Source: Amphiscolops sp. MND2022 (Eukaryota). From it: a stretch of DNA of 64,000 nucleotides. The position numbers were made by a program, and so were the translations under genes. Position 1 is the first letter of the stretch; each line of letters opens with the position of its first letter. The DNA is taken from positions 78,990,001 through 79,054,000 of the forward strand of contig OZ076409.1 in the NCBI GenBank assembly GCA_964187785.1. Direction: 5' to 3'. Positions 1 to 64,000 of the stretch are shown piece by piece. Under the pieces are notes generated by a model. It did no database searches. It worked only from the letters and a program-made list of their open reading frames with translations, and was not told where the DNA came from.

Positions 1-2480
1 CACCAGAAGCTCTACTTTATTGGATCTGCGAGGGTCAATTTGGAATAAACAGAGACCGGTATGACGATAAAGTTGTTGACCACTGTCACTATTCGGGAAA
101 GTTCCTGGGTTTTGCGCACCCAGAATGCAATCTCAAAAGGAAGACTGTCAATTTCAACCCAGTAATGGCACACAATTTGTCAAATTATGACTTGTATCAG
201 GTTTGCCTATATATTCACAAGTTTAAACCTGGTTGCAAGTCTGAGGTGATCCTGTCGACAGGCGAAAAATACATCACCCTAAAAGACGGAGTACCCGTTA
301 GAACATACCAAGACAAAAATGGAATGAGAAAGACTGTTTTCGAGTACTTGCGTTTCATTGACTCTTGTCGTTTCATGGCCTTTTCATTCAAAAAACTTAC
401 TGGTTTTTTGCCTTAAAAACAAAAGTTCAAAATATTGGACCGATGCTTTTCAGACTACTCTACAGAAGACATAAGCCTTTGTTACAAGACATTTTGACTG
501 GACAGTGCACACCATTTCACTTGCTCCCATTTGTCAGGTGATGCATTTTTGAAGCATTGTGGAGCCGACATTGAGCTGCTGACATATCGAGAGCACTTAG
601 AAATGGTGGAAAACATGATTGGAGGCGGTGTTGCCTCGGTATTTGACAAAAAGTTCTTCAAGGTCAACAATACATACGTTGCAGAACACAACTACAACAA
701 CTACAACACCTATGGGGTACTTCTTGATTAAAACAATTTGTATGGAGGCATCATGGAAAAGTTTCCGTTGCCAAAAAACAGCTTCGAAAAAGTGCACGAA
801 TATAACCTCGATAGATTTGTAGCAACTACAAACGATTCAGAGTATGGGTTCACTCTTGAATTTGATTTGCAATACCCCGATCGACTCCATGATGGACATG
901 AAGACTTACCACTAGCGACAACAAAAGAGCAAATCTACTACAAACGCCTGGGCAAGAGACCGCAAGAATTGCTCGAGGTGATGGGTGAAACCAGACGATA
1001 CAGTCAAGGTAAAACGCTCATTCAAACACTTGCGGACAAAAACAACTACACACTACATTACCTAGCCCTCAAACTCTATGTAAGCCTAGGCATGTAAGTG
1101 AAGAAAGTTCACCGCGTACTAAAATTCCGTCAAAACAAATGGGTCGAGCCGTATATGGAACTGAACACGCAAAAGCAAAGAGATTCCCGGAACAAGTTTG
1201 AGGAAAGTTTCTTCAAACTAATGAAAAAGGAAAAACTCTCGAAAACAAACGAAAGCGCCTGACTGTGCAGCTAGTAACCAACAGAGATGATGTTTTGAGG
1301 AGAACTGACACCCCATTCGTTTTCCAGTTTAAAATATTCAACGAAAATCTTGCCGCTATATCATCGAGGAAACGATCCATTCTCTGGAACAAGCCAGCAA
1401 TCGTTGGGGATACAGTTTTAGACTTAGCCAAGCTTCACATGTTTGACTTTCATTATAAGGTAATGAAGAAGCACTTTAATTGCTTTGTTCTTTATTCAGA
1501 CACTGATTCGCTGTTGTATGAAATCAAACATACAAAATTTTGAGAAGAACTAGCCACCAACGATGAATTGCATCAACATTTCGACCTCTGTAATTACCCA
1601 ACCGATCTTTTTTGTACAATTTTGAAAATCTAAAGTTTAAAGACGAACTCGCAGGAGATCCATTTGAGGAAAATGTCGGACTAAAATCAAAATTGTTTTC
1701 CATCTTGGTCGAGGATCGACAGAAGCTATCTGCCAAAGGCGTCTGCAAGTTCGCGCAGAAAGATCTGAATCATGACCTTCACAAAAAAATTTTACAAACA
1801 GGAAATCACTTCGAGACAATCAACATGAGAATATGGTCGGAAAAGCATCAACTGCAAACCATCAAGACCAACAAAGTATCACTAAGCTCGTTTGACGACA
1901 AGCGATTTATACTAGAAGATAGTTTTACTACCTTGCCTCACGGACATTACATGATAAGAGATGTCCATGTCACCCAAGACATCATCGACGAGACGGATTG
2001 GGGCAACGAAGAGGACGAAGAGATAGGATGAATTGATAGGTAACGATCCCGTTAACACAGTGACATAAACTTTTCCAGTGACCATGAAGAAATTTTCACA
2101 CTCAGCGACAACGAGCCAATAACGTTAACCCAGCAAATGATGGAAGCGTGGTCGCCCTCTGATACTGGGTTTAACCAAAGGGAATAGAGTGAGTCTGAGA
2201 TGGAAAATGATATTGCCAATTTAGATGAATCTTGCGAAGAGGCAAGCCCAGCTCGCAATCGATTAATTGAAGACGAAGCGGAAAAGACAGATGTAGAGGA
2301 AGAACCCAAACAAGATGACAAAGAGTCCGACCCCAACTATTGCGTGAAGTTGAAGCGAACGCCATAGAAGATTTGGAACACTTAATCAATTTTGATAACT
2401 GGTTCAGCGACAATGAATTTGTGAACCGGATGGAAAGAGCAAAAAAGAGAAGGATGGAAATTGTAAGCGAGAGCGAATAA
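1..2480 (+). pseudogene. Degenerate Polinton/Maverick-type protein-primed DNA polymerase B with N-terminal endonuclease VII-like Zn motif and acidic C-terminal tail; 5' end lies outside the window
   Basis: Ordered motifs across frameshifted or stopped ORFs: C..C...DHCHYSGKFLGFAHPECNLK (1-140), AHNLSNYD, FIDSCRFM, LYGGIM, FFKLM, KPAIVG..VLDLAKLHMFDFHY, YSDTDSL, FKDE, GLKSKLFS, AKGV, SLSSFDDKRFI..TLPHGHY. D/E-rich reading continues to ~2480. Confidence 0.9.
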
Positions 2481-2721
2481 GTATGTGTGCTTGATTTTAT
2501 TATAGGATTTTACATGAGCTGTATGCGTGTTGTATTCATTTTGTTTTGCTTTGTTTTGCTCTGAAGTGTTTTTCAACAAGCTTTCAAGTGGTTTCAAGCG
2601 CTTCAGTAATTTTTGAAAACTCAGTCTTGCTTTACTCTCATTTTTCTGGCCGTCGCGTTGTCTAATAGCATAGTAAATTTGAATTGAAGAAGAGTACAAG
2701 ATTTCCGTTTTCGATCCTTGT

Positions 2722-3251
2722 AAAACTTTGTATTTAGTCGAGATGGGTTTTAGCATTTGGATCGTATATGGTGCTTCAAAAGAGACTTATTGATCTGTCA
2801 ATTCCAGAAATGCTAGGGTGAAACCCGTGTTAGTTTCCAATTTTCCAGGGAGCACACTTTGTAATTTTGAGAACAATTTCAAAAACTGTTTTGAACCTCG
2901 CAAAACTTTGTAATTTCTCGAGGTTGGTTTAAGCATTTTGATCGTATATGGTGCTTCAAAAGACACGTATTGATCTGCCGAGTCCGGAAATGCTAGGGTG
3001 AAGCTTCCAAATTTCCAGGGAACACACTTTGGAATTTTGTGAATAATTTTGAAAGTTTTTTTGAACCTCGCAAAACTTTGTAATTTCACGAGATGGGTTT
3101 TAGCATTTGGTTCGTATATGGTGCTCCAAAAGACACGTATTGATCTGTCGATTCCAGAAATGCTAGGGTGAAACCCGTACTAGCTTCCACATTTCCAGGG
3201 AGCACACTTTGAAATTTCGAGAGTAATTGCAAAAGTTTTTTTGAACCTCGC
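2722..3251. repeat. Tandem repeat, 3 copies of ~170-180 bp
   Basis: Unit AAAACTTTGTA...ATCGTATATGGTGCTTCAAAAGA...AAATGCTAGGGTGAAA...TTGAACCTCGC starts at ~2722, ~2902 and ~3072. Confidence 0.9.
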
Positions 3252-3445
3252 ACTTCGGACCTTTTGAAAATTGCTATGATTAGGAAAATTAAAAAACCAG
3301 TGTAAAGCAAATAAGTGTTCATTCCAAAATTTAAAAACACAACTAGAGAAAGCTGCGAAATGAAACACATAAGAACAGACACCAAACAAGACAATTAGCT
3401 ACAAAAGAAGTACTAGAAGATTTCTAGAAGTTCTACTGACTTGAT

Positions 3446-4063
3446 TTACTGTTTTCCAGCCGCTGTCAGAGCTTCGAAAATAGTAAAAGCCTGATTCGCC
3501 AAAAATCTTTGGATATTGTTGATAACGTAGTGATTTTTGACACCACAAAGATTCAGAAGTAACTTCGACATTGGATTTATTACCATTTGCGACTTTCCCG
3601 ATTTTTCCAACTTGATTCGAACTGATCCACAACGACCCGTCATATTGACGGAAATTCTGATTTTGCAGACTGATCGTTTAGCTGATAGAGTTGCGCCTGT
3701 AACGGCATCTTGTAATTTCTTTTTATAACATGAAGCAATACCACATCCAACAGCAACAACAGCTTTGAACTTTTCGGGTTTGTGTACTGGGATTGTTTGT
3801 ATAACTTCAACTTTAACAAATTCACCAGCTAGATAATAAACAATCTCAGATTCGAAAATGAAAGTTGTAACGCAGAAAAGTTGTTCCAAAGATTCGAATT
3901 TCTCACTCTTTACTAATCGACCAATTTTACTGCAGGGCGTCCAATTTTCTAGTTTTAACTGTTTTTGAGGTACGAATGTTTGATATTTTTCATAACTGTT
4001 ACCAAGTTTACCAACTTCGACAGAAGGACACGAAGCTGAGAGATCCGAAGAAGAAAAGTGTTT
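3446..4063 (-). CDS. RPS2-like: Divergent intronless homolog of ribosomal protein uS5 (eukaryotic RPS2); open frame of ~205 codons, start probably joined by a frameshift to ORF 3955-4182
   Basis: WTPCSKIGRLVKSEKFESLEQLF...IFESEIVYY...EVIQTIPVHK...FKAVVAVG...AVTGATLSAK...TGRCGSVRIKL...KLLLNLCGV aligns by eye with the RPS2 core (W.PVTKLGRLVK..KI.SLEEI..IKESEI..EVLKIMPVQK..FKAFVAIG..AIRGAI.LAK..TGRCGSV.VRL..KKLL.MAGI). Confidence 0.8.
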   Translation of the reverse strand, partial: KHFSSSDLSASCPSVEVGKLGNSYEKYQTFVPQKQLKLENWTPCSKIGRLVKSEKFESLEQLFCVTTFIFESEIVYYLAGEFVKVEVIQTIPVHKPEKFKAVVAVGCGIASCYKKKLQDAVTGATLSAKRSVCKIRISVNMTGRCGSVRIKLEKSGKSQMVINPMSKLLLNLCGVKNHYVINNIQRFLANQAFTIFEALTAAGKQ

Positions 4064-4892
4064 TCAGATGTATATAATTGTTCTCGCGGGTTCGGGATTA
4101 CAAAAGCCTCGTCTGGGTGCTCATATTTGTCCTCCCAATTATTCCAAAGGAGATTCATGTATTCATTTCTATATGAATGCATAATATGATCCTTTTTCGT
4201 TGAGCTGAAGAATACGCTGGGGTCAGAATAGTTTCAGACAGCTTACTGAAACAACATAACATTAGTTTGTAGATAGAGCTGCTAAGCTAAAGTTTGCAAA
4301 ACAACAATGTAGTTAGATTCACTAAGTCTCAGTTCCGCAAACAAATGAAGAAAAACAGACTTTTGTTGATAGCCTGGATGCAACAACCCTTATTAAAATG
4401 TTATTATGTCAACCTCCAGATGAACTGAATCAGCTGCTGCATATGTACAATGTATTAATTCAATCCTATGAAATAGATAAACTATTGGTACAGGGGCTTT
4501 TTGTTTTTACCCTACCATAATGCACTTCCAGTTGTTTAATTTTCTTAAATGAGTTAAATATTTACAATCACTAACGAAAATCATTGTTGACGCTCAATGA
4601 TGATACAATCTTCCATTATGACACAATCATGGTGATACAATAATTGATGAAACAATCATTTTTGATGATAATCATATCAATCACACAATCATTGGTTAAA
4701 TCAATTATGTACTTAATCAAATCTTGTTAACATGTACCAGGGAAAGCAGTTATTCACGGAATGTAAAAATGTTCAATCAATTGGCCTGACATGTTCTTTT
4801 ATACAAGCTCAAATATCAAAATATAACAGTAGAAACACCACACGATCAAACTGAGGCTATATTCTTTATTGTTACGTAAGCGAGCTGATATT

Positions 4893-5045
4893 ACAGTATT
4901 CCGAGTGGTTAGTGTGCTCGGCCATCATTTCAATCGGCGAGGTTCGAATCCCGGGAGGGACTCATGGTCTTTGGTAGAAATGAAGTTTTTTGTCTATACC
5001 CCCATCCCGATGATCTGTTAGTTAGACATAAAACTAAACTACTCT
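4893..5045 (+). mobile_element. tRNA-derived SINE-like element
   Basis: Box A-like TCCGAGTGGTTAG (~4900-4912) and box B GGTTCGAATCC (4941-4951) at tRNA spacing. No clean cloverleaf. Followed by a short non-tRNA body and an A-rich AAAACTAAACT tail. Confidence 0.5.
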
Positions 5046-5779
5046 CGAAAACTTTAATCGAGTGAGTGAATGTTTTTCTGATCGTGGGGAATTTCACAAT
5101 TCACTTCCAAAGTTTTGTCTTCAAGTAGATCTAACGCACAGATATGTTATTCAAATTCAAAACATAATACTTTGAGCGAAACCATAGGTAATGTATAATA
5201 ACATCCTATCAAAAATGCATCTTTCATGCTGTGCTTCCAGACTGGTGATAGTATATACCCAGTTGCAAGCGAATGAAGGACAAGAGTTTTTGTCTTTTCT
5301 CGTACCTTACAATAACATGAAAAACACACAAGATTAATGCTTTAGAGATATAGGCTTGTAGACTTTGCTGTTTAAAAACAATAAATCATTACTTCAGCTG
5401 ACCAATGGTGAAAAAAGTGGTCCGATAGGCTAAAAGGTTTTGATTTTACAGCAGTACAACATAAGCCTTATCTTTGTTGACGTTGCTGATAGTTTTAGCC
5501 TCTGGCGTTTTTACCCAATTTTCCGACGAACCGGCAGTTTTTTAATTATAATTACAAGATGATGTTTTTTTACAATTGCAGAGTCGTTGACCAAGAGTCC
5601 AAACAAGGAGAAATATTACCCAGCGTAAGCCAGTTCATAACGATGACTGACCGACCACAATTGCTAGATGTAAACCTGCTGTCCAATTTGGCATGCATTG
5701 GCGCTTCTACTAGCTCATGGAAACTGTTCCTGAAACCGGTAGGTTTGAATTGCGAAGAAACAAATGACCTGTAAGTTTT

Positions 5780-6070
5780 CCGATGGAAGAGAATAAAAGC
5801 AAAAAAACTTTCTTGAGAAAAAGTCCCCCATTGAAATTTTTTGGCACTCTGCGACGTTTTTTGAATAACTTGTATTTCAGATAAGAATTCTCCTTTTAGT
5901 TTTTTCTGATGTTTCAGGTGGGAAAAGAAGCAGAAAAACAAAGGTCCCCTTCAATTTTTTTGGTAGTTTGAAATTGGGAGTTCATTCAAATACAATCTTT
6001 GACGCTTTGAAATACTTGTGCTGTTTCTGAGCTTCAAGCCGGCTACGACGTATGCCGTTCGCGAATTGTT
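5780..6070 (+). mobile_element. Degenerate, oppositely oriented copy of the Helentron-like family at 6460-6952
   Basis: GTCCCC..TTTTTTGGCA motifs and an end CGACGTATGCCGTTCGCGAATTGTT that resembles the family terminus. Confidence 0.5.
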
Positions 6071-6459
6071 GTTACTCAGGTATGATTTTTTTCAGATCCT
6101 TGATTTGTTTCAGGTGAAGGATCCGGATCGACGAAAACAAAAGGTTCAATACAAGTCTTTTAAGTGGAGAGAAATCAAACGAACAAGCTAGAGTCATGTT
6201 TGCCGCTGAGTGAACCTGGAGTCTGTCATAGGCTGCATGTGTTTCGAGAAGACCCGATTATTATTAGCGTTTTTTCAAAGCTTCGGATGTGTCTTCCTGT
6301 GGATTAAGGTATTCTGAGCAAGACACAGATATATGATCTTATATTATTGCCTAATAAAATGCTCGACCATTATTGCTTGAGGATTGCACCAACTCTTGTG
6401 TCCTTTAGTACTTAAGAATAAGGTTATTCACTTCGAGCGAACGCGAGCATGAAACATAT

Positions 6460-6952
6460 AACAAGCCGGGAACGGCATAAGTCGGCGCCATATCTAAGGC
6501 TCAAAACCAGCAAAAGGACTTCAAAATGTTAAGTATTCTGTTACAGTTACCCAAAAGTTGGACCGAATTGGCGTGCTGGGGACCATTTCGATTTTTTAAC
6601 ATCCATTGTTGCAAAACATCAAAATATTGACGTGTGGAACCTTTGGGGAAAAAATTCGAAAAAGTCTCGCAATGCCGAAAAAACTGAAAGGGGGACCCTT
6701 TGGAATTTTTCAACATCCATTATGTCGCAAAACATCAAAAAAAATAAAGGGGGACCTTTAGGGAATTTTTTCGAAAAGACAGTCTCACAATGCCAAAAAA
6801 CTGAAAGGGAGATCTTTAGTCTCGCCCGGTATTGTATGTTACGCGGAAAAAAAGAAAAAACATTTTTGATTCAGTTCTCTGGGCCAAATGTTTTAATTTG
6901 ATACCATAAAATTCGTAGAACTATTTTGGTCAGTTCATGAAGCGCCGACTAA
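6460..6952 (-). mobile_element. Non-autonomous Helentron-associated element (HINE/DINE-1-like)
   Basis: On the minus strand it starts TT-AGTCGGCGC and ends GCGCCGACT (subterminal inverted repeat), then a GCCG-N4-CGGC hairpin and CTTGTT. Internal GGGGACCCTTT repeats. A second copy lies at 61177-61647. Confidence 0.7.
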
Positions 6953-7154
6953 AAACGATTAAACTGACAACCAACAATTGAACCAATTAAATGTGTTCAT
7001 TCGGCCAATGGCTTGTCTGTTCAAATGTCTGTCGGCGTGTCTTCCAAGTTGGAGCCACGAAATTCTGCAAAACAAAATGCAATGGCTCTATTTTTAAATG
7101 CAGCTCAAATTTTCATCAGTTTTACCCCCATTTTATTGCAAATCAGCTTCTTTC

Positions 7155-7916
7155 CCCGGGTCGACCCTCCATGGATATCTTAGCTAAGATCTTGTCAAGA
7201 TATTGCCAAGAATTGCAAGATGTTACGGTAAGATCTTATCAAGAGAACCATGTTCCCAAGAAAACTTTTATGGTAAAACCGTATTTGCCAAGAAAAAAAA
7301 ACCTGAATGGAAGTCAACAAAAACACTCAACATTTCTGCAGATTTATATTGTTAGACATTAAAACTTCTGTTAGCAATGTATAAAACTTGATTGTAGAGA
7401 TATTTATTTAAGAAGACGCTGTTTAAATTGTTCTTTCAATTGCAAAACTGTCGCCAACAAACGTCAGAAAAGCCTCGAGCTAAATCATTACCCAAATCAG
7501 TGCAATGACCGACTTTTCTAGCAGTAATAAGGCTGCTGAAACATGCTCAAAGGAAGCTGGAAATATGATTTTTACAAAAATTTCCGGATTTTAAGGTGTT
7601 TCAGCAGGTTGAAGAATTTTGATTATGAAAACGAGTAGAAATAGTTGTTGTTGGGTGAAATGAGCCTTTAGATTGAATCTCGGCTGCTTGTACCGAAGGT
7701 ATAACGTTTTTTATAATCTTAAAAATTTGTCCATCGTGATAAGATACGATCTTGGAATAAAAACTATCTTAGTAAGATGCGATCTTGGAATAAGTATTAT
7801 CTTAGTAAGATCTTAATAAGAATCTTGCCATAAGATCCATGGTTGCCAAGATGTAGTAAGAATTTGGCAAGATCTTGCCAAGACAGCCAAGATGCTAGTA
7901 AGAGGGTCAACCCGGG
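7155..7916. mobile_element. MITE of CMC/EnSpm type (CCC...GGG ends, 2-bp TSD TC)
   Basis: TIR CCCGGGT(C/T)GACCCTC at 7155-7169 and 7902-7916, TC on both flanks, subterminal CAAGATCTT repeats. Confidence 0.8.
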
Positions 7917-8811
7917 TCGCTATAAATGAATAGATTCCAACGTAGCGTCTTATTCATCATGCAATTCTACGAACGGTAGATGGATAAGTTGAGTACTTGA
8001 GAAACTGAAATTTGAAAACAAAGTGATCGATGAGAAAGTGAATGATTTTTTCAGTTTTGATTGAGTTAGTGGACGCTGCAAAATGATGCTATTTTCCAGT
8101 TTTTCAAACACGATCTCGCAATTTCACTTATTATGTTAAAAAAGCTTTGTCTTGAATGCCAGAAAGCAGTGCGAAAAAGTCCCAGCACATTGAACTAGGA
8201 GAGCCGACAGCCATAACAGTAAACACATGTGGAGCACAAATAAAAACGGAACCTTAGGATCAAAATAAAAATTGCGAGTTACGCATCGGTCGTGACTCAT
8301 AGGTTTTTCAGGTAAAAACTTTCTACGTAATCGTAATGGTCATGTCATCCAAATTTTCCCACAACTGGGAACGCAACTGGGAAACAACTGGGAGCACAGC
8401 TCCGAACACAACTTTTTTAAAGCAATTTTTGTTGAATAGCTAGTTTGATTGACATTAACTAGCTCCCAAAAAACTAATCTAATCTCCACTAGTTTATTAA
8501 TTGTGATTTATTTCTTCAAAATGGCTTCTCGTGTGAAAAGAGTGCTATGAACAGTTTGCCGTTAATCACTTTCAACGGTAGTTGAGCTCCTAATTATGTT
8601 TTTCATTGTGATTGTTGCTCAAAATTGTGACTTCCTTTCCTTTCAATTGATCGAAGTTACCTTTTTCCAAAGAATTGAACTTCGTTTCTAACTCGTCAAT
8701 TACCTTACCTATGTGTGGTAATTAACCCGTAATTGGGGCATTTTATATCATCAATTGCTTTCTATATGTTATTTAACCCGTAATTGGGGCATTTTAGATT
8801 GTCAATAGCTT

Positions 8812-11660
8812 CCCAGTGACACGAATCTTGGCACGCTTGCCAAGATGCATGGGTATGCTTGCCAAGATCTTGGCAAGATCTTGCCAAGATCTTACCAAGG
8901 CTACCATGATCATGCAAGATCATGGCAAGGCTGACCATGCGTCTTACCAAGCGTACCAAGATTTTCCATGTATCTTACCAAGCTTTTCCATGTGTCTTGC
9001 CAAGCATACCAAGATTTTTCTATCCATCTTGCCAATCCAACCAGGATTTTTTCATGCATTTTGCAAAGCATTCCAAGATTTTCGTTGTAACTTGCAAAGC
9101 TTAATACGTTCTACGTGTGTTTTTGAGCCATTTGAGATTTTATATTGAATATTTTCGAAAACTGGAATAACCAAAATTTAATTGTTTCGATTTTCAAATA
9201 TTATAACAGTAAGTATTGTAGTTGCAGCACCAAAGAAAATTGGAAAATCATGCGAAAGTTTGACAAATGGAGTTTGTTTCTTCCACGGACAGCAACACAA
9301 TTTGCAAAACTTCGAAAGCTGGAGATATATTATCCATTAAACAAAGAATGAGTTCTGATGGCAGTCTTCGAGATCTGAGCAGTTCAAGCACTACAGGGGA
9401 CGATGCTGAAGTTGTCGCATGTACCTGGAAACATTTCAAAACATGAATTGTGAAGAACTACATAAAAAAATGCGATACTCGAAAAGAGTAGTTGTTGATC
9501 TGGAAAAAGCTTGAATGTTCCGCTCTAGCGTTGCGAAGTACATTTTTCTCAAGTTAGGAACACATTTTCCAAATTTTCTACGAAGTGGAGAAGCAAATCA
9601 TTCGAAATGAAAAGAAAGCAAAAGAGAACAATGAAAAACTTGCAAACGAAAAAAATCGAACTAGTCAAAGGTTTCAAAGACTCTGCCAGGCCTACGGGTT
9701 CCATTGGGCAGGAACGCAATTTACAAAAAAACGTCTTCAAAAACAAGAGAGAAACTTACCATCCAACAAATAATGAGTACTGCTGAAAGACGCGTCCAGA
9801 GCCAGCAGACTTGAAAGAAAAATACTTGGTCGTCACACCCGTCGAACAAACTGCCCTTTCACCACTCAAACTTTGACCAATTTAACGCCCGAACGACTCG
9901 AAACGCCGCCATAAAAACTGAAGGTAGCCACGGACCGTAAGGTTAGGACGCAAATGAATGGCGACATTTTCTGAGATTTTTCTGGCAACCGTCAATTAAC
10001 CTCTGCAAATGCTTAGTGGACATTGCAAAGCTTATCGCTACACCCGAGCTACCTTCCGGAACCCCCGAAGCCTAAAACCCATGCCATTTGATTCCATTAG
10101 ACAAGAAACCCGGTGTCAGGTCCTTTGGCGTAGGTGAAGTACTTCGACGAATAAATGGAAGAATTATTCTAAAAAGGCTCTCGAACGATCTCAATTAGCA
10201 GGGAGGCAACGTGCAGCTCTGCCAGGGCCAGAAGTGCGTAAAAAATTCGCCATTCACCCTCTAAGAAACGCCATGACAAACTTGAATAGGAAGGAATGCT
10301 CCTAATTGACGCCACAAAGGTATTCAATAGTTTGAATAGAAAATTAGTACTGAAAAACATAAAGGTCGTATGTCCATCTCTTCTCATTCCTCTGAAAAAT
10401 TCTTATGCATCGCCTTGCTCTCTTTTTGTCAGGGGTAAAGTGATTCTTTCACAAGAAGGCACAACTCAAGGTGATCCTGTTGCAAAGGCAACGCGTGGAA
10501 TTGCCATTTTGCCACTTGTGAAGTTACTAGAGAACACCGATAGAGTCCAGAAGTGGTACGCCGACGACGGAAACGCCGTAAGGATACTGAAAGATCTACA
10601 TCGACTCCACGAAACTCTAGCTGAACACGGCCCAGCGTTTGAATACCACATTACTAAGTGCCACATTATAGCAAAAAAGAATCCTATTGAAAACGCCACG
10701 GAAATTTTCCAGCATAAAGATTTTAACATCTTGGAAGGCCATCGAGTACCCGGATCGATCATCGGCAGCGCATCTGCTTGTCACAATCCCAAAACAAAAA
10801 TAGCGTCAGAGCGCGCAAAGAAACTCTCATTTCGAAACTTTCGAAACCATTTCGAAACTCTCACAGCACGCCAAAACAGCCACTCAGAATGTATATCAAG
10901 CATATACTAAAGGCATGCAAACGAAACTGTCATTTTTAACTCGAACATCGCCCGACATGGAAGAGTATCTGCAAGAGCCCGAAAAACAATTGTGTTGAGT
11001 TGAGTTATGATGGCAGTCTTCGAGATCTCAGCAGTTCAAGCACTACAGGGGACAATGCTGAAGTTGTCGCATGTACCTGGAAACATTTCAAAACATGAAA
11101 CATGAAAAACTACGTAAAAAACAAAAATTGCGATACTCGAAAACAGTAGTGTTGATCTGGAAAAAGCTTGAATGTTCCAATAACTTTGCGATAATTATAG
11201 CTTCCCCTCTCTGATTTGTTTCTAGGAACGTTCTAGGTACATCCTTAATTCATATTGACTTTGGTTCAAGGTGTAACGATACCTAGAGTAGATCGTAAAC
11301 TGCGTTTTTTGACTTAGAATTAGTTCTTCTAGCCTTGTTAAGATGTTGCCATCATATTTGATATGCGCAACATAATTCTTCTAAATGTAATGACAATTAG
11401 ATTGGGTTAAACAAGTTTTTTTCAGTTTTTCTGAAGAAGAGATCTTCATATCATTTGCTTGCCAAGATCTTGATAAGATCTTGCCATGATCTTGGCAAGC
11501 ATTTCCACATGGAACGCTTGTCAAGATCTTGCCAAGATCTTGCCAAGATCTTACCAAGCGTAGCATGCATCATGTTTTTCCATGCGTCTTGGTAAGCCTA
11601 CCATGCGTTTCCATGTTTTTCCAAGATCTTGGCAAGGCTACCAAGATTCGTGTCACTGGG
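8812..11660. mobile_element. 2.85-kb non-autonomous CMC/EnSpm-type element (TSD TT) containing a captured retrotransposon fragment
   Basis: Perfect 20-bp TIR CCCAGTGACACGAATCTTGG, TT flanks and subterminal CAAGATCTTG repeats. It interrupts a local ~52-bp tandem repeat that resumes at 11661. Confidence 0.9.
9525..10995 (+). pseudogene. Internal fragment of a CRE/R2-like non-LTR retrotransposon reverse transcriptase
   Basis: GSHGP.G.DANEWR, LIPLDKKPGVRSFGVGEVLRR, LIDATKVFNSLNR, SQEGTTQGDP, WYADD, EGHRV.GS.IG, with stops and frameshifts. Confidence 0.85.
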
Positions 11661-12399
11661 TTTCCATATGTTAATTAACCCGTGATTGACCCAATCTGCC
11701 AAACAACTGATGTGTTCATGTCGTGATTTGAAGGAATCACACCTTTAAATCAACCGTTTAATAATTCAAATGAAATGTTCAAAGCATAGTTTGATGTTAA
11801 CTAGAGTTTAAAACAGTAATTGATCAAATACTTTTTGATTTTGTAGTATTTTAACATGACAAGAAAGTCTTACTTAAGTCGGCGCCCCGCTCAAGGCCAA
11901 AAGTGCAAAGTCTTTCGAATATGCTGGAAGGCTCTTTTTATCAAAATCGCCAAGTGCCGAAAAACACCCTCTCGGCTTGAAAAAAATAGCACAATGCAGA
12001 AAAACTTTAATGCGTTTGCTACTTTTTAGACTTGTAATATGGTTCTAAAGATACGTTACATTTTAGACTTGCTTCACAATATGAAATTACTGACGAAGTT
12101 GATAAAATTGAAGACAAAAGCGGACCATTGAGTGTGAGATCTGACAGAAAAGAACCAAAAACTTGCCTCTGTAGGATTCGGGCACTTTTTGTTGAGAAAG
12201 CGCCAACCAGAAATGGTCAATTTCGCAAAATATCGTCTCGGAGTACTGCAACAAAATCGAACAGAGAAAACGTTGCAAAGGTTTTATCTGCTTTTTCAAC
12301 ACTGATTTAAATTTTTGAACACCAGCTTGAACGACCAGGGATTCAGTTCCAAAAAATGACCGTCAAAAAAATCAATGTGGTGGCATCCTGGTACTTTTT

Positions 12400-13000
12400 G
12401 AAACAATAGCAAAACCATCACGCAACAAAGGAAATAGCTATAGCTGAAAACGAAAAGGCATACTTTGTTCCATCCAGGCGTGATGGCATACAGTTTGTCA
12501 TCGACAGACTTCTTGAGACAAAAGCATGTCGACATCAACTGCTCACCGCGTACGCCTGCCTCGCAAAAGTGGCAGTCATCTCACCTATTCTTTTTGCCAC
12601 GAACTGCTCGTTTGACTTTCCACATACTATACAGTCGCAACAACATACGTCGTCCAGTAAGCCACATGTAGCTTTGGTTGTGTTCCCTATACCTGCATGT
12701 GGGAAATGATATTGATAAAATTGGGTATGCTTTTGGTAAAAAGGGTCCTCCAGTCGGGGTTGCAGGAAGCATTGTTGTGTCGGGTACGGGCTTGATACAC
12801 CGCTTAGAGGTTTGGTGCTGTACTCTGATTTCTTGGTCTGTTTTGTGCCCAGCATCTATGCCATGCCAGCATGATGGGAATATGGCTTTATTATTATCTA
12901 TAATGTACACTTCATGTCATATATACTTCTTTATGGGCAATATGGAGCCATATAAAAAGATTCAAGGCTGTGAGCAACTCTACGTTGTTTAACGTATTTA
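12400..13000 (-). pseudogene. Possible piggyBac-like transposase C-terminal remnant
   Basis: Weak similarity only: an EYSTK..GV segment and a Cys-rich end (DCHFC...TCFC). No termini found. Confidence 0.25.
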
Positions 13001-16000
13001 TTCCCTCACCCTTTTGAGTATGAGCTAAAAAAACTATTTACTAAATACGAGCCTCTAGTTCCGGTGTTCCGCATTGTAATCTGCTAATAGCAAAAATGGT
13101 ATCCTTAAATATAAGAGGTTTGTCACGAATTTGGAGGGAGAGAGAGCTTCTGGTCAAACTTCGGCCAACAGAAGTAAAACAAATGGAGTTTTTTGTGAAA
13201 GCAGTGAGCTCCCGCCTCAGGGCAAGCTATCTTGACAAACAAATTTTGTAACGTCAAGCTAACAGCGATATTCTAGAACTGGGACAATGCCTAGATTACT
13301 TGAACAGGAGGCATATGTCCTACTATAATCCTAGTCTTTAGTCCCGAAAAGGTCACCTAGGGACTTTCCATTGGTCTAAGGAGATCCCTCGAATGAGAAC
13401 TCCGTGGCGACGTGCCGGCACACTCAAAGTCCGAACACGTCCCACAAGCACGTAAAAGCGTTCTTAAGGGTTCCTGTGCGCTCCTACATACTCCCGGGGT
13501 CCAAAAACAGGGGTTTAGCAAAAAAACGTTCTATTCCGTGAATAAGATCTGAAATTGCGAATACAAGAATCTAACAGATCCTGTACGATCACGATCTACA
13601 AAATAATAGTCTCACAGCCATGAAATTATTTGAAATCAGCGCATTCTGCACTTCCATGAAGTTTTTCAGATTTTCAGAGTTTCTTGAGCAATCCGTTGAT
13701 ACCTCCATTCTTTGGGTTTTCCAGGACATTTTCTGAAAAAGATAGCACAACACTGGGTTCTTGTCTCTCTTCAGCTTCTAGATGTCTTCGGATGTCTGAC
13801 TATACGGATTTTTCGGTTGTTCGGGATGGGTTTGGGATGTTTTCGGGATGTTTCTCTTTTGATCTCTCTGTTCTTTTTTGATTTCAAAGACCGGCCAGGT
13901 CGGCCATCTGGACTCGCACAGTTTTGGTCTTCTTCATCGAAATTTTGGTATCGCACTGGTTGAACTTACATTCTTCTTCGTCTTTTCCCGACTTTGACTC
14001 AGGACAGGACGGAGAACGCAAGTTCATCCGTTTCTTATCTACTGTCAACTGATTCTGATTTAGCATCCTGGTTTTATCAGCGGTACTCGATCTTAACATA
14101 TTCATCATAAGCCCATTAGCTATTTGATTTTTTTTGCTGTTGCAAATTATCCATCAGCGGAGTATATATACATCATTGAATTAACCGAATATCCATCAGA
14201 GGATTAAACTGTCCCTGCTATAACGGGAAAACATGTTTTCCATCAAAACTTTAACCCCCAACTCGGTTTATCAAGCGAACAACTAAATCACTTTATGTCA
14301 CGAAGGAACAAAATACATCCCGGGTTGACCACCATACGAAAAACATGTAGATCATAAAATGTCATTTATGGTGTTTATGAAATCAGTTCAGCCATAAAAT
14401 GATCATACAAAAAGATCTATGGTCATTTTATGAGAAACATGTTTCCCATACTATGGTCATTTTATGGAAGGAATGGTTTCCATATATGTTCAAACTATGA
14501 AAACAGTGCTTTTTAAACAAGTTTTCACTGTCAACATTAATTAGTCAGAAATTAGAGTTCCTCTGTCTAACACGGTGACTTTTTCGGTTTTTCATCTTTA
14601 AAACTTCAAAAACATACTTTAAAAACATGCATTCCATGAAATAACCATACTTTGAAAACATGGGTTCAAATCATGTTGAGCTTCTAGCGAAAGGTGCCAC
14701 TTCCAGAAAAAATGATGAGTCCTAATATGACTTGTATTTTGTGAGGATAGTAACAGAAGAGCAGGTTTCATGAAAGTGCCATACTTCAAAAAATGATCCC
14801 ACACCTCTCATGCATCCTCTGCCTCCTACGCTTTCAACATTCACTTTTTTAACAGCTCATTGTGAGGTATCATACCAAATCTTTTCGCAAAATTGGTGTA
14901 CCGAGCAACTGATTCGAAACCAAATTTCAAAACTCGTCAAAATGGATCTTTAGCTTTGGATATCATTTAGCCTGTATGATTCTTTCGGGGAGAAGACTGA
15001 CTGGATCATTTTGTCGGATAGTCAGATTTTCGATTTCTGAATGACTGTCTTCGCCATTTGTAAACATAGTTTTAGAAATGCAGGTTCCTGGGTTTTGTCA
15101 GAGCTCAGAATACAAATTGACAAAATTTGTGTGACACTGGGTCAGACGGTTACTTTTCATAAGGTCCTTCATTTTGTTAAAATAAGCACTCCTGTTGCTT
15201 CGATACTTTTTAAAGGTAGAATTTGATTGATTGTGAGAGCGTCGAACGAGCAACGCCACAACTGGTATGTGATCAACAAACTTGCTTTCAATGAATCGAG
15301 CGCTAGTTCATCCAAATCTATATGCTTGCCTCGTTCAATGCTGCGTGAAGTTACACGGCCAATGCTTCGTTAGAGAGATAGTCATTCACAGGAAACACAC
15401 TCTACTCCTTGTGAAGAAGAATTTCTCGATTTCGTTAATAATAATGCAGTCTCTAAAAATGCAAATTCAGATGAAAGTGAAATATTTTGGGATTCACAAT
15501 TGGCGCTTCTTGTTTTCCACTGTCCAATGCTCTGGCTTCCCAGAAAAAGAGGAAGGAAAGTTTTATAAAAGAAAGAATTAATTTTTCAAGAGTTCCTATT
15601 AAGGAGGAATTGGGCTACTTTTTCAGTAAAGTTCTTTTACACAAAAAGATCAAGAAAGTGTTGACGTGGAAATTTTGGGCAATCAAGTGACGTACTGCAA
15701 TTTAATTGGCTAATCATAAGGAGTTTCCCTTAAATTTGCAAAAAAACAAGTATCAACAACATACTTGATGGTAAAAAAACCATAAATTACATGGAATTGC
15801 GATATTATATCAGAAAATAACAATAAACTGTATATTCAGTCATTTTTGGAGAAATATTAGCTGTTTTGTAGCATTTGAACATAAATTTCCAAAAATTCCA
15901 ATAAGGTTGAAATCTGAAATTTTCGTTTCTAAGAAATATGTTTGTAACAGGTGCATTTTCTACGACTTTTTAAAAATTTGTTTTCGTCTAAGCCCCCGTC

Positions 16001-16496
16001 AATTTTTACACGAAACTAAACGTTTTGCGAGCGTAAAGGACTCCTCAAGGTTTTTGGCACTATGCGACATTCCGGAGACCTTCCTCAATTTTCTGTTTTT
16101 TTGAAAGGTTTTTTCGTAGGTACGAACTACAATCTAAGGAGTAAGATCGAAACGCACTTTCTAACTGTAACTGTAAAATCTAAAAAACGAAGTTCTAAAT
16201 GTCATTTTTTGTAACTAAGATCTCGAGAATTCCATCTCCCGAATCGTAATTAAAGTCTAAATTTTGAACGGTATTCCTGGTTTTTAGATGTTATTCCCAA
16301 ATTGGAATTGGTTTAAAATATGGGCGAGCTTGCATACACCGTGTAGGACCCCACAATTTTCCTTGGACGTTATTCTTGTTGAGATTAGACCTTAGTTACG
16401 CTGCAAGCGTTTTAGATTTTAGTTCTTTAGATCTTAGTTACGAACTTTCTTTCGATCTTATTCCTTAGACCTCAGTTACGGTCCCCAGGTTTTCCG

Positions 16497-16943
16497 TTGA
16501 GAAAGAAAGGAAGAGAAAAAAAGATAGAGGGAGCACCCGCTTCGGGGCCCAATAAAAACAGACAACAGAGAACCCGACAAAATCGATTGGCCTCGGTCAG
16601 CGAACATCAGTGTGGAGATTGTGCTAACGCGCAACAAGTCAGTAAGTGGATAGGATGCAAAAAATGCAAGGTATGGATACATGCCAAATGCGCAAAAATC
16701 CCGGAGGACATCTCTGAGTTCCTCGTCAACTCGGAGAAATTCAAATTTTTCTGCAACTCATGCCAAGGGGACCCGATCAGACACTTCAATCTCAAACTCA
16801 ATCCCAAACCCAAACCCAATCCCTATCACAAACTCAATCTTTTCCAATTCAAAACCAATCTGAATCCCTTCCTTACAAAAATTTTAGATTCAATCCCAAT
16901 CTCAATCCTGCTTTTGACTTTGACTTTCTCCTGCAATAGCTAG
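16497..16943 (+). CDS. PHD-finger-containing ORF (probably partial)
   Basis: C4HC3 pattern CGDC...WIGCKKCKVWIHAKC...FFCNSC followed by an N/P/K low-complexity linker. Confidence 0.7.
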   Translation: MRKKGREKKIEGAPASGPNKNRQQRTRQNRLASVSEHQCGDCANAQQVSKWIGCKKCKVWIHAKCAKIPEDISEFLVNSEKFKFFCNSCQGDPIRHFNLKLNPKPKPNPYHKLNLFQFKTNLNPFLTKILDSIPISILLLTLTFSCNS

Positions 16944-17012
16944 TAAAAATTCGTAATATGAGTGCGCGTAACATTCCATTGATCATGTCTAGTCTTTTCA
17001 TTTGTTTTTCAG

Positions 17013-17510
17013 ATGACAGATGTGCATGTAGTGGAAGACAACGACGAGAATTCTTCAAATGGAGCAGAAACAGGTCCAAGTACGTCACGGATACTGGTTG
17101 AGTTCCGCTTGTGCGATACAAAAGGCTCGGACGTGCATAAGTTCTTTTTCGTTCAATTTGTGAATGGACGAAAAACGGATGTCAGAAAGTGCATCAAGTG
17201 TTCAACCTTTGTGAAGTGTCCGAATTCTGGAACCTGCACTTCATCGACACAAAGAGTCATGTACGAAAAATCAGGATATGAAGCGACCAGTAGACCAATC
17301 GGCATTGCAGTATCCAATTGCAAAGATTGACAAAAAAGAGGTCTTAACAAAGTCTGGAGACTTGTGTATAAGGATGGTTTTGCAATCACAGTGGTCGTGA
17401 ATTCCGAAACTTTACAAGAGATGTTCAAATCACTCAATTACTGCAGAGTTACGTACAACAGTCTCAATATATCCCTGGAAGAGACATATCAAGCAGTGTT
17501 TGCAACGAAA
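17013..17510 (+). pseudogene. N-terminal fragment of a hAT-like transposase with a BED-type zinc finger
   Basis: Follows a TTTTTCAG acceptor. SDVHKFF...RKCIKC...PNSGT, then VWRLVYKDGFAITVV.NSE.LQEMF. Frameshifted and truncated. Confidence 0.5.
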
Positions 17511-17989
17511 TGGGTACTTGCGTAAAAATGGAGTGTACGCCTTTGATCTAATTGCTTGGGTCTAATGGAATTAGATCTAACTGTTAGGTCTAACTTTCAG
17601 ATCTGATTTTATCTAAAATACTTAGGTCTAACCCCTTTATGATCTAAAATGTGTTCTGAAAGCGAAAATATAATGGGGTGGGCATATGCGATGTATGCAC
17701 GCTCTCCCTCACCGTCGCGAAGACCAGCTCCCACTACGATCGCTTCGCGATCTCCGTTCGAGCTAGGTCTTTGCTCCTGTTCGACCTCGCTTACCAAGAT
17801 GGGACTATTAGCGGCCCTAAGGGGCCGCGGGGCACTAGAGGAAATAAGGACATATCCGAGAGGCTACGTGGAATCAGGTCTAATGAAATAGATCTAAGAG
17901 AGGGGGCAAAACTTTCTCGCCACTTTCTGTTATTTTTGCTCTCAATCAATCTCAATCCCTAAGCGCTAAGATTGACCAATTCCAATCTC

Positions 17990-18688
17990 GGGTGGCTGTA
18001 AATAGGTCGAATTTTTCTGGTCGAAAGGACTGAGGTCGAACCTTTTGATCGAATTACAGGGATCGAATGGAATGCGGTCGAATTTTATCGTATTTGTTGT
18101 ATGGCTCGGTCGCTTCGCTCCCTTCGCCAAGTGGCAACATTGAGGCATTGCCATATGGCACGTCGCTCCGCTTCGCTTCGCTCCTGCATTCAGGGCACTA
18201 GGGGTATGTGAACATATCTGACTACGTTATAAAAATTTCGATCCGAGTTGTTTCGATCCCATTCAAAAATTTGGTTTTGTCGACCTGACGACTAACTCTG
18301 ATTTTCGATCCCGTTCCTTCGACCTATTTCCGCGCGGGTGGCTGTAAACAGGTCGAATTTTTCTGGTCGAAAGGACAGAGGTCGAACCTTTTGATCGAAT
18401 TGCAGGGATCGAATGGAATGCGGTCGAATTGTACCGTATTTGTTGTATGGCTCGGTCGCTTCGCTCCCTTCGCCAAGTAGCAACATTGAGGCATGGTCAT
18501 ATGGCACGTCGCTTCGCTCCTGCATTCAGGGCACTAGGGGTATGTGAACATATCTGACTACGTTATAAAATTTTCGAGCAGAGTCGTTTCGATCCCATTC
18601 AAAACATTTGGTATGTCGACCTGAGGACTAACTCTGATTTTCGATCCCGTTCCTTCGACCCACTTCCGCCAACCCTTTCCGCGCACCC
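17990..18688. mobile_element. MULE-like MITE with a second copy of the same family (18336-18675) nested in its right end
   Basis: GGGT...ACCC termini. Outer 9-bp TSD TCCAATCTC (17981-17989; 18689-18697). Inner 9-bp TSD TTTCCGCGC (18327-18335; 18676-18684). Confidence 0.85.
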
Positions 18689-18757
18689 TCCAATCTCTAA
18701 CCCAAAATAGAAAATCAATCTTCAATCTTTAGAAATTCAAGCGCTTGAAATGCCTGG

Positions 18758-19032
18758 AACCGATAACGGACGGAAAAGAACCTGGGGCAGGGACGTTTCG
18801 TCACCAGCCATTTGGGCTACAAAAATTTCAGCCCATCATGGGCTGAAATTTTTTTAGCCCAAATGACTGGTGACGAAACGTCCCTGCCCCAGGTTCTTTT
18901 CCGTCCGTTATCGGTTTTTGGCCATTTTTGGCCATTTAGTCGAAGGGACATTTGGGCGACCTTTTTGTCGCCAAAATGATTTTGGCGACAAAAAGGTCGC
19001 CCAAATGTCCCGTCGACTAAATGGCCAAAAAT
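18758..19032. repeat. Two adjacent near-perfect palindromes (18758-18916 and 18924-19032)
   Basis: Arms of ~79 bp and ~54 bp, each with a 1-nt centre (CAGCCCAT-C-ATGGGCTG; CAAAAT-G-ATTTTG). Confidence 0.9.
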
Positions 19033-19816
19033 GTTCACATGCCCCTAGTGCCGTAAATGCAGGATCGAAGCGAAGCGGAGCGACGTGCCATATGGCCATT
19101 CCTCAATGTTGGTACTTTGCGAAGGGAGTACTACAACAAATATAGTAGCCTCTTCAAACATATCAGTTAGTTGATCAAAATTTTGGGGACAAAGTTTGTT
19201 GTATTGGGAATCCCGAGCTCACCGTTAAAGTAGATAGTCTTCCATTGAGTTATAGTCTGTTTTCTGAAGTTTTTAATTTTTTCCATATCCAGGACAATTA
19301 GCGACTCATCTCAATTACGTTGACCTTTTTTCGAAATAAAAAGCTTTTGGTTACCAGGCTCAGCGATCGATACCTTGCTTGCAGCGGAATCCACGGCTTG
19401 AAAGTAATGTGTGGGGAGAATGAAAGTTTTGAAATCACCTTTGCTTCGCATTTTCGTTATTATCAATGCGGTGTTTTTGTTTGATCAATCACTGCACAAT
19501 ATAGCTGCCCATTATAGCTGCCTAATATAGCTTTCTAAAAATACAGCAAAAAATCCGATTTCGACCTTTCTTCGTCAAACTTTCACAAAAACTAACTACG
19601 AAGTCAACTTCTTCACACTTTTCTAACTTTTTTCGTTTCAATTTTTCAAAAATCAAGTACGAATTCACACCTTGTTCACACTTTTTCATTGATGTGATAT
19701 TTCATTGCCTGTTTCAGTGAAATAATTACCATTGGGTAGCTGAATTATAGGTAATACATATTGTGGCATATGCCGTTTGAAATTTGATTATTGTACAAAA
19801 TCTTTATTTTCAGGTA

Positions 19817-20790
19817 ATGGATGGGCCACTATCGTTCGAAGAATTCCAAAAGTGTATCCAGTCGGGTGTATTTCCTGGCGCAGTTGTTCCGTTGAGTCAC
19901 GTTCCACCTAGTAGCAACTCACCTGCGGTCCCCGATGGCATCGAAATTGTCGTGGAGGATGATGATGAAGAATCTAGCAAGCCAAGCCCATGGATAGCTA
20001 TGAAGAAACGTTCTCTCGACGGCCGCGACCAATATCATTGAATCAATCAAACGCTAAGCAAATACCGGCACCACAGCCACTTTCGTCAATGTCCTTAGTC
20101 CCTAATGTTCCATTGCATCAAAATGATAACATGCTGGGGAAGCAACCCACTTCCAAAGTCGGCAACCTTCCACTTCCTCCTAGTTTGCCGTTCCCTCTTC
20201 CTGGTCCCAATTTCACTCAGAATCAAATCTGGCCAATTATGGACCAGCAAAACTTCATTGCTGCTCCAAAACCCGCAAACCTTCCAATCTTTCATGGTTT
20301 TCCGGAGCGAAAAAGCAAAAGTTTTTGTTTTTTCGGAGATAGCCATGTTGGGAGGCTCTCGAAACATTTGGATAAGGACTGCACAAGGCATAGCATTACC
20401 TTCCATTTCAAATCAGGGTTATGCCTGAGAGATGCCTTTTCATTTATTCCAATGCTGAGCTCCTTCGATGTTGTTGTTATTCAATGCGGCGGAAACGACA
20501 TTGCTTTTCATCCCAGGAAAGATACGAAACCTGACTGGCCGGCACAGGTTTCAAACACTTTCAAACGTTTCCTCGACAAGATAGGCCCAAGCGTAAAGGT
20601 TAAAATTATGCCTGTCATCGGACGATTGGCCTACCCTTTGGAAGTACGGAATTTAAACGCACGCTTGCGAAAGCGTTTCCGTGGATGTTACATGAAAACG
20701 GAATTGAGAGAAAGCTTCGTTGATGGCGTCCATTTGACGAATAATTGCTACGCGGAACTTCTGCAGGAAACCATATTTTTTCTTGAATAG
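19817..20790 (+). CDS. SGNH/GDSL-family hydrolase with Pro-rich N-terminus; one frameshift near 19990-20040
   Basis: Block I FGDSH, block II SG, block III QCGGND, block V DGVHL...Y. Upstream GT..CAG intron 19751-19813 and AATAAA near 21024. Confidence 0.8.
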
Positions 20791-21380
20791 AAAACATTGA
20801 GCCTTTTTTTGCATTTTTTTTTGAATTTAAAAAACTTGAACTACTTTTGCCTGTTGTTTGATTCGTTTTGCATTTTTTGTGAATTTGAAACACTTGAAAT
20901 ACTTTTGCCTGTTGTTTGCTTCGTTTTGCATTTTTTGAATATAAAAACTTGACCCACGTTTGCCTGTTGTTTACTTTGTTGCTGTCATTTATCTTTCTTG
21001 CTTAACGTCATTGATTCACAAACAATAAAATGTCCAGCTATTGACGTTTTATCCTGAGCGAGTTATAGTTACTATTTCGTTTCAATGACCTTGCAGACAA
21101 CATAGCCTGAGTGTTTTCCCTTACTGAAAAAAGTTTTCGCGGTCTGTGATTCCAAATATATTACACTACACGTAAGAGTGCTACGACGATGACTTGAAAT
21201 TTTCACAGCGCAGGGTGTTCTTGGGTCTGGTAACTCTGGTCTTTTTGGATATAGTTTTTTTTTAACAGTTTGTAAGAGGTTGTCTGAGGAAAACGCTGGT
21301 TTCATTCTCTATTTTTGTAACAAAGTACAATAACTCTTTAACTCTCTGTACTTTTGATATGGTAGCTTTTTTCAGTGGCC

Positions 21381-21926
21381 ATGCCCAGAACATACGTCCG
21401 AAAACGCAAGGTTGGTTACAGTTCTCTGGAACTGGAACTTGGTTGCTCGTTAGTGGTCAATGAAGGCTTTTCTAAATCGCGCGCTGCCCTCTTAACTAAC
21501 ATTCCAAGAACAACCCTGTCGCGACGGTTAAATAAAACAACACCAACTGTTCGAACTGTGCTGAGCGATGGCGAAGAAAAGAGTTTCCTGAAGGAGATTC
21601 GTAACCTCCCTTTCCCGGATTTGACTCCCCTGAAGCATGTTCTACAGTATGCTTATCAATTCGCAAAGCGTCTCAATATAGCTGTTCCAGACGGGTGGGA
21701 GAATAAACAAGCAGCCGGTAGAGAATGGTGGTACAGCGTCAAAAGGAGACAAATGCACTCGTACAAATACCCTGAAAAGCAATTGAAATGCCCCTCCTGT
21801 AGGCTGAAATTTGGGACCGAAGAATCGAGTTTCATACAATGCCAAGTGTGCACCAAGTTCAATTGTTCAAATTGTTTTGATCTATTGACCTGTATTACTT
21901 GTGATAAATCTGCTCGGTTTGGATGA
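21381..21926 (+). CDS. Psq-type HTH plus CENP-B-type HTH (pogo/Tigger-like DNA-binding region) fused to a Cys-rich finger, with no DDE domain
   Basis: MPRTYVRK..S.SRAA...NIPRTTLSRRL..VLSDGEE...AYQFAKRL....W....AGREWW...KRR, then CPSC..CQVC..CSNC..CITC and stop. Splice acceptor just upstream; AATAAA at the stop. Confidence 0.75.
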   Translation: MPRTYVRKRKVGYSSLELELGCSLVVNEGFSKSRAALLTNIPRTTLSRRLNKTTPTVRTVLSDGEEKSFLKEIRNLPFPDLTPLKHVLQYAYQFAKRLNIAVPDGWENKQAAGREWWYSVKRRQMHSYKYPEKQLKCPSCRLKFGTEESSFIQCQVCTKFNCSNCFDLLTCITCDKSARFG

Positions 21927-22201
21927 ATAAAAGGGCTTTGCATTAGTATGTGAAGTTTCTCCATTAGTATGAGAAGTTCAATTAATTTTTGTAGTTCAAG
22001 AAATGTTTGTGTTTGTCTTTTGAGTCGTTTTCAGGTTTTTTTCCCAGAGAGGCCTGTTTGAGAGGCTCTCGGGAAGAATAAGTCAGTCCAATTTTAAATC
22101 AGTGATTGCCGTTTGCTCCGCTCACGCAACTAGCTGACCGACAATGTTTTGTGCCCAGCTCGGAGTTTCTCAACAGTACCTTTTTTCTAGAGTTTCGAGG
22201 A

Positions 22202-23478
22202 ATGCCTTTGCCTGATAGAGAATCCCGCGGACGTTCTCAGTTGAATGATGAGGATTACGATCTCCTCAAACTGGCCAGCCAAAAACGATGGGTATTTTAT
22301 ACCAAAGGGGACCAAGTTCCTGTAATCATGGAGTACAACAGTACTCTCTGGCCAGCTGATTTCTCAGTTCGAGCCAAGCTGGATCTCAAAAATGGGGACA
22401 AGGTGAGGGTGAAAAGCACACAGGTTACTTACAACATGTCACTTGTGTGCATCTGCGAGACAGAGAAAGTGAAGCGAAAAGCAAAGCAAGTGGTGGAAAA
22501 GGCGATAGAAACCGGCGGAAATTCAAGTGTGATGAGTCTAAACGAGTAGGTTTTGAATTGGAGTTGTTTTGGTCAAATGAAATAAAATTGTTTGCTGGAC
22601 AAGAGGTAAAATGAAATACAATATAACTATGACATTTACTTTTTTGAAGGACTGTTACTGACCCAGAAGCAGATAAAGAAAACTTCGAGCATGAGTGGCA
22701 AGTTCACGATCCTTCCACCCAACCTGTTGCTCAGTCGCCCGATGTTTCAACTAACGCCTTGAAACGGACAAAATCATTGTCTTTGAAGCACCAAAAGAAA
22801 CCTAGGGTTGTTTTGGGTGAGAAATCCATTCAAGCAAATCCCTCTGCTCAACATGTTGTGAATATGAGTCCTGTTGCACCTGTTCGGTCCACACCAATTG
22901 AGATCGGAGATTCAATCTTGGCTTCGGAAATGACGCCACAGGTATTTGGACATATATTGCGTTCACAACGACAAATTCGCGGTACAACCGAATTATTTTT
23001 ATATATTTTTAAGGCTCGAAGCTGCCAATGTGAAAAAAAGATCGACAAACTGAATGAGAAAGTTGATGAATATTTGAGGCAAATGACAGAGACCAATGAG
23101 AAAGTAATGAGAAAATTCGTGAAGCAGAATAGGATGTTACAGAATGAGCTTCTTGAAGTTTTCAAGCGTTCGGCTGCCTTTCCAACATCAAGCAACGCCG
23201 TTTTTCACAGCACCTCAGATAAAGGAGAAGCTATAGAATTTAATGGACAAAATCTTTTGGATTTGCGATCAACCGATGGGCCCAGCGCCTTCGGCCGCGT
23301 TCTTGCATCTCAAATGTTTGGAGAGGGGAAGGATTGCCAACTCGCGGAACAGCGTTTAGGTCTCCGGGTAGAGAAGAAGAACACACGAAAGTCAGTTGAT
23401 CCGGAATTGGAGAGAATTTTCAAAGGTTGTATGCACAAAATCGTTCGCATTTCCATTCCGTCCAATTTTCGAAAGTAA
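22202..23478 (+). CDS. Multi-exon coiled-coil plus BEN-like domain protein; 3' end uncertain
   Basis: In-frame GT-AG introns 22546-22649 and 22942-23013. Coiled coil KIDKLNEKVDEYL. BEN-like PSAFGRVLASQMFG...LG.....RKSVDP. Confidence 0.6.
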
Positions 23479-24200
23479 CGCAGTGTCGAAAGGTTATAAT
23501 GAAAGTGTTTTGCAGTCGAAGAGTTGTCAGACTCGCTTGAGCAACTATCAATAATTGTTCACTTGAAAATTCCGTTTTCCCCGACTGCGAAAAAGATCGC
23601 GGGTCACTGCTCTCCTTGCTTGAGTTCTTCGATCCGCTAAACTTGATATGTGTTTCTAGAGGTTGTTGAGAGGAATTTTCCCCATCAGAAGGAAGATGCT
23701 GTTCGTGAAGCTTTTCGTGGAGCCAATCAATATGGAGCGGAGGCAAGGGTTCAAATCAGAAAAAGCAGCTCAACAATGGACTAATAAATCAAGTCATACG
23801 TTTAAACATTGCCTGGAGAACGCTTGGTAGTTCTTCAGTGAAGCCCAATGTGTCTGCTTTTCCCGCAAATAATGCTGCTTTTTTGCAATACTTTTTGCTT
23901 TAGGTGTTTCAATAGTCAGTTCAGTGCAGCAATTTTTGCTCGCTGAACTTGCATGTTTCACGATGTTCTAAAATATCAACAACCTGCAATGCAATTGTTA
24001 AACTCGTTTACTTTGTACTCTACTGTATTGTGAGTTGTCATCTTTCTTTTCAACTTGCTTCAACCCAGCTTTCTCGAAATGTTCGATTGAAGATTTGTCA
24101 CTGATCAATTTTGGGACTTTTTTGTAGAACATTCAGGTATCGATACTTTTGTGTTTTTACTGGATTGTCTTTACATTTTGTTTTTTAAACATCTTTGAGA
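23470..24200 (-). pseudogene. Possible spliced gene of unknown function, convergent with the BEN-like gene
   Basis: Open minus-strand stretches (e.g. ORF 23420-23746) and a short GT..CAG candidate intron near 23985-24012. No recognisable domain. Confidence 0.25.
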
Positions 24201-24536
24201 ATAGTCCTATACTATTTCAACCAGTCCAAGTCACGAGAAAACATTTGGTATTCGAATAGTTTTCCCTAAGTTGTTTGATGAGACAATGAATAAAGGAAGT
24301 CAAGATTTGTTGGACGTTGTTTCGAAAGACCGTTAGGAATATCACTTCAATTTCTATTTCCGAATGATTTAAGGAAATTTTCAATTTGGTATGAGCTGGA
24401 TTTGCCAGATGAATAGTCGAGGCGCAATGTGTGGTGCTGGCTGTAGACAGGTTTACAGGCTGCTGTCACCAGATCCTGCGAAAATTGGTGCAATTTTTTC
24501 TTTTTGATTTTCAGAGCATAGTGGTTAATTTGGAGA

Positions 24537-25065
24537 ATGTCTGATAGTGATTCTTCCACTTGTGACAGTTCGGTTGATTTTGGGTGTAACGGAAATGGAG
24601 AAATCACACCGCAATTTCATAACACTGAGACATCAGAGAGGTCACATAACAGCGGAATGACGTCACCACAGTTAAGTATATCATGTGTTTTATTCCGAGG
24701 CTGCTGTCAATTTCGTTTGTTATTCTGTTTTCATCAACTTTTTCCCCTAGCTGTGAGTACCAATTTTCTCAGGAATTGTCTCTGATCTTTGCTTTGTTGT
24801 TCAGATCCTGAAGTCAAATCCTCTCCCAACCGAGGCGGAAAAAACAAGCGCAGAAAAGATCCTCGAAAACCACCAGCTGCGTCTAGCAGGAATTTTGCGT
24901 GAAAACCGAGCCAATAATAGAGAGTTCCTCAACGTTACTGAGATTCTTCTGAATGGAGCAACGTTGCCAGCTGACAATTCGAAGGATGCAGAACCAATTA
25001 TGCATGAAGGAGTGAACCTCATGAAACTTTTTGCTGGCTCAGAGCCGAGTAAGTTCGGAAGGACA
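24537..25065 (+). pseudogene. Truncated paralog of the BEN-like gene
   Basis: AEPIMHEGVNLMKLFAGSEPSKFGRT parallels GEAIEFNGQNLLDLRSTDGPSAFGRV. Similarity stops where the tandem array begins. Confidence 0.55.
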
Positions 25066-25070
25066 CTTAA

Positions 25071-28000
25071 TTTAATGACTCATCTCAATTACGTTGTTCT
25101 TTTTTCGAAATGAAAATCTTTTGGTTACCAGGCTCAGCGATCGATTCCTTGCTTGCAGCCGAATCCACGGCTTGAAATTGATGTGTGGGGAGAATGAAAA
25201 TTTTGAAATCACCTTTGCTTCGCATTTTCGTTGGAGCGTTGACGTGCACTTCATCCGTTGGGGTAAAATGGTCAGATGGACTACTTTGATTGTAATCAAT
25301 TTGTGTGTTTTTGTCCCTGCGTCTGGTTGGTGCTTTTTCTAGGCACGACCTTTCAATCAAGTATTTGGACGTTTTTGGGGTTGAATTGAGCGAAAATTTG
25401 GTAGTAATTAGATGATAGATGCATTTTATCCAGTCTCCACTGCTACAGCTGTTAGCTTCGTGACCCCTAATTCTTCCGTCGTTTCTCGAGGTCCCGAAAG
25501 AGGGAATGCTAATGATTTATTACTCCTCGGTGACAGGTTGTTTACCAGCTCTTTCGCAAGATGAGCAATGTTCTAACCAGCTAAAAGTCGTTGGAACAGT
25601 TCAGTGATAAGGGGAAATATGGTCGTGACGACTTAAATGTTCACGAAGTTCATAATTTTTCAATGGAACTTCCTTCTCCAAGTGCTTCATGATAAGAAAG
25701 TAAAGAAAACTGCGCTCGCTACCTGATGATAAGAATGCGTATTGTCTTCTTTCGAAAAAATGTCTGGACCTGATAATTTGATGAATAACGCTGTTAGGTG
25801 GTGAAAAGTAGAACTTTTACCAAAAGTTGTTTTTCATGTTTAAACCTCATCATAGTTTGCACCCATTCAGCAACCATATGTGTCCGTGGAGTAGAAAATC
25901 TTCCAATGAAAGTGTAGCCTGCAGTTCCGAAGTTCTTAATATTTTCCATATCCAGGACATTTAATGACTCATCTCAATTACGTTGTTCTTTTTTCGAAAT
26001 GAAAATCTTTTGGTTACCAGGGTCAGCGATCGATTCCTTGCTTGCAGCCGAATCCACGGCTTGAAATTGATGTGTGGGGAGAATGAAAAATTTGAAATCA
26101 CCTTTGTTTCGCATTTTCGTTGGAGCGTTGACGTGCACTCCATCCGTTGGGGTAAAATGGTCAGATGGACTACTTTGATTGTAATCAATTTGTGTGTTTT
26201 TGTCCCTGCGTCTGGTTGGTGCTTTTTCTAGGCACGACCTTTCAATCAAGTATTTGGACGATTTTGGGGTTGAATTGAGCGAAAATTTGGTAGTAATAAG
26301 ATGATAGATGCATTTTATCCAGTCTCCACTGCTACTGCTGTTAGCTTCGTGACCCCTAATTCTTCCGTCGTTTCTCGAGGTCCGGAAAGAGGGAATGCTA
26401 ATGATTTATTACTCCTCGGTGACAGGTTGTTTACCAGCTCTTTCGCAAGATGAGCAATATTCTAACCAGCTAAAAGTCGTTGGAACAGTTCAGTGATAAG
26501 GGGAAATATGGTCGTGACGACTTAAATGTTCACGAAGTTCATAATTTTTCAATGGAACTTCCTTCTCCAAGTGCTTCATGATAAGAAAGTAAAGAAAACT
26601 GCGCTCGCTACCTGATGATAAGAATGCGTATTGTCTTCTTTCGAAAAAATGTCTGGACCTGATAATTTGATGAATAACGCTGTTAGGTGGTGAAAAGTAG
26701 AACTTTTACCAAAAGTTGTTTTTCATGTTTAAACCTCATCATAGTTTGCACCCATTCAGCAACCATATGTGTCCGTGGAGTAGAAAATCTTCCAATGAAA
26801 GTGTAGCCTGCAGTTCCGAAGTTCTTAATATTTTCCATATCCAGGACATTTAATGACTCATCTCAATTACGTTGTTCTTTTTTCGAAATGAAAATCTTTT
26901 GGTTACCAGGCTCAGCGATCGATTCCTTGCTTGCAGCCGAATCCACGGCTTGAAATTGATGTGTGGGGAGAATGAAAATTTTGAAATCACCTTTGCTTCG
27001 CATTTTCGTTGGAGCGTTGACGTGCACTTCATCCGTTGGGGTAAAATGGTCAGATGGACTACTTTGATTGTAATCAGTTTGTGTGTTTTTGTCCCTGCGT
27101 CTGGTTGGTGCTTTTTCTAGGTACGACCTTTCAATCAAGTATTTGGACGATTTTGGGGTTGAATTGAGCGAAAATTTGGTAGTAATAAGATGATAGATGC
27201 ATTTTATCCAGTCTCCACTGCTACTGCTGTTAGCTTCGTGACCCCTAATTCTTCCGTCGTTTCTCGAGGTCCGGAAAGAGGGAATGCTAATGATTTATTA
27301 CTCCTCGGTGACAGGTTGTTTACCAGCTCTTTCGCAAGATGAGCAATGTTCTAACCAGCTAAAAGTCGTTGGAACAGTTCAGTGATAAGGGGAAATATGA
27401 TCGTGACGACTTAAATGTTCACGAAGTTCATAATTTTTCAATGGAACTTCCTTCTCCAAGTGCTTCATGATAAGAAAGTAAAGAAAACTGCGCTCGCTAC
27501 CTGATGATAAGAATGCGTATTGTCTTCTTTCGAAAAAATGTCTGGACCTGATAAGTTGATGAATAACGCTGTTAGGTGGTGAAAAGTAGAACTTTTACCA
27601 AAAGTTGTTTTTCATGTTTAAACCTCATCATAGTTTGCACCCATTCAGCAACCATATGTGTCCGTGGAGTAGAAAATCTTCCAATGAAAGTGTAGCCTGC
27701 AGTTCCGAAGTTCTTAATATTTTCCATATCCAGGACATTTAATGACTCATCTCAATTACGTTGTTCTTTTTTCGAAATAAAAATCTTTTGGTTACTAGGC
27801 TCAGCGATCGATTCCTTGCTTGCAGCCGAATCCACGGCTTGAAATTGATGTGTGGGGAGAATGAAAATTTTGAAATCACCTTTGCTTCGCATATTCGTTG
27901 GAGCGTTGACGTGCACTTCATCCGTTGGGGTAAAATGGTCAGATGGACTACTTTGATTGCAATCAATTTGTGTTTTTGTCCCTGCGTCTGGTTGGTGCTT

Positions 28001-29841
28001 TTTCTAGGCAGAACCTTTCAATCAATTATTTGGACGATTTTGGGGTTGAAATGAGCGAAAATTTGGTAGTAATAAGATGATAGATGCATTTTATCCAGTC
28101 TCCACTGCTACTGCTGTTAGCTTCGTGACCCCTAATTCTTCCGTCGTTTCTCGAGGTCCGGAAAGAGGGAATGCTAATGATTTATTACTCCTCGGTGACA
28201 GGTTGTTTACCAGCTCTTTCGCAAGATGAGCAATGTTCTAACCAGCTAAAAGTCGTTGGAACAGTTCAGTGATAAGGGGAAATATGGTCGTGACGACTTA
28301 AATGTTCACGAAGTTCATAATTTTTCAATGGAACTTCCTTCTCCAAGTGCTTCATGATAAGAAAGTAAAGAAAACTGCGCTCGCTACCTGATGATAAGAA
28401 TGCGTATTGTCTTCTTTCGAAAAAATGTCTGGACCTGATAATTTGATGAATAACGCTGTTAGGTGGTGAAAAGTAGAACTTTTACCAAAAGTTGTTTTTC
28501 ATGTTTAAACCTCATCATAGTTTGCACCCATTCAGCAACCATATGTGTCCGTGGAGTAGAAAATCTTCCAATGAAAGTGTAGCCTGCAGTTCCGAAGTTC
28601 TTAATATTTTCCATATCCAGGACATTTAATGACTCATCTCAATTACGTTGTTCTTTTTTCGAAATAAAAATCTTTTGGTTACCAGGCTCAGCGATCGATT
28701 CCTTGCTTGCAGCCGAATCCACGGCTTGAAATTGATGTGTGGGGAGAATGAAAATTTTGAAATCACCTTTGCTTCGCATTTTCGTTGGAGCGTTGACGTG
28801 CACTTCATCCGTTGGGGTAAAATGGTCAGATGGACTACTTTGATTGCAATCAATTTGTGTTTTTGTCCCTGCGTCTGGTTGGTGCTTTTTCTAGGCAGAA
28901 CCTTTCAATCAATTATTTGGACGATTTTGGGGTTGAAATGAGCGAAAATTTGGTAGTAATAAGACGATAGATGCATTTTATCCAGTCTCCACTGCTACTG
29001 CTGTTAGCTTCGTGACCCCTAATTCTTCCGTCGTTTCTCGAGGTCCGGAAAGAGGGAATGCTAATGATTTATTACTTCTCGGTGACAGGTTGTTTACCAG
29101 CTCTTTCGCAAGATGAGCAATGTTCTAACCAGCTAAAAGTCGTTGGAACAGTTCAGTGATAAGGGGAAATTTGGTCGTGACGACTTAAATGTTCACGAAG
29201 TTCATAATTTTTCAATGGAACTTCCTTCTCCAAGTGCTTCATGATAAGAAAGTAAAGAAAACTGCGCTCGCTACCTGATGATAAGAATGCGTATTGTCTT
29301 CTTTCGAAAAAATGTCTGGACCTGATAATTTGATGAATAACGCTGTTAGGTGGTGAAAAGTAGAACTTTTACCAAAAGTTGTTTTTCATGTTTAAACCTC
29401 ATCATAGTTTGCACCCATTCAGCAACCATATGTGTCCGTGGAGTAGAAAATCTTCCAATGAAAGTGTAGCCTGCAGTTCCGAAGTTCTTAATATTTTCCA
29501 TATCCAGGACATTTAATGACTCATCTCAATTACGTTGTTCTTTTTTCGAAATAAAAATCTTTTGGTTACCAGGCTCAGCGATCGATTCCTTGCTTGCAGC
29601 CGAATCCACGGCTTGAAATTGATGTGTGGGGAGAATGAAAATTTTGAAATCACCTTTGCTTCGCATTTTCGTTGGAGCGTTGACGTGCACTTCATCCGTT
29701 GGGGTAAAATGGTCAGATGGACTACTTTGATTGCAATCAATTTGTGTTTTTGTCCCTGCGTCTGGTTGGTGCTTTTTCTAGGCAGAACCTTTCAATCAAT
29801 TATTTGGACGATTTTGGGGTTGAAATGAGCGAAAATTTGGT
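25071..29841. repeat. Tandem array of ~5.4 near-identical 889/887-bp units
   Basis: Repeated ORFs recur at 25072, 25961, 26850, 27739, 28626 and 29513 (spacing 889, 889, 889, 887, 887). A diverged partial monomer lies at ~19240-19458. Confidence 0.95.
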
Positions 29842-30744
29842 GGTGTAAACTTGTACAGTGATTAATTGTGCTCTAAGTAAAGATTAAACAGGATTGTATT
29901 GGTATTCCAGATATGATTCTTTCATTAATGATTTTTTTGTTTCAAAAAAAAATGCAGATTAAAGCAGAAATAGTAATGATCCCCGGAGGGGCCTATTTTT
30001 CCTGAAAGTGCTTCTTTTTGTTGATATCAGTGTCGGCTGTGTGGCAGTTGCCTACGATATTCCCGAAACAATTGGAAGTTTTCGAGGTCCTGACTTGGTT
30101 TTTGAATGGATCTTGAAAACCTCCAAGTCTTCAGTTTAGTTGTTCACGAGTTGTGTCTGCTTCACTCTCTTTTTGTTGGTTCTGATATTTGTACTGTCTC
30201 ATATGCGTCCGCTTTAAAAGCGCTTCTCTATTAGTTTTTCACAAAACGAAAGAATAAGACGTCTCGATCTGACTTTTGGAATATTCTCGAAATTTTCGTG
30301 AAACTGTCGTAAGAGTTTTTTCGTTGTTTGTTTGGTTTACTTTGATTTTTTTTCTGAAAGTGCTTCATTTTGTGGTTATCAGTGTTGGCTGTGTAGCAGC
30401 TGGCTACGATATTCTTGGAAAATTGGAGGTTTTCGAGGTCTGGACGAAAAATGTGGACGAAAAAGAAGTTTCGGAAACGAATAATTGCTACAGATGGGCT
30501 AAACTCCTCAGAAATATGCTGCTTCATGAAAATTTTTATTTTCTTTTCCTTGATTTTTTTTCGATTACGTTTTATTTGTTTTTTTTTAATTATTCAAATT
30601 GAAATAAATTTGTTTTTGGTCCGTTGTTGTGTTCAAATCTTGTTGAGCTTCTAGCGAAAGGTGCCACTTCCAGAAAAAATGATGAGTCCTAATATGACTT
30701 GTATTTTGTGAGTATAGTAACAGAAGAGCAGGTTTCATCAAAGT

Positions 30745-31012
30745 GCCATACTTCAAAAAACATGATTTCCATAAGAAAGCCATACTTAGAAAACATGGCA
30801 TCCATAGAATGGCCATACTTCAAAAAACATGGTTTCCATAAAAGGGCCATACTTGAAAACATGGTTTCCATGAAAGGGTCATACTTGGAAACATGGTTTC
30901 CATAAAAGGGCCATACTTGAAAACATGGTTTCCATGAAAGGGTCATACTTGGAAACATGGTTTCCATAAAAGGGCCATACTTGAAAACATGGTTTCCATA
31001 GAAGGGCCATAC
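30745..31012. repeat. Subterminal ~29-30-bp tandem repeats of the large CCC element
   Basis: About 8-9 copies of GCCATACTTGAAAACATGGTTTCCATAAAAGG-like units. Confidence 0.85.
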
Positions 31013-33974
31013 AGTTATATGAAATCATGCAATCCATACAATGATCATATATGGAAAACATTAAAGTCATAGCAAGAACATAAAATGTTTTTTTTTGTAT
31101 GGCAACTAATTTCCATATATGGAAACATTTTATGGTTTGCATGTCAGGTCAACCCGGGATCTCTTCCTCATTGGTCAATCGATTGTTATTTACTTGTGAA
31201 ATGGAAGTTCATCCTAAATTCATCAACTCAAACTTAAAGAGTAAATGTACTGTTTTGGAGTAGTGAATAGTCCCCCCTCCTGTGTAATCCATCGCTAATC
31301 ACTCTGTGAGGTAATTTAGATTCACGATGATGAAAATCGGATACGCTTCAACACTCTATGCATTTGGTTTGCAAGGGTTCGTAGTTTTTACATCATTTCA
31401 CTATAAATGCGCTGCAGGTAAATAGAAAGTGTTGTAAAATGATTATTCACGAACAATTAACCAGATATGTTAGTTTTGCATTAGCATTGGCCACCCGGCG
31501 GCAACTCGCACTACAAGTTGCCACGTGACTATTAATTAGCACCAACCCGGGGTAGCGAGGGGAAGCGGTAGATGATTAGAGTTGCGTCTTACCATCTGAC
31601 AATGACAAGCCTAATTGCCAAAGGGGAGTCCGTATTACTGACTAGTCATTGAGAATTGAGCAACTATATTGATCAGTTAACGAAATTTTACAGAAACTCT
31701 ACCACAAATCTAAGTTCAGACTCAAATAACTGACATCTCATCTAACTCTGATCGTCTAGTTTTGTTAACTATTCAGATTTTTTGGCTAAACTCGGCGTCT
31801 TTACATCTTTTATCGCTGTTTTCTCATTGAACACATACGAGCAGTAAAATGTAGATTGGAACGAATCACTCAGCAAAATCATCGTAAATTCGTCACCCAT
31901 ACAAAAATACCATTTGTAAACTCGGCTCTTATATAAATTGATGTCATACTGTAAAGCTCACATTTTTGTGCTGAGAATATTGCTAGAATAAATCGAAATG
32001 TGCTGTAAAGTCCACGTTTTCACAGTCGTTGCCCCATTTCAATATTCGAACATACCTCTTCTGAGCTGTGTTTCGACTGTTGTTTCACTTTAGGTGGGAC
32101 TTAGTGTCCGTCGGGCTCTACCAATGAACAACGGGCTCTACCAAGATTAAACAAAAGATACTGACGACGAAATTTCTGGTCATCCAAGTTCTACCTTGTG
32201 TGACGCTTTACTTTCATCAGCTAAAATCACATTTTTTGCACCGGTCATTTGCACAAGGACCAGTGGCCAATTCTCTGGAAGTAGCCGTGCCGTCATCAAG
32301 TGCTTTTTGACAGATGAGAGTGGAATGAGTTTGTTCCAAGGCTACAGCTTGTAGATATTTCTACAATAGCTTTGAATGACGCGCAAAAGTATTATATTTG
32401 CGTTTTTGTCTACGAGAAAGAGAGCTTGTTTTGAGATGCTTCTACTAAGAGTTAGCAAGTTGAGCCTCCCGAATTCTTGTGGATGTCACTAGTTGGTTCG
32501 GGTCAGCCATCTATCGTGAGTATCCCCAACGTAGACTACATTCTTCTTGTCAGAGCTTCGGTTTCAAGCATTCCTCGAGGGGTTGAAGCCCCGACTACTG
32601 ATGAATTCATCGTTTTTGAGCCGGACGTTGGGACTACTGATTTAGCCACTGTTTACAGCACTCGGTAGAGTGCTGATTTTTGTGGTCGAGCTGGGATCTT
32701 CGAGCTGTCAGCTCCAGCTGGTTCTGCGCCGGGACTCGAGGTCAGGACAGTTGTCTTTTGCCTCTAGTGGATTGAATTATCCTAAAGTTCAGCATGCAAC
32801 GCAATGAAAAAGTGTTCCCGGCGTCATTTGTCTGTTGCTGAGGTGCCAAAGGCTGCAGAGGAGTTGATCGGGTCTAGAATTAGTAGTAGTACTGAAACGT
32901 AACTCTATTTCATATATTCTTTCTTCCGTTTCATTTCATTTCTGTAATCACTTCTTTTCTGTAATCACTGAATGTTCTTCAGGCTGATTCCGAATTTATT
33001 TTTATTCAGTCGAATTTACAGAATCAGTTGAACAGTTAGTAACTGAGTACTTCGTAATTTTAGTAAATCTGCGTAACTAAGGATTTCGAATTGGACGTAG
33101 GTTGTACTTTACTTACCGGACTGGTATTTCTGACAACCAATTCATCTTCAGTGCTGTCAGTTAATTCAGGAACGTTGGTATCTCTCGTCTGTGATTGAAT
33201 AAAAGGCCTACCTAGATGTAGGACACTAATTGGGATCTGATAATTTGTACGCAATTAGATCACCGTCACATAATTGGCCGGGTCAACATTTGTGCTAACG
33301 TGATCTTTGTGCACCGTGATCACGCTAGTGTTTATTGGGAAGTTGTCGCAGGGCTACGGCCTGTGACGGCAATTTCTATCAAATTCCAGCGCAAAATGAT
33401 AATACAAATCCTTAACTAGGGGTACTACCTGTTCAAACCATGAGGAGTTTCGGTCGATATGCCCACACCAGAACTAATATTTCATAGTTGGATTAGATCA
33501 TGTTTTGTCATTTAATATTCCGTTCTGTGCTTGTTACAATGTTGAATTACTGTTTTTTGATAATGTTTTCAATGTAATTATATCAGAAATGTAAAAGTTA
33601 GCGCCAATTGAATGAAAGGCATTCAATTGTGCTGAAGGAAAGGAACGAGTTCAAATGTTCTACTGCTGTAGATTAATGTACACGCGGTCCTGAATTCAAT
33701 AAGCCAATGAGAGTACAGCCGGACAGCCTTATTGTAAGTCAAATATAGTGCGCATTATGTAAATAGTCAATTTAAGTCTCTCGTGTAATTTTAACACCTA
33801 CAGGAGTAACTCATTTGATGCTATTTATATCCTGACAATAAGGTGACGTGCTGTTTCCCTTCGAGCTAAGGATGAGATCCTACGGCTCTCCGGTGTGTAG
33901 CAATAGGCATTTAAGAAGATTCAAGTATCTGCTAGTTATCTATTTCCACCGATGTTGAGCATGTGTCATGTAGA

Positions 33975-36339
33975 GTGAAGAGAGTAATAGAGTGAGTCAT
34001 TTTTAGGTTTTATTTATTAGCAGGATTTCCACCTAGCTACTACTTCCTGTGAAGAGGTGCTTGAGCCAGACAGAGCGACATTGATGTTATTGAGGTTCTC
34101 AGAGCACTGATGATCTGTGGTGGTCAGGCCTCACCTTAGTGGTTCTTGAGAACTACTCAATACGACATGTCCAGTAGGATTGCTCTGTGGAGTTTTCCTT
34201 CGTTTATTTCGGATGAAGTCTGATGTTTGGGCATTGATCTTTGGCACTCAGGCCGATCTGTGGTTCATCAGAGATTCCATTGTCAAAAGCTTCATCATTC
34301 TCAGAGGTATACCCAAAAGTGCTACCCGAGAAGGTTCCGCTTTAATGGTTTCTCTGTAGGTGTGATTTGAGCCAGCTTTTGGATTTAAAGGACTAACTGC
34401 AGTTTGTCATTGGGCAGGCAAAAGAGGATGCCTTGTTAAGATCAAACTGAACACGTTTTGCCGATAGAGATGTGTGATCTCTGAAACGTGCCTATTGTGT
34501 TCCTTGGCTTCGGCGAATGTTAAATTGCAGCCCTAGGAAGGACACGCTAGTGAATGGGTTCTCGTTCCCACTAAACGAACATCAGGTACTTTTTCATGAC
34601 ATCTGAAGTCTTTCTTATATGGCGCGTCAATCCAGTCTGAGGGTAAGTACATCGCGCTCGAGCCTGTTTCATCCAGCATCGCTGCCAGAGTTTAGAGTCA
34701 TTGACTGGTATTCAAGGGATTTGAGGCCATGTCATAGGTTCAGTCTTCTGATTCCCAGCTCTGCGCATATGTCCCTTAGGTGAATCAGCTCAGCCAGATG
34801 TGTACATCTGTTTCCTGTTTGTCCTGAACTCGCAGAATCAATCTACGGGCTTTGTTAAGAACAGCGTTTGATTTAGACAAGTGGCACTCACGAGTCACAC
34901 CAGTTTCTAGACCATAGAAGAGTAAAGGTTTGATTGAGACTTCGACCGAGCAAACTTTTTTCTAAACAACAGAGAGCCACTTACAAGTGTTGCTCTCAAC
35001 TTTACTAAGCCAGCCTGGCCTTGGTAAGATTATCTCTAACTAAGCTCGCCTGGCCGTTGTCAGCATCATTTATACAATCTAGATAGTTGAAACTGTTCAC
35101 TAGTTTTATCGGGCCGTTTGATACCTAGAATTCAGACAGTAGCTCGTTTGTTTTTCCCCACAATTTAGTACTTTGTCTTATGGGCAGAAAATTCTATGCC
35201 AAACTTCCGGATCTCATCCTTCAGACTTTGAAGCTTTGAGCGCATTGTCTTTCATCAAACGGTAACAACACAAGGTCCTCGGCGTATGCAAGGTGATCAA
35301 TGAGATAGGAGTTGTCTCGTGCACAAATTCAAAGATCTCGTGCACAAATAGTCCATTGCTATGGTGCACCACCCACCATTCCCTTAAACAACTTCGAACT
35401 GCAAAACAACTATTTGGGGAGATCTCTCCAAATGGAGTTGAGTGCACTGCTTCAACCAATCTACTTTATCAACTTCTTTAACTAGATCAATAAACACTTA
35501 TTACAAATTCTAATTTAGGTCTTTGACCTTTGTATCAGTTTTCGCAAGGCCCAAATGACCTGTGCTGTACTTTCGTGTTTACGTAAACTAAACTTGTAGT
35601 CCATTCTCGTGCTATAAAAGCCTTGGAGCCTGCGACACGCTACTCGACAAAAGAGCTTACTAACGGAATCTAGAAGGAATAGTCCACGATAATTGTTGGG
35701 ATCCTCGCGATCCCTTTTTTGGAATAGTGATCTCACCGTGGCATCGTTGTACCTCCGCGGCAATGGGTCTGGATTGTCCCAGTGGACTTGGAATAGTTCC
35801 AGAAATTGCTCTCTTGCGAATCCAAAAAAGTTTTTAGAAGTTCCGTCGTGATCCCGCTCTTCCTTGGCGCCTTGCCTCTTCTATTTAGAGTAAGAACAAC
35901 CTGAACTTCGTAGAGAACTGGACCGTCTGATTCTTCATCGACAATGTCACTTACAGGAGAGATTGCCACCAACTATGCTTGAGATCCCGCGCCGTCAACG
36001 TTAGAAAGATGTCCGGATAGGTTCCGCGCGTCACCTAACTCTTGTTGACGATTAAGAAGCTCAGAAGGGGCCAGAGGGTTCTGGGTGGTGAGAGTTGCGC
36101 AGCTCTCAAAGCCGTCACCCTCTGCTGATGACGTAGCTTTAAAAAGTTCGCCCTAAGGTTGGTAGAAATCCTATGTCGAGGGTCCGACACTCTTCCGTCC
36201 CCTCTCAAACCAGGAGATATTAACGGTCCTCAAGGTTTCCTTCAGTCTTCTGTAGGCTCCTCATGTAACCGTTCTTCATTCTTCATTTAAGCAAACTCAG
36301 CAAGGTCAGATTCGAGAGCTCTCTTTCTCTCTTCCTCTT

Positions 36340-36406
<67 letters not shown>

Positions 36407-37320
36407 CTGACCGTTTTTGGTAGCTGGTTATTGCTTTTTAAGATCTTAGCTATAGCTGGGTTGTTTCAGTCCTGAAGGTACGTTTTATAAGCAATTTCAC
36501 GCTCTTTCAGGCTTCTCCATCCATCTGCGATGATAAAGCGTGCCCAACACTCAGCTTTGACTATTGGTGTATCCGCAATCTCACATGCCGATACCACCAT
36601 ATCCAGTAGATTTGGTAGATCGGTGTGGTTCGGTATTTTCTCCAGTTTCCCTTTCAGTTCCTCGCGGAACTTACTACGGTTCGCATTCGAGTGCAAGATG
36701 TGTTCACATGCTTGTCTTTGTGAGAGTTGAGCCTTGGGTGTCACTGTGGAACGAGTTTGTGGTTTCCGGACATCCCATGTGCCACCCTGTTTGAAACGGG
36801 TTCAAAAAAACGACACTGATTTCTTTTCCGATGGTCTCGACTCCGCTAATGTTGGGTTCATTCATACGTGGTCCACTACTGTGAATTAGGCACCGTAATC
36901 CCTCTCTTACTACGCCGTCTCCACATCACACTTGGGGTCTTGGTGCGGTTGCTGTGGTGAATGTGAAACCTTCAGCTGGTATACTTCCTATGAAAGTTGT
37001 GTTAGGGAGAAGAATCCCGTAAACAGGGCTATAGTTTACTTCTCCCATTACAGAAGAAGTAGCTACTCCTTCCGCCTGAGACGTTTTCAAAGCCTAGCAG
37101 CTTTTAATAGACTTCACCGGTTCCTGATAGTGTGTGATTGTCCTGCGCAGTGCGCGAGGATGCCGAGGAAAAAGAACTATTGATTTTCGGGCATCACCGA
37201 TTCCTTTTGTCATTGTTTTTTTACTATGCTTGACTATCTCACTAGCTACCTGACAGTTAAGAGATCCAGGGCTTCTCCCAGTCCCATTATCGCTCACAAT
37301 AGAGGCCGTGATTACCTCAG
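33975..37320 (-). mobile_element. Degenerate RTE-like LINE
   Basis: GKAP..GITTELLK, LFQK.DREDPNNYRG.FLLDSVSKLF, FNYLDC, KPLLFYGLET and decayed C-terminal Cys/His motifs. AATAAA and a short-repeat tail near 33975-34020. Boundaries approximate. Confidence 0.75.
36319..36396. repeat. (TC)n microsatellite
   Basis: Directly visible imperfect TC run. Confidence 0.95.
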
Positions 37321-39699
37321 TACTGCAGAGGGTTCGCGTTCCTGCGCCCTCATTTAAGTTAGCTCTTTGTTATCGTTGTGGTACGTTATAACACCAATAG
37401 AGTTTAGATTATTATCGGTAACGTGGCCAGAAGGAAAATGTTCTTCCTCGAATCCTGGCAGTAGAACAAACGGGTTGTTTATTACCGCAGAGGGATCGAC
37501 TTGCGTCGCCCTTTCTATTGACCAGTCTTTGTATACGATCTGAATCTGTGACTTCAGTCTCACTTGAACCCTTGCTGGTCTGGTGATTCCATCAAAACAA
37601 TTAGGTCAAACTCTCTCAAGAAGAGAGTCTTTGATGATATTTTCCTGGTAACGGCAGAATTCAGAGTGTTTTTCACAGTTCAGCTTTTAGGTATAGTGAG
37701 GTGTCCTGTTCTAAAAATCCCGACGCCAATCAAGAAACTGATTTTGCTAATTCTTTGGTAAATTTCACTTGAATAGAAATTAACGAAATCCTTGGTGGCT
37801 TGTGAGGCCGATCCGAAGTCACGAACAGTTGCACTCACCTAGAAGCGAATGTGAGACTTAGTTAGGCACATAAATGTAGGACTAACAACGTGGTTTGTCG
37901 CCTGAGAGTTTCGCAAGGTCATCTGACTGAGTAAAGTGCGCTGCGTCATTGGTTACTCATTTGAAACTGGGCAACGACTTAGAGTGTATTTAATCTTACA
38001 ACCGTGGGCTTTTGGTTCTCATATACGCATAAGAGTAACAGTAATGCTAAACGAAGAAATATTTGTCAAAACCGTGTGCGAGGGTTTGAAACTTCGGTTG
38101 TGGGTGTCGTCCAGTGATCAACCTTTTTTGACATTTACCAGTGCATCCCACACTACGCCAACGGCTTTGCCGGGAGTCCAAGATTCACGCAAACAATATG
38201 CTGCTTGAGGCTCCACTCGTCACGACGTTTCCGTAGGCTTGGGTGAGTTTTTCTTGTGTATCCTTTCTTTCCGTCATATAGCTGCCCGAATACAGACTGA
38301 CATCCTGTTTCACTTGTAAAGTATTTCCAACTAGAAGTTGGTGTCATTTGCCTTTCCTGCATTGAGGTGCTAGCCAGCCAAGCACGGTGCGCGCAACTGC
38401 TCTCATTGGGGAGTTCAGCTAGCATGAACAATGTCCGCAGGCTGAATCGACATATTAGCCTCCAAAATTCTAATGAAAATGTTTCTGAGGTTTTCTATCA
38501 TTCCTGCTGGTTTCCGAGCCCGATAGACAATGAACCCTCAGCCAAGACATCCTTGTATTCGTCATTACTTTGCTTCTTCACCTTTAGCTATATTTCCGTT
38601 GATAACACTGAGCTGCTCTACAATAAGCTCTTAAAAGAGCAAACCTTTCTTTAAATGCCTTCCCTGAAAAAACAAAAAGGCAATGGAAAGCGTTCCAGAC
38701 AGCCAGACGTAATGACTGACATGGAAAATTTGGATTTATATTTCAATAGTTAATTAGGAGAGTTAGTAGGTCAGCAAAAAGAGATAGAAATAGAAATGGA
38801 CTTAGAGTCTGATTAACTACAGCGAATAACTAACCCAGTTAGTGAAGAAAACAAAAAGGTAAATAAAAATAGTAGAGAAAACAGTGTTATAACTATTGAG
38901 ACGGCTAAGGAGATTGATGAAGGGAATACCAGCCAAGTTGCTAGGAAACTAGATGAAATCAGAACTGACTTAATTTCCCAAAAACTACCTGCTATAAACT
39001 CTGAATTGCACAAAAGTAGAACATGTTCTCCTTTCCATTGAAGAAAAACTTGGTGAACGGGATAGAGAAAATAACACGGTAGTAACACGGTAGTGAACCA
39101 AAATTATTGAGAAGAAACAGGAAAACCGCCTCAAAACATGCTGTAAATGATGTTATCAAGGTCTCACAATTAGGGACAATCAAAACAGCCTCAGGTGACT
39201 AGAGAATCTAACTAACAACGGATTTTGCACAAAACATAAAAACACGAACTTAACTAAGTATTGGAAGACAGAAAAAGTAAAATGCAGTCGTTTCCGAAGT
39301 ACAAAAAATTACGACCGAAAAGCGACAACTAAGAAGAACGATTACTGCAGCGTACCAAACCGAAAGGTTGCAAATCACGTTTCAGGAGTGGAGGTGAATC
39401 CAACTTCATGACGTAGGAATGGTATCACATGTTAAAAACTAGGTCGTTTTGGGTAAGAACATCATTAAAAGGCAAATCCTGAAGATTATGCTACTAAAGC
39501 TTTGAATCTGATAAAACGTTTAAAGATATGCGTCCTACCTTTTTATGATCATCAGATAGTTACTTCGTAAAATGACGTTAAAAGTAGAATCTGGTAATCA
39601 GATTTTGCAGAGTTGTCATCAATTACTCCTGAACAGAACAATCAACTTCTGTCGTAACTTGTTCTTTGTTATGAGATTCAACTGAATTAATTTCTGAAC

Positions 39700-42330
39700 T
39701 TAGTTAAGTTCGTGTTTTTGTGTTTTGTGCAAAATCCGTTGTTAGTTAGATTCTCTAGTCACCTGAGGCCGTTTTGATAAGCACAATTGTCAGTGAATCA
39801 TATACTCGGAGCAGTTGCAGCTTACATAATGATGCAGAAGCTGTTCCTCTAGCCCTTTATCAGTGTAGTGTGTCAAAATGTCGGTTTTGTCAAAATGGCA
39901 ATAATGACATTCGTGTTTTTTGTATTCGACGCATCCGTTATTGGATAAGCAACATGGTATCTAAAAATGGCAACTTCAAACGTTTTATTACTGAATTTGT
40001 GGGTTTTTCGATTTAACAAGTTCCAAAATCTGTTGCGATGATGTTTAGGTATTCCACATAAATGAATTATTTCATTTTGTAGGATTGTTACCGGCGTTTG
40101 TCCGTCAGTAATTTTTACAGACTGGCGGCTGACCATTCACTATACGGGTCCATGGGGAGTAATAAGTTAAGTCTACGCGTCTGCTCAGATCAATTCAAAT
40201 TGGTCCGATTAAATCCTTTTGGATTTCTCCGTTTGGTGCACTTAACGGAGGTCGGTTTACTTTCAGTTTAAGTTTGTTCGGTTTTGTTTGATATACCACT
40301 AGAATACCATCTAGCCACGCCGGGTGTTTGTTTTCCAGTGTTTGGACAATCTTCTGTTGAAATATGGTCGGTATCCCTGCCAGACCGTAGAAACTTTTCA
40401 AGAAACTGTAGTAACTGGTGACGCTGGTAATTGCAAAAATGTCCAGGTCCATTTCGTTCTTCGATAATGGCAATTGACCATATGGTAGTAGAGATATTCA
40501 AATCGCATCCACTGCTCCGGATTTTTTTCTTTATATTCGCAATATTAACTTTCCAAAGTAGGCATTTGAGTGGTTCTTTACGGTTATTTCATTAAGTTTG
40601 CGTGAGTCGGGGCTGTTTTCACTGTTCTATATTTTTCTACAGTTATTACAGCTGGACTAACAAAACAGTTTTCATCGCTGTCTTTTGCCTTGTCAATGTG
40701 ACAATTGTTCTTCAGTCTTTCTAAATTCCCTACCGACTGCTGGTTGTAAATGATACGGTATTGGTCGGCCTTTTTGTTGTGTTAGTTTGGCATTGGGTTT
40801 CAGTTGAATTTCTATTTGCTCTTATTGTTTTGTTTTCATGGAATAAGTTTCCAAGTTTTCTTTTCAAAGCTGTGATATATGGTTTTTCCTGGATGTTTTG
40901 AATTTGAAGGTTAGTTTTTTCAGTGTCTTATTTATCTCCCAGATGTTATGTCCAGTCTAGCCCGAGAGGTGGATTTGTTCTTCTAGTTTTTGCCTGTAAT
41001 TCTATTTTGTTCTTCTCTCCGTCGGTTTTGATTTTGCTATCGTTTTACCTTCGACTTTTTTGTTACTGTCTACGTCTCTGAATTCTGCTTTTAGTGTGTG
41101 TATTGGTGTGATTCCATTGGAATTTTGGTAAGGTTTTAGTGTGACCGGTACCCCGCTGTCAATTATGAATTTGATGGGACAGTTATTAACCAATAGCATT
41201 GTAGTGAAGAATGTCCGTCTGTGGTAATTTCTTTTTTTATTGGACCTCTCTTGTTATTGAGTGTGTTTTGTTTGAGGACCAGTCGTCCTTCTCTGCACTT
41301 GTTGCTTCGGAGTCGTGGTGGATGCGTTTTTTTCCGGAACATTCTCTGTTTGGATTGGCATAATTTTGCGTAGCGTCCAATTTTTCCACAGTTTTCATTT
41401 TGTTTTGGCTGGACAGCTATGTTGCTTATTCCAGCTTGGTGCACCCCATCAGTTGCAGTGGACGTTTCCGATCTTGTTCTGTTACTCTTTTTCTGGATTT
41501 TGGTAGTTCTCTTTTTTGGCCACCCTATTTCACTTTGATTTTCGTCTCTTCTTCAAAATCATCGAAGCGTCTCTTTGGATTATGAATCTTCTTCCATTTT
41601 CACGTACGTATTCGTGAATTGTGTCGTTAATTGCTTCCACTGAACTGTTCTCTTCCTTACCTTCTTTTTCAGGTCTTTGTTTCCTTGGTATATCCAATTG
41701 CAGATAGGAATTTCGATGCGAGAAATTCTGCCGTTGTTATTTCCTCGAATTCGCAGGTCTTTTCAAGTACGAGAATCCGTTTCTTGGTTTCTGCTGTCGA
41801 TTGTCCTGGTTCTTGTTTTAGATTGAAGAAATATGCTCTGCTGTGGTGAATATTCAGTTCTGGAATAAAGTGTAATCTAAATAGTGCGTAAAGTTAGTAT
41901 AAGGGGAGTGAATTGCGTTCTCTTTTCCTAACCGTCTGTGTCATTTCCGTGATCGCGGAGTGTCCAATTGCCCGAATGAATACAACTTTTATTTCTTCCC
42001 CCTTCCTCCAGTTGGTCTCTGTATTGTGGTAGTATTCCATTGGAAATGGCCATATTTGTTGAGTCGATTTCGTGGGTCAATTTGATATATTGGACGTTTT
42101 TTGTCCACCATAGTTTTGCACTTGTGTGATCGTTTTTTTTAAGATCGGATGGGGCAGCTTTTGTGTTGATGTCCATTTCACCGATCTTGTCGTTGTATTG
42201 TTTGGAAGTATCCTGTTGTTTGTTTTTCCCAATGTGTTGTTTTAGTCGTACCAAATCTTTGTACAGTTGAATATAAGTTCTCAGGAAAAGGATAGCTAAT
42301 GAAAAGAAGTAAGAGTTCAAGGTTTACTGT
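39700..42330 (-). mobile_element. Degenerate Ty3/Gypsy LTR retrotransposon internal region (gag, protease, RT, integrase remnants)
   Basis: PBS-like TGGTACGAC near 42250, zinc knuckle NCGKIGRYAKLC, protease FIIDSG, RT FVSPAVI..DSRKLN and YGLAGIPTIFQQKI..PAWLDG, integrase HLCGIP. LTR pair not identified. Confidence 0.75.
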
Positions 42331-44224
42331 AGCTCTACATTATATACAAATTATACTAGGCTTTCATGTAGGCTAGATAGTTGTTATTAAACAAAATTTT
42401 AAATAGCAACCGGATTGTTTATCAAAAGTCCTAAATTCAATTGCTGTTGCTCTTCAGAAGTAAATTTCACCGAAACAATTTTCATGTATATTGATAGATC
42501 AGCTCGATATCGATAATAAAGAATCCGTTTTACCTGGAGACTATCAAATCAAAATAAAATGAATATAGAAATGAAACGTTCTAAACGTACTGATTGAGTT
42601 TACGGACCGAGGGTCTAATTTTAACGCGAGTGGGGACAGTTTTTGGGTGCTTACTGGAGTGATGTCCTACTTATTTACATGGCCGGCCGACGCCTTCGAC
42701 ATAGCATATCGAACTAAACACTTAGTAAGCTAATTTCACGTAATTCGAAACTGGTGTACTGCAGCCTTTATTCTTCGGAAAAGCAAATATTCAAAACTTT
42801 TGAGCGATAGTCTTCCCGAAATAATCAATTCAAAAGTCCTATTTGAAAACCTGGAATTATCAGTTGCGGTCTCGATTAACTCATAGAGGCGGGTTCTTCG
42901 TTTCCTTCTTCTAAAGATAATTGGGTTCATTTACGAAAAGTCATGCGTGCAAAAAGCGCATTCAAAAGGTAAAAATGACGGAAAGGTTCCCGTCATTATC
43001 GCGTATCTTGTCTCGAGTTTAAAGGTTATCAAATTCGACAAGAGGAAGTTTGTGGGAAAATCAATCGAGGAGTATGGCTCTGCAAGTAAAAAAGGTCGTT
43101 CTCTGCGTATTCATTCTCTGTGTCGAGATATTTTACTCGAAACTATAAAATTATCGGTTTTTGAATGGGTTTACAAACCATATTTTTATTCAAATGCATA
43201 TAAATAAAAAACCGAAACCATTGTTGCAAATAATTACACAAAATGACACGCCTCATTTACGAGTTTAACCATTACACTTACAACAATGAGGCGATTTTTG
43301 TACAGTTGACTCATGAATTGAATGTCGATAGAATTGAGTGTTTTTTTCACTCTGATGACAAAAGTTTGTGAATTGTTGCGACCTAATTTGGCAAAATGGG
43401 TTTTTAATAGGACTTTGTTTTACTAAAAAGATGAGACTTTGTTTTACTGCAAAAAACTACAATGTTCACATTTTTCGAGCCCAGTGTTACACTGCATTTT
43501 GTTGAGGTTAATTGCAATATTTTTCTTCGAAAAAAAAAAACGAATCAGTTCAAATAATTTCCATCGTTAACCATCTTTTACACATTCAATCTTTTACAGC
43601 TATTATACTGCAACGAAATAAAGTAGTTGAATAGAGTTCAAATGCACTTTCGATTATTGAACTTTCTTGAATGTTCATTCATTGATTTCTGATATCGAGG
43701 AGAAAGAAGGCCTTAAGCAAATAATTCTGTCACTGTATAAGGTTCTTATAATCATCGGATTGCTCTCAACGACATCGCCAAAAATGTCAATGAATATCAA
43801 AATCATGCGGAAAACTGAAGTCCCAAATGCCAACAGTTGTGTTATTGGCGAATATTATTTCCATAAATCCCATTTTTTGGGAAATATTTACAAGAGAAAG
43901 GAAATGAACGAACGCGAATAAGAATCGAAAATATAAAATCGACACTCTAGCTGGTACATTTGACCATATCTTACGACAAAAATTTAGGCCGTACGCCCCT
44001 CGTGCAGCAGCCAATGAAATAACGCGTTCAGATTTTTTGTTTCCCCTCACACTGAAGAAAAACAGAACAGAAAAAAGAAGGATTCGTCAACAACTACAAC
44101 ATTTTTGATCCACCGGGAAAACTCCCCCATTAGAAAAAAATTCTGCTTCTCTTTCAAGTTTAGTTCACCATTGTCTAACAAGAGTGTAACCAGCAGTTTC
44201 ATTATTGATTCTCATTTACTGAAA

Positions 44225-44416
44225 ATGACTGCTGAGCTTTTCCACGAGAACAGATCATTGGGAAATGTGACCTATGACCCCGCGATGACCGGCCTCGGTG
44301 GTGAAATGACAGTGATGGAATGGGTCATGATTGTTTTGAAAGCAGTTCTTGGCTGCATTGCCGCTTTCCAGAATGCAGTTATATTTATTTTGCTTTGCAT
44401 GAAGAAAAAACGAGTG
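44225..44416 (+). CDS. First coding exon of a probable class A (rhodopsin-like) GPCR: N-terminus plus TM1
   Basis: AAAATG start, N-glycosylation sequons NRS and NVT, hydrophobic VMIVLKAVLGCIAAFQNAVIFILLC with the TM1 Asn, basic KKKR, then a consensus GTAAGT donor at 44417. Later exons not found. Confidence 0.7.
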
Positions 44417-45284
44417 GTAAGTACATATAGTTGTAACTTATTAGGAAAAACAATTCTGAATCGAATTACACAATAATTTATCAAATTAGCCATATTGTTG
44501 TTTATATAAATATCATTTTTTATGTTTCCTTTTCACCATAAAAAGAAGGACGGCAACTTAGTACATTCTGTTTCATTGTCCAAGTTTTCAAGCAAAAGCA
44601 AAATCTTCTATAGAAACTGATAAATATATTGCTATAGTCCATCCTAGTAAATAAAAGTCTATCAAACGTTACTATAAACATGAAGCTTCACAGAAACCCA
44701 ATGGACATGTTTCACGTGGTTCAAGGGTTGCATTCAAAATTTTCACGCTTTTCAAAAATCTGAGAGGTTTTGATAATTGTTGAAACACAGAAGGAATTAT
44801 TGAATTTAACGAATTACGGTCGGTATCAAGTCTAAGCTTTGCAAGTCTTTCACGAGATTGTGCTTCGCGGAATCGTAAACAAGTGTCTAAAATACCACCT
44901 TCATGTGACCTCAGAGAAGTCTTATGTTCAAATGTTTTGTATTATAAAATGCACGACATGCTGAAATAACTACAGAAGCTACATGAAGAGATTTGCAACA
45001 ATTCAAGGATTGTAGCAACAAAACTGCTACCCAAATGTCGATAGACACTCGTTATGAAGCCACCATTACCTTCTTCAAAAATTAAGAAATTCAGTTCAAA
45101 AACCACCCTTTCGATGTTTTTACTGATGAGAGAGAAATATGAATGTGGAACGAGATAACGGTTTCAAACAAAGAAACTTCAAAGAATGTCGAAAAATATT
45201 CCATTACAAGTTTCACTGGATGCATGAAGAAAACAAGTGCTTAATCAAAAGGGTTTACAAAGATAGATTTTCTCGTAACTGTGG

Positions 45285-45590
45285 CGAGCGGTATTCGTGA
45301 TCTCGACAAGAGGTACAAAGGTTAAAACCTGTTTTCAGTTGGTTTTGAAGTTTTTCGCAGTCTAGTTCACCTTCGGTATTCCTCTGTAGTAACACGGACC
45401 AAAGTTCCACTTTGTTGCTAAACCCATCTTGGAGCGGTCACAGGCTCACGTGAGTCTGCAGAATAAATTTTTCTTCTAATTTGGGGTCGATTGCGCTCAT
45501 AATCTGAGTATATTAGGTTTTCTCCAGCGCTCTTTTACCGTGTTTCTCCTATCAGAGTTCATCATCAATCGAATTTCATCTGTTTTAATT
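45285..45590 (-). mobile_element. Old repeat, possibly a BEL/Pao integrase remnant; diverged second copy at ~48690-48985
   Basis: Clear nucleotide similarity between the two copies. Weak KWNFGP and FLIGRP motifs. Confidence 0.3.
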
Positions 45591-48500
45591 TCAGCTTTCT
45601 TGGCGCCCAATGGGTTCGCTTGTAACTCTTTTACTAGAGGGCTGGTTCAGATACGAAATTTCCTACTTCGGCGAAACTCATTAGACTGCAGGGCCTATTC
45701 TTCATCTCTTTCAACTGAGTTGTTTTCAAACTCATTCTTTCCGTAATTTCTTAACATAAAATTCGTATATTCTAAATCTGACAATACATCACTGTTGCCT
45801 AGCTTTCTGTTTTCTTGTTTAAAGCAATATGAAAAAAAATTGTTACCAGTGAATTCAGTCTTAAATATTGTTTGGCGTATTTCAGCTTTCAACAAAACAA
45901 ATATTTAGAGACTCACATGTTATCAAATTAAGCGTGAAATCGAAAGTAGTAGCATTATAACAAAAGACAGAACTGGTACAAAAGTAGTATTCTGCTGTAG
46001 TCTTGTGGTCTTAACGTCCGTCAATATGTATTTTACAGTGCATGACAATCGAGATTATGGGTGTCATTTTTGTAAAAATAACTGCAAGCTTATTATAAAG
46101 TTGCTATGACGTCATGACTATCTAAGAGCTTTTAATAGAAAAACATCAAACAATAAAAAAGGGTCCGGCATACAGCCTTTAATGGTAAGCAACTACTATG
46201 AATTTGTTTACCTTCAACACTACATATTATGAAAAACTAAATTGACAGCACGTTCTTTTGAAAATCTTGGACCAGCGGTCAATTTGATCAGAGATAAGAG
46301 CGCTAAGAAAAATGAATTGTACAAAACGTTATACGAAACTATGAAGTTGAATATTATCTTTTGACTCGGACAAAAGTCGGCGTAGTCAATGTGGCTTCAA
46401 GTCCACTAGGGTCTCATGTTTGTTTCGTAACAAATGATTAAGCAATTAAGGCGTCTACTTTATGAGCGATACATTTACTTTTAGTTTGCTGACCGAAAGT
46501 CCAATAAAACAGATGAATATCGCAGCAAGCAGCAAGCGAGAGTCACCTAGGTTCAAACGGAAGGTGCCAGAAAGCAACCCAAGCGTTCTTACTTATGAAT
46601 CTCGATTTGCACTCGACTCAATTAATGTTTAACATCAATCACTCAAGTTCTAGAAGTAGTTGATTTGGACTGCATGTCTGTTCGACACCACTAGTTGTTC
46701 TCCTCCAATCACAATGTGGTGATAGTAGATAAAGATGTTAAAAAAATTATTATTACCCGAAAGAAATGGTAACAGAAATTGATTAACAGTAATAACTAGA
46801 TAAAATGGTGAGCTATAAATCACTGTTAAGTGTCAAAAGATGCCCAACTGATATGAGAACAAATTGCACTATTTAGGCAAAGTGTACGTAATGTCCAAGT
46901 TAATTCAAATACATTTAGATAATTAGCAACAACCATATTCTTCATTTCTGGTCCATTCAGATGCTGGCTAATTAAATTGGTCCTTGAGGATCACTCAAGT
47001 TGTTCTTTTTACCAACACTAATTCTCGATCAATAACCCTCATCAAAGACTGTCGGTCCGTTTGGCTACACGAGCGGAACTCGCCAATCACGTCTCGCTGA
47101 TAAATGAATGAAACACTCTTGTAGATGAAAAAACAAAACTGGCAAGAAGGGTTATTATCATTAAGTAGTATTGAAGCAATTTAAAGAAAAAATACATGTA
47201 GCTATGTCTATACGTCTAAATTGATGTCGGACACTAAGTCCGTTTGGCGTCAGTCTTATACAAAATTGGCCAACTTTCGCAATTCAACTTTTTGTTCAAG
47301 TTTTCAGATTTTTCAAAACTCGCGTCGTATTTTACATTCTCAGCTGCCATTCGTGGCCCACGCCCATCAGGATGACAACAGCACTTGATACTTCTCTTCC
47401 ATCAGTTCGATCTTGGCTTTGCACACTCTACCTCTTAGATTTAGAAATCAACGGCCAACCAACTTCTGAGATAGAAGAACAAAACGATGTTTGGTTTCTG
47501 GTAACAGTTGCTTCTGTAAGCATTTCTGATAATAGGCTAAACTATCGTGATAAGGACGTTTCGTCCAATGAGCATCACTAACTGTTTGTTCCGCAGTTAG
47601 CAACTGATACTAATGGGTCATCAGAGAGTGATGGGACGTATTTGACTCGGACAAAAATTCCTTCTGATTTATGTCGATTTGACCAAAGGGCGGGACAAGT
47701 TTCAGTTCCATCTCTTTGATTGGAGCCTCTGAAGTTCTGAAAAATCTCAAATTGAAGAGAAAGTCCTGCTGGTTTTGTCTTATGCGGATATCGTAAGTTG
47801 AAGATGAGCTGCTGATACTTCGGACACGATAGTATCTCTTCCTCCTGAAGATTTTTGATCATCTAGGCGGGAGTCCGCGTGGTTTGCGGGTGTATTTTTG
47901 GTAGGGTCGAAATCGACATTCCGCTCAAGTCCTGTAGAAATTTGATCCTGCTGCCCAGCATCGTCAAGGCTAGATCCAATAAAGTTGAAGTTATCAGTGC
48001 GTGACGTAAATATCTCGTTTGGGGTATTCTCAAGAGTATGTTTCCCAAGTAATAACATGTATATCATCCTGTGGGATAGCAATGTCATGTGTTTTTGACA
48101 TCAGGTCACAACTGTTGCATAAGTCAAAACTACAAGTGATTTGCACTAACACAATACTGTGCAATTAAATAGGTATCATTGATGTACGGCGTAACGCAAC
48201 ATCAACGAATTGCTCAAGAATTAGTTTGGCACTCTTAAATACTCCCACATTCACAAAGTGTGAATTTTCGAATTGTTTTCATGTAGTTCGACCATCATAA
48301 AGTGGAAAAATTTACTTTACGTCTGTTATATTTCTCTCAGCCATCAAAGTGATATAACGTCTGAATCACTTCAAATTCATCAAAGTTAAGACGCGAGCAC
48401 AGTTCACCCTTGTTGTCGTGTTAACAAATGACAAATGCGACAATTATTTAAAATCTCGACGTTCCAGCACCGATAGCAAACAATATATATAATTGGCAAG

Positions 48501-51500
48501 ACACTTCAGTCTTAGCCGGTACATGGTTCATTTGTGACGAACTATAAAACTGATCAACACATTTATTGGGAGTTTGCTGGTTTCGATAATTCTGCATTTT
48601 GCTATCTGGGGCAGTTGTGGGCCGTCCGATCAGGAACTCAGGACCATATGAGGGGTAAGTGTGGCTCCTCTCACCATGTGGTAACTCTGGAGAGCGCTTT
48701 CCGTGATCTCATCAGAGTTACAATGAAAAAACCAGTTTTGGTCCGTTGTGAAGTTTTTCGCAGTCGAGTTCACCTTCTGTATTTCCGTATAGTCCACGAA
48801 CCGATTTTCCACTTTTGTGCTGAATCCCTCCTTGAGTGCTCCCAGGCTAACGTGATTCTGCTGAATGATTTTCTTTTGAAATGCAGAGTCCATTGCTTTC
48901 ATAATCTGAGTTTTTGGGTTTTCGCCAGCGTTCTCTTACCATGTTTCTAATTTTAGACTTCATCATCAATCTAATTTCATATTAGTGTAATTCAGTTTTT
49001 TTGACGCCATAGGACAAAAGGTAGTCTTGCGGACTCAGCGTCCGTCAGTATATGATTACTGGTTCATATTAAAATTAAATGTATTTTACACGACTAAAGG
49101 TACAAGTATAAATTGTACAAAAAATTATACGGAGAATGAAGTTGAGTATTATTGTTCGCGTCGGACATCAGTTGCGACAGATGCAAATTAACGCAAAAGA
49201 TTCAAAGAATTCCTTAGAACTATAAAAAAACCGGGGACGGTATAAATCGACGTCCCACTCAAGACTCAAAAACCGATAAATTATAAGTTGACGCTAACAC
49301 TCAAAATCTCAGAGTGCCAAAAAATATTCGAAGTTTGGGCCTAAAAATTTTACACGGCGGTATTCGAGTTCTCTGCAATGTAATTATTCATTTAGCAAAC
49401 GAAATATTGTAGTCATTGGAAAAGACCGGAGTTCTAGTTAGTACAATTATGAAAAAAACCTGCTGAAAACAACTAAATAATAGCATGCATTACAAATGTA
49501 ACGATACCCCCAGGTATAACCGCAATCTGAACAATTCGATGTAACTCAGTGATGTAATTGTTTGTTATGACTGATTTGTTCATTGATTTATTTGTTTGAT
49601 ATGACTGATTGCTCATTTTGCAACCTCGGCATTTGAAAAATCGGAGAAAAATAAAAGAACACAGGAAATGCTGTACAGAGACGAAAAGCATATAAAAAAC
49701 ATTCAAATACGACCCAACATTGAGTGCAAGGTCATTGAGTTATTGACACGTTTTATCAAGACGCACCATGTTGTGAATACTCTACAAATGAGTGTATTTG
49801 CGTAATCGCCACCTTTCGGTCTAGTCTCCGGTCTGTGGTGAAACTCCAGCCTACGAAATGCGTGGTCAGTCATTCTGTGCTTTCTCATTGATTTTTCCAT
49901 AAGCAGATGTTGAGCTCGTAGGCTGCTATTTACAATTTACACATTGTCATTTTCTGATACTAATCAATTACAGAAAAAAAGTTCCGTTTCTTGACCCTGT
50001 TGTCAAAGGCTAGTAGAACGGTAGTTGCTGATAGGCAAATAATTAAATTTTGATTTCCTTGAGTGCCAGTTTGTGTAAATTTTTGCCTTAGCATTTCAAA
50101 TAAAATGTTCTTCATGCATGATGAAAAAAGACAAAAATCGACTGCAGCAGATGAAAAAAATTTCTAAAACTTTTTAAAAGTACCACAAAAAGAAGATAAA
50201 TTTCCAAAGGAAAAGTACTCCGCTTGTTCTTCAAAATGCTGAATTGAAAAAAAAGACTTACACCGATAAGACTTTCGTGAAGAGTTTTGCAAATATAATT
50301 GTATCGTTTTAGCGTTCTCGCTGTAAAAGGTGCCAAACCGGGCCGGCAATAATCAATTTTCGAACCGGTATATCCCGCAAATACAGGTAGTTTTTAGTCG
50401 GTTCAGTTATATTTTGAACTCAATATATCAGTTTGTGCATATATTTCTTTGGTGGTCATTTTCATGGTGAGAAAATTAAACTCATAAAACATTCTCAAGT
50501 TGAACCCAATCAATTGTTTCTCATAAGAATCATAAGAACATATGGAACTTTTGGCCCAAACCAACTTCTGAGATGAATTTTTGAAAAATCCATCATTTCA
50601 AACCAATATCATCAGTATATATAAAGATTGTTTAGTAAGACTGTTATGTATCAATACATACCGAAATGCTATTATTGATCTTCGGGGGCATATTTTCATC
50701 GTATGTCCTAGAGTGTTTCCCAGGGCATGCTCTGAATATAAGACACATCCTCCGATTTTGATTTGGTACTCTATAATAGGATCCCTAGTTGAAAGTGCTC
50801 GAAAGTTTTACATGCTTTTATAGGCTGCAAGGCTAATTTATTAGGTTTTTGGGAGCTGCTTAGGGAAGTTTTCATGCTCAATATTTTCATGCTGCGTCAC
50901 TAATTTTTCAAGTATTTATCAAGATTTTTTTTTACAATTTAGCGGGTTTTCAGAGTAACATCAAGCAAGGAAATTAAAGACAAATTCCCCGCGAAAATTT
51001 GCAGGTTTTCGTGAGCAAGGCCTCGAATTTTGTAAGCACAGACGCTACAATATGACGTAAACAAAAAGTCAACCAGTGCCCGTGTGGCAAACACATTCGT
51101 ATTACTGGAATTCTTTTCGAAGGATTTTTTTCTTTACATGCAAATTGTTGGAATAGGCAATATTCATCAATTTTAGGGTTTGGAAAAATAAAAACATTTT
51201 CATATAGAAGTTCTATACGCTGTTTTTAGGAACTACTTTAGAACGGAATATCGAAATAAAACGGTTTTGATTGGTTGAAATTTCAAATATTTTTTGAACA
51301 ATTTCAGCTACGAAGATGTTTGGAAAATCTGGAAAACTAACAAAAAAACCTATTTAAAGTTTTTGCGAGCTTTTTTGCTGGAGTTTTTGCATGAATTGGA
51401 AAATTTGATGTTTTTCGCTGAAAAAAACTGACAAAAAATTTGGAAAGAAATCCAGTCAAATTTTTGCAATCGTATTTCATTTCTGACTGGCTTTTGTTTG

Positions 51501-51554
51501 AGAGTTTGGGATTCTGGGGTGAATCATGGATAGCCATCACACTATCCATCCGGT

Positions 51555-52000
51555 AAATAGCATCTAAAAACACTGTATGTCACTTGCATAACGTCTAAAA
51601 CAATCACATTTTCGTTGAGTAACGTCTAAAATCACTTTTTTGGGAATAACGTTTAAAATCACTATATTTTGGTATAATAGGATCTGAAAACACTGTATGT
51701 CACTGGAATAACGTCTAAAACAATCGCATTTTCGTTGAGTAACGTCTAAAATCATTTTTTTTGTGTGGAATAACGTCTAAAATCACTTTTTTTGGGAATC
51801 ACGTCTAAAATCACTATATTTGCGGAATAACGTCTAAAATTACTGTATTTTGGTAGAATAGCATCTAAAAACACTGTATGTCACTGGAATAACTTCTAAA
51901 ACAATCGTATTTTTGTTGAGTAGCGTCTAAGACACTTTTTTGTGTGGAATAACGTCTAAAATCACTTTTTTGGGAATAACGTCTAAAATCACCATATTTG
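51555..52000. repeat. Complex minisatellite with AACGTCTAAAA(T/C)CA core (~24-32-bp units)
   Basis: About 16 variant units with a recurring higher-order pattern. Confidence 0.85.
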
Positions 52001-52255
52001 CGGTTGTTTTTTTTGGTACTGGTCTACTGGGATAGTGGCTGGTATGGGGTTCCCTACTTTCGTTGCAGACCACAGGTGTGTGTTTTCTCTCCTCCTCCAC
52101 CATGATGATACACATGGCACTTGATTTATGTATGGCGCCTGAATATGTAATTTCATGTTAGCCAAAAATGCTGTCTTCTGAGAATGAACAAGGAACATGG
52201 AAATATAAGAGACACGTTTAAGACTCGGAAACCATATTCTCCCCAACTGAAATTT

Positions 52256-52718
52256 CCTTGGTTGGAACTGCTTGAACTTTTTACATGTTTTTGTAGGTTA
52301 CCAAGCTAATTTTCCATAATTTTATTAAATTCTCGTCCAAGAAACACGTCCATGCATTAAAACTTCACTGATTCCATTCAATTATATCAAGCAGTCAATA
52401 CTCAAGACCTCCCTATAAGCTACCTATAAGATGCATTCTAAATTTGGCGGCAATTCTGCTCCGCAGTTTTGCATGTTTCATTAAGACACCGTTCTAATTC
52501 TGAAACCAGCTGAGACCTTCATCAATTTTACCGCAAATTTTAAGTGATTGCTGCGATGAAGAAGTGGATATGTTTTCAGTTTTAACTCAAATAGAGGTTG
52601 CATTGTAATCCTACAAAATGTTTCCATGCAGGCTCCCGGAATTTTCCATGTTTTGTAAAAAAAATAGCCTGTATGTTTCCACGCATCATGTAAAAAGTTC
52701 AAGCAATCTCGACTAGGG
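52256..52718. mobile_element. CMC-type MITE (TSD TT)
   Basis: Degenerate TIR CCCTAGTTGAAACTGCTTGAACTTTTTACATG at both ends with TT flanks. A lone left end of the same family lies at 50783. Confidence 0.7.
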
Positions 52719-54158
52719 TTTCCTTTGAAAATTTATCTTCTTTTTGTGGTAACTTTAAAAAAGTTCAAGATAACGTTTCCATCTGCGGGAGTCGATTTTT
52801 GTCATTTTTCATCATGCAGTAAGAACTTTTTAATTAAAATGCTAATGCGAAAATTTACAGAAATTGATATTCAATGAAATCAAAATATAAAAACTAGTAG
52901 ATGTCAACGCTAGCTGGTCGCCCAATTCAATAAGACATGTACGGAAATACCAAGTAATTAGGAGCCTGATCAAAGTCAGTTTACCGACAAACTGCAACAG
53001 TTAGACATACTGGCATCTGATTTTGACGCCATCGAGATGTGTAACTTGTTTTCAGAGAAGAAATTAAAACTCTTCGACTGGAATACAACCGTGACTATAA
53101 AATACAAGTAGTTAATCTAGTTAATGATAGAATATAATGCATTGTATACCATGTACAGAGGGATGTAAAATTTTGTAATTAATTATTATAGTTCAAAAAA
53201 CAAAGATGTTTATTTGTTGCTGGCTAACAATTGTTAATTTATTAACATTTTCATTATAATATCATTATGTATCATTTTTATTGTTATTTGTTAACAAATA
53301 AATTGAATATATTGCTCAAAATTGTGAGAAAAAATATATATTGCTCAAACAAAGATGTCGTTTGTACACTTCTTGGACTGTATTTCTAAACATCAATAAT
53401 TTTACCAAACTTCCTGAGTCGGTTTTTCTACACAACTAGTAGCTACAGTAGTGATATTTCTAAAAACAACAATAGGCAAATCTCAAAATCGAATATCTCT
53501 AAAACAGCAGCGATTGTTGAAAAAAAAACAGTGAAAGTTTCATAGATATTTATCTAGTTTACAAATATGTTTATTTGAAGGTTATGCGATGAAAATTGTA
53601 GAAGTTAGGATAGGCCATTTTTAACCAAATTTAGGTCAAAATTGAGGTTTTTCTCATTTTTGGTCAACTCTTGCTTGAAATTTTAGAGAAAATTTATGTG
53701 CAATCGAATCCTCTGATTCAACTGAAGCCCTTGATATGTTTTAATTTGGAAATCATTCTGAAATGGTAAAAGAAATATGCTGAAAACTAGACCTTTTCAA
53801 AATGTATTAGGATATGATTTTGAACTTTATCAACTTAAAACAAGCTCATACTAATACAATTAGGAATAATTTCGAGAAAAAATTATAATGTCAGATTCGA
53901 AATGTTCGGGAGAATTTTTCTGTCGAAACTATTTTGAAATCAAAAAGTTATAAGTGGGTCAAAATTCAAAACACTAAACAATGATTTTTGGAAATTGCTC
54001 TCGACCAATGAAATGAACGCGCGAGACCTCGATCAGCCAATGATGCTTGTTTATTTGCTTTCTTTTCGCGTGCTATGTTGCTTCTTCTAGAATCAATACT
54101 GAAAATCCGCATTCTTTATTATAACAGCTGACTGAGAAAATGAATTCAGTTTCCTGTA

Positions 54159-57100
54159 CAGTTGAATCTCGTTATAGCGTACCTCATTGGGAACAAACAT
54201 TTAATTACGTTATAGCGAATGTACCTTATAATGAAAAAATGATATCAAGTGTAAAAATCAATTGAAAAAATCAGTAATTGAAGTTTGGAGTTTTTTGGAT
54301 GAAACATGTTTATAAACTCGTTCTTTGAAGTTTTCTGCCTTTTTAGCGTAATCTTCATCTCCTATCTTCATGAAATAAAACTGCAAAGCCAAACATGCTT
54401 TATATGCATCCTTATCACCTATGCACAGCTCCTGAAATATTGTCATCATTCTGCTCTTCTTCGCACTCATCTTCAGAAATCAAAATTTCATTGGTTCCTT
54501 GTGTAGACGTTGAACATAAATCGTCATTGAAAATAAGATTTTCTTCGTCTTCTTGAGCATCCAAATCCGATATTTCCTCTACATCGGTTTGTATTTTGAA
54601 TCCAGCCTTCCGAAAGCTATTCTGTATTGTTGTGTCCGTAACTTTTGAAAACCATGATTTTTTAACAATGAATAGAGACTCAAATAGATTGATTTTTGGA
54701 GCTACAAGGCCAACATTCAAAGCTTGGACTTTTCGTTTTTCCACTTCTGTTTTATATTGGTTTTTAAAACTGGCGATAATTCCCATATCCAGGGGTTGGC
54801 ATTTCGACGTAACGTTTGGGGGGAAGTATTGTACTTGGACATTTTGTAATTCCACTTTTTTATTGTGGGCCGAACAATTATCTATGAACAAAATTACCTT
54901 CCGGTTTTTGATACCCATCGTTCGGTCAAATTTTCTGAGGAGTTTTTCGAAAACCTCCGAAGTCATCCAAGCTGAAGGTGTACTGTAGTAATCAAGAGGT
55001 GTTCTCGAATTGTTGAACCCACGTGGTGATTTGTATTTCCCGATTACGATTGATGGAAGTTTTTCACCACTCATAAACGACCCACGCAAAAGAGTGATCC
55101 GTTGTTTATTTTGTTTTGTCCCTCGCTTATTTTTGTCTTTCGATTCGTCAATTGTTACTAAAGAAGCGTTTCGTGTTTGCGAAAAAGAAGACAGCAGTTT
55201 TTTTCCAAATGTATACATGGATACCGATAATATGCGGGAAATTGTGATCGAATATGCAAAAAATATGCACGACAATATGCAAGCTTTCTGGCGAAATATG
55301 CAACATGAATCTACGGATATGTGGAAATGAAAACATTTGTTTGAAAAATGTTAATTGGATACATCGGAAATAACATTTTTTTGGTTAATTCAGATTATAA
55401 TATAAAAACATAAGCTGACTAAGTGTCTCTTCAGTTAGACGTCGTCGTTCGGGAACCAAATTTTTGTTGTACAGACTGAAGCTTCTTTCTACCGTTGCAG
55501 AAGTAATAATTGCAAGTCCATAATTTCGGGCCAGGCCATAAAGCTTCGGCAACGTTCCCGCATTGCCTTGCCAGAAATCTCCAATTTGACGGATTTTTCT
55601 TTGCAATAGTTCAACTCTGCTCACATCATCAGGCACGTGAGAAAAGTGGAATTCTCTCGCCAAATCGCGGTAAAGGACTTGCTCGCCTATTGAGATGGAG
55701 TCAAAACCGGGAATACTAAGGTTGCATTTCTCAGTAAATTTCAATCTGGTTTCAGGATGAAAATATTGAACATCTCGCAAAAACTGTAGACCAGGATGCA
55801 GTCCATTGGGTCCAATGTACTTGATGAGCTTATCTAGACCCCATTCGCTTGCTTTGCTCACGAGAGATATAAAATCTTGGAGTTCACGATTACTCCAAGA
55901 TCGCAATATTTCAGAGGGAACTTGATCCACAATCGATAAGTCTGAAAGTTGACGTGTTTAGCCGTACGTACATGTTGATCAAGGTTAGATTGACGACTAT
56001 GGTTGATAGGAACACTTCATGTACGACAAAACAAAATTTCGCCGTCGGCGTAAAATGTCTCTTTATTATGTTGCATGTTTGCACGAAGTTTAGCGGTAAT
56101 TTTCGAGTAATGTCCACTTGCAGCCCCCGCATATTTCTGAGAAATTAAATTTGATTGTGAATAAAAACCTGATTTTGACTGGTGCATAGTTGATCGTGTT
56201 CCGTTTCACGTGTTCAACAAGTTTACAAAAGATGAGAAAATGAAACTGAACTATCTGTTTCTCTGTTTTGAATTCTGGCCAATGGCAATTCAGTGTGCAA
56301 CTTAGCTTATTCTCATCTTTCATTCGTTCATGCCGGCGCACGCGCAGTTGAAAATTGCTTGCCGCTAGCAGCGATGTAAAAGATGCGTCTGCATATGTCA
56401 TATAATGCAAGCTTTGATGGTCCACCAAATATGCATATATATGCGAAAATATGCACCGCATATTATCGGTATCCATGGTTGTATTTGTCTTCTGGTTTGA
56501 AATTATGAAGAATATGAGACAGTCTTTCGAACCAGGCTTCGACGACACAGTCAACTACGGAGCCGCCTTGTCCATAAAATTTGCGAAATTTGATCCCATA
56601 TCTTTTCTTGAATTTCTCCAAATATCTTTGAGAAGCTTGAAAGTCATTGAGTTTCATATTATCAGCTAATAATTTGGCCTGAGTCAAAATAAGATTGCCT
56701 GTTATCTCTACTTCATTCGATCTTTTGCACGTTCCACTGGAAAATTTGAAAGATATTTCTCCTTAATTTCATCTTTGACGGAAAGAATCGGATTTAGACT
56801 GGAGATGGTTGCTAGATTGAATTCCTTAACTATTTTCGTCTTTGCTCCTTTGTCAAAGTGTAATTTTTCATAGGTTAGGACCACCTCGTATTTTTCTTTT
56901 AATGTCCTTTTTATTGGGCGGTCAAATTTCATACTTTTTGATATTTGTTTTATAGTTTTAGTTCAACAAACCAGAATAAAGTGAGGGTAACATTTGGGGC
57001 CAAATTTTATAAATGGGCCAAATTTTATAAGTTATTTTGTTTTGAATCCTACTTCAAATTTGACCGCCAATACCTTTGTGTGCGCTGTACGGTAGCCATT

Positions 57101-57458
57101 TGTAGTTGAGGCTAGTAATATAATGCAGGTAAAATGCTTGGCTAGCTGTGCAGTGAATGTTACAGTGAATGTGCAGTGAATGTATTTCACAAGTCAATGT
57201 TTGCTAAATTTAAGCTGTTTTGATGACTAAATCTAGCAAAGCAAAACGTACGCTTTACTGAATGAATTAAACGTTGACGTCATTTTATTCGTTTATTCAA
57301 TTTTGTATGTTATAAGGGATTCTACACTACAACGAGATTACTCAATAACGACTATTTATTGCATTAATTTGACTGGCCAATAAAATCGGATTGTAAGTTA
57401 ATTGCGTTTCATAGAGGTTTACGTAACAACGACAGTGCACTATAACAAGATTCAACTG
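54159..57458 (-). mobile_element. pogo/Tigger DNA transposon with a disrupted transposase (56932 to 54258)
   Basis: TIR CAGTTGAATCT(C/T)GTTATAG with TA TSD. HTH ORF 56708-56932, CENP-B HTH FQASQRYLEKFKKRYGI, DDE region SAWMT, LFIDNCSAH, FPPNVTSKCQPLDMGII, and C-terminal QTSITDFF. Confidence 0.92.
55216..56477 (-). mobile_element. Internally deleted hAT element of CGGBP1 type, inserted in the Tigger ORF
   Basis: 22-bp TIR CATGGATACCGATAATATGCGG and degenerate 8-bp TSD. N-terminal finger TAKLRA...FYADGEILFCRT*SVPINHSRQSNLDQHVRTAKH. hAT dimerisation motif FW...LPKL...A......TSATVERSFS......RRRL. Confidence 0.85.
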
Positions 57459-58129
57459 TATTTCACTTATACAATCATAATAATACATGTGTGTTAATAC
57501 TTGCCAACATTAAAATGTATATTAAAATATATTGGCATAAAACATAAATACATTGTTTTGTACAAAACTAAAAATGAATACATTTTATTTATTTATTTTC
57601 AATATATTTAAATACCATATAATTTTTACATCCCTGCAATGACCTACACCATGTGTTTATACAAATTATTTTTATTGGCTGCCAAGCACCTTCAGCATGA
57701 TTTTGGAAGTTTCATAGAGAATCATTAATGCTAAGTTTTTCCCTGATTCAATGCCAACTATTCAGGTATTCGTAAGTAAATCTATTGAATTTGGCCGGTT
57801 TTCAGAGCAACATCAAAGAAATTGAAGGCAAAACTACCGCAAATTTTTGCCAGACTTTCTGGGCAAAAGTGTCAATTTTTGTATGCGCAGACTCTATCAT
57901 TCAAAATAAAGATTTTTCTACGCGTGCCAGGCAATATACTTTGTAGGACTCAGCGAGCTTTGGCAAATATTTTTATGCGAGAGAAAAATGACCAAAAATA
58001 CTGAAACATTGAGACTTCAATGCTCTTTTTTTAAAAAAAAGAAGACAACATTTTAAACCATTTGTGTAGCTCTGACTAGTCTTTTTCGAAGTCATGAATT
58101 TAAAAAAGATATCGGATTTCTTTTGTATT

Positions 58130-58678
58130 CCCTTGTTGAACTTGCTTGAACTTTTTATATGTTCTTTAAAGTTGCCAGCAACTTTTTCATTGATTTTCTA
58201 AATCTCTTACGGAAACTTCAATGCGTTATTATTTCCCTGTTGTCATCAACTTTTATCAAGCTGCTTCAAAGAATCATCAAAGTTCTGGCGGCAATTTCAA
58301 GCCGTGAAGTTCTGCGAGTTTTATCATGCATCAGTTCTAATTTTAAATGCATCTGAGACGTTCACAATTTTGCCGCCATTTCAATGCAATTTAATTTCAT
58401 TCACAATGTAAACAGCAAACTAGCGTCATCTTTAGCGTCCTTTTTGAGAAGCGGTGGTTAAATCAGATGAGTAGTTGAGAAATTAATGTGTGAAAAAAAC
58501 GTGATCATGTCCATAAAGAATAGGGAAATATTTTCAAATTTAATTGCAGTAGTGGAGAATGCAGTGTAATTCTACAAGATTTACCAACGGTTGCATACTG
58601 AATTTTCTAGGTTTTATAAAAAATTACCCTGCATGCAGGCCTGCAGCATGTAAAAAGTTCAAGCAGTTTCAACTAGGG
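58130..58678. mobile_element. CMC-type MITE (TSD TT), same TIR family as 52256-52718
   Basis: CCCTTGTTGAACTTGCTTGAACTTTTTATATG ... CATGTAAAAAGTTCAAGCAGTTTCAACTAGGG with TT flanks. Confidence 0.8.
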
Positions 58679-59508
58679 TTTGATTTGTAATTTTCGCTTC
58701 TAGTAAAGGTCCTTATTTCTAGAAATTTTCCAAAGATTGTAAATAAAAAAATTATGAATTTTTACGACGTCAGTTGAGACGCCAAGAATTTTCCTTTAGG
58801 CGTTATTCCTTAGACTTTACTCATGCTCGCCTTCTGAATTTTATCAAACAATATGCTTTCTGGACGTTACTTCTGAACTTTTTTCCCAAGAGCTTATATA
58901 CGTCACTTCCAGACGTTATTTTCTATCGTAGAAATTTGATCATGAGCGTTAAATATTAGGCGTTAGTGATATTAGTAGTATAAGACTTCCATTTATTATG
59001 AGTTCTAGATGGAAAACGTTACGTTGTCAAGTGATAACAGCAGTAGCACTAATAATGATAAATTTTCCAATTGACGTTGAATTCCTTTGGAGTATTAGTA
59101 CTAGCATGAAGAATGCAAAAAAGCATCTGACGCCAAGAGCTCCGTTCTTATCAAAAGAAGTGTACTCTTTTGTAATTCTTTAATTTTTGAAGGTTTCACC
59201 AATTCCAATCATATTTCTTTATCTCTAAAGAAAACGAAAATTAAAAACGTTTGTAATTCATTTATCGCCTTTAATCAGGAAGTTGAAAACTCTTGCGTAG
59301 CGGGTGATTAGAAACTTGGCAGATAGTGTAGAATAATTGATGAAGCTGAATATTGAACTCTTTGTCCGGACTTGTTTAAAACCAATTAATGATTGCGATG
59401 GGCAATTGAATTATTTGGCAAGAAAAAGTTGTCAACGTTTTAACATGCTGTTACGTCAGCGCGTAGATAATTGCTAAATGCTCAAAAAGTTTCTGATGAA
59501 GGCTAAAT

Positions 59509-60214
59509 ATCAGAAACTTTTTGAACAAGGTCATTCAACCTTTGGACAGATTGAACGCCACGCAAAGAGTCAACAAGAACTTCTGAAGCTTGTGCAAGTG
59601 GACTTTTGTATTCTGATAATTGGTTATATAATAGTATATGCAGTAAATCCCTGGGTGAGCACCCCGTTTTGGACGATGGGCTCCACATGTAATTTTTAGA
59701 AGGACAATAACTCACATCTGGACCAAACTCAATATGGTGTATCACAAACATCACTGCTTGGCCCGTTTTGATTTCTCTTATGCATCAATGGTCTCTCACA
59801 AGACGTGATATCTGAAACCACTTTTTTAAGCGGAAACCACGAACATTTGGACAACGTTCAATCCCTTCCGGAGATTCTGAATAATATTATTCGATAATAG
59901 CATATGTCGATGAAGGGATGAAAAGCAGTGAGCCGAAATGAAAGCCTCGATAAACCGGCAACTGTTCTATTTGGGCACAAAACGAAAATGACGAAAGTAG
60001 TTCAGATAAGAGTTATTGTCCTTCTACAAGTTGCACGTTGGGCCCATCATCCAAAACGGGGTGCTCACCTAGTGGTTTACTGCGTATACTATTATATAAC
60101 CAAATATCAAAATACAAAAGTCCACTTGTACAAGCTTTCCAAATCATCATTGACTCTCTGGGTGACGTTCAATCTGTCCGAAGGTTAAATGATATTGTTC
60201 AAAAAATTTCTGGT
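59509..60214. repeat. Diverged ~205-bp inverted repeat enclosing a CR1/L2-like RT remnant
   Basis: 59509-59713 is the reverse complement of 60010-60214. The spacer reads YGVSQTSLLGPF*FLLCINGL, resembling GVPQGS.LGP.LF..YINDL. Confidence 0.7.
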
Positions 60215-60569
60215 AAAGACTGATTATTTGAGCTCATCCGCTACCAAGCCCTATGTGTCGATGTGAAGAACAATAGAATTTGATCGCTGCATTGCAAAGA
60301 GTGTCATTGCTCTTTTCAACCAAGTAATGTCTTAGTGTGTACTACCAGAAACTTCACCCATCTCAGCTGTAGACGACGGAAAACTGTAGAAAACGAGGAG
60401 ATATTTCGTGTGGTTAACGACTTTGATAAGTACTAATTCTTCTATGATACAGCTTCGCCGTGTTTTTTTTTGGAAACAAAAACAAAGTTCTGGGGATATT
60501 CAAAAGTTTAAATCTTTGAACAATAGAAAAGGACTCGCACCCTCCCTGTGTTTTTGCATGTTGTTTTTA

Positions 60570-60938
60570 TATTCATGTATTCTAGAATAGCTTCAAGCTA
60601 TGTAAAAGTTTTACAAAAATGAATGCCTCCTTCAAGCGGTCATGTGCCATTGGAGCTCTTTTTTGGTGTGATGTCGTTCTGGTGCTGAAATGACTCACTG
60701 GTTACCATGGTACTGAAATTGAAGTAAGTCTTCATTGAATGATCATCTTCGAAGCTGCTTTTCATCTGAAACCATATCATTAAAAACGTATAACTCAATT
60801 ATCAGGAATAAAAATCCGACCTTGAAAAGCGTGCGTCTTTGGAACTATAAATACAAATTAGCTGTTCAATAGCCTAATTTAAACCCCAGATGCCAATATT
60901 TAATTGGACAGAAATATGAATTTCATTTAGGTTGAAAC
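60570..60938. repeat. Direct repeat, second copy at 63649-64000 (runs off the window)
   Basis: Highly similar ~350-bp copies. The first has an extra ~17 bp. Confidence 0.9.
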
Positions 60939-61176
60939 TGGTTCGATTTTGTTGTGTTTCGGTACAGCAATGCAACTAGACATTCGCTAAACTGTGCAAT
61001 TGTGAATTGTGAAATGGGCGACCGTCGAAGAAAGACTATACATGTAGTGAACGTCAAATTGAAGGCTGATATGTTATGCTGTAATCACCTCACAGAAAGA
61101 AGAGATCAATTTGATATATCTTCCTTTCCGTTTCTGATGACCATAAACATGTATCAATGGAATTTCTAGCAAAGCG

Positions 61177-61647
61177 AACAAGCCGGGACCGGCCCAAGTC
61201 GGCGCCATATCCAAGGCTCAAAAATAGCAAAAGGACATCAAAGTTTCAAAGTATTCTCTTCTACAGCACTAAAAAAATTTTTTTGAAAAAAGTCTCCCAA
61301 CGCCGAAAAAAATTGAAAGGGGGGACCCTTTGTGGTTTTTCTATACCCAGCAGTCTGTCGCAAAACCCAAAAAAATTGAAGGGGGGACCCTTTCGGGAAA
61401 TTTTTTCCCGAAAAAATGTCTCGCAATGCCGAAAAAACTGAAAGGGGTGAGGGACCCTTTGGTCTCGTCCGGCATTGTATGTTATGCAGGAAACTTTTTG
61501 GTTCTGTTCCCTGGCCAACAGGTGAAATTTGAACTTTTGTAGAACTTTTGGTAGAACTATTTTGTCAGTTCAGGTGGTCTTTAAAAAAAACACTGACGAA
61601 AAGCCATGACTATAGTCGACTCTTTTCTCTAGAAAAGCGCCGACTAA
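61177..61647 (-). mobile_element. HINE/Helentron-like element, same family as 6460-6952
   Basis: AACAAGCCGGGACCGGC..AGTCGGCGC at the left, GCGCCGACTAAAAA at the right. Confidence 0.7.
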
Positions 61648-63329
61648 AAAAGCGCACATACTGATGAGATGTGCGAATCACCAAGGTGATTGGAAATCAC
61701 TCGCGATATCCGAATTACTTTGGAACACGTCCGGTCATATCGTTCCGTAGACTATAGCGCCTTTTTTGTATAAATAAAAATTCTACAATAGCTCAAATGG
61801 CAGACTTTTTCTCAGACATTATGATGTGTTGAAACAAAAATGTTCACCGATACATATTCCATTCCTAAACTAGACCCGATAAACGTCTATTTGTATTGAA
61901 AAATTCATAGCTTGCATTTTTGCTTGCCTGTTTGTAATGGAAAACGTTGAGCAAAGTAGTTTTTCTCAACAATGTGCCCCGAATATAACGCTTTGTGTTC
62001 AAAAATTGGATGAAAAAAACAAAATCAACTTTTTCAATCCGAAATGTTCACCTTGAATCACTTTAGCATTGCACAGTCTTGAGGTATTCGTGAGGCACCG
62101 TTCAATATACCAGTATCTACAAGGGATTGCTGTACAGGGTCGAAAAATTTTCGAAACGGACCACGTCATCTATCCCCCCCCAACACGAAAGCACATATTG
62201 TTCTTAAACAAAAATATCTCACTAATAAGAGATTATTATAAGAATGTATATACTTAGAGGATTGCCTCTGCAACTGTTTGGACACTTCAGGCAAAAAATA
62301 CCCTAATTTTTTGATATTATTCTCCAAAATGGCAAAAATTCACGCTTGGAATAAGATGAAATAGTATAAAAAGGCCCCTATTTCAACGCAAATTTTCTCT
62401 GTGATAAAATCTAATGGGCAACTTTTAACTGACAGTCAATGTAATGGATAGGATCATGTCGACATCAATTGTTTTATTGGATTAATATTCTAACGCCAAC
62501 GATGTCGACATAATGGTATTTGAACATTGTGACTTACATATTTTGTGGGGGGGGGAATCGATGACATGGTCCGACAAATGGTTTGAACAGCGGTACAAGG
62601 ATCCGGATAACTGAGTGTCACTGAAAAAATTCACTGGAAAAACTACTGTAACCGACCGCCGATTGTACATCCAGAGTAAATTTGATCGGAATAGAATACA
62701 GGTCAAGTGATCCATAGGCTTATAAAGTCATTATTGGTGAGCAAAAGACCTCCGGTTTTTAATAGCTTGGCCGATTAACACAATAGAGAACTTCAATACT
62801 TATTTTGCCGAAGTAGGAGTGAATAAGATGGAGCGACAAAAAGTCCTATCAGGGCCAGGCGCAATGAGACGTCGGTACGACCGACAACCACAACAAAGTG
62901 TATTCGCACACGCCCGACGGAAAAAAAGAGGTAAAGAAGGGATTGAAACTGATACTAAAGCGCGCATATATACTGCTACCGTCCCATGGAAGACGAGAGC
63001 GAAAATCCGGAGGACAAAATAGAACCCGAACCGGTTCATATGGAAATCTTCCCCACCTTTATTAAACTGCTTCAGGTCTACAATTAGCAGTTCGACAACC
63101 TGCCAATTGTAGACGTGCGGCAGTACAAACGGAAGGAAAGGAGGCTGACTACATACAATATATTCACATATTGAAAAAACTGTAAGGTAAAAAAGCCACC
63201 GAGTACAACATAACACAATCCGAATTTTGGTTCATGATGCATCTCACAAGCTTGATCTCTGAAACAACACCCGATGCAGAAATGACGAGGGTCAGGTCCA
63301 GCATGAGGACCGAACAAAAAGAAACAGCA

Positions 63330-63610
63330 CCAAAAGGGTTCATACCGTCTTTCAAAAATAGTGGATAATGTGGTGTCTGCGATTCGTCGACGATCAAATA
63401 TATGTCCCAAGCGACTTGAGCAAAAGAGTAAAAGACATCTTTCAATTCGGCCAGGCAGAAACGATCACAATCATCGCTGAAGCCAAAAGTTTCTGGTGGC
63501 AGGAGATGAAGAGGGCGTTGAGCAAAAACTCAAGGTTTGCACTGCCTGCTCAGCCTCGCGCAAAAGTTCTAAATATCAATTACCGAAAACAAATTACGGA
63601 AAATAAATTT
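63330..63610 (+). pseudogene. Gypsy integrase zinc-binding domain remnant
   Basis: FVDDQIYVPSDL.KR..DI..FG.A......AEAKSFWW.EMKR matches the decayed HHCC-domain pattern. Confidence 0.65.
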
Positions 63611-64000
63611 TTCGTACATCAAATATTCTAGTTTTCTTACTCGCACATTATTCATGTATTCTAGAATAGCTTTTACAAAAATGAATGCCTCCTTCAAGCG
63701 GTCATGTGCCATTGGAGCTCTTTTTTGGTGCGATATCGTACTGGTGCTGAAATGACTCACTAGTTACCATGGTACTGAAATTGAAGTAAGTCTTCATTGA
63801 ATGATCATCTTCGAAGCTGCTTTTCATCTGAAACCATATCATTAAAAACGTATAATTCAATTATCAGGAATAAAAATCCGACTTTGAAAAGCGTGCGACT
63901 TCGGAACTATAAATACAAATTAGCTGTTCAATAGCCTAATTTAAACCCCAGATGCCAATATTTAATTGGACAGAAATATGAATTTTCTTTAGGTTGAAAC

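Follow-up and report, generated by a model that had tools for sequence, protein, structure and literature searches.

A preliminary description of the 64,000-nucleotide window analyzed here had read the interval between two matching CCC ends as a giant cargo transposon, filled with captured genes and mobilized by a transposase encoded elsewhere. The locus raises the questions of whether the two ends enclose a single element at all and, if so, where its genes come from and what moves it.

Ends and insertion of the 16,840-bp element

The 12-bp terminal inverted repeat (TIR) CCCGGGTTGACC is found at 14319–14330 (+) and 31147–31158 (−), delimiting an element of 16,840 bp, and the inverted match between the two ends stops at 12 bp. 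Exact 19-mer left and right ends occur 142 and 107 times genome-wide, respectively, with a control count of 0 for each. The dinucleotide AT lies directly outside both ends (14317–14318 and 31159–31160) as a target-site duplication, and 2-bp duplications were observed in 15 of 16 paired copies. Both subterminal regions are enriched in CCATA/AAACATG-type motifs, with CCATA occurring 10 and 19 times per 480 bp at the two ends versus 0.85 in the interior. The left subterminal region (14331–14793, +) corresponds to the left half of the family's miniature element (MITE) and finishes with a 133-bp direct repeat (14661–14793, +), which carries diagnostic sites and is 97% identical to its right-hand counterpart at 30628–30760 (+). 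A 32-bp subterminal tandem repeat of 8.7 copies lies on the right (30731–31012, +), and the left repeat is succeeded by a family-specific arm (14794–15857) in which no gene was found and which occurs in other copies of the family. The matching TIRs, AT flanks, related subterminal repeats and span of ∼16.8 kb given in the preliminary description were all recovered, as was the lack of a recognizable DDE transposase: a profile scan of 14319–31158 detected no transposase domain, and the window copy cannot make transposase.

Genome-wide, most matching ends delimit short MITEs of ∼0.4–0.9 kb, which lends some appeal to a reading in which the ends come from separate MITEs with host sequence between them by chance, or in which the long form was built from a MITE by insertion. 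However, whole long copies were found in different flanks, each with its own 2-bp duplication, and of six loci examined as empty-site paralogs of the flanks, five have both flanks contiguous (∼70% identity). The preliminary description had proposed looking for copies in other flanks that share the ends and cargo, and for an empty site in other haplotypes; it had named independent truncated MITE ends as the outcome that would overturn it, and the whole copies and empty-site paralogs speak against that outcome. The MITEs themselves also point the other way, as six of the eight copies that carry just one 133-bp repeat are chimeric for left and right sequence, and direct repeats common to both ends were likewise present in six other families examined. 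MITEs would arise by recombination between the left and right 133-bp direct repeats, and on these sequence features such an origin is likely; the shared repeats would offer a simple way of deriving MITEs from 20-kb elements. An origin from chance ends or from a MITE by insertion is extremely improbable and is refuted by a sister copy described below. The two ends of the window element belong together in one large CMC-type element, a genuine transposon that has transposed as one piece, creating 2-bp duplications.

The MITE at 7155–7916 (−), flanked by a TC duplication, had been assigned to the same end as the large element. Only the terminal 11–12 bp are common to the two, and this MITE instead matches a different, sister SET-transposase family represented by an 18.5-kb copy on contig C4.

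Sister copies and the full-length form

A sister copy at C4:49192830–49212816 is 99.4% identical to the window element and sits at a different site with a TG duplication; a further copy at C1:5079725–5100814 shows 90% identity and an AT duplication. The sister copy retains ∼5 kb absent from the window copy, encoding a CMC/EnSpm-type DDE transposase preceded by a SET domain, and in two copies this SET-transposase is located where the window copy is deleted. The deletion junction (25066–25070), marked by an AGGACA microhomology and a few filler bases, has removed ∼5.05 kb containing the end of the second BEN-like gene and the SET-transposase gene. The sister copy has in turn lost the SGNH, HTH-Cys and first BEN-like genes, again at short microhomologies. 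Since different pieces are missing from the two copies, the full form can be placed at ∼21.9 kb, although no full-length copy of this family was found in the assembly. The window copy derives by internal deletion from a SET-transposase-encoding family, and such deletions would arise during gap repair after excision. It may have moved in trans or may have shed its transposase gene after insertion. A CMC transposase, which the preliminary description suggested searching for, is encoded by the family's own sister copies.

The SET-transposase

In the exons of the sister copy the SET domain scores above the Pfam cut-off, and Transposase_21, DUF1258 and Plavaka score below it; DUF1258 exceeds the cut-off in three other families and Transposase_21 in one of four proteins that match it. 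The D, D, CxxC, HxxxH and E motifs are present in the transposase of the sister copy and its relatives. By hand count, SET is followed by transposase at ∼48 genomic sites spread over many diverged families with CCC ends, and both domains occur together in 42 of 208 library proteins retrieved. Two sister families encode the pair as single frames of 1016 and 1043 amino acids, and the predicted model of the 1043-residue protein matches the folds of RAG1 (E = 5e-13) and Suv4-20 (E = 5e-8). In the window family, SET is joined to the transposase across a predicted 66-nt intron rather than in one frame. In the sister copy, exon 2 of the transposase lacks 1 nt at its end, and the frame stays open only if a weaker donor, 4 nt downstream, is used; a conserved out-of-frame splice at intron 2 was considered and dropped, as the missing base is present in two other copies. 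When the SET frame by itself was used to search for homologs among longer proteins, none was found, which is weak evidence. No sequencing run was listed for the SET-transposase stretch.

In a tree drawn from the top matches of one SET-bearing query, with 50 short rows excluded, 24 SET-bearing transposases separate from nine SET-less ones (96/91), suggesting that the SET-bearing transposases form one clade. Named SET-less relatives come from a wasp and amphioxus, and cluster look-ups of 18 close homologs, 17 of them SET-bearing, yielded no names. The identity and gene content of the element family are held with high confidence. We place at about 0.8 the overall reading that the family encodes a CMC-type DDE transposase carrying an N-terminal Suv4-20-like SET domain, with methylation of H4K20 as its likely activity.

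Animal EnSpm elements can have CCC ends, for which our literature search found no documenting paper, and CCC…GGG termini were seen in every family whose ends were found. As set out in PMC12730594, the CMC/CMCT group comprises EnSpm/CACTA, Mirage, Chapaev, Plavaka and Transib, with a DDE domain bearing C(2)C and H(3–4)H between the second D and E, a 2–5-bp duplication and, in most cases, 5′-CA..TG-3′ termini. The elements described here share the DDE domain with C(2)C and H(3–4)H (in the sister copy and relatives), the RAG1-like fold (in the sister-family model), short TIRs, subterminal repeats and 2-bp duplications, but differ from that outline in their CCC…GGG rather than CA…TG ends, in the SET domain on the transposase, in the BEN-like and SGNH genes and in the direct repeats at both ends. 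A close parallel is the giant Plavaka of the red alga Bostrychia, an EnSpm-superfamily element of 17–19 kb, which (bioRxiv 10.1101/2025.02.11.637652) also has several accessory genes, one of them with a SET domain, and tandem repeats; there, however, SET belongs to PAG2, a distinct gene in which it is coupled to an adenine methylase, the partner genes are different and the host is a red alga, whereas here a Suv4-20-like SET sits on the transposase in what is likely an animal. HarbingerS and Phytophthora MuDR, cited in PMC12730594 as DNA transposons with a SET methyltransferase, belong to other superfamilies and another host, and the SET of HarbingerS is described as an accessory gene. Transposons carrying SET are already known (HarbingerS, MuDR, Plavaka), and what appears new is a Suv4-20-like SET on a CMC transposase, for which no precedent was found in the literature searched, a set that lay outside Repbase Reports and most subscription journals, where such families may already be described.

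A profile search with the SET domain gave SUV420H1/H2 at E ∼1e-27 and the next family at 7e-10, making Suv4-20/KMT5B-C the closest family by both sequence and fold. Residues were tallied in 30 SET domains, with numbering taken from PMC3874154. The equivalents of Ser161, Asn182, Cys185 and the post-SET CxC are kept in all 30 and that of Tyr217 in 29, in common with Suv4-20/KMT5B-C, in which Ser161 and Tyr217 sit at the lysine channel. In contrast, the methyl pocket is changed: Phe191 is retained in 5/30 and replaced by Tyr, Trp or His in 25/30 (Tyr in 22), Trp174 is conserved in none, and His183 has become Ser in 17/30. As the Phe191/Trp174 pocket, which serves a monomethyl substrate, is not matched, the domain is called Suv4-20-like rather than a member of Suv4-20/KMT5B-C, from which the transposase fusion also sets it apart, and its activity is putative. 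A host Suv4-20 was not among the three unnamed proteins returned by the SET alignment search.

It is envisaged that the transposase would bind the ends and subterminal repeats, bringing the SET domain with it, and that SET would then methylate H4K20 on the nucleosomes there. Such methylation at the element's own sites is plausible, at a little under even odds. PMC3874154 reports that a Phe-to-Tyr substitution in Suv4-20h1 sharply reduces activity; the enzyme here may consequently differ in product or substrate, or in whether it is active at all. The same observation and the altered pocket fit a domain that no longer acts on H4K20 and instead binds nucleosomes so as to steer or open the target site, or else methylates a protein other than a histone, for instance the transposase or a BEN-like partner. 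The near invariance of Ser161, Asn182, Cys185, Tyr217 and the zinc ligands across ∼1 change per site is in keeping with conserved catalysis. A non-H4K20 role is a serious but minority possibility. Tentatively, H4K20 methylation could be taken further, to an ancient and still active animal CMC clade whose fused, re-tuned Suv4-20-type enzyme works at the element's own ends or break sites to steer repair or its own silencing, with the same SET module also on a second, unrelated class of tyrosine-recombinase-like elements in this genome. The recombinase-like C termini gave no PDB match, and one of six had a weak integrase SAM-like Pfam match.

PMC3874154 connects H4K20 methylation with DNA repair and silencing, and a cut-and-paste element must handle both. 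Transposon-borne chromatin writers are rare and mostly untested in the literature consulted; here, SET is tied directly to the transposase and kept across many diverged families. Near-identical, intact-looking copies of the SET-transposase (99.7% among three compared) mean that the protein can be assayed. SETMAR (Metnase) is a domesticated, non-mobile primate gene in which a SET domain of another class likewise lies N-terminal to a DDE transposase, of mariner type, and the mobile, multicopy SET-transposase would be its natural counterpart.

Accessory genes and nested repeats

Compared with another copy, the SGNH/GDSL hydrolase gene (19817–20790, +) has gained 5 nt near 19975, upstream of the domain, and this insertion shifts its frame. 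Its Pfam match in the window is weak, with GDS/GGND/DGVH motifs matching the GDS, GxND and DxxH blocks, and Lipase_GDSL exceeds the cut-off in a sister family. The HTH-Cys gene (21381–21926, +) couples a psq/CENP-B type HTH, also a weak Pfam match (HTH_psq), to a Cys finger and corresponds to a pogo-type transposase without its DDE part. The first BEN-like gene (22202–23787, +) is divided by GT-AG introns into four exons that give an open frame of 390 residues, comprising an unnamed N-terminal domain, a coiled coil and a BEN-like C terminus; the second (24538–25066, +) is cut by the deletion and continues in the sister copy. The BEN label derives from an atlas match of 0.91 (190 shared features, with BEN on 20–33% of cluster members) and is a lead only, since neither Pfam nor PDB gave a match to BEN, and a low-confidence structure model (pTM 0.29) had no Foldseek match, the only similarities being to coiled coils. 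The domain preceding BEN had no atlas match at or above 0.9.

SGNH and BEN-like genes were each found in six of eight families, with profiles built partly from the families scored, and the families sharing them are only 20–50% alike in protein. The dN/dS values are mixed, at 0.39–0.99 for SGNH, 0.25–0.50 for HTH-Cys, and 1.3 and 3.3, from few changes, for the domain before BEN. As judged from their recurrence, SGNH and BEN-like genes are the element's own conserved genes, which accompany the SET-transposase in diverged families. Both the BEN-like and the HTH proteins may serve as DNA-binding helpers, by analogy with TnpA, which has this role in plant CACTA elements.

The Pack-type origin proposed earlier, in which host chromatin genes were captured by a non-autonomous element and moved by an unrelated transposase, would account for a window copy without transposase and for the HTH-Cys gene and PHD frame, both confined to the window family among the families scored. 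It is nevertheless very unlikely: in two copies the family's own SET-transposase is found at the deletion point, diverged families have SGNH and BEN-like genes in common, HTH-Cys and PHD derive from other transposons (pogo-type and LINE, respectively), and close copies of HTH-Cys adjoin other genes of the family. The PHD fragment (16500–16777, +; frame 16431–16943) is a 280-bp piece of LINE ORF1, with PHD above the Pfam cut-off, and its DNA is 88% identical to that of a LINE carrying endonuclease and reverse transcriptase frames. Among the original gene calls, SGNH and the Psq-type HTH with Cys finger stand, PHD passes to a LINE and BEN is provisional. The suggestion that the element carries its own regulatory toolkit is plausible, but the strongest part of it, SET, lies in the piece missing from the window.

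The remaining interior is largely repetitive. A fragment with a BED-finger-like frame (16777–17505, +) has ∼90% copies elsewhere and looks hAT-like by eye, with no Pfam support. It is followed by a nested high-copy short repeat (17530–17945; more than 20 copies at 93–95% among those listed), a duplicated 345-bp unit with palindromic repeats (17988–19128) and a diverged copy of the segment lying 3′ of the sister copy's transposase gene (19181–19458, +). Beyond the deletion junction lies an 889-bp tandem array (25070 to approximately 29950, +), in which no protein family was detected in the three frames scanned. Both this array and the 133-bp direct repeat had been missed in the preliminary description. 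The array has six unit starts in the window copy versus nine in the sister copy.

Ends, copies and deletions of the window element

The element at 14319–31158 is real and is a deletion derivative of a SET-transposase variant of CMC elements, in which a CMC-type DDE transposase carries a Suv4-20-like SET domain on its N-terminal side. The matching 12-bp terminal inverted repeats of the preliminary description are in place, with CCCGGGTTGACC at 14319 and, inverted, at 31147–31158, and AT on each side. When two mismatches are allowed, this 12-mer has five matches, a number reached by 2 of 100 shuffles; as it is not rare by itself, ends were looked for genome-wide, where exact 19-nt left and right ends numbered 142 and 107, respectively (controls, 0). 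A 2-bp duplication of varying sequence was found in 15 of the 16 paired copies examined and in two further copies beyond these. The flanks of the window element come from an old dispersed repeat, and at five of six paralogous loci examined both flanks are collinear with nothing between them (spacing at one, 57 nt versus 58 expected). These paralogs are only ∼70% identical to the flanks, so that a single AT is not readable there.

Long copies in other flanks were found at C4:49192830–49212816 (99.4% identity, both ends present, TG duplication) and C1:5079725–5100814 (∼90% identity, AT duplication), with partial copies at C9:19.05M, C7:37.66M, and C5:66.69M (C-numbers being contigs of the assembly). 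Approximately 5.05 kb of the C4 copy is absent from the window, where 25066 joins 25070 with AGGACA microhomology at the junction, and the C4 copy itself lacks the segment equivalent to window 19864–24415, lost at AGTCG. Because each misses different pieces, the full-length element would be ∼21.9 kb; no copy of this length was found in the assembly.

The C1 copy (fetched stretches L021–L023) holds three tandem BEN-SET blocks (∼2.7 kb) and an internally deleted transposase. The left end occurs three times at C1:99914028–99920322 (L034), each time beside an identical flank and at a spacing of ∼3.1 kb, a tandem duplication that takes in an element end. Two other family copies (L027 and L029) are broken up by LTR-retroelement-like sequence. 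An 889-bp tandem array at window 25070–29950 has six unit starts, with nine in the C4 copy and two in older copies; its units are 97–99% alike and the expansion is therefore recent.

The SET-transposase

The CMC-type transposase sought for these ends is present in the 5.05-kb piece of the C4 copy, along with a SET frame and the last part of BEN-like gene 2. In Pfam, SET scored above cut-off and the matches to Transposase_21, DUF1258, and Plavaka were weak. A predicted 66-nt GT-AG intron joins SET in frame to the transposase, and four predicted introns give a protein of ∼960 amino acids that aligns end to end (27–30%) with intron-free relatives and contains the D, D, CxxC, HxxxH, and E motifs. 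One base is missing at the end of exon 2, and the C4 gene is therefore open only via a weaker donor; the AG/GT junction at this point is complete in two other copies.

The nearest solved relatives of the SET domain are SUV420H1/H2 (profile E ∼1e-27; next, 7e-10). Among 30 domains compared, numbered after PMC3874154, Ser161, Asn182, Cys185, and the post-SET CxC are kept in all 30 and Tyr217 in 29. Between copies, dN/dS is 0.34–0.57 for SET and 0.35–0.48 for the transposase. Phe191 is found in 5 of the 30, His183 in 12, and Trp174 in none, and a large activity loss is reported for Phe-to-Tyr in PMC3874154. The kept and changed residues together suggest an enzyme that is kept but re-tuned, most likely with H4K20 still as its substrate; the main rival reading is that the domain only binds, or acts on a non-histone target.

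The motifs and duplication length agree with those of CMC/CMCT elements in PMC12730594, whereas the CA termini usual there are replaced by CCC in the families here. The same paper records SET on HarbingerS and MuDR of Phytophthora, Helitrons with SET domains are in print, and giant Plavaka elements have a separate methylase-SET gene (bioRxiv 2025.02.11.637652); PMC12973397 contributed no further case. A literature search, with Repbase outside its scope, turned up no CMC transposase joined to a SET of Suv4-20-like type, and the variant is apparently undescribed.

SET-bearing families and their genes

SET lies immediately upstream of a transposase at ∼48 places in the genome (two match lists paired by hand), and many transposase matches occur without it. 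Ends located for several families are all CCC with 2-bp duplications, at lengths of 10–20 kb; one family has three copies 99.7% identical, and in two a single frame spans both domains (1016 and 1043 amino acids). Both domains were found in 42 of 208 fetched library proteins (ENA, Logan, NCBI). A tree of 33 catalytic cores, which leaves out 50 short rows and whose sampling is biased to matches of a SET-bearing query, has a 96/91 branch that separates all 24 SET-bearing cores from the others. The SET-transposase is a clade, not a single element. An AlphaFold model of the 1043-residue protein (pLDDT 71) matches RAG1 and Suv4-20. Two fetched stretches contain a BEL/Pao-type gag (DUF1759), a type not known outside animals, which makes an animal host likely.

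Profiles run over fetched loci identified SGNH in six of eight families and BEN-like genes likewise in six. The domain before BEN was present in 5/5 further loci outside the profile-building set; one degenerate locus had neither. Gene order differs among families, with SGNH and BEN-like genes oriented as the transposase. In the window, BEN-like gene 1 does have predicted introns and is intact (four exons, 390 amino acids), and the SGNH gene is there with its frame shifted by a 5-nt insertion. The dN/dS is 0.39–0.99 for SGNH, and 1.3 and 3.3, on few changes, for the domain before BEN. HTH-Cys occurs in four family copies and in one 35% homolog, a transposase of pogo type that also ends in this Cys finger; for HTH-Cys, a dN/dS of 0.25–0.50 suggests recruitment by the element. 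The supposed PHD gene is a 280-bp piece of LINE ORF1, and Pack-type capture did not hold up, with no captured host gene seen among the element's genes.

MITEs and neighboring elements

Most element ends pair as short elements of ∼0.4–0.9 kb. Aligned MITEs correspond to 14319–14793 plus 30761–31158, with the junction across a 133-bp repeat that occurs twice in long copies. At diagnostic sites, six of eight single-repeat copies have the left version at the start and the right version at the end, as predicted by recombination between the repeats; one event, amplified afterwards, would look the same. Direct repeats common to both ends also occur in the other families. The MITE at 7155–7916 shares the terminus, as described, and has no other match to the window element; its matches are to the two ends of a sister family 18.5 kb long. 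Since the 12-bp termini are shared, cross-mobilization would be possible. Another CCC-ended element, at 8812–11660, has CCCAGTGACAC ends, a TT duplication, and 11-bp subterminal repeats, with a non-LTR RT-like fragment inside it at 10290–10910.

A second multi-copy class with the same Suv4-20-like SET was observed in L104, L105, L106, L107 (4222–7680, + strand), L109, L110, and L112. Its SET adjoins, or shares a 1153-residue frame with, a recombinase-like C terminus that by eye looks like a Crypton-like tyrosine recombinase. A 10.5-kb stretch, with (TTA)n at both ends, is shared by two copies at 99% identity, and an SGNH-like frame is present as well at one locus.

Elsewhere in the window, broken frames at 732–2031 resemble, by eye, a Polinton-type protein-primed DNA polymerase, and a degenerate frame at 3446–4063 ribosomal protein S2, each with no Pfam match. 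A pogo/Tigger DDE_1 frame adjoins a hAT dimerization-domain frame at 54415–55957. The stretches 51552–52003, 2708–3252, and 60609–63970 contain satellite-like arrays, built of 31/62/120/181-bp units and of 180-bp units, as well as a duplication whose copies are 97% identical and lie 3062 bp from each other.
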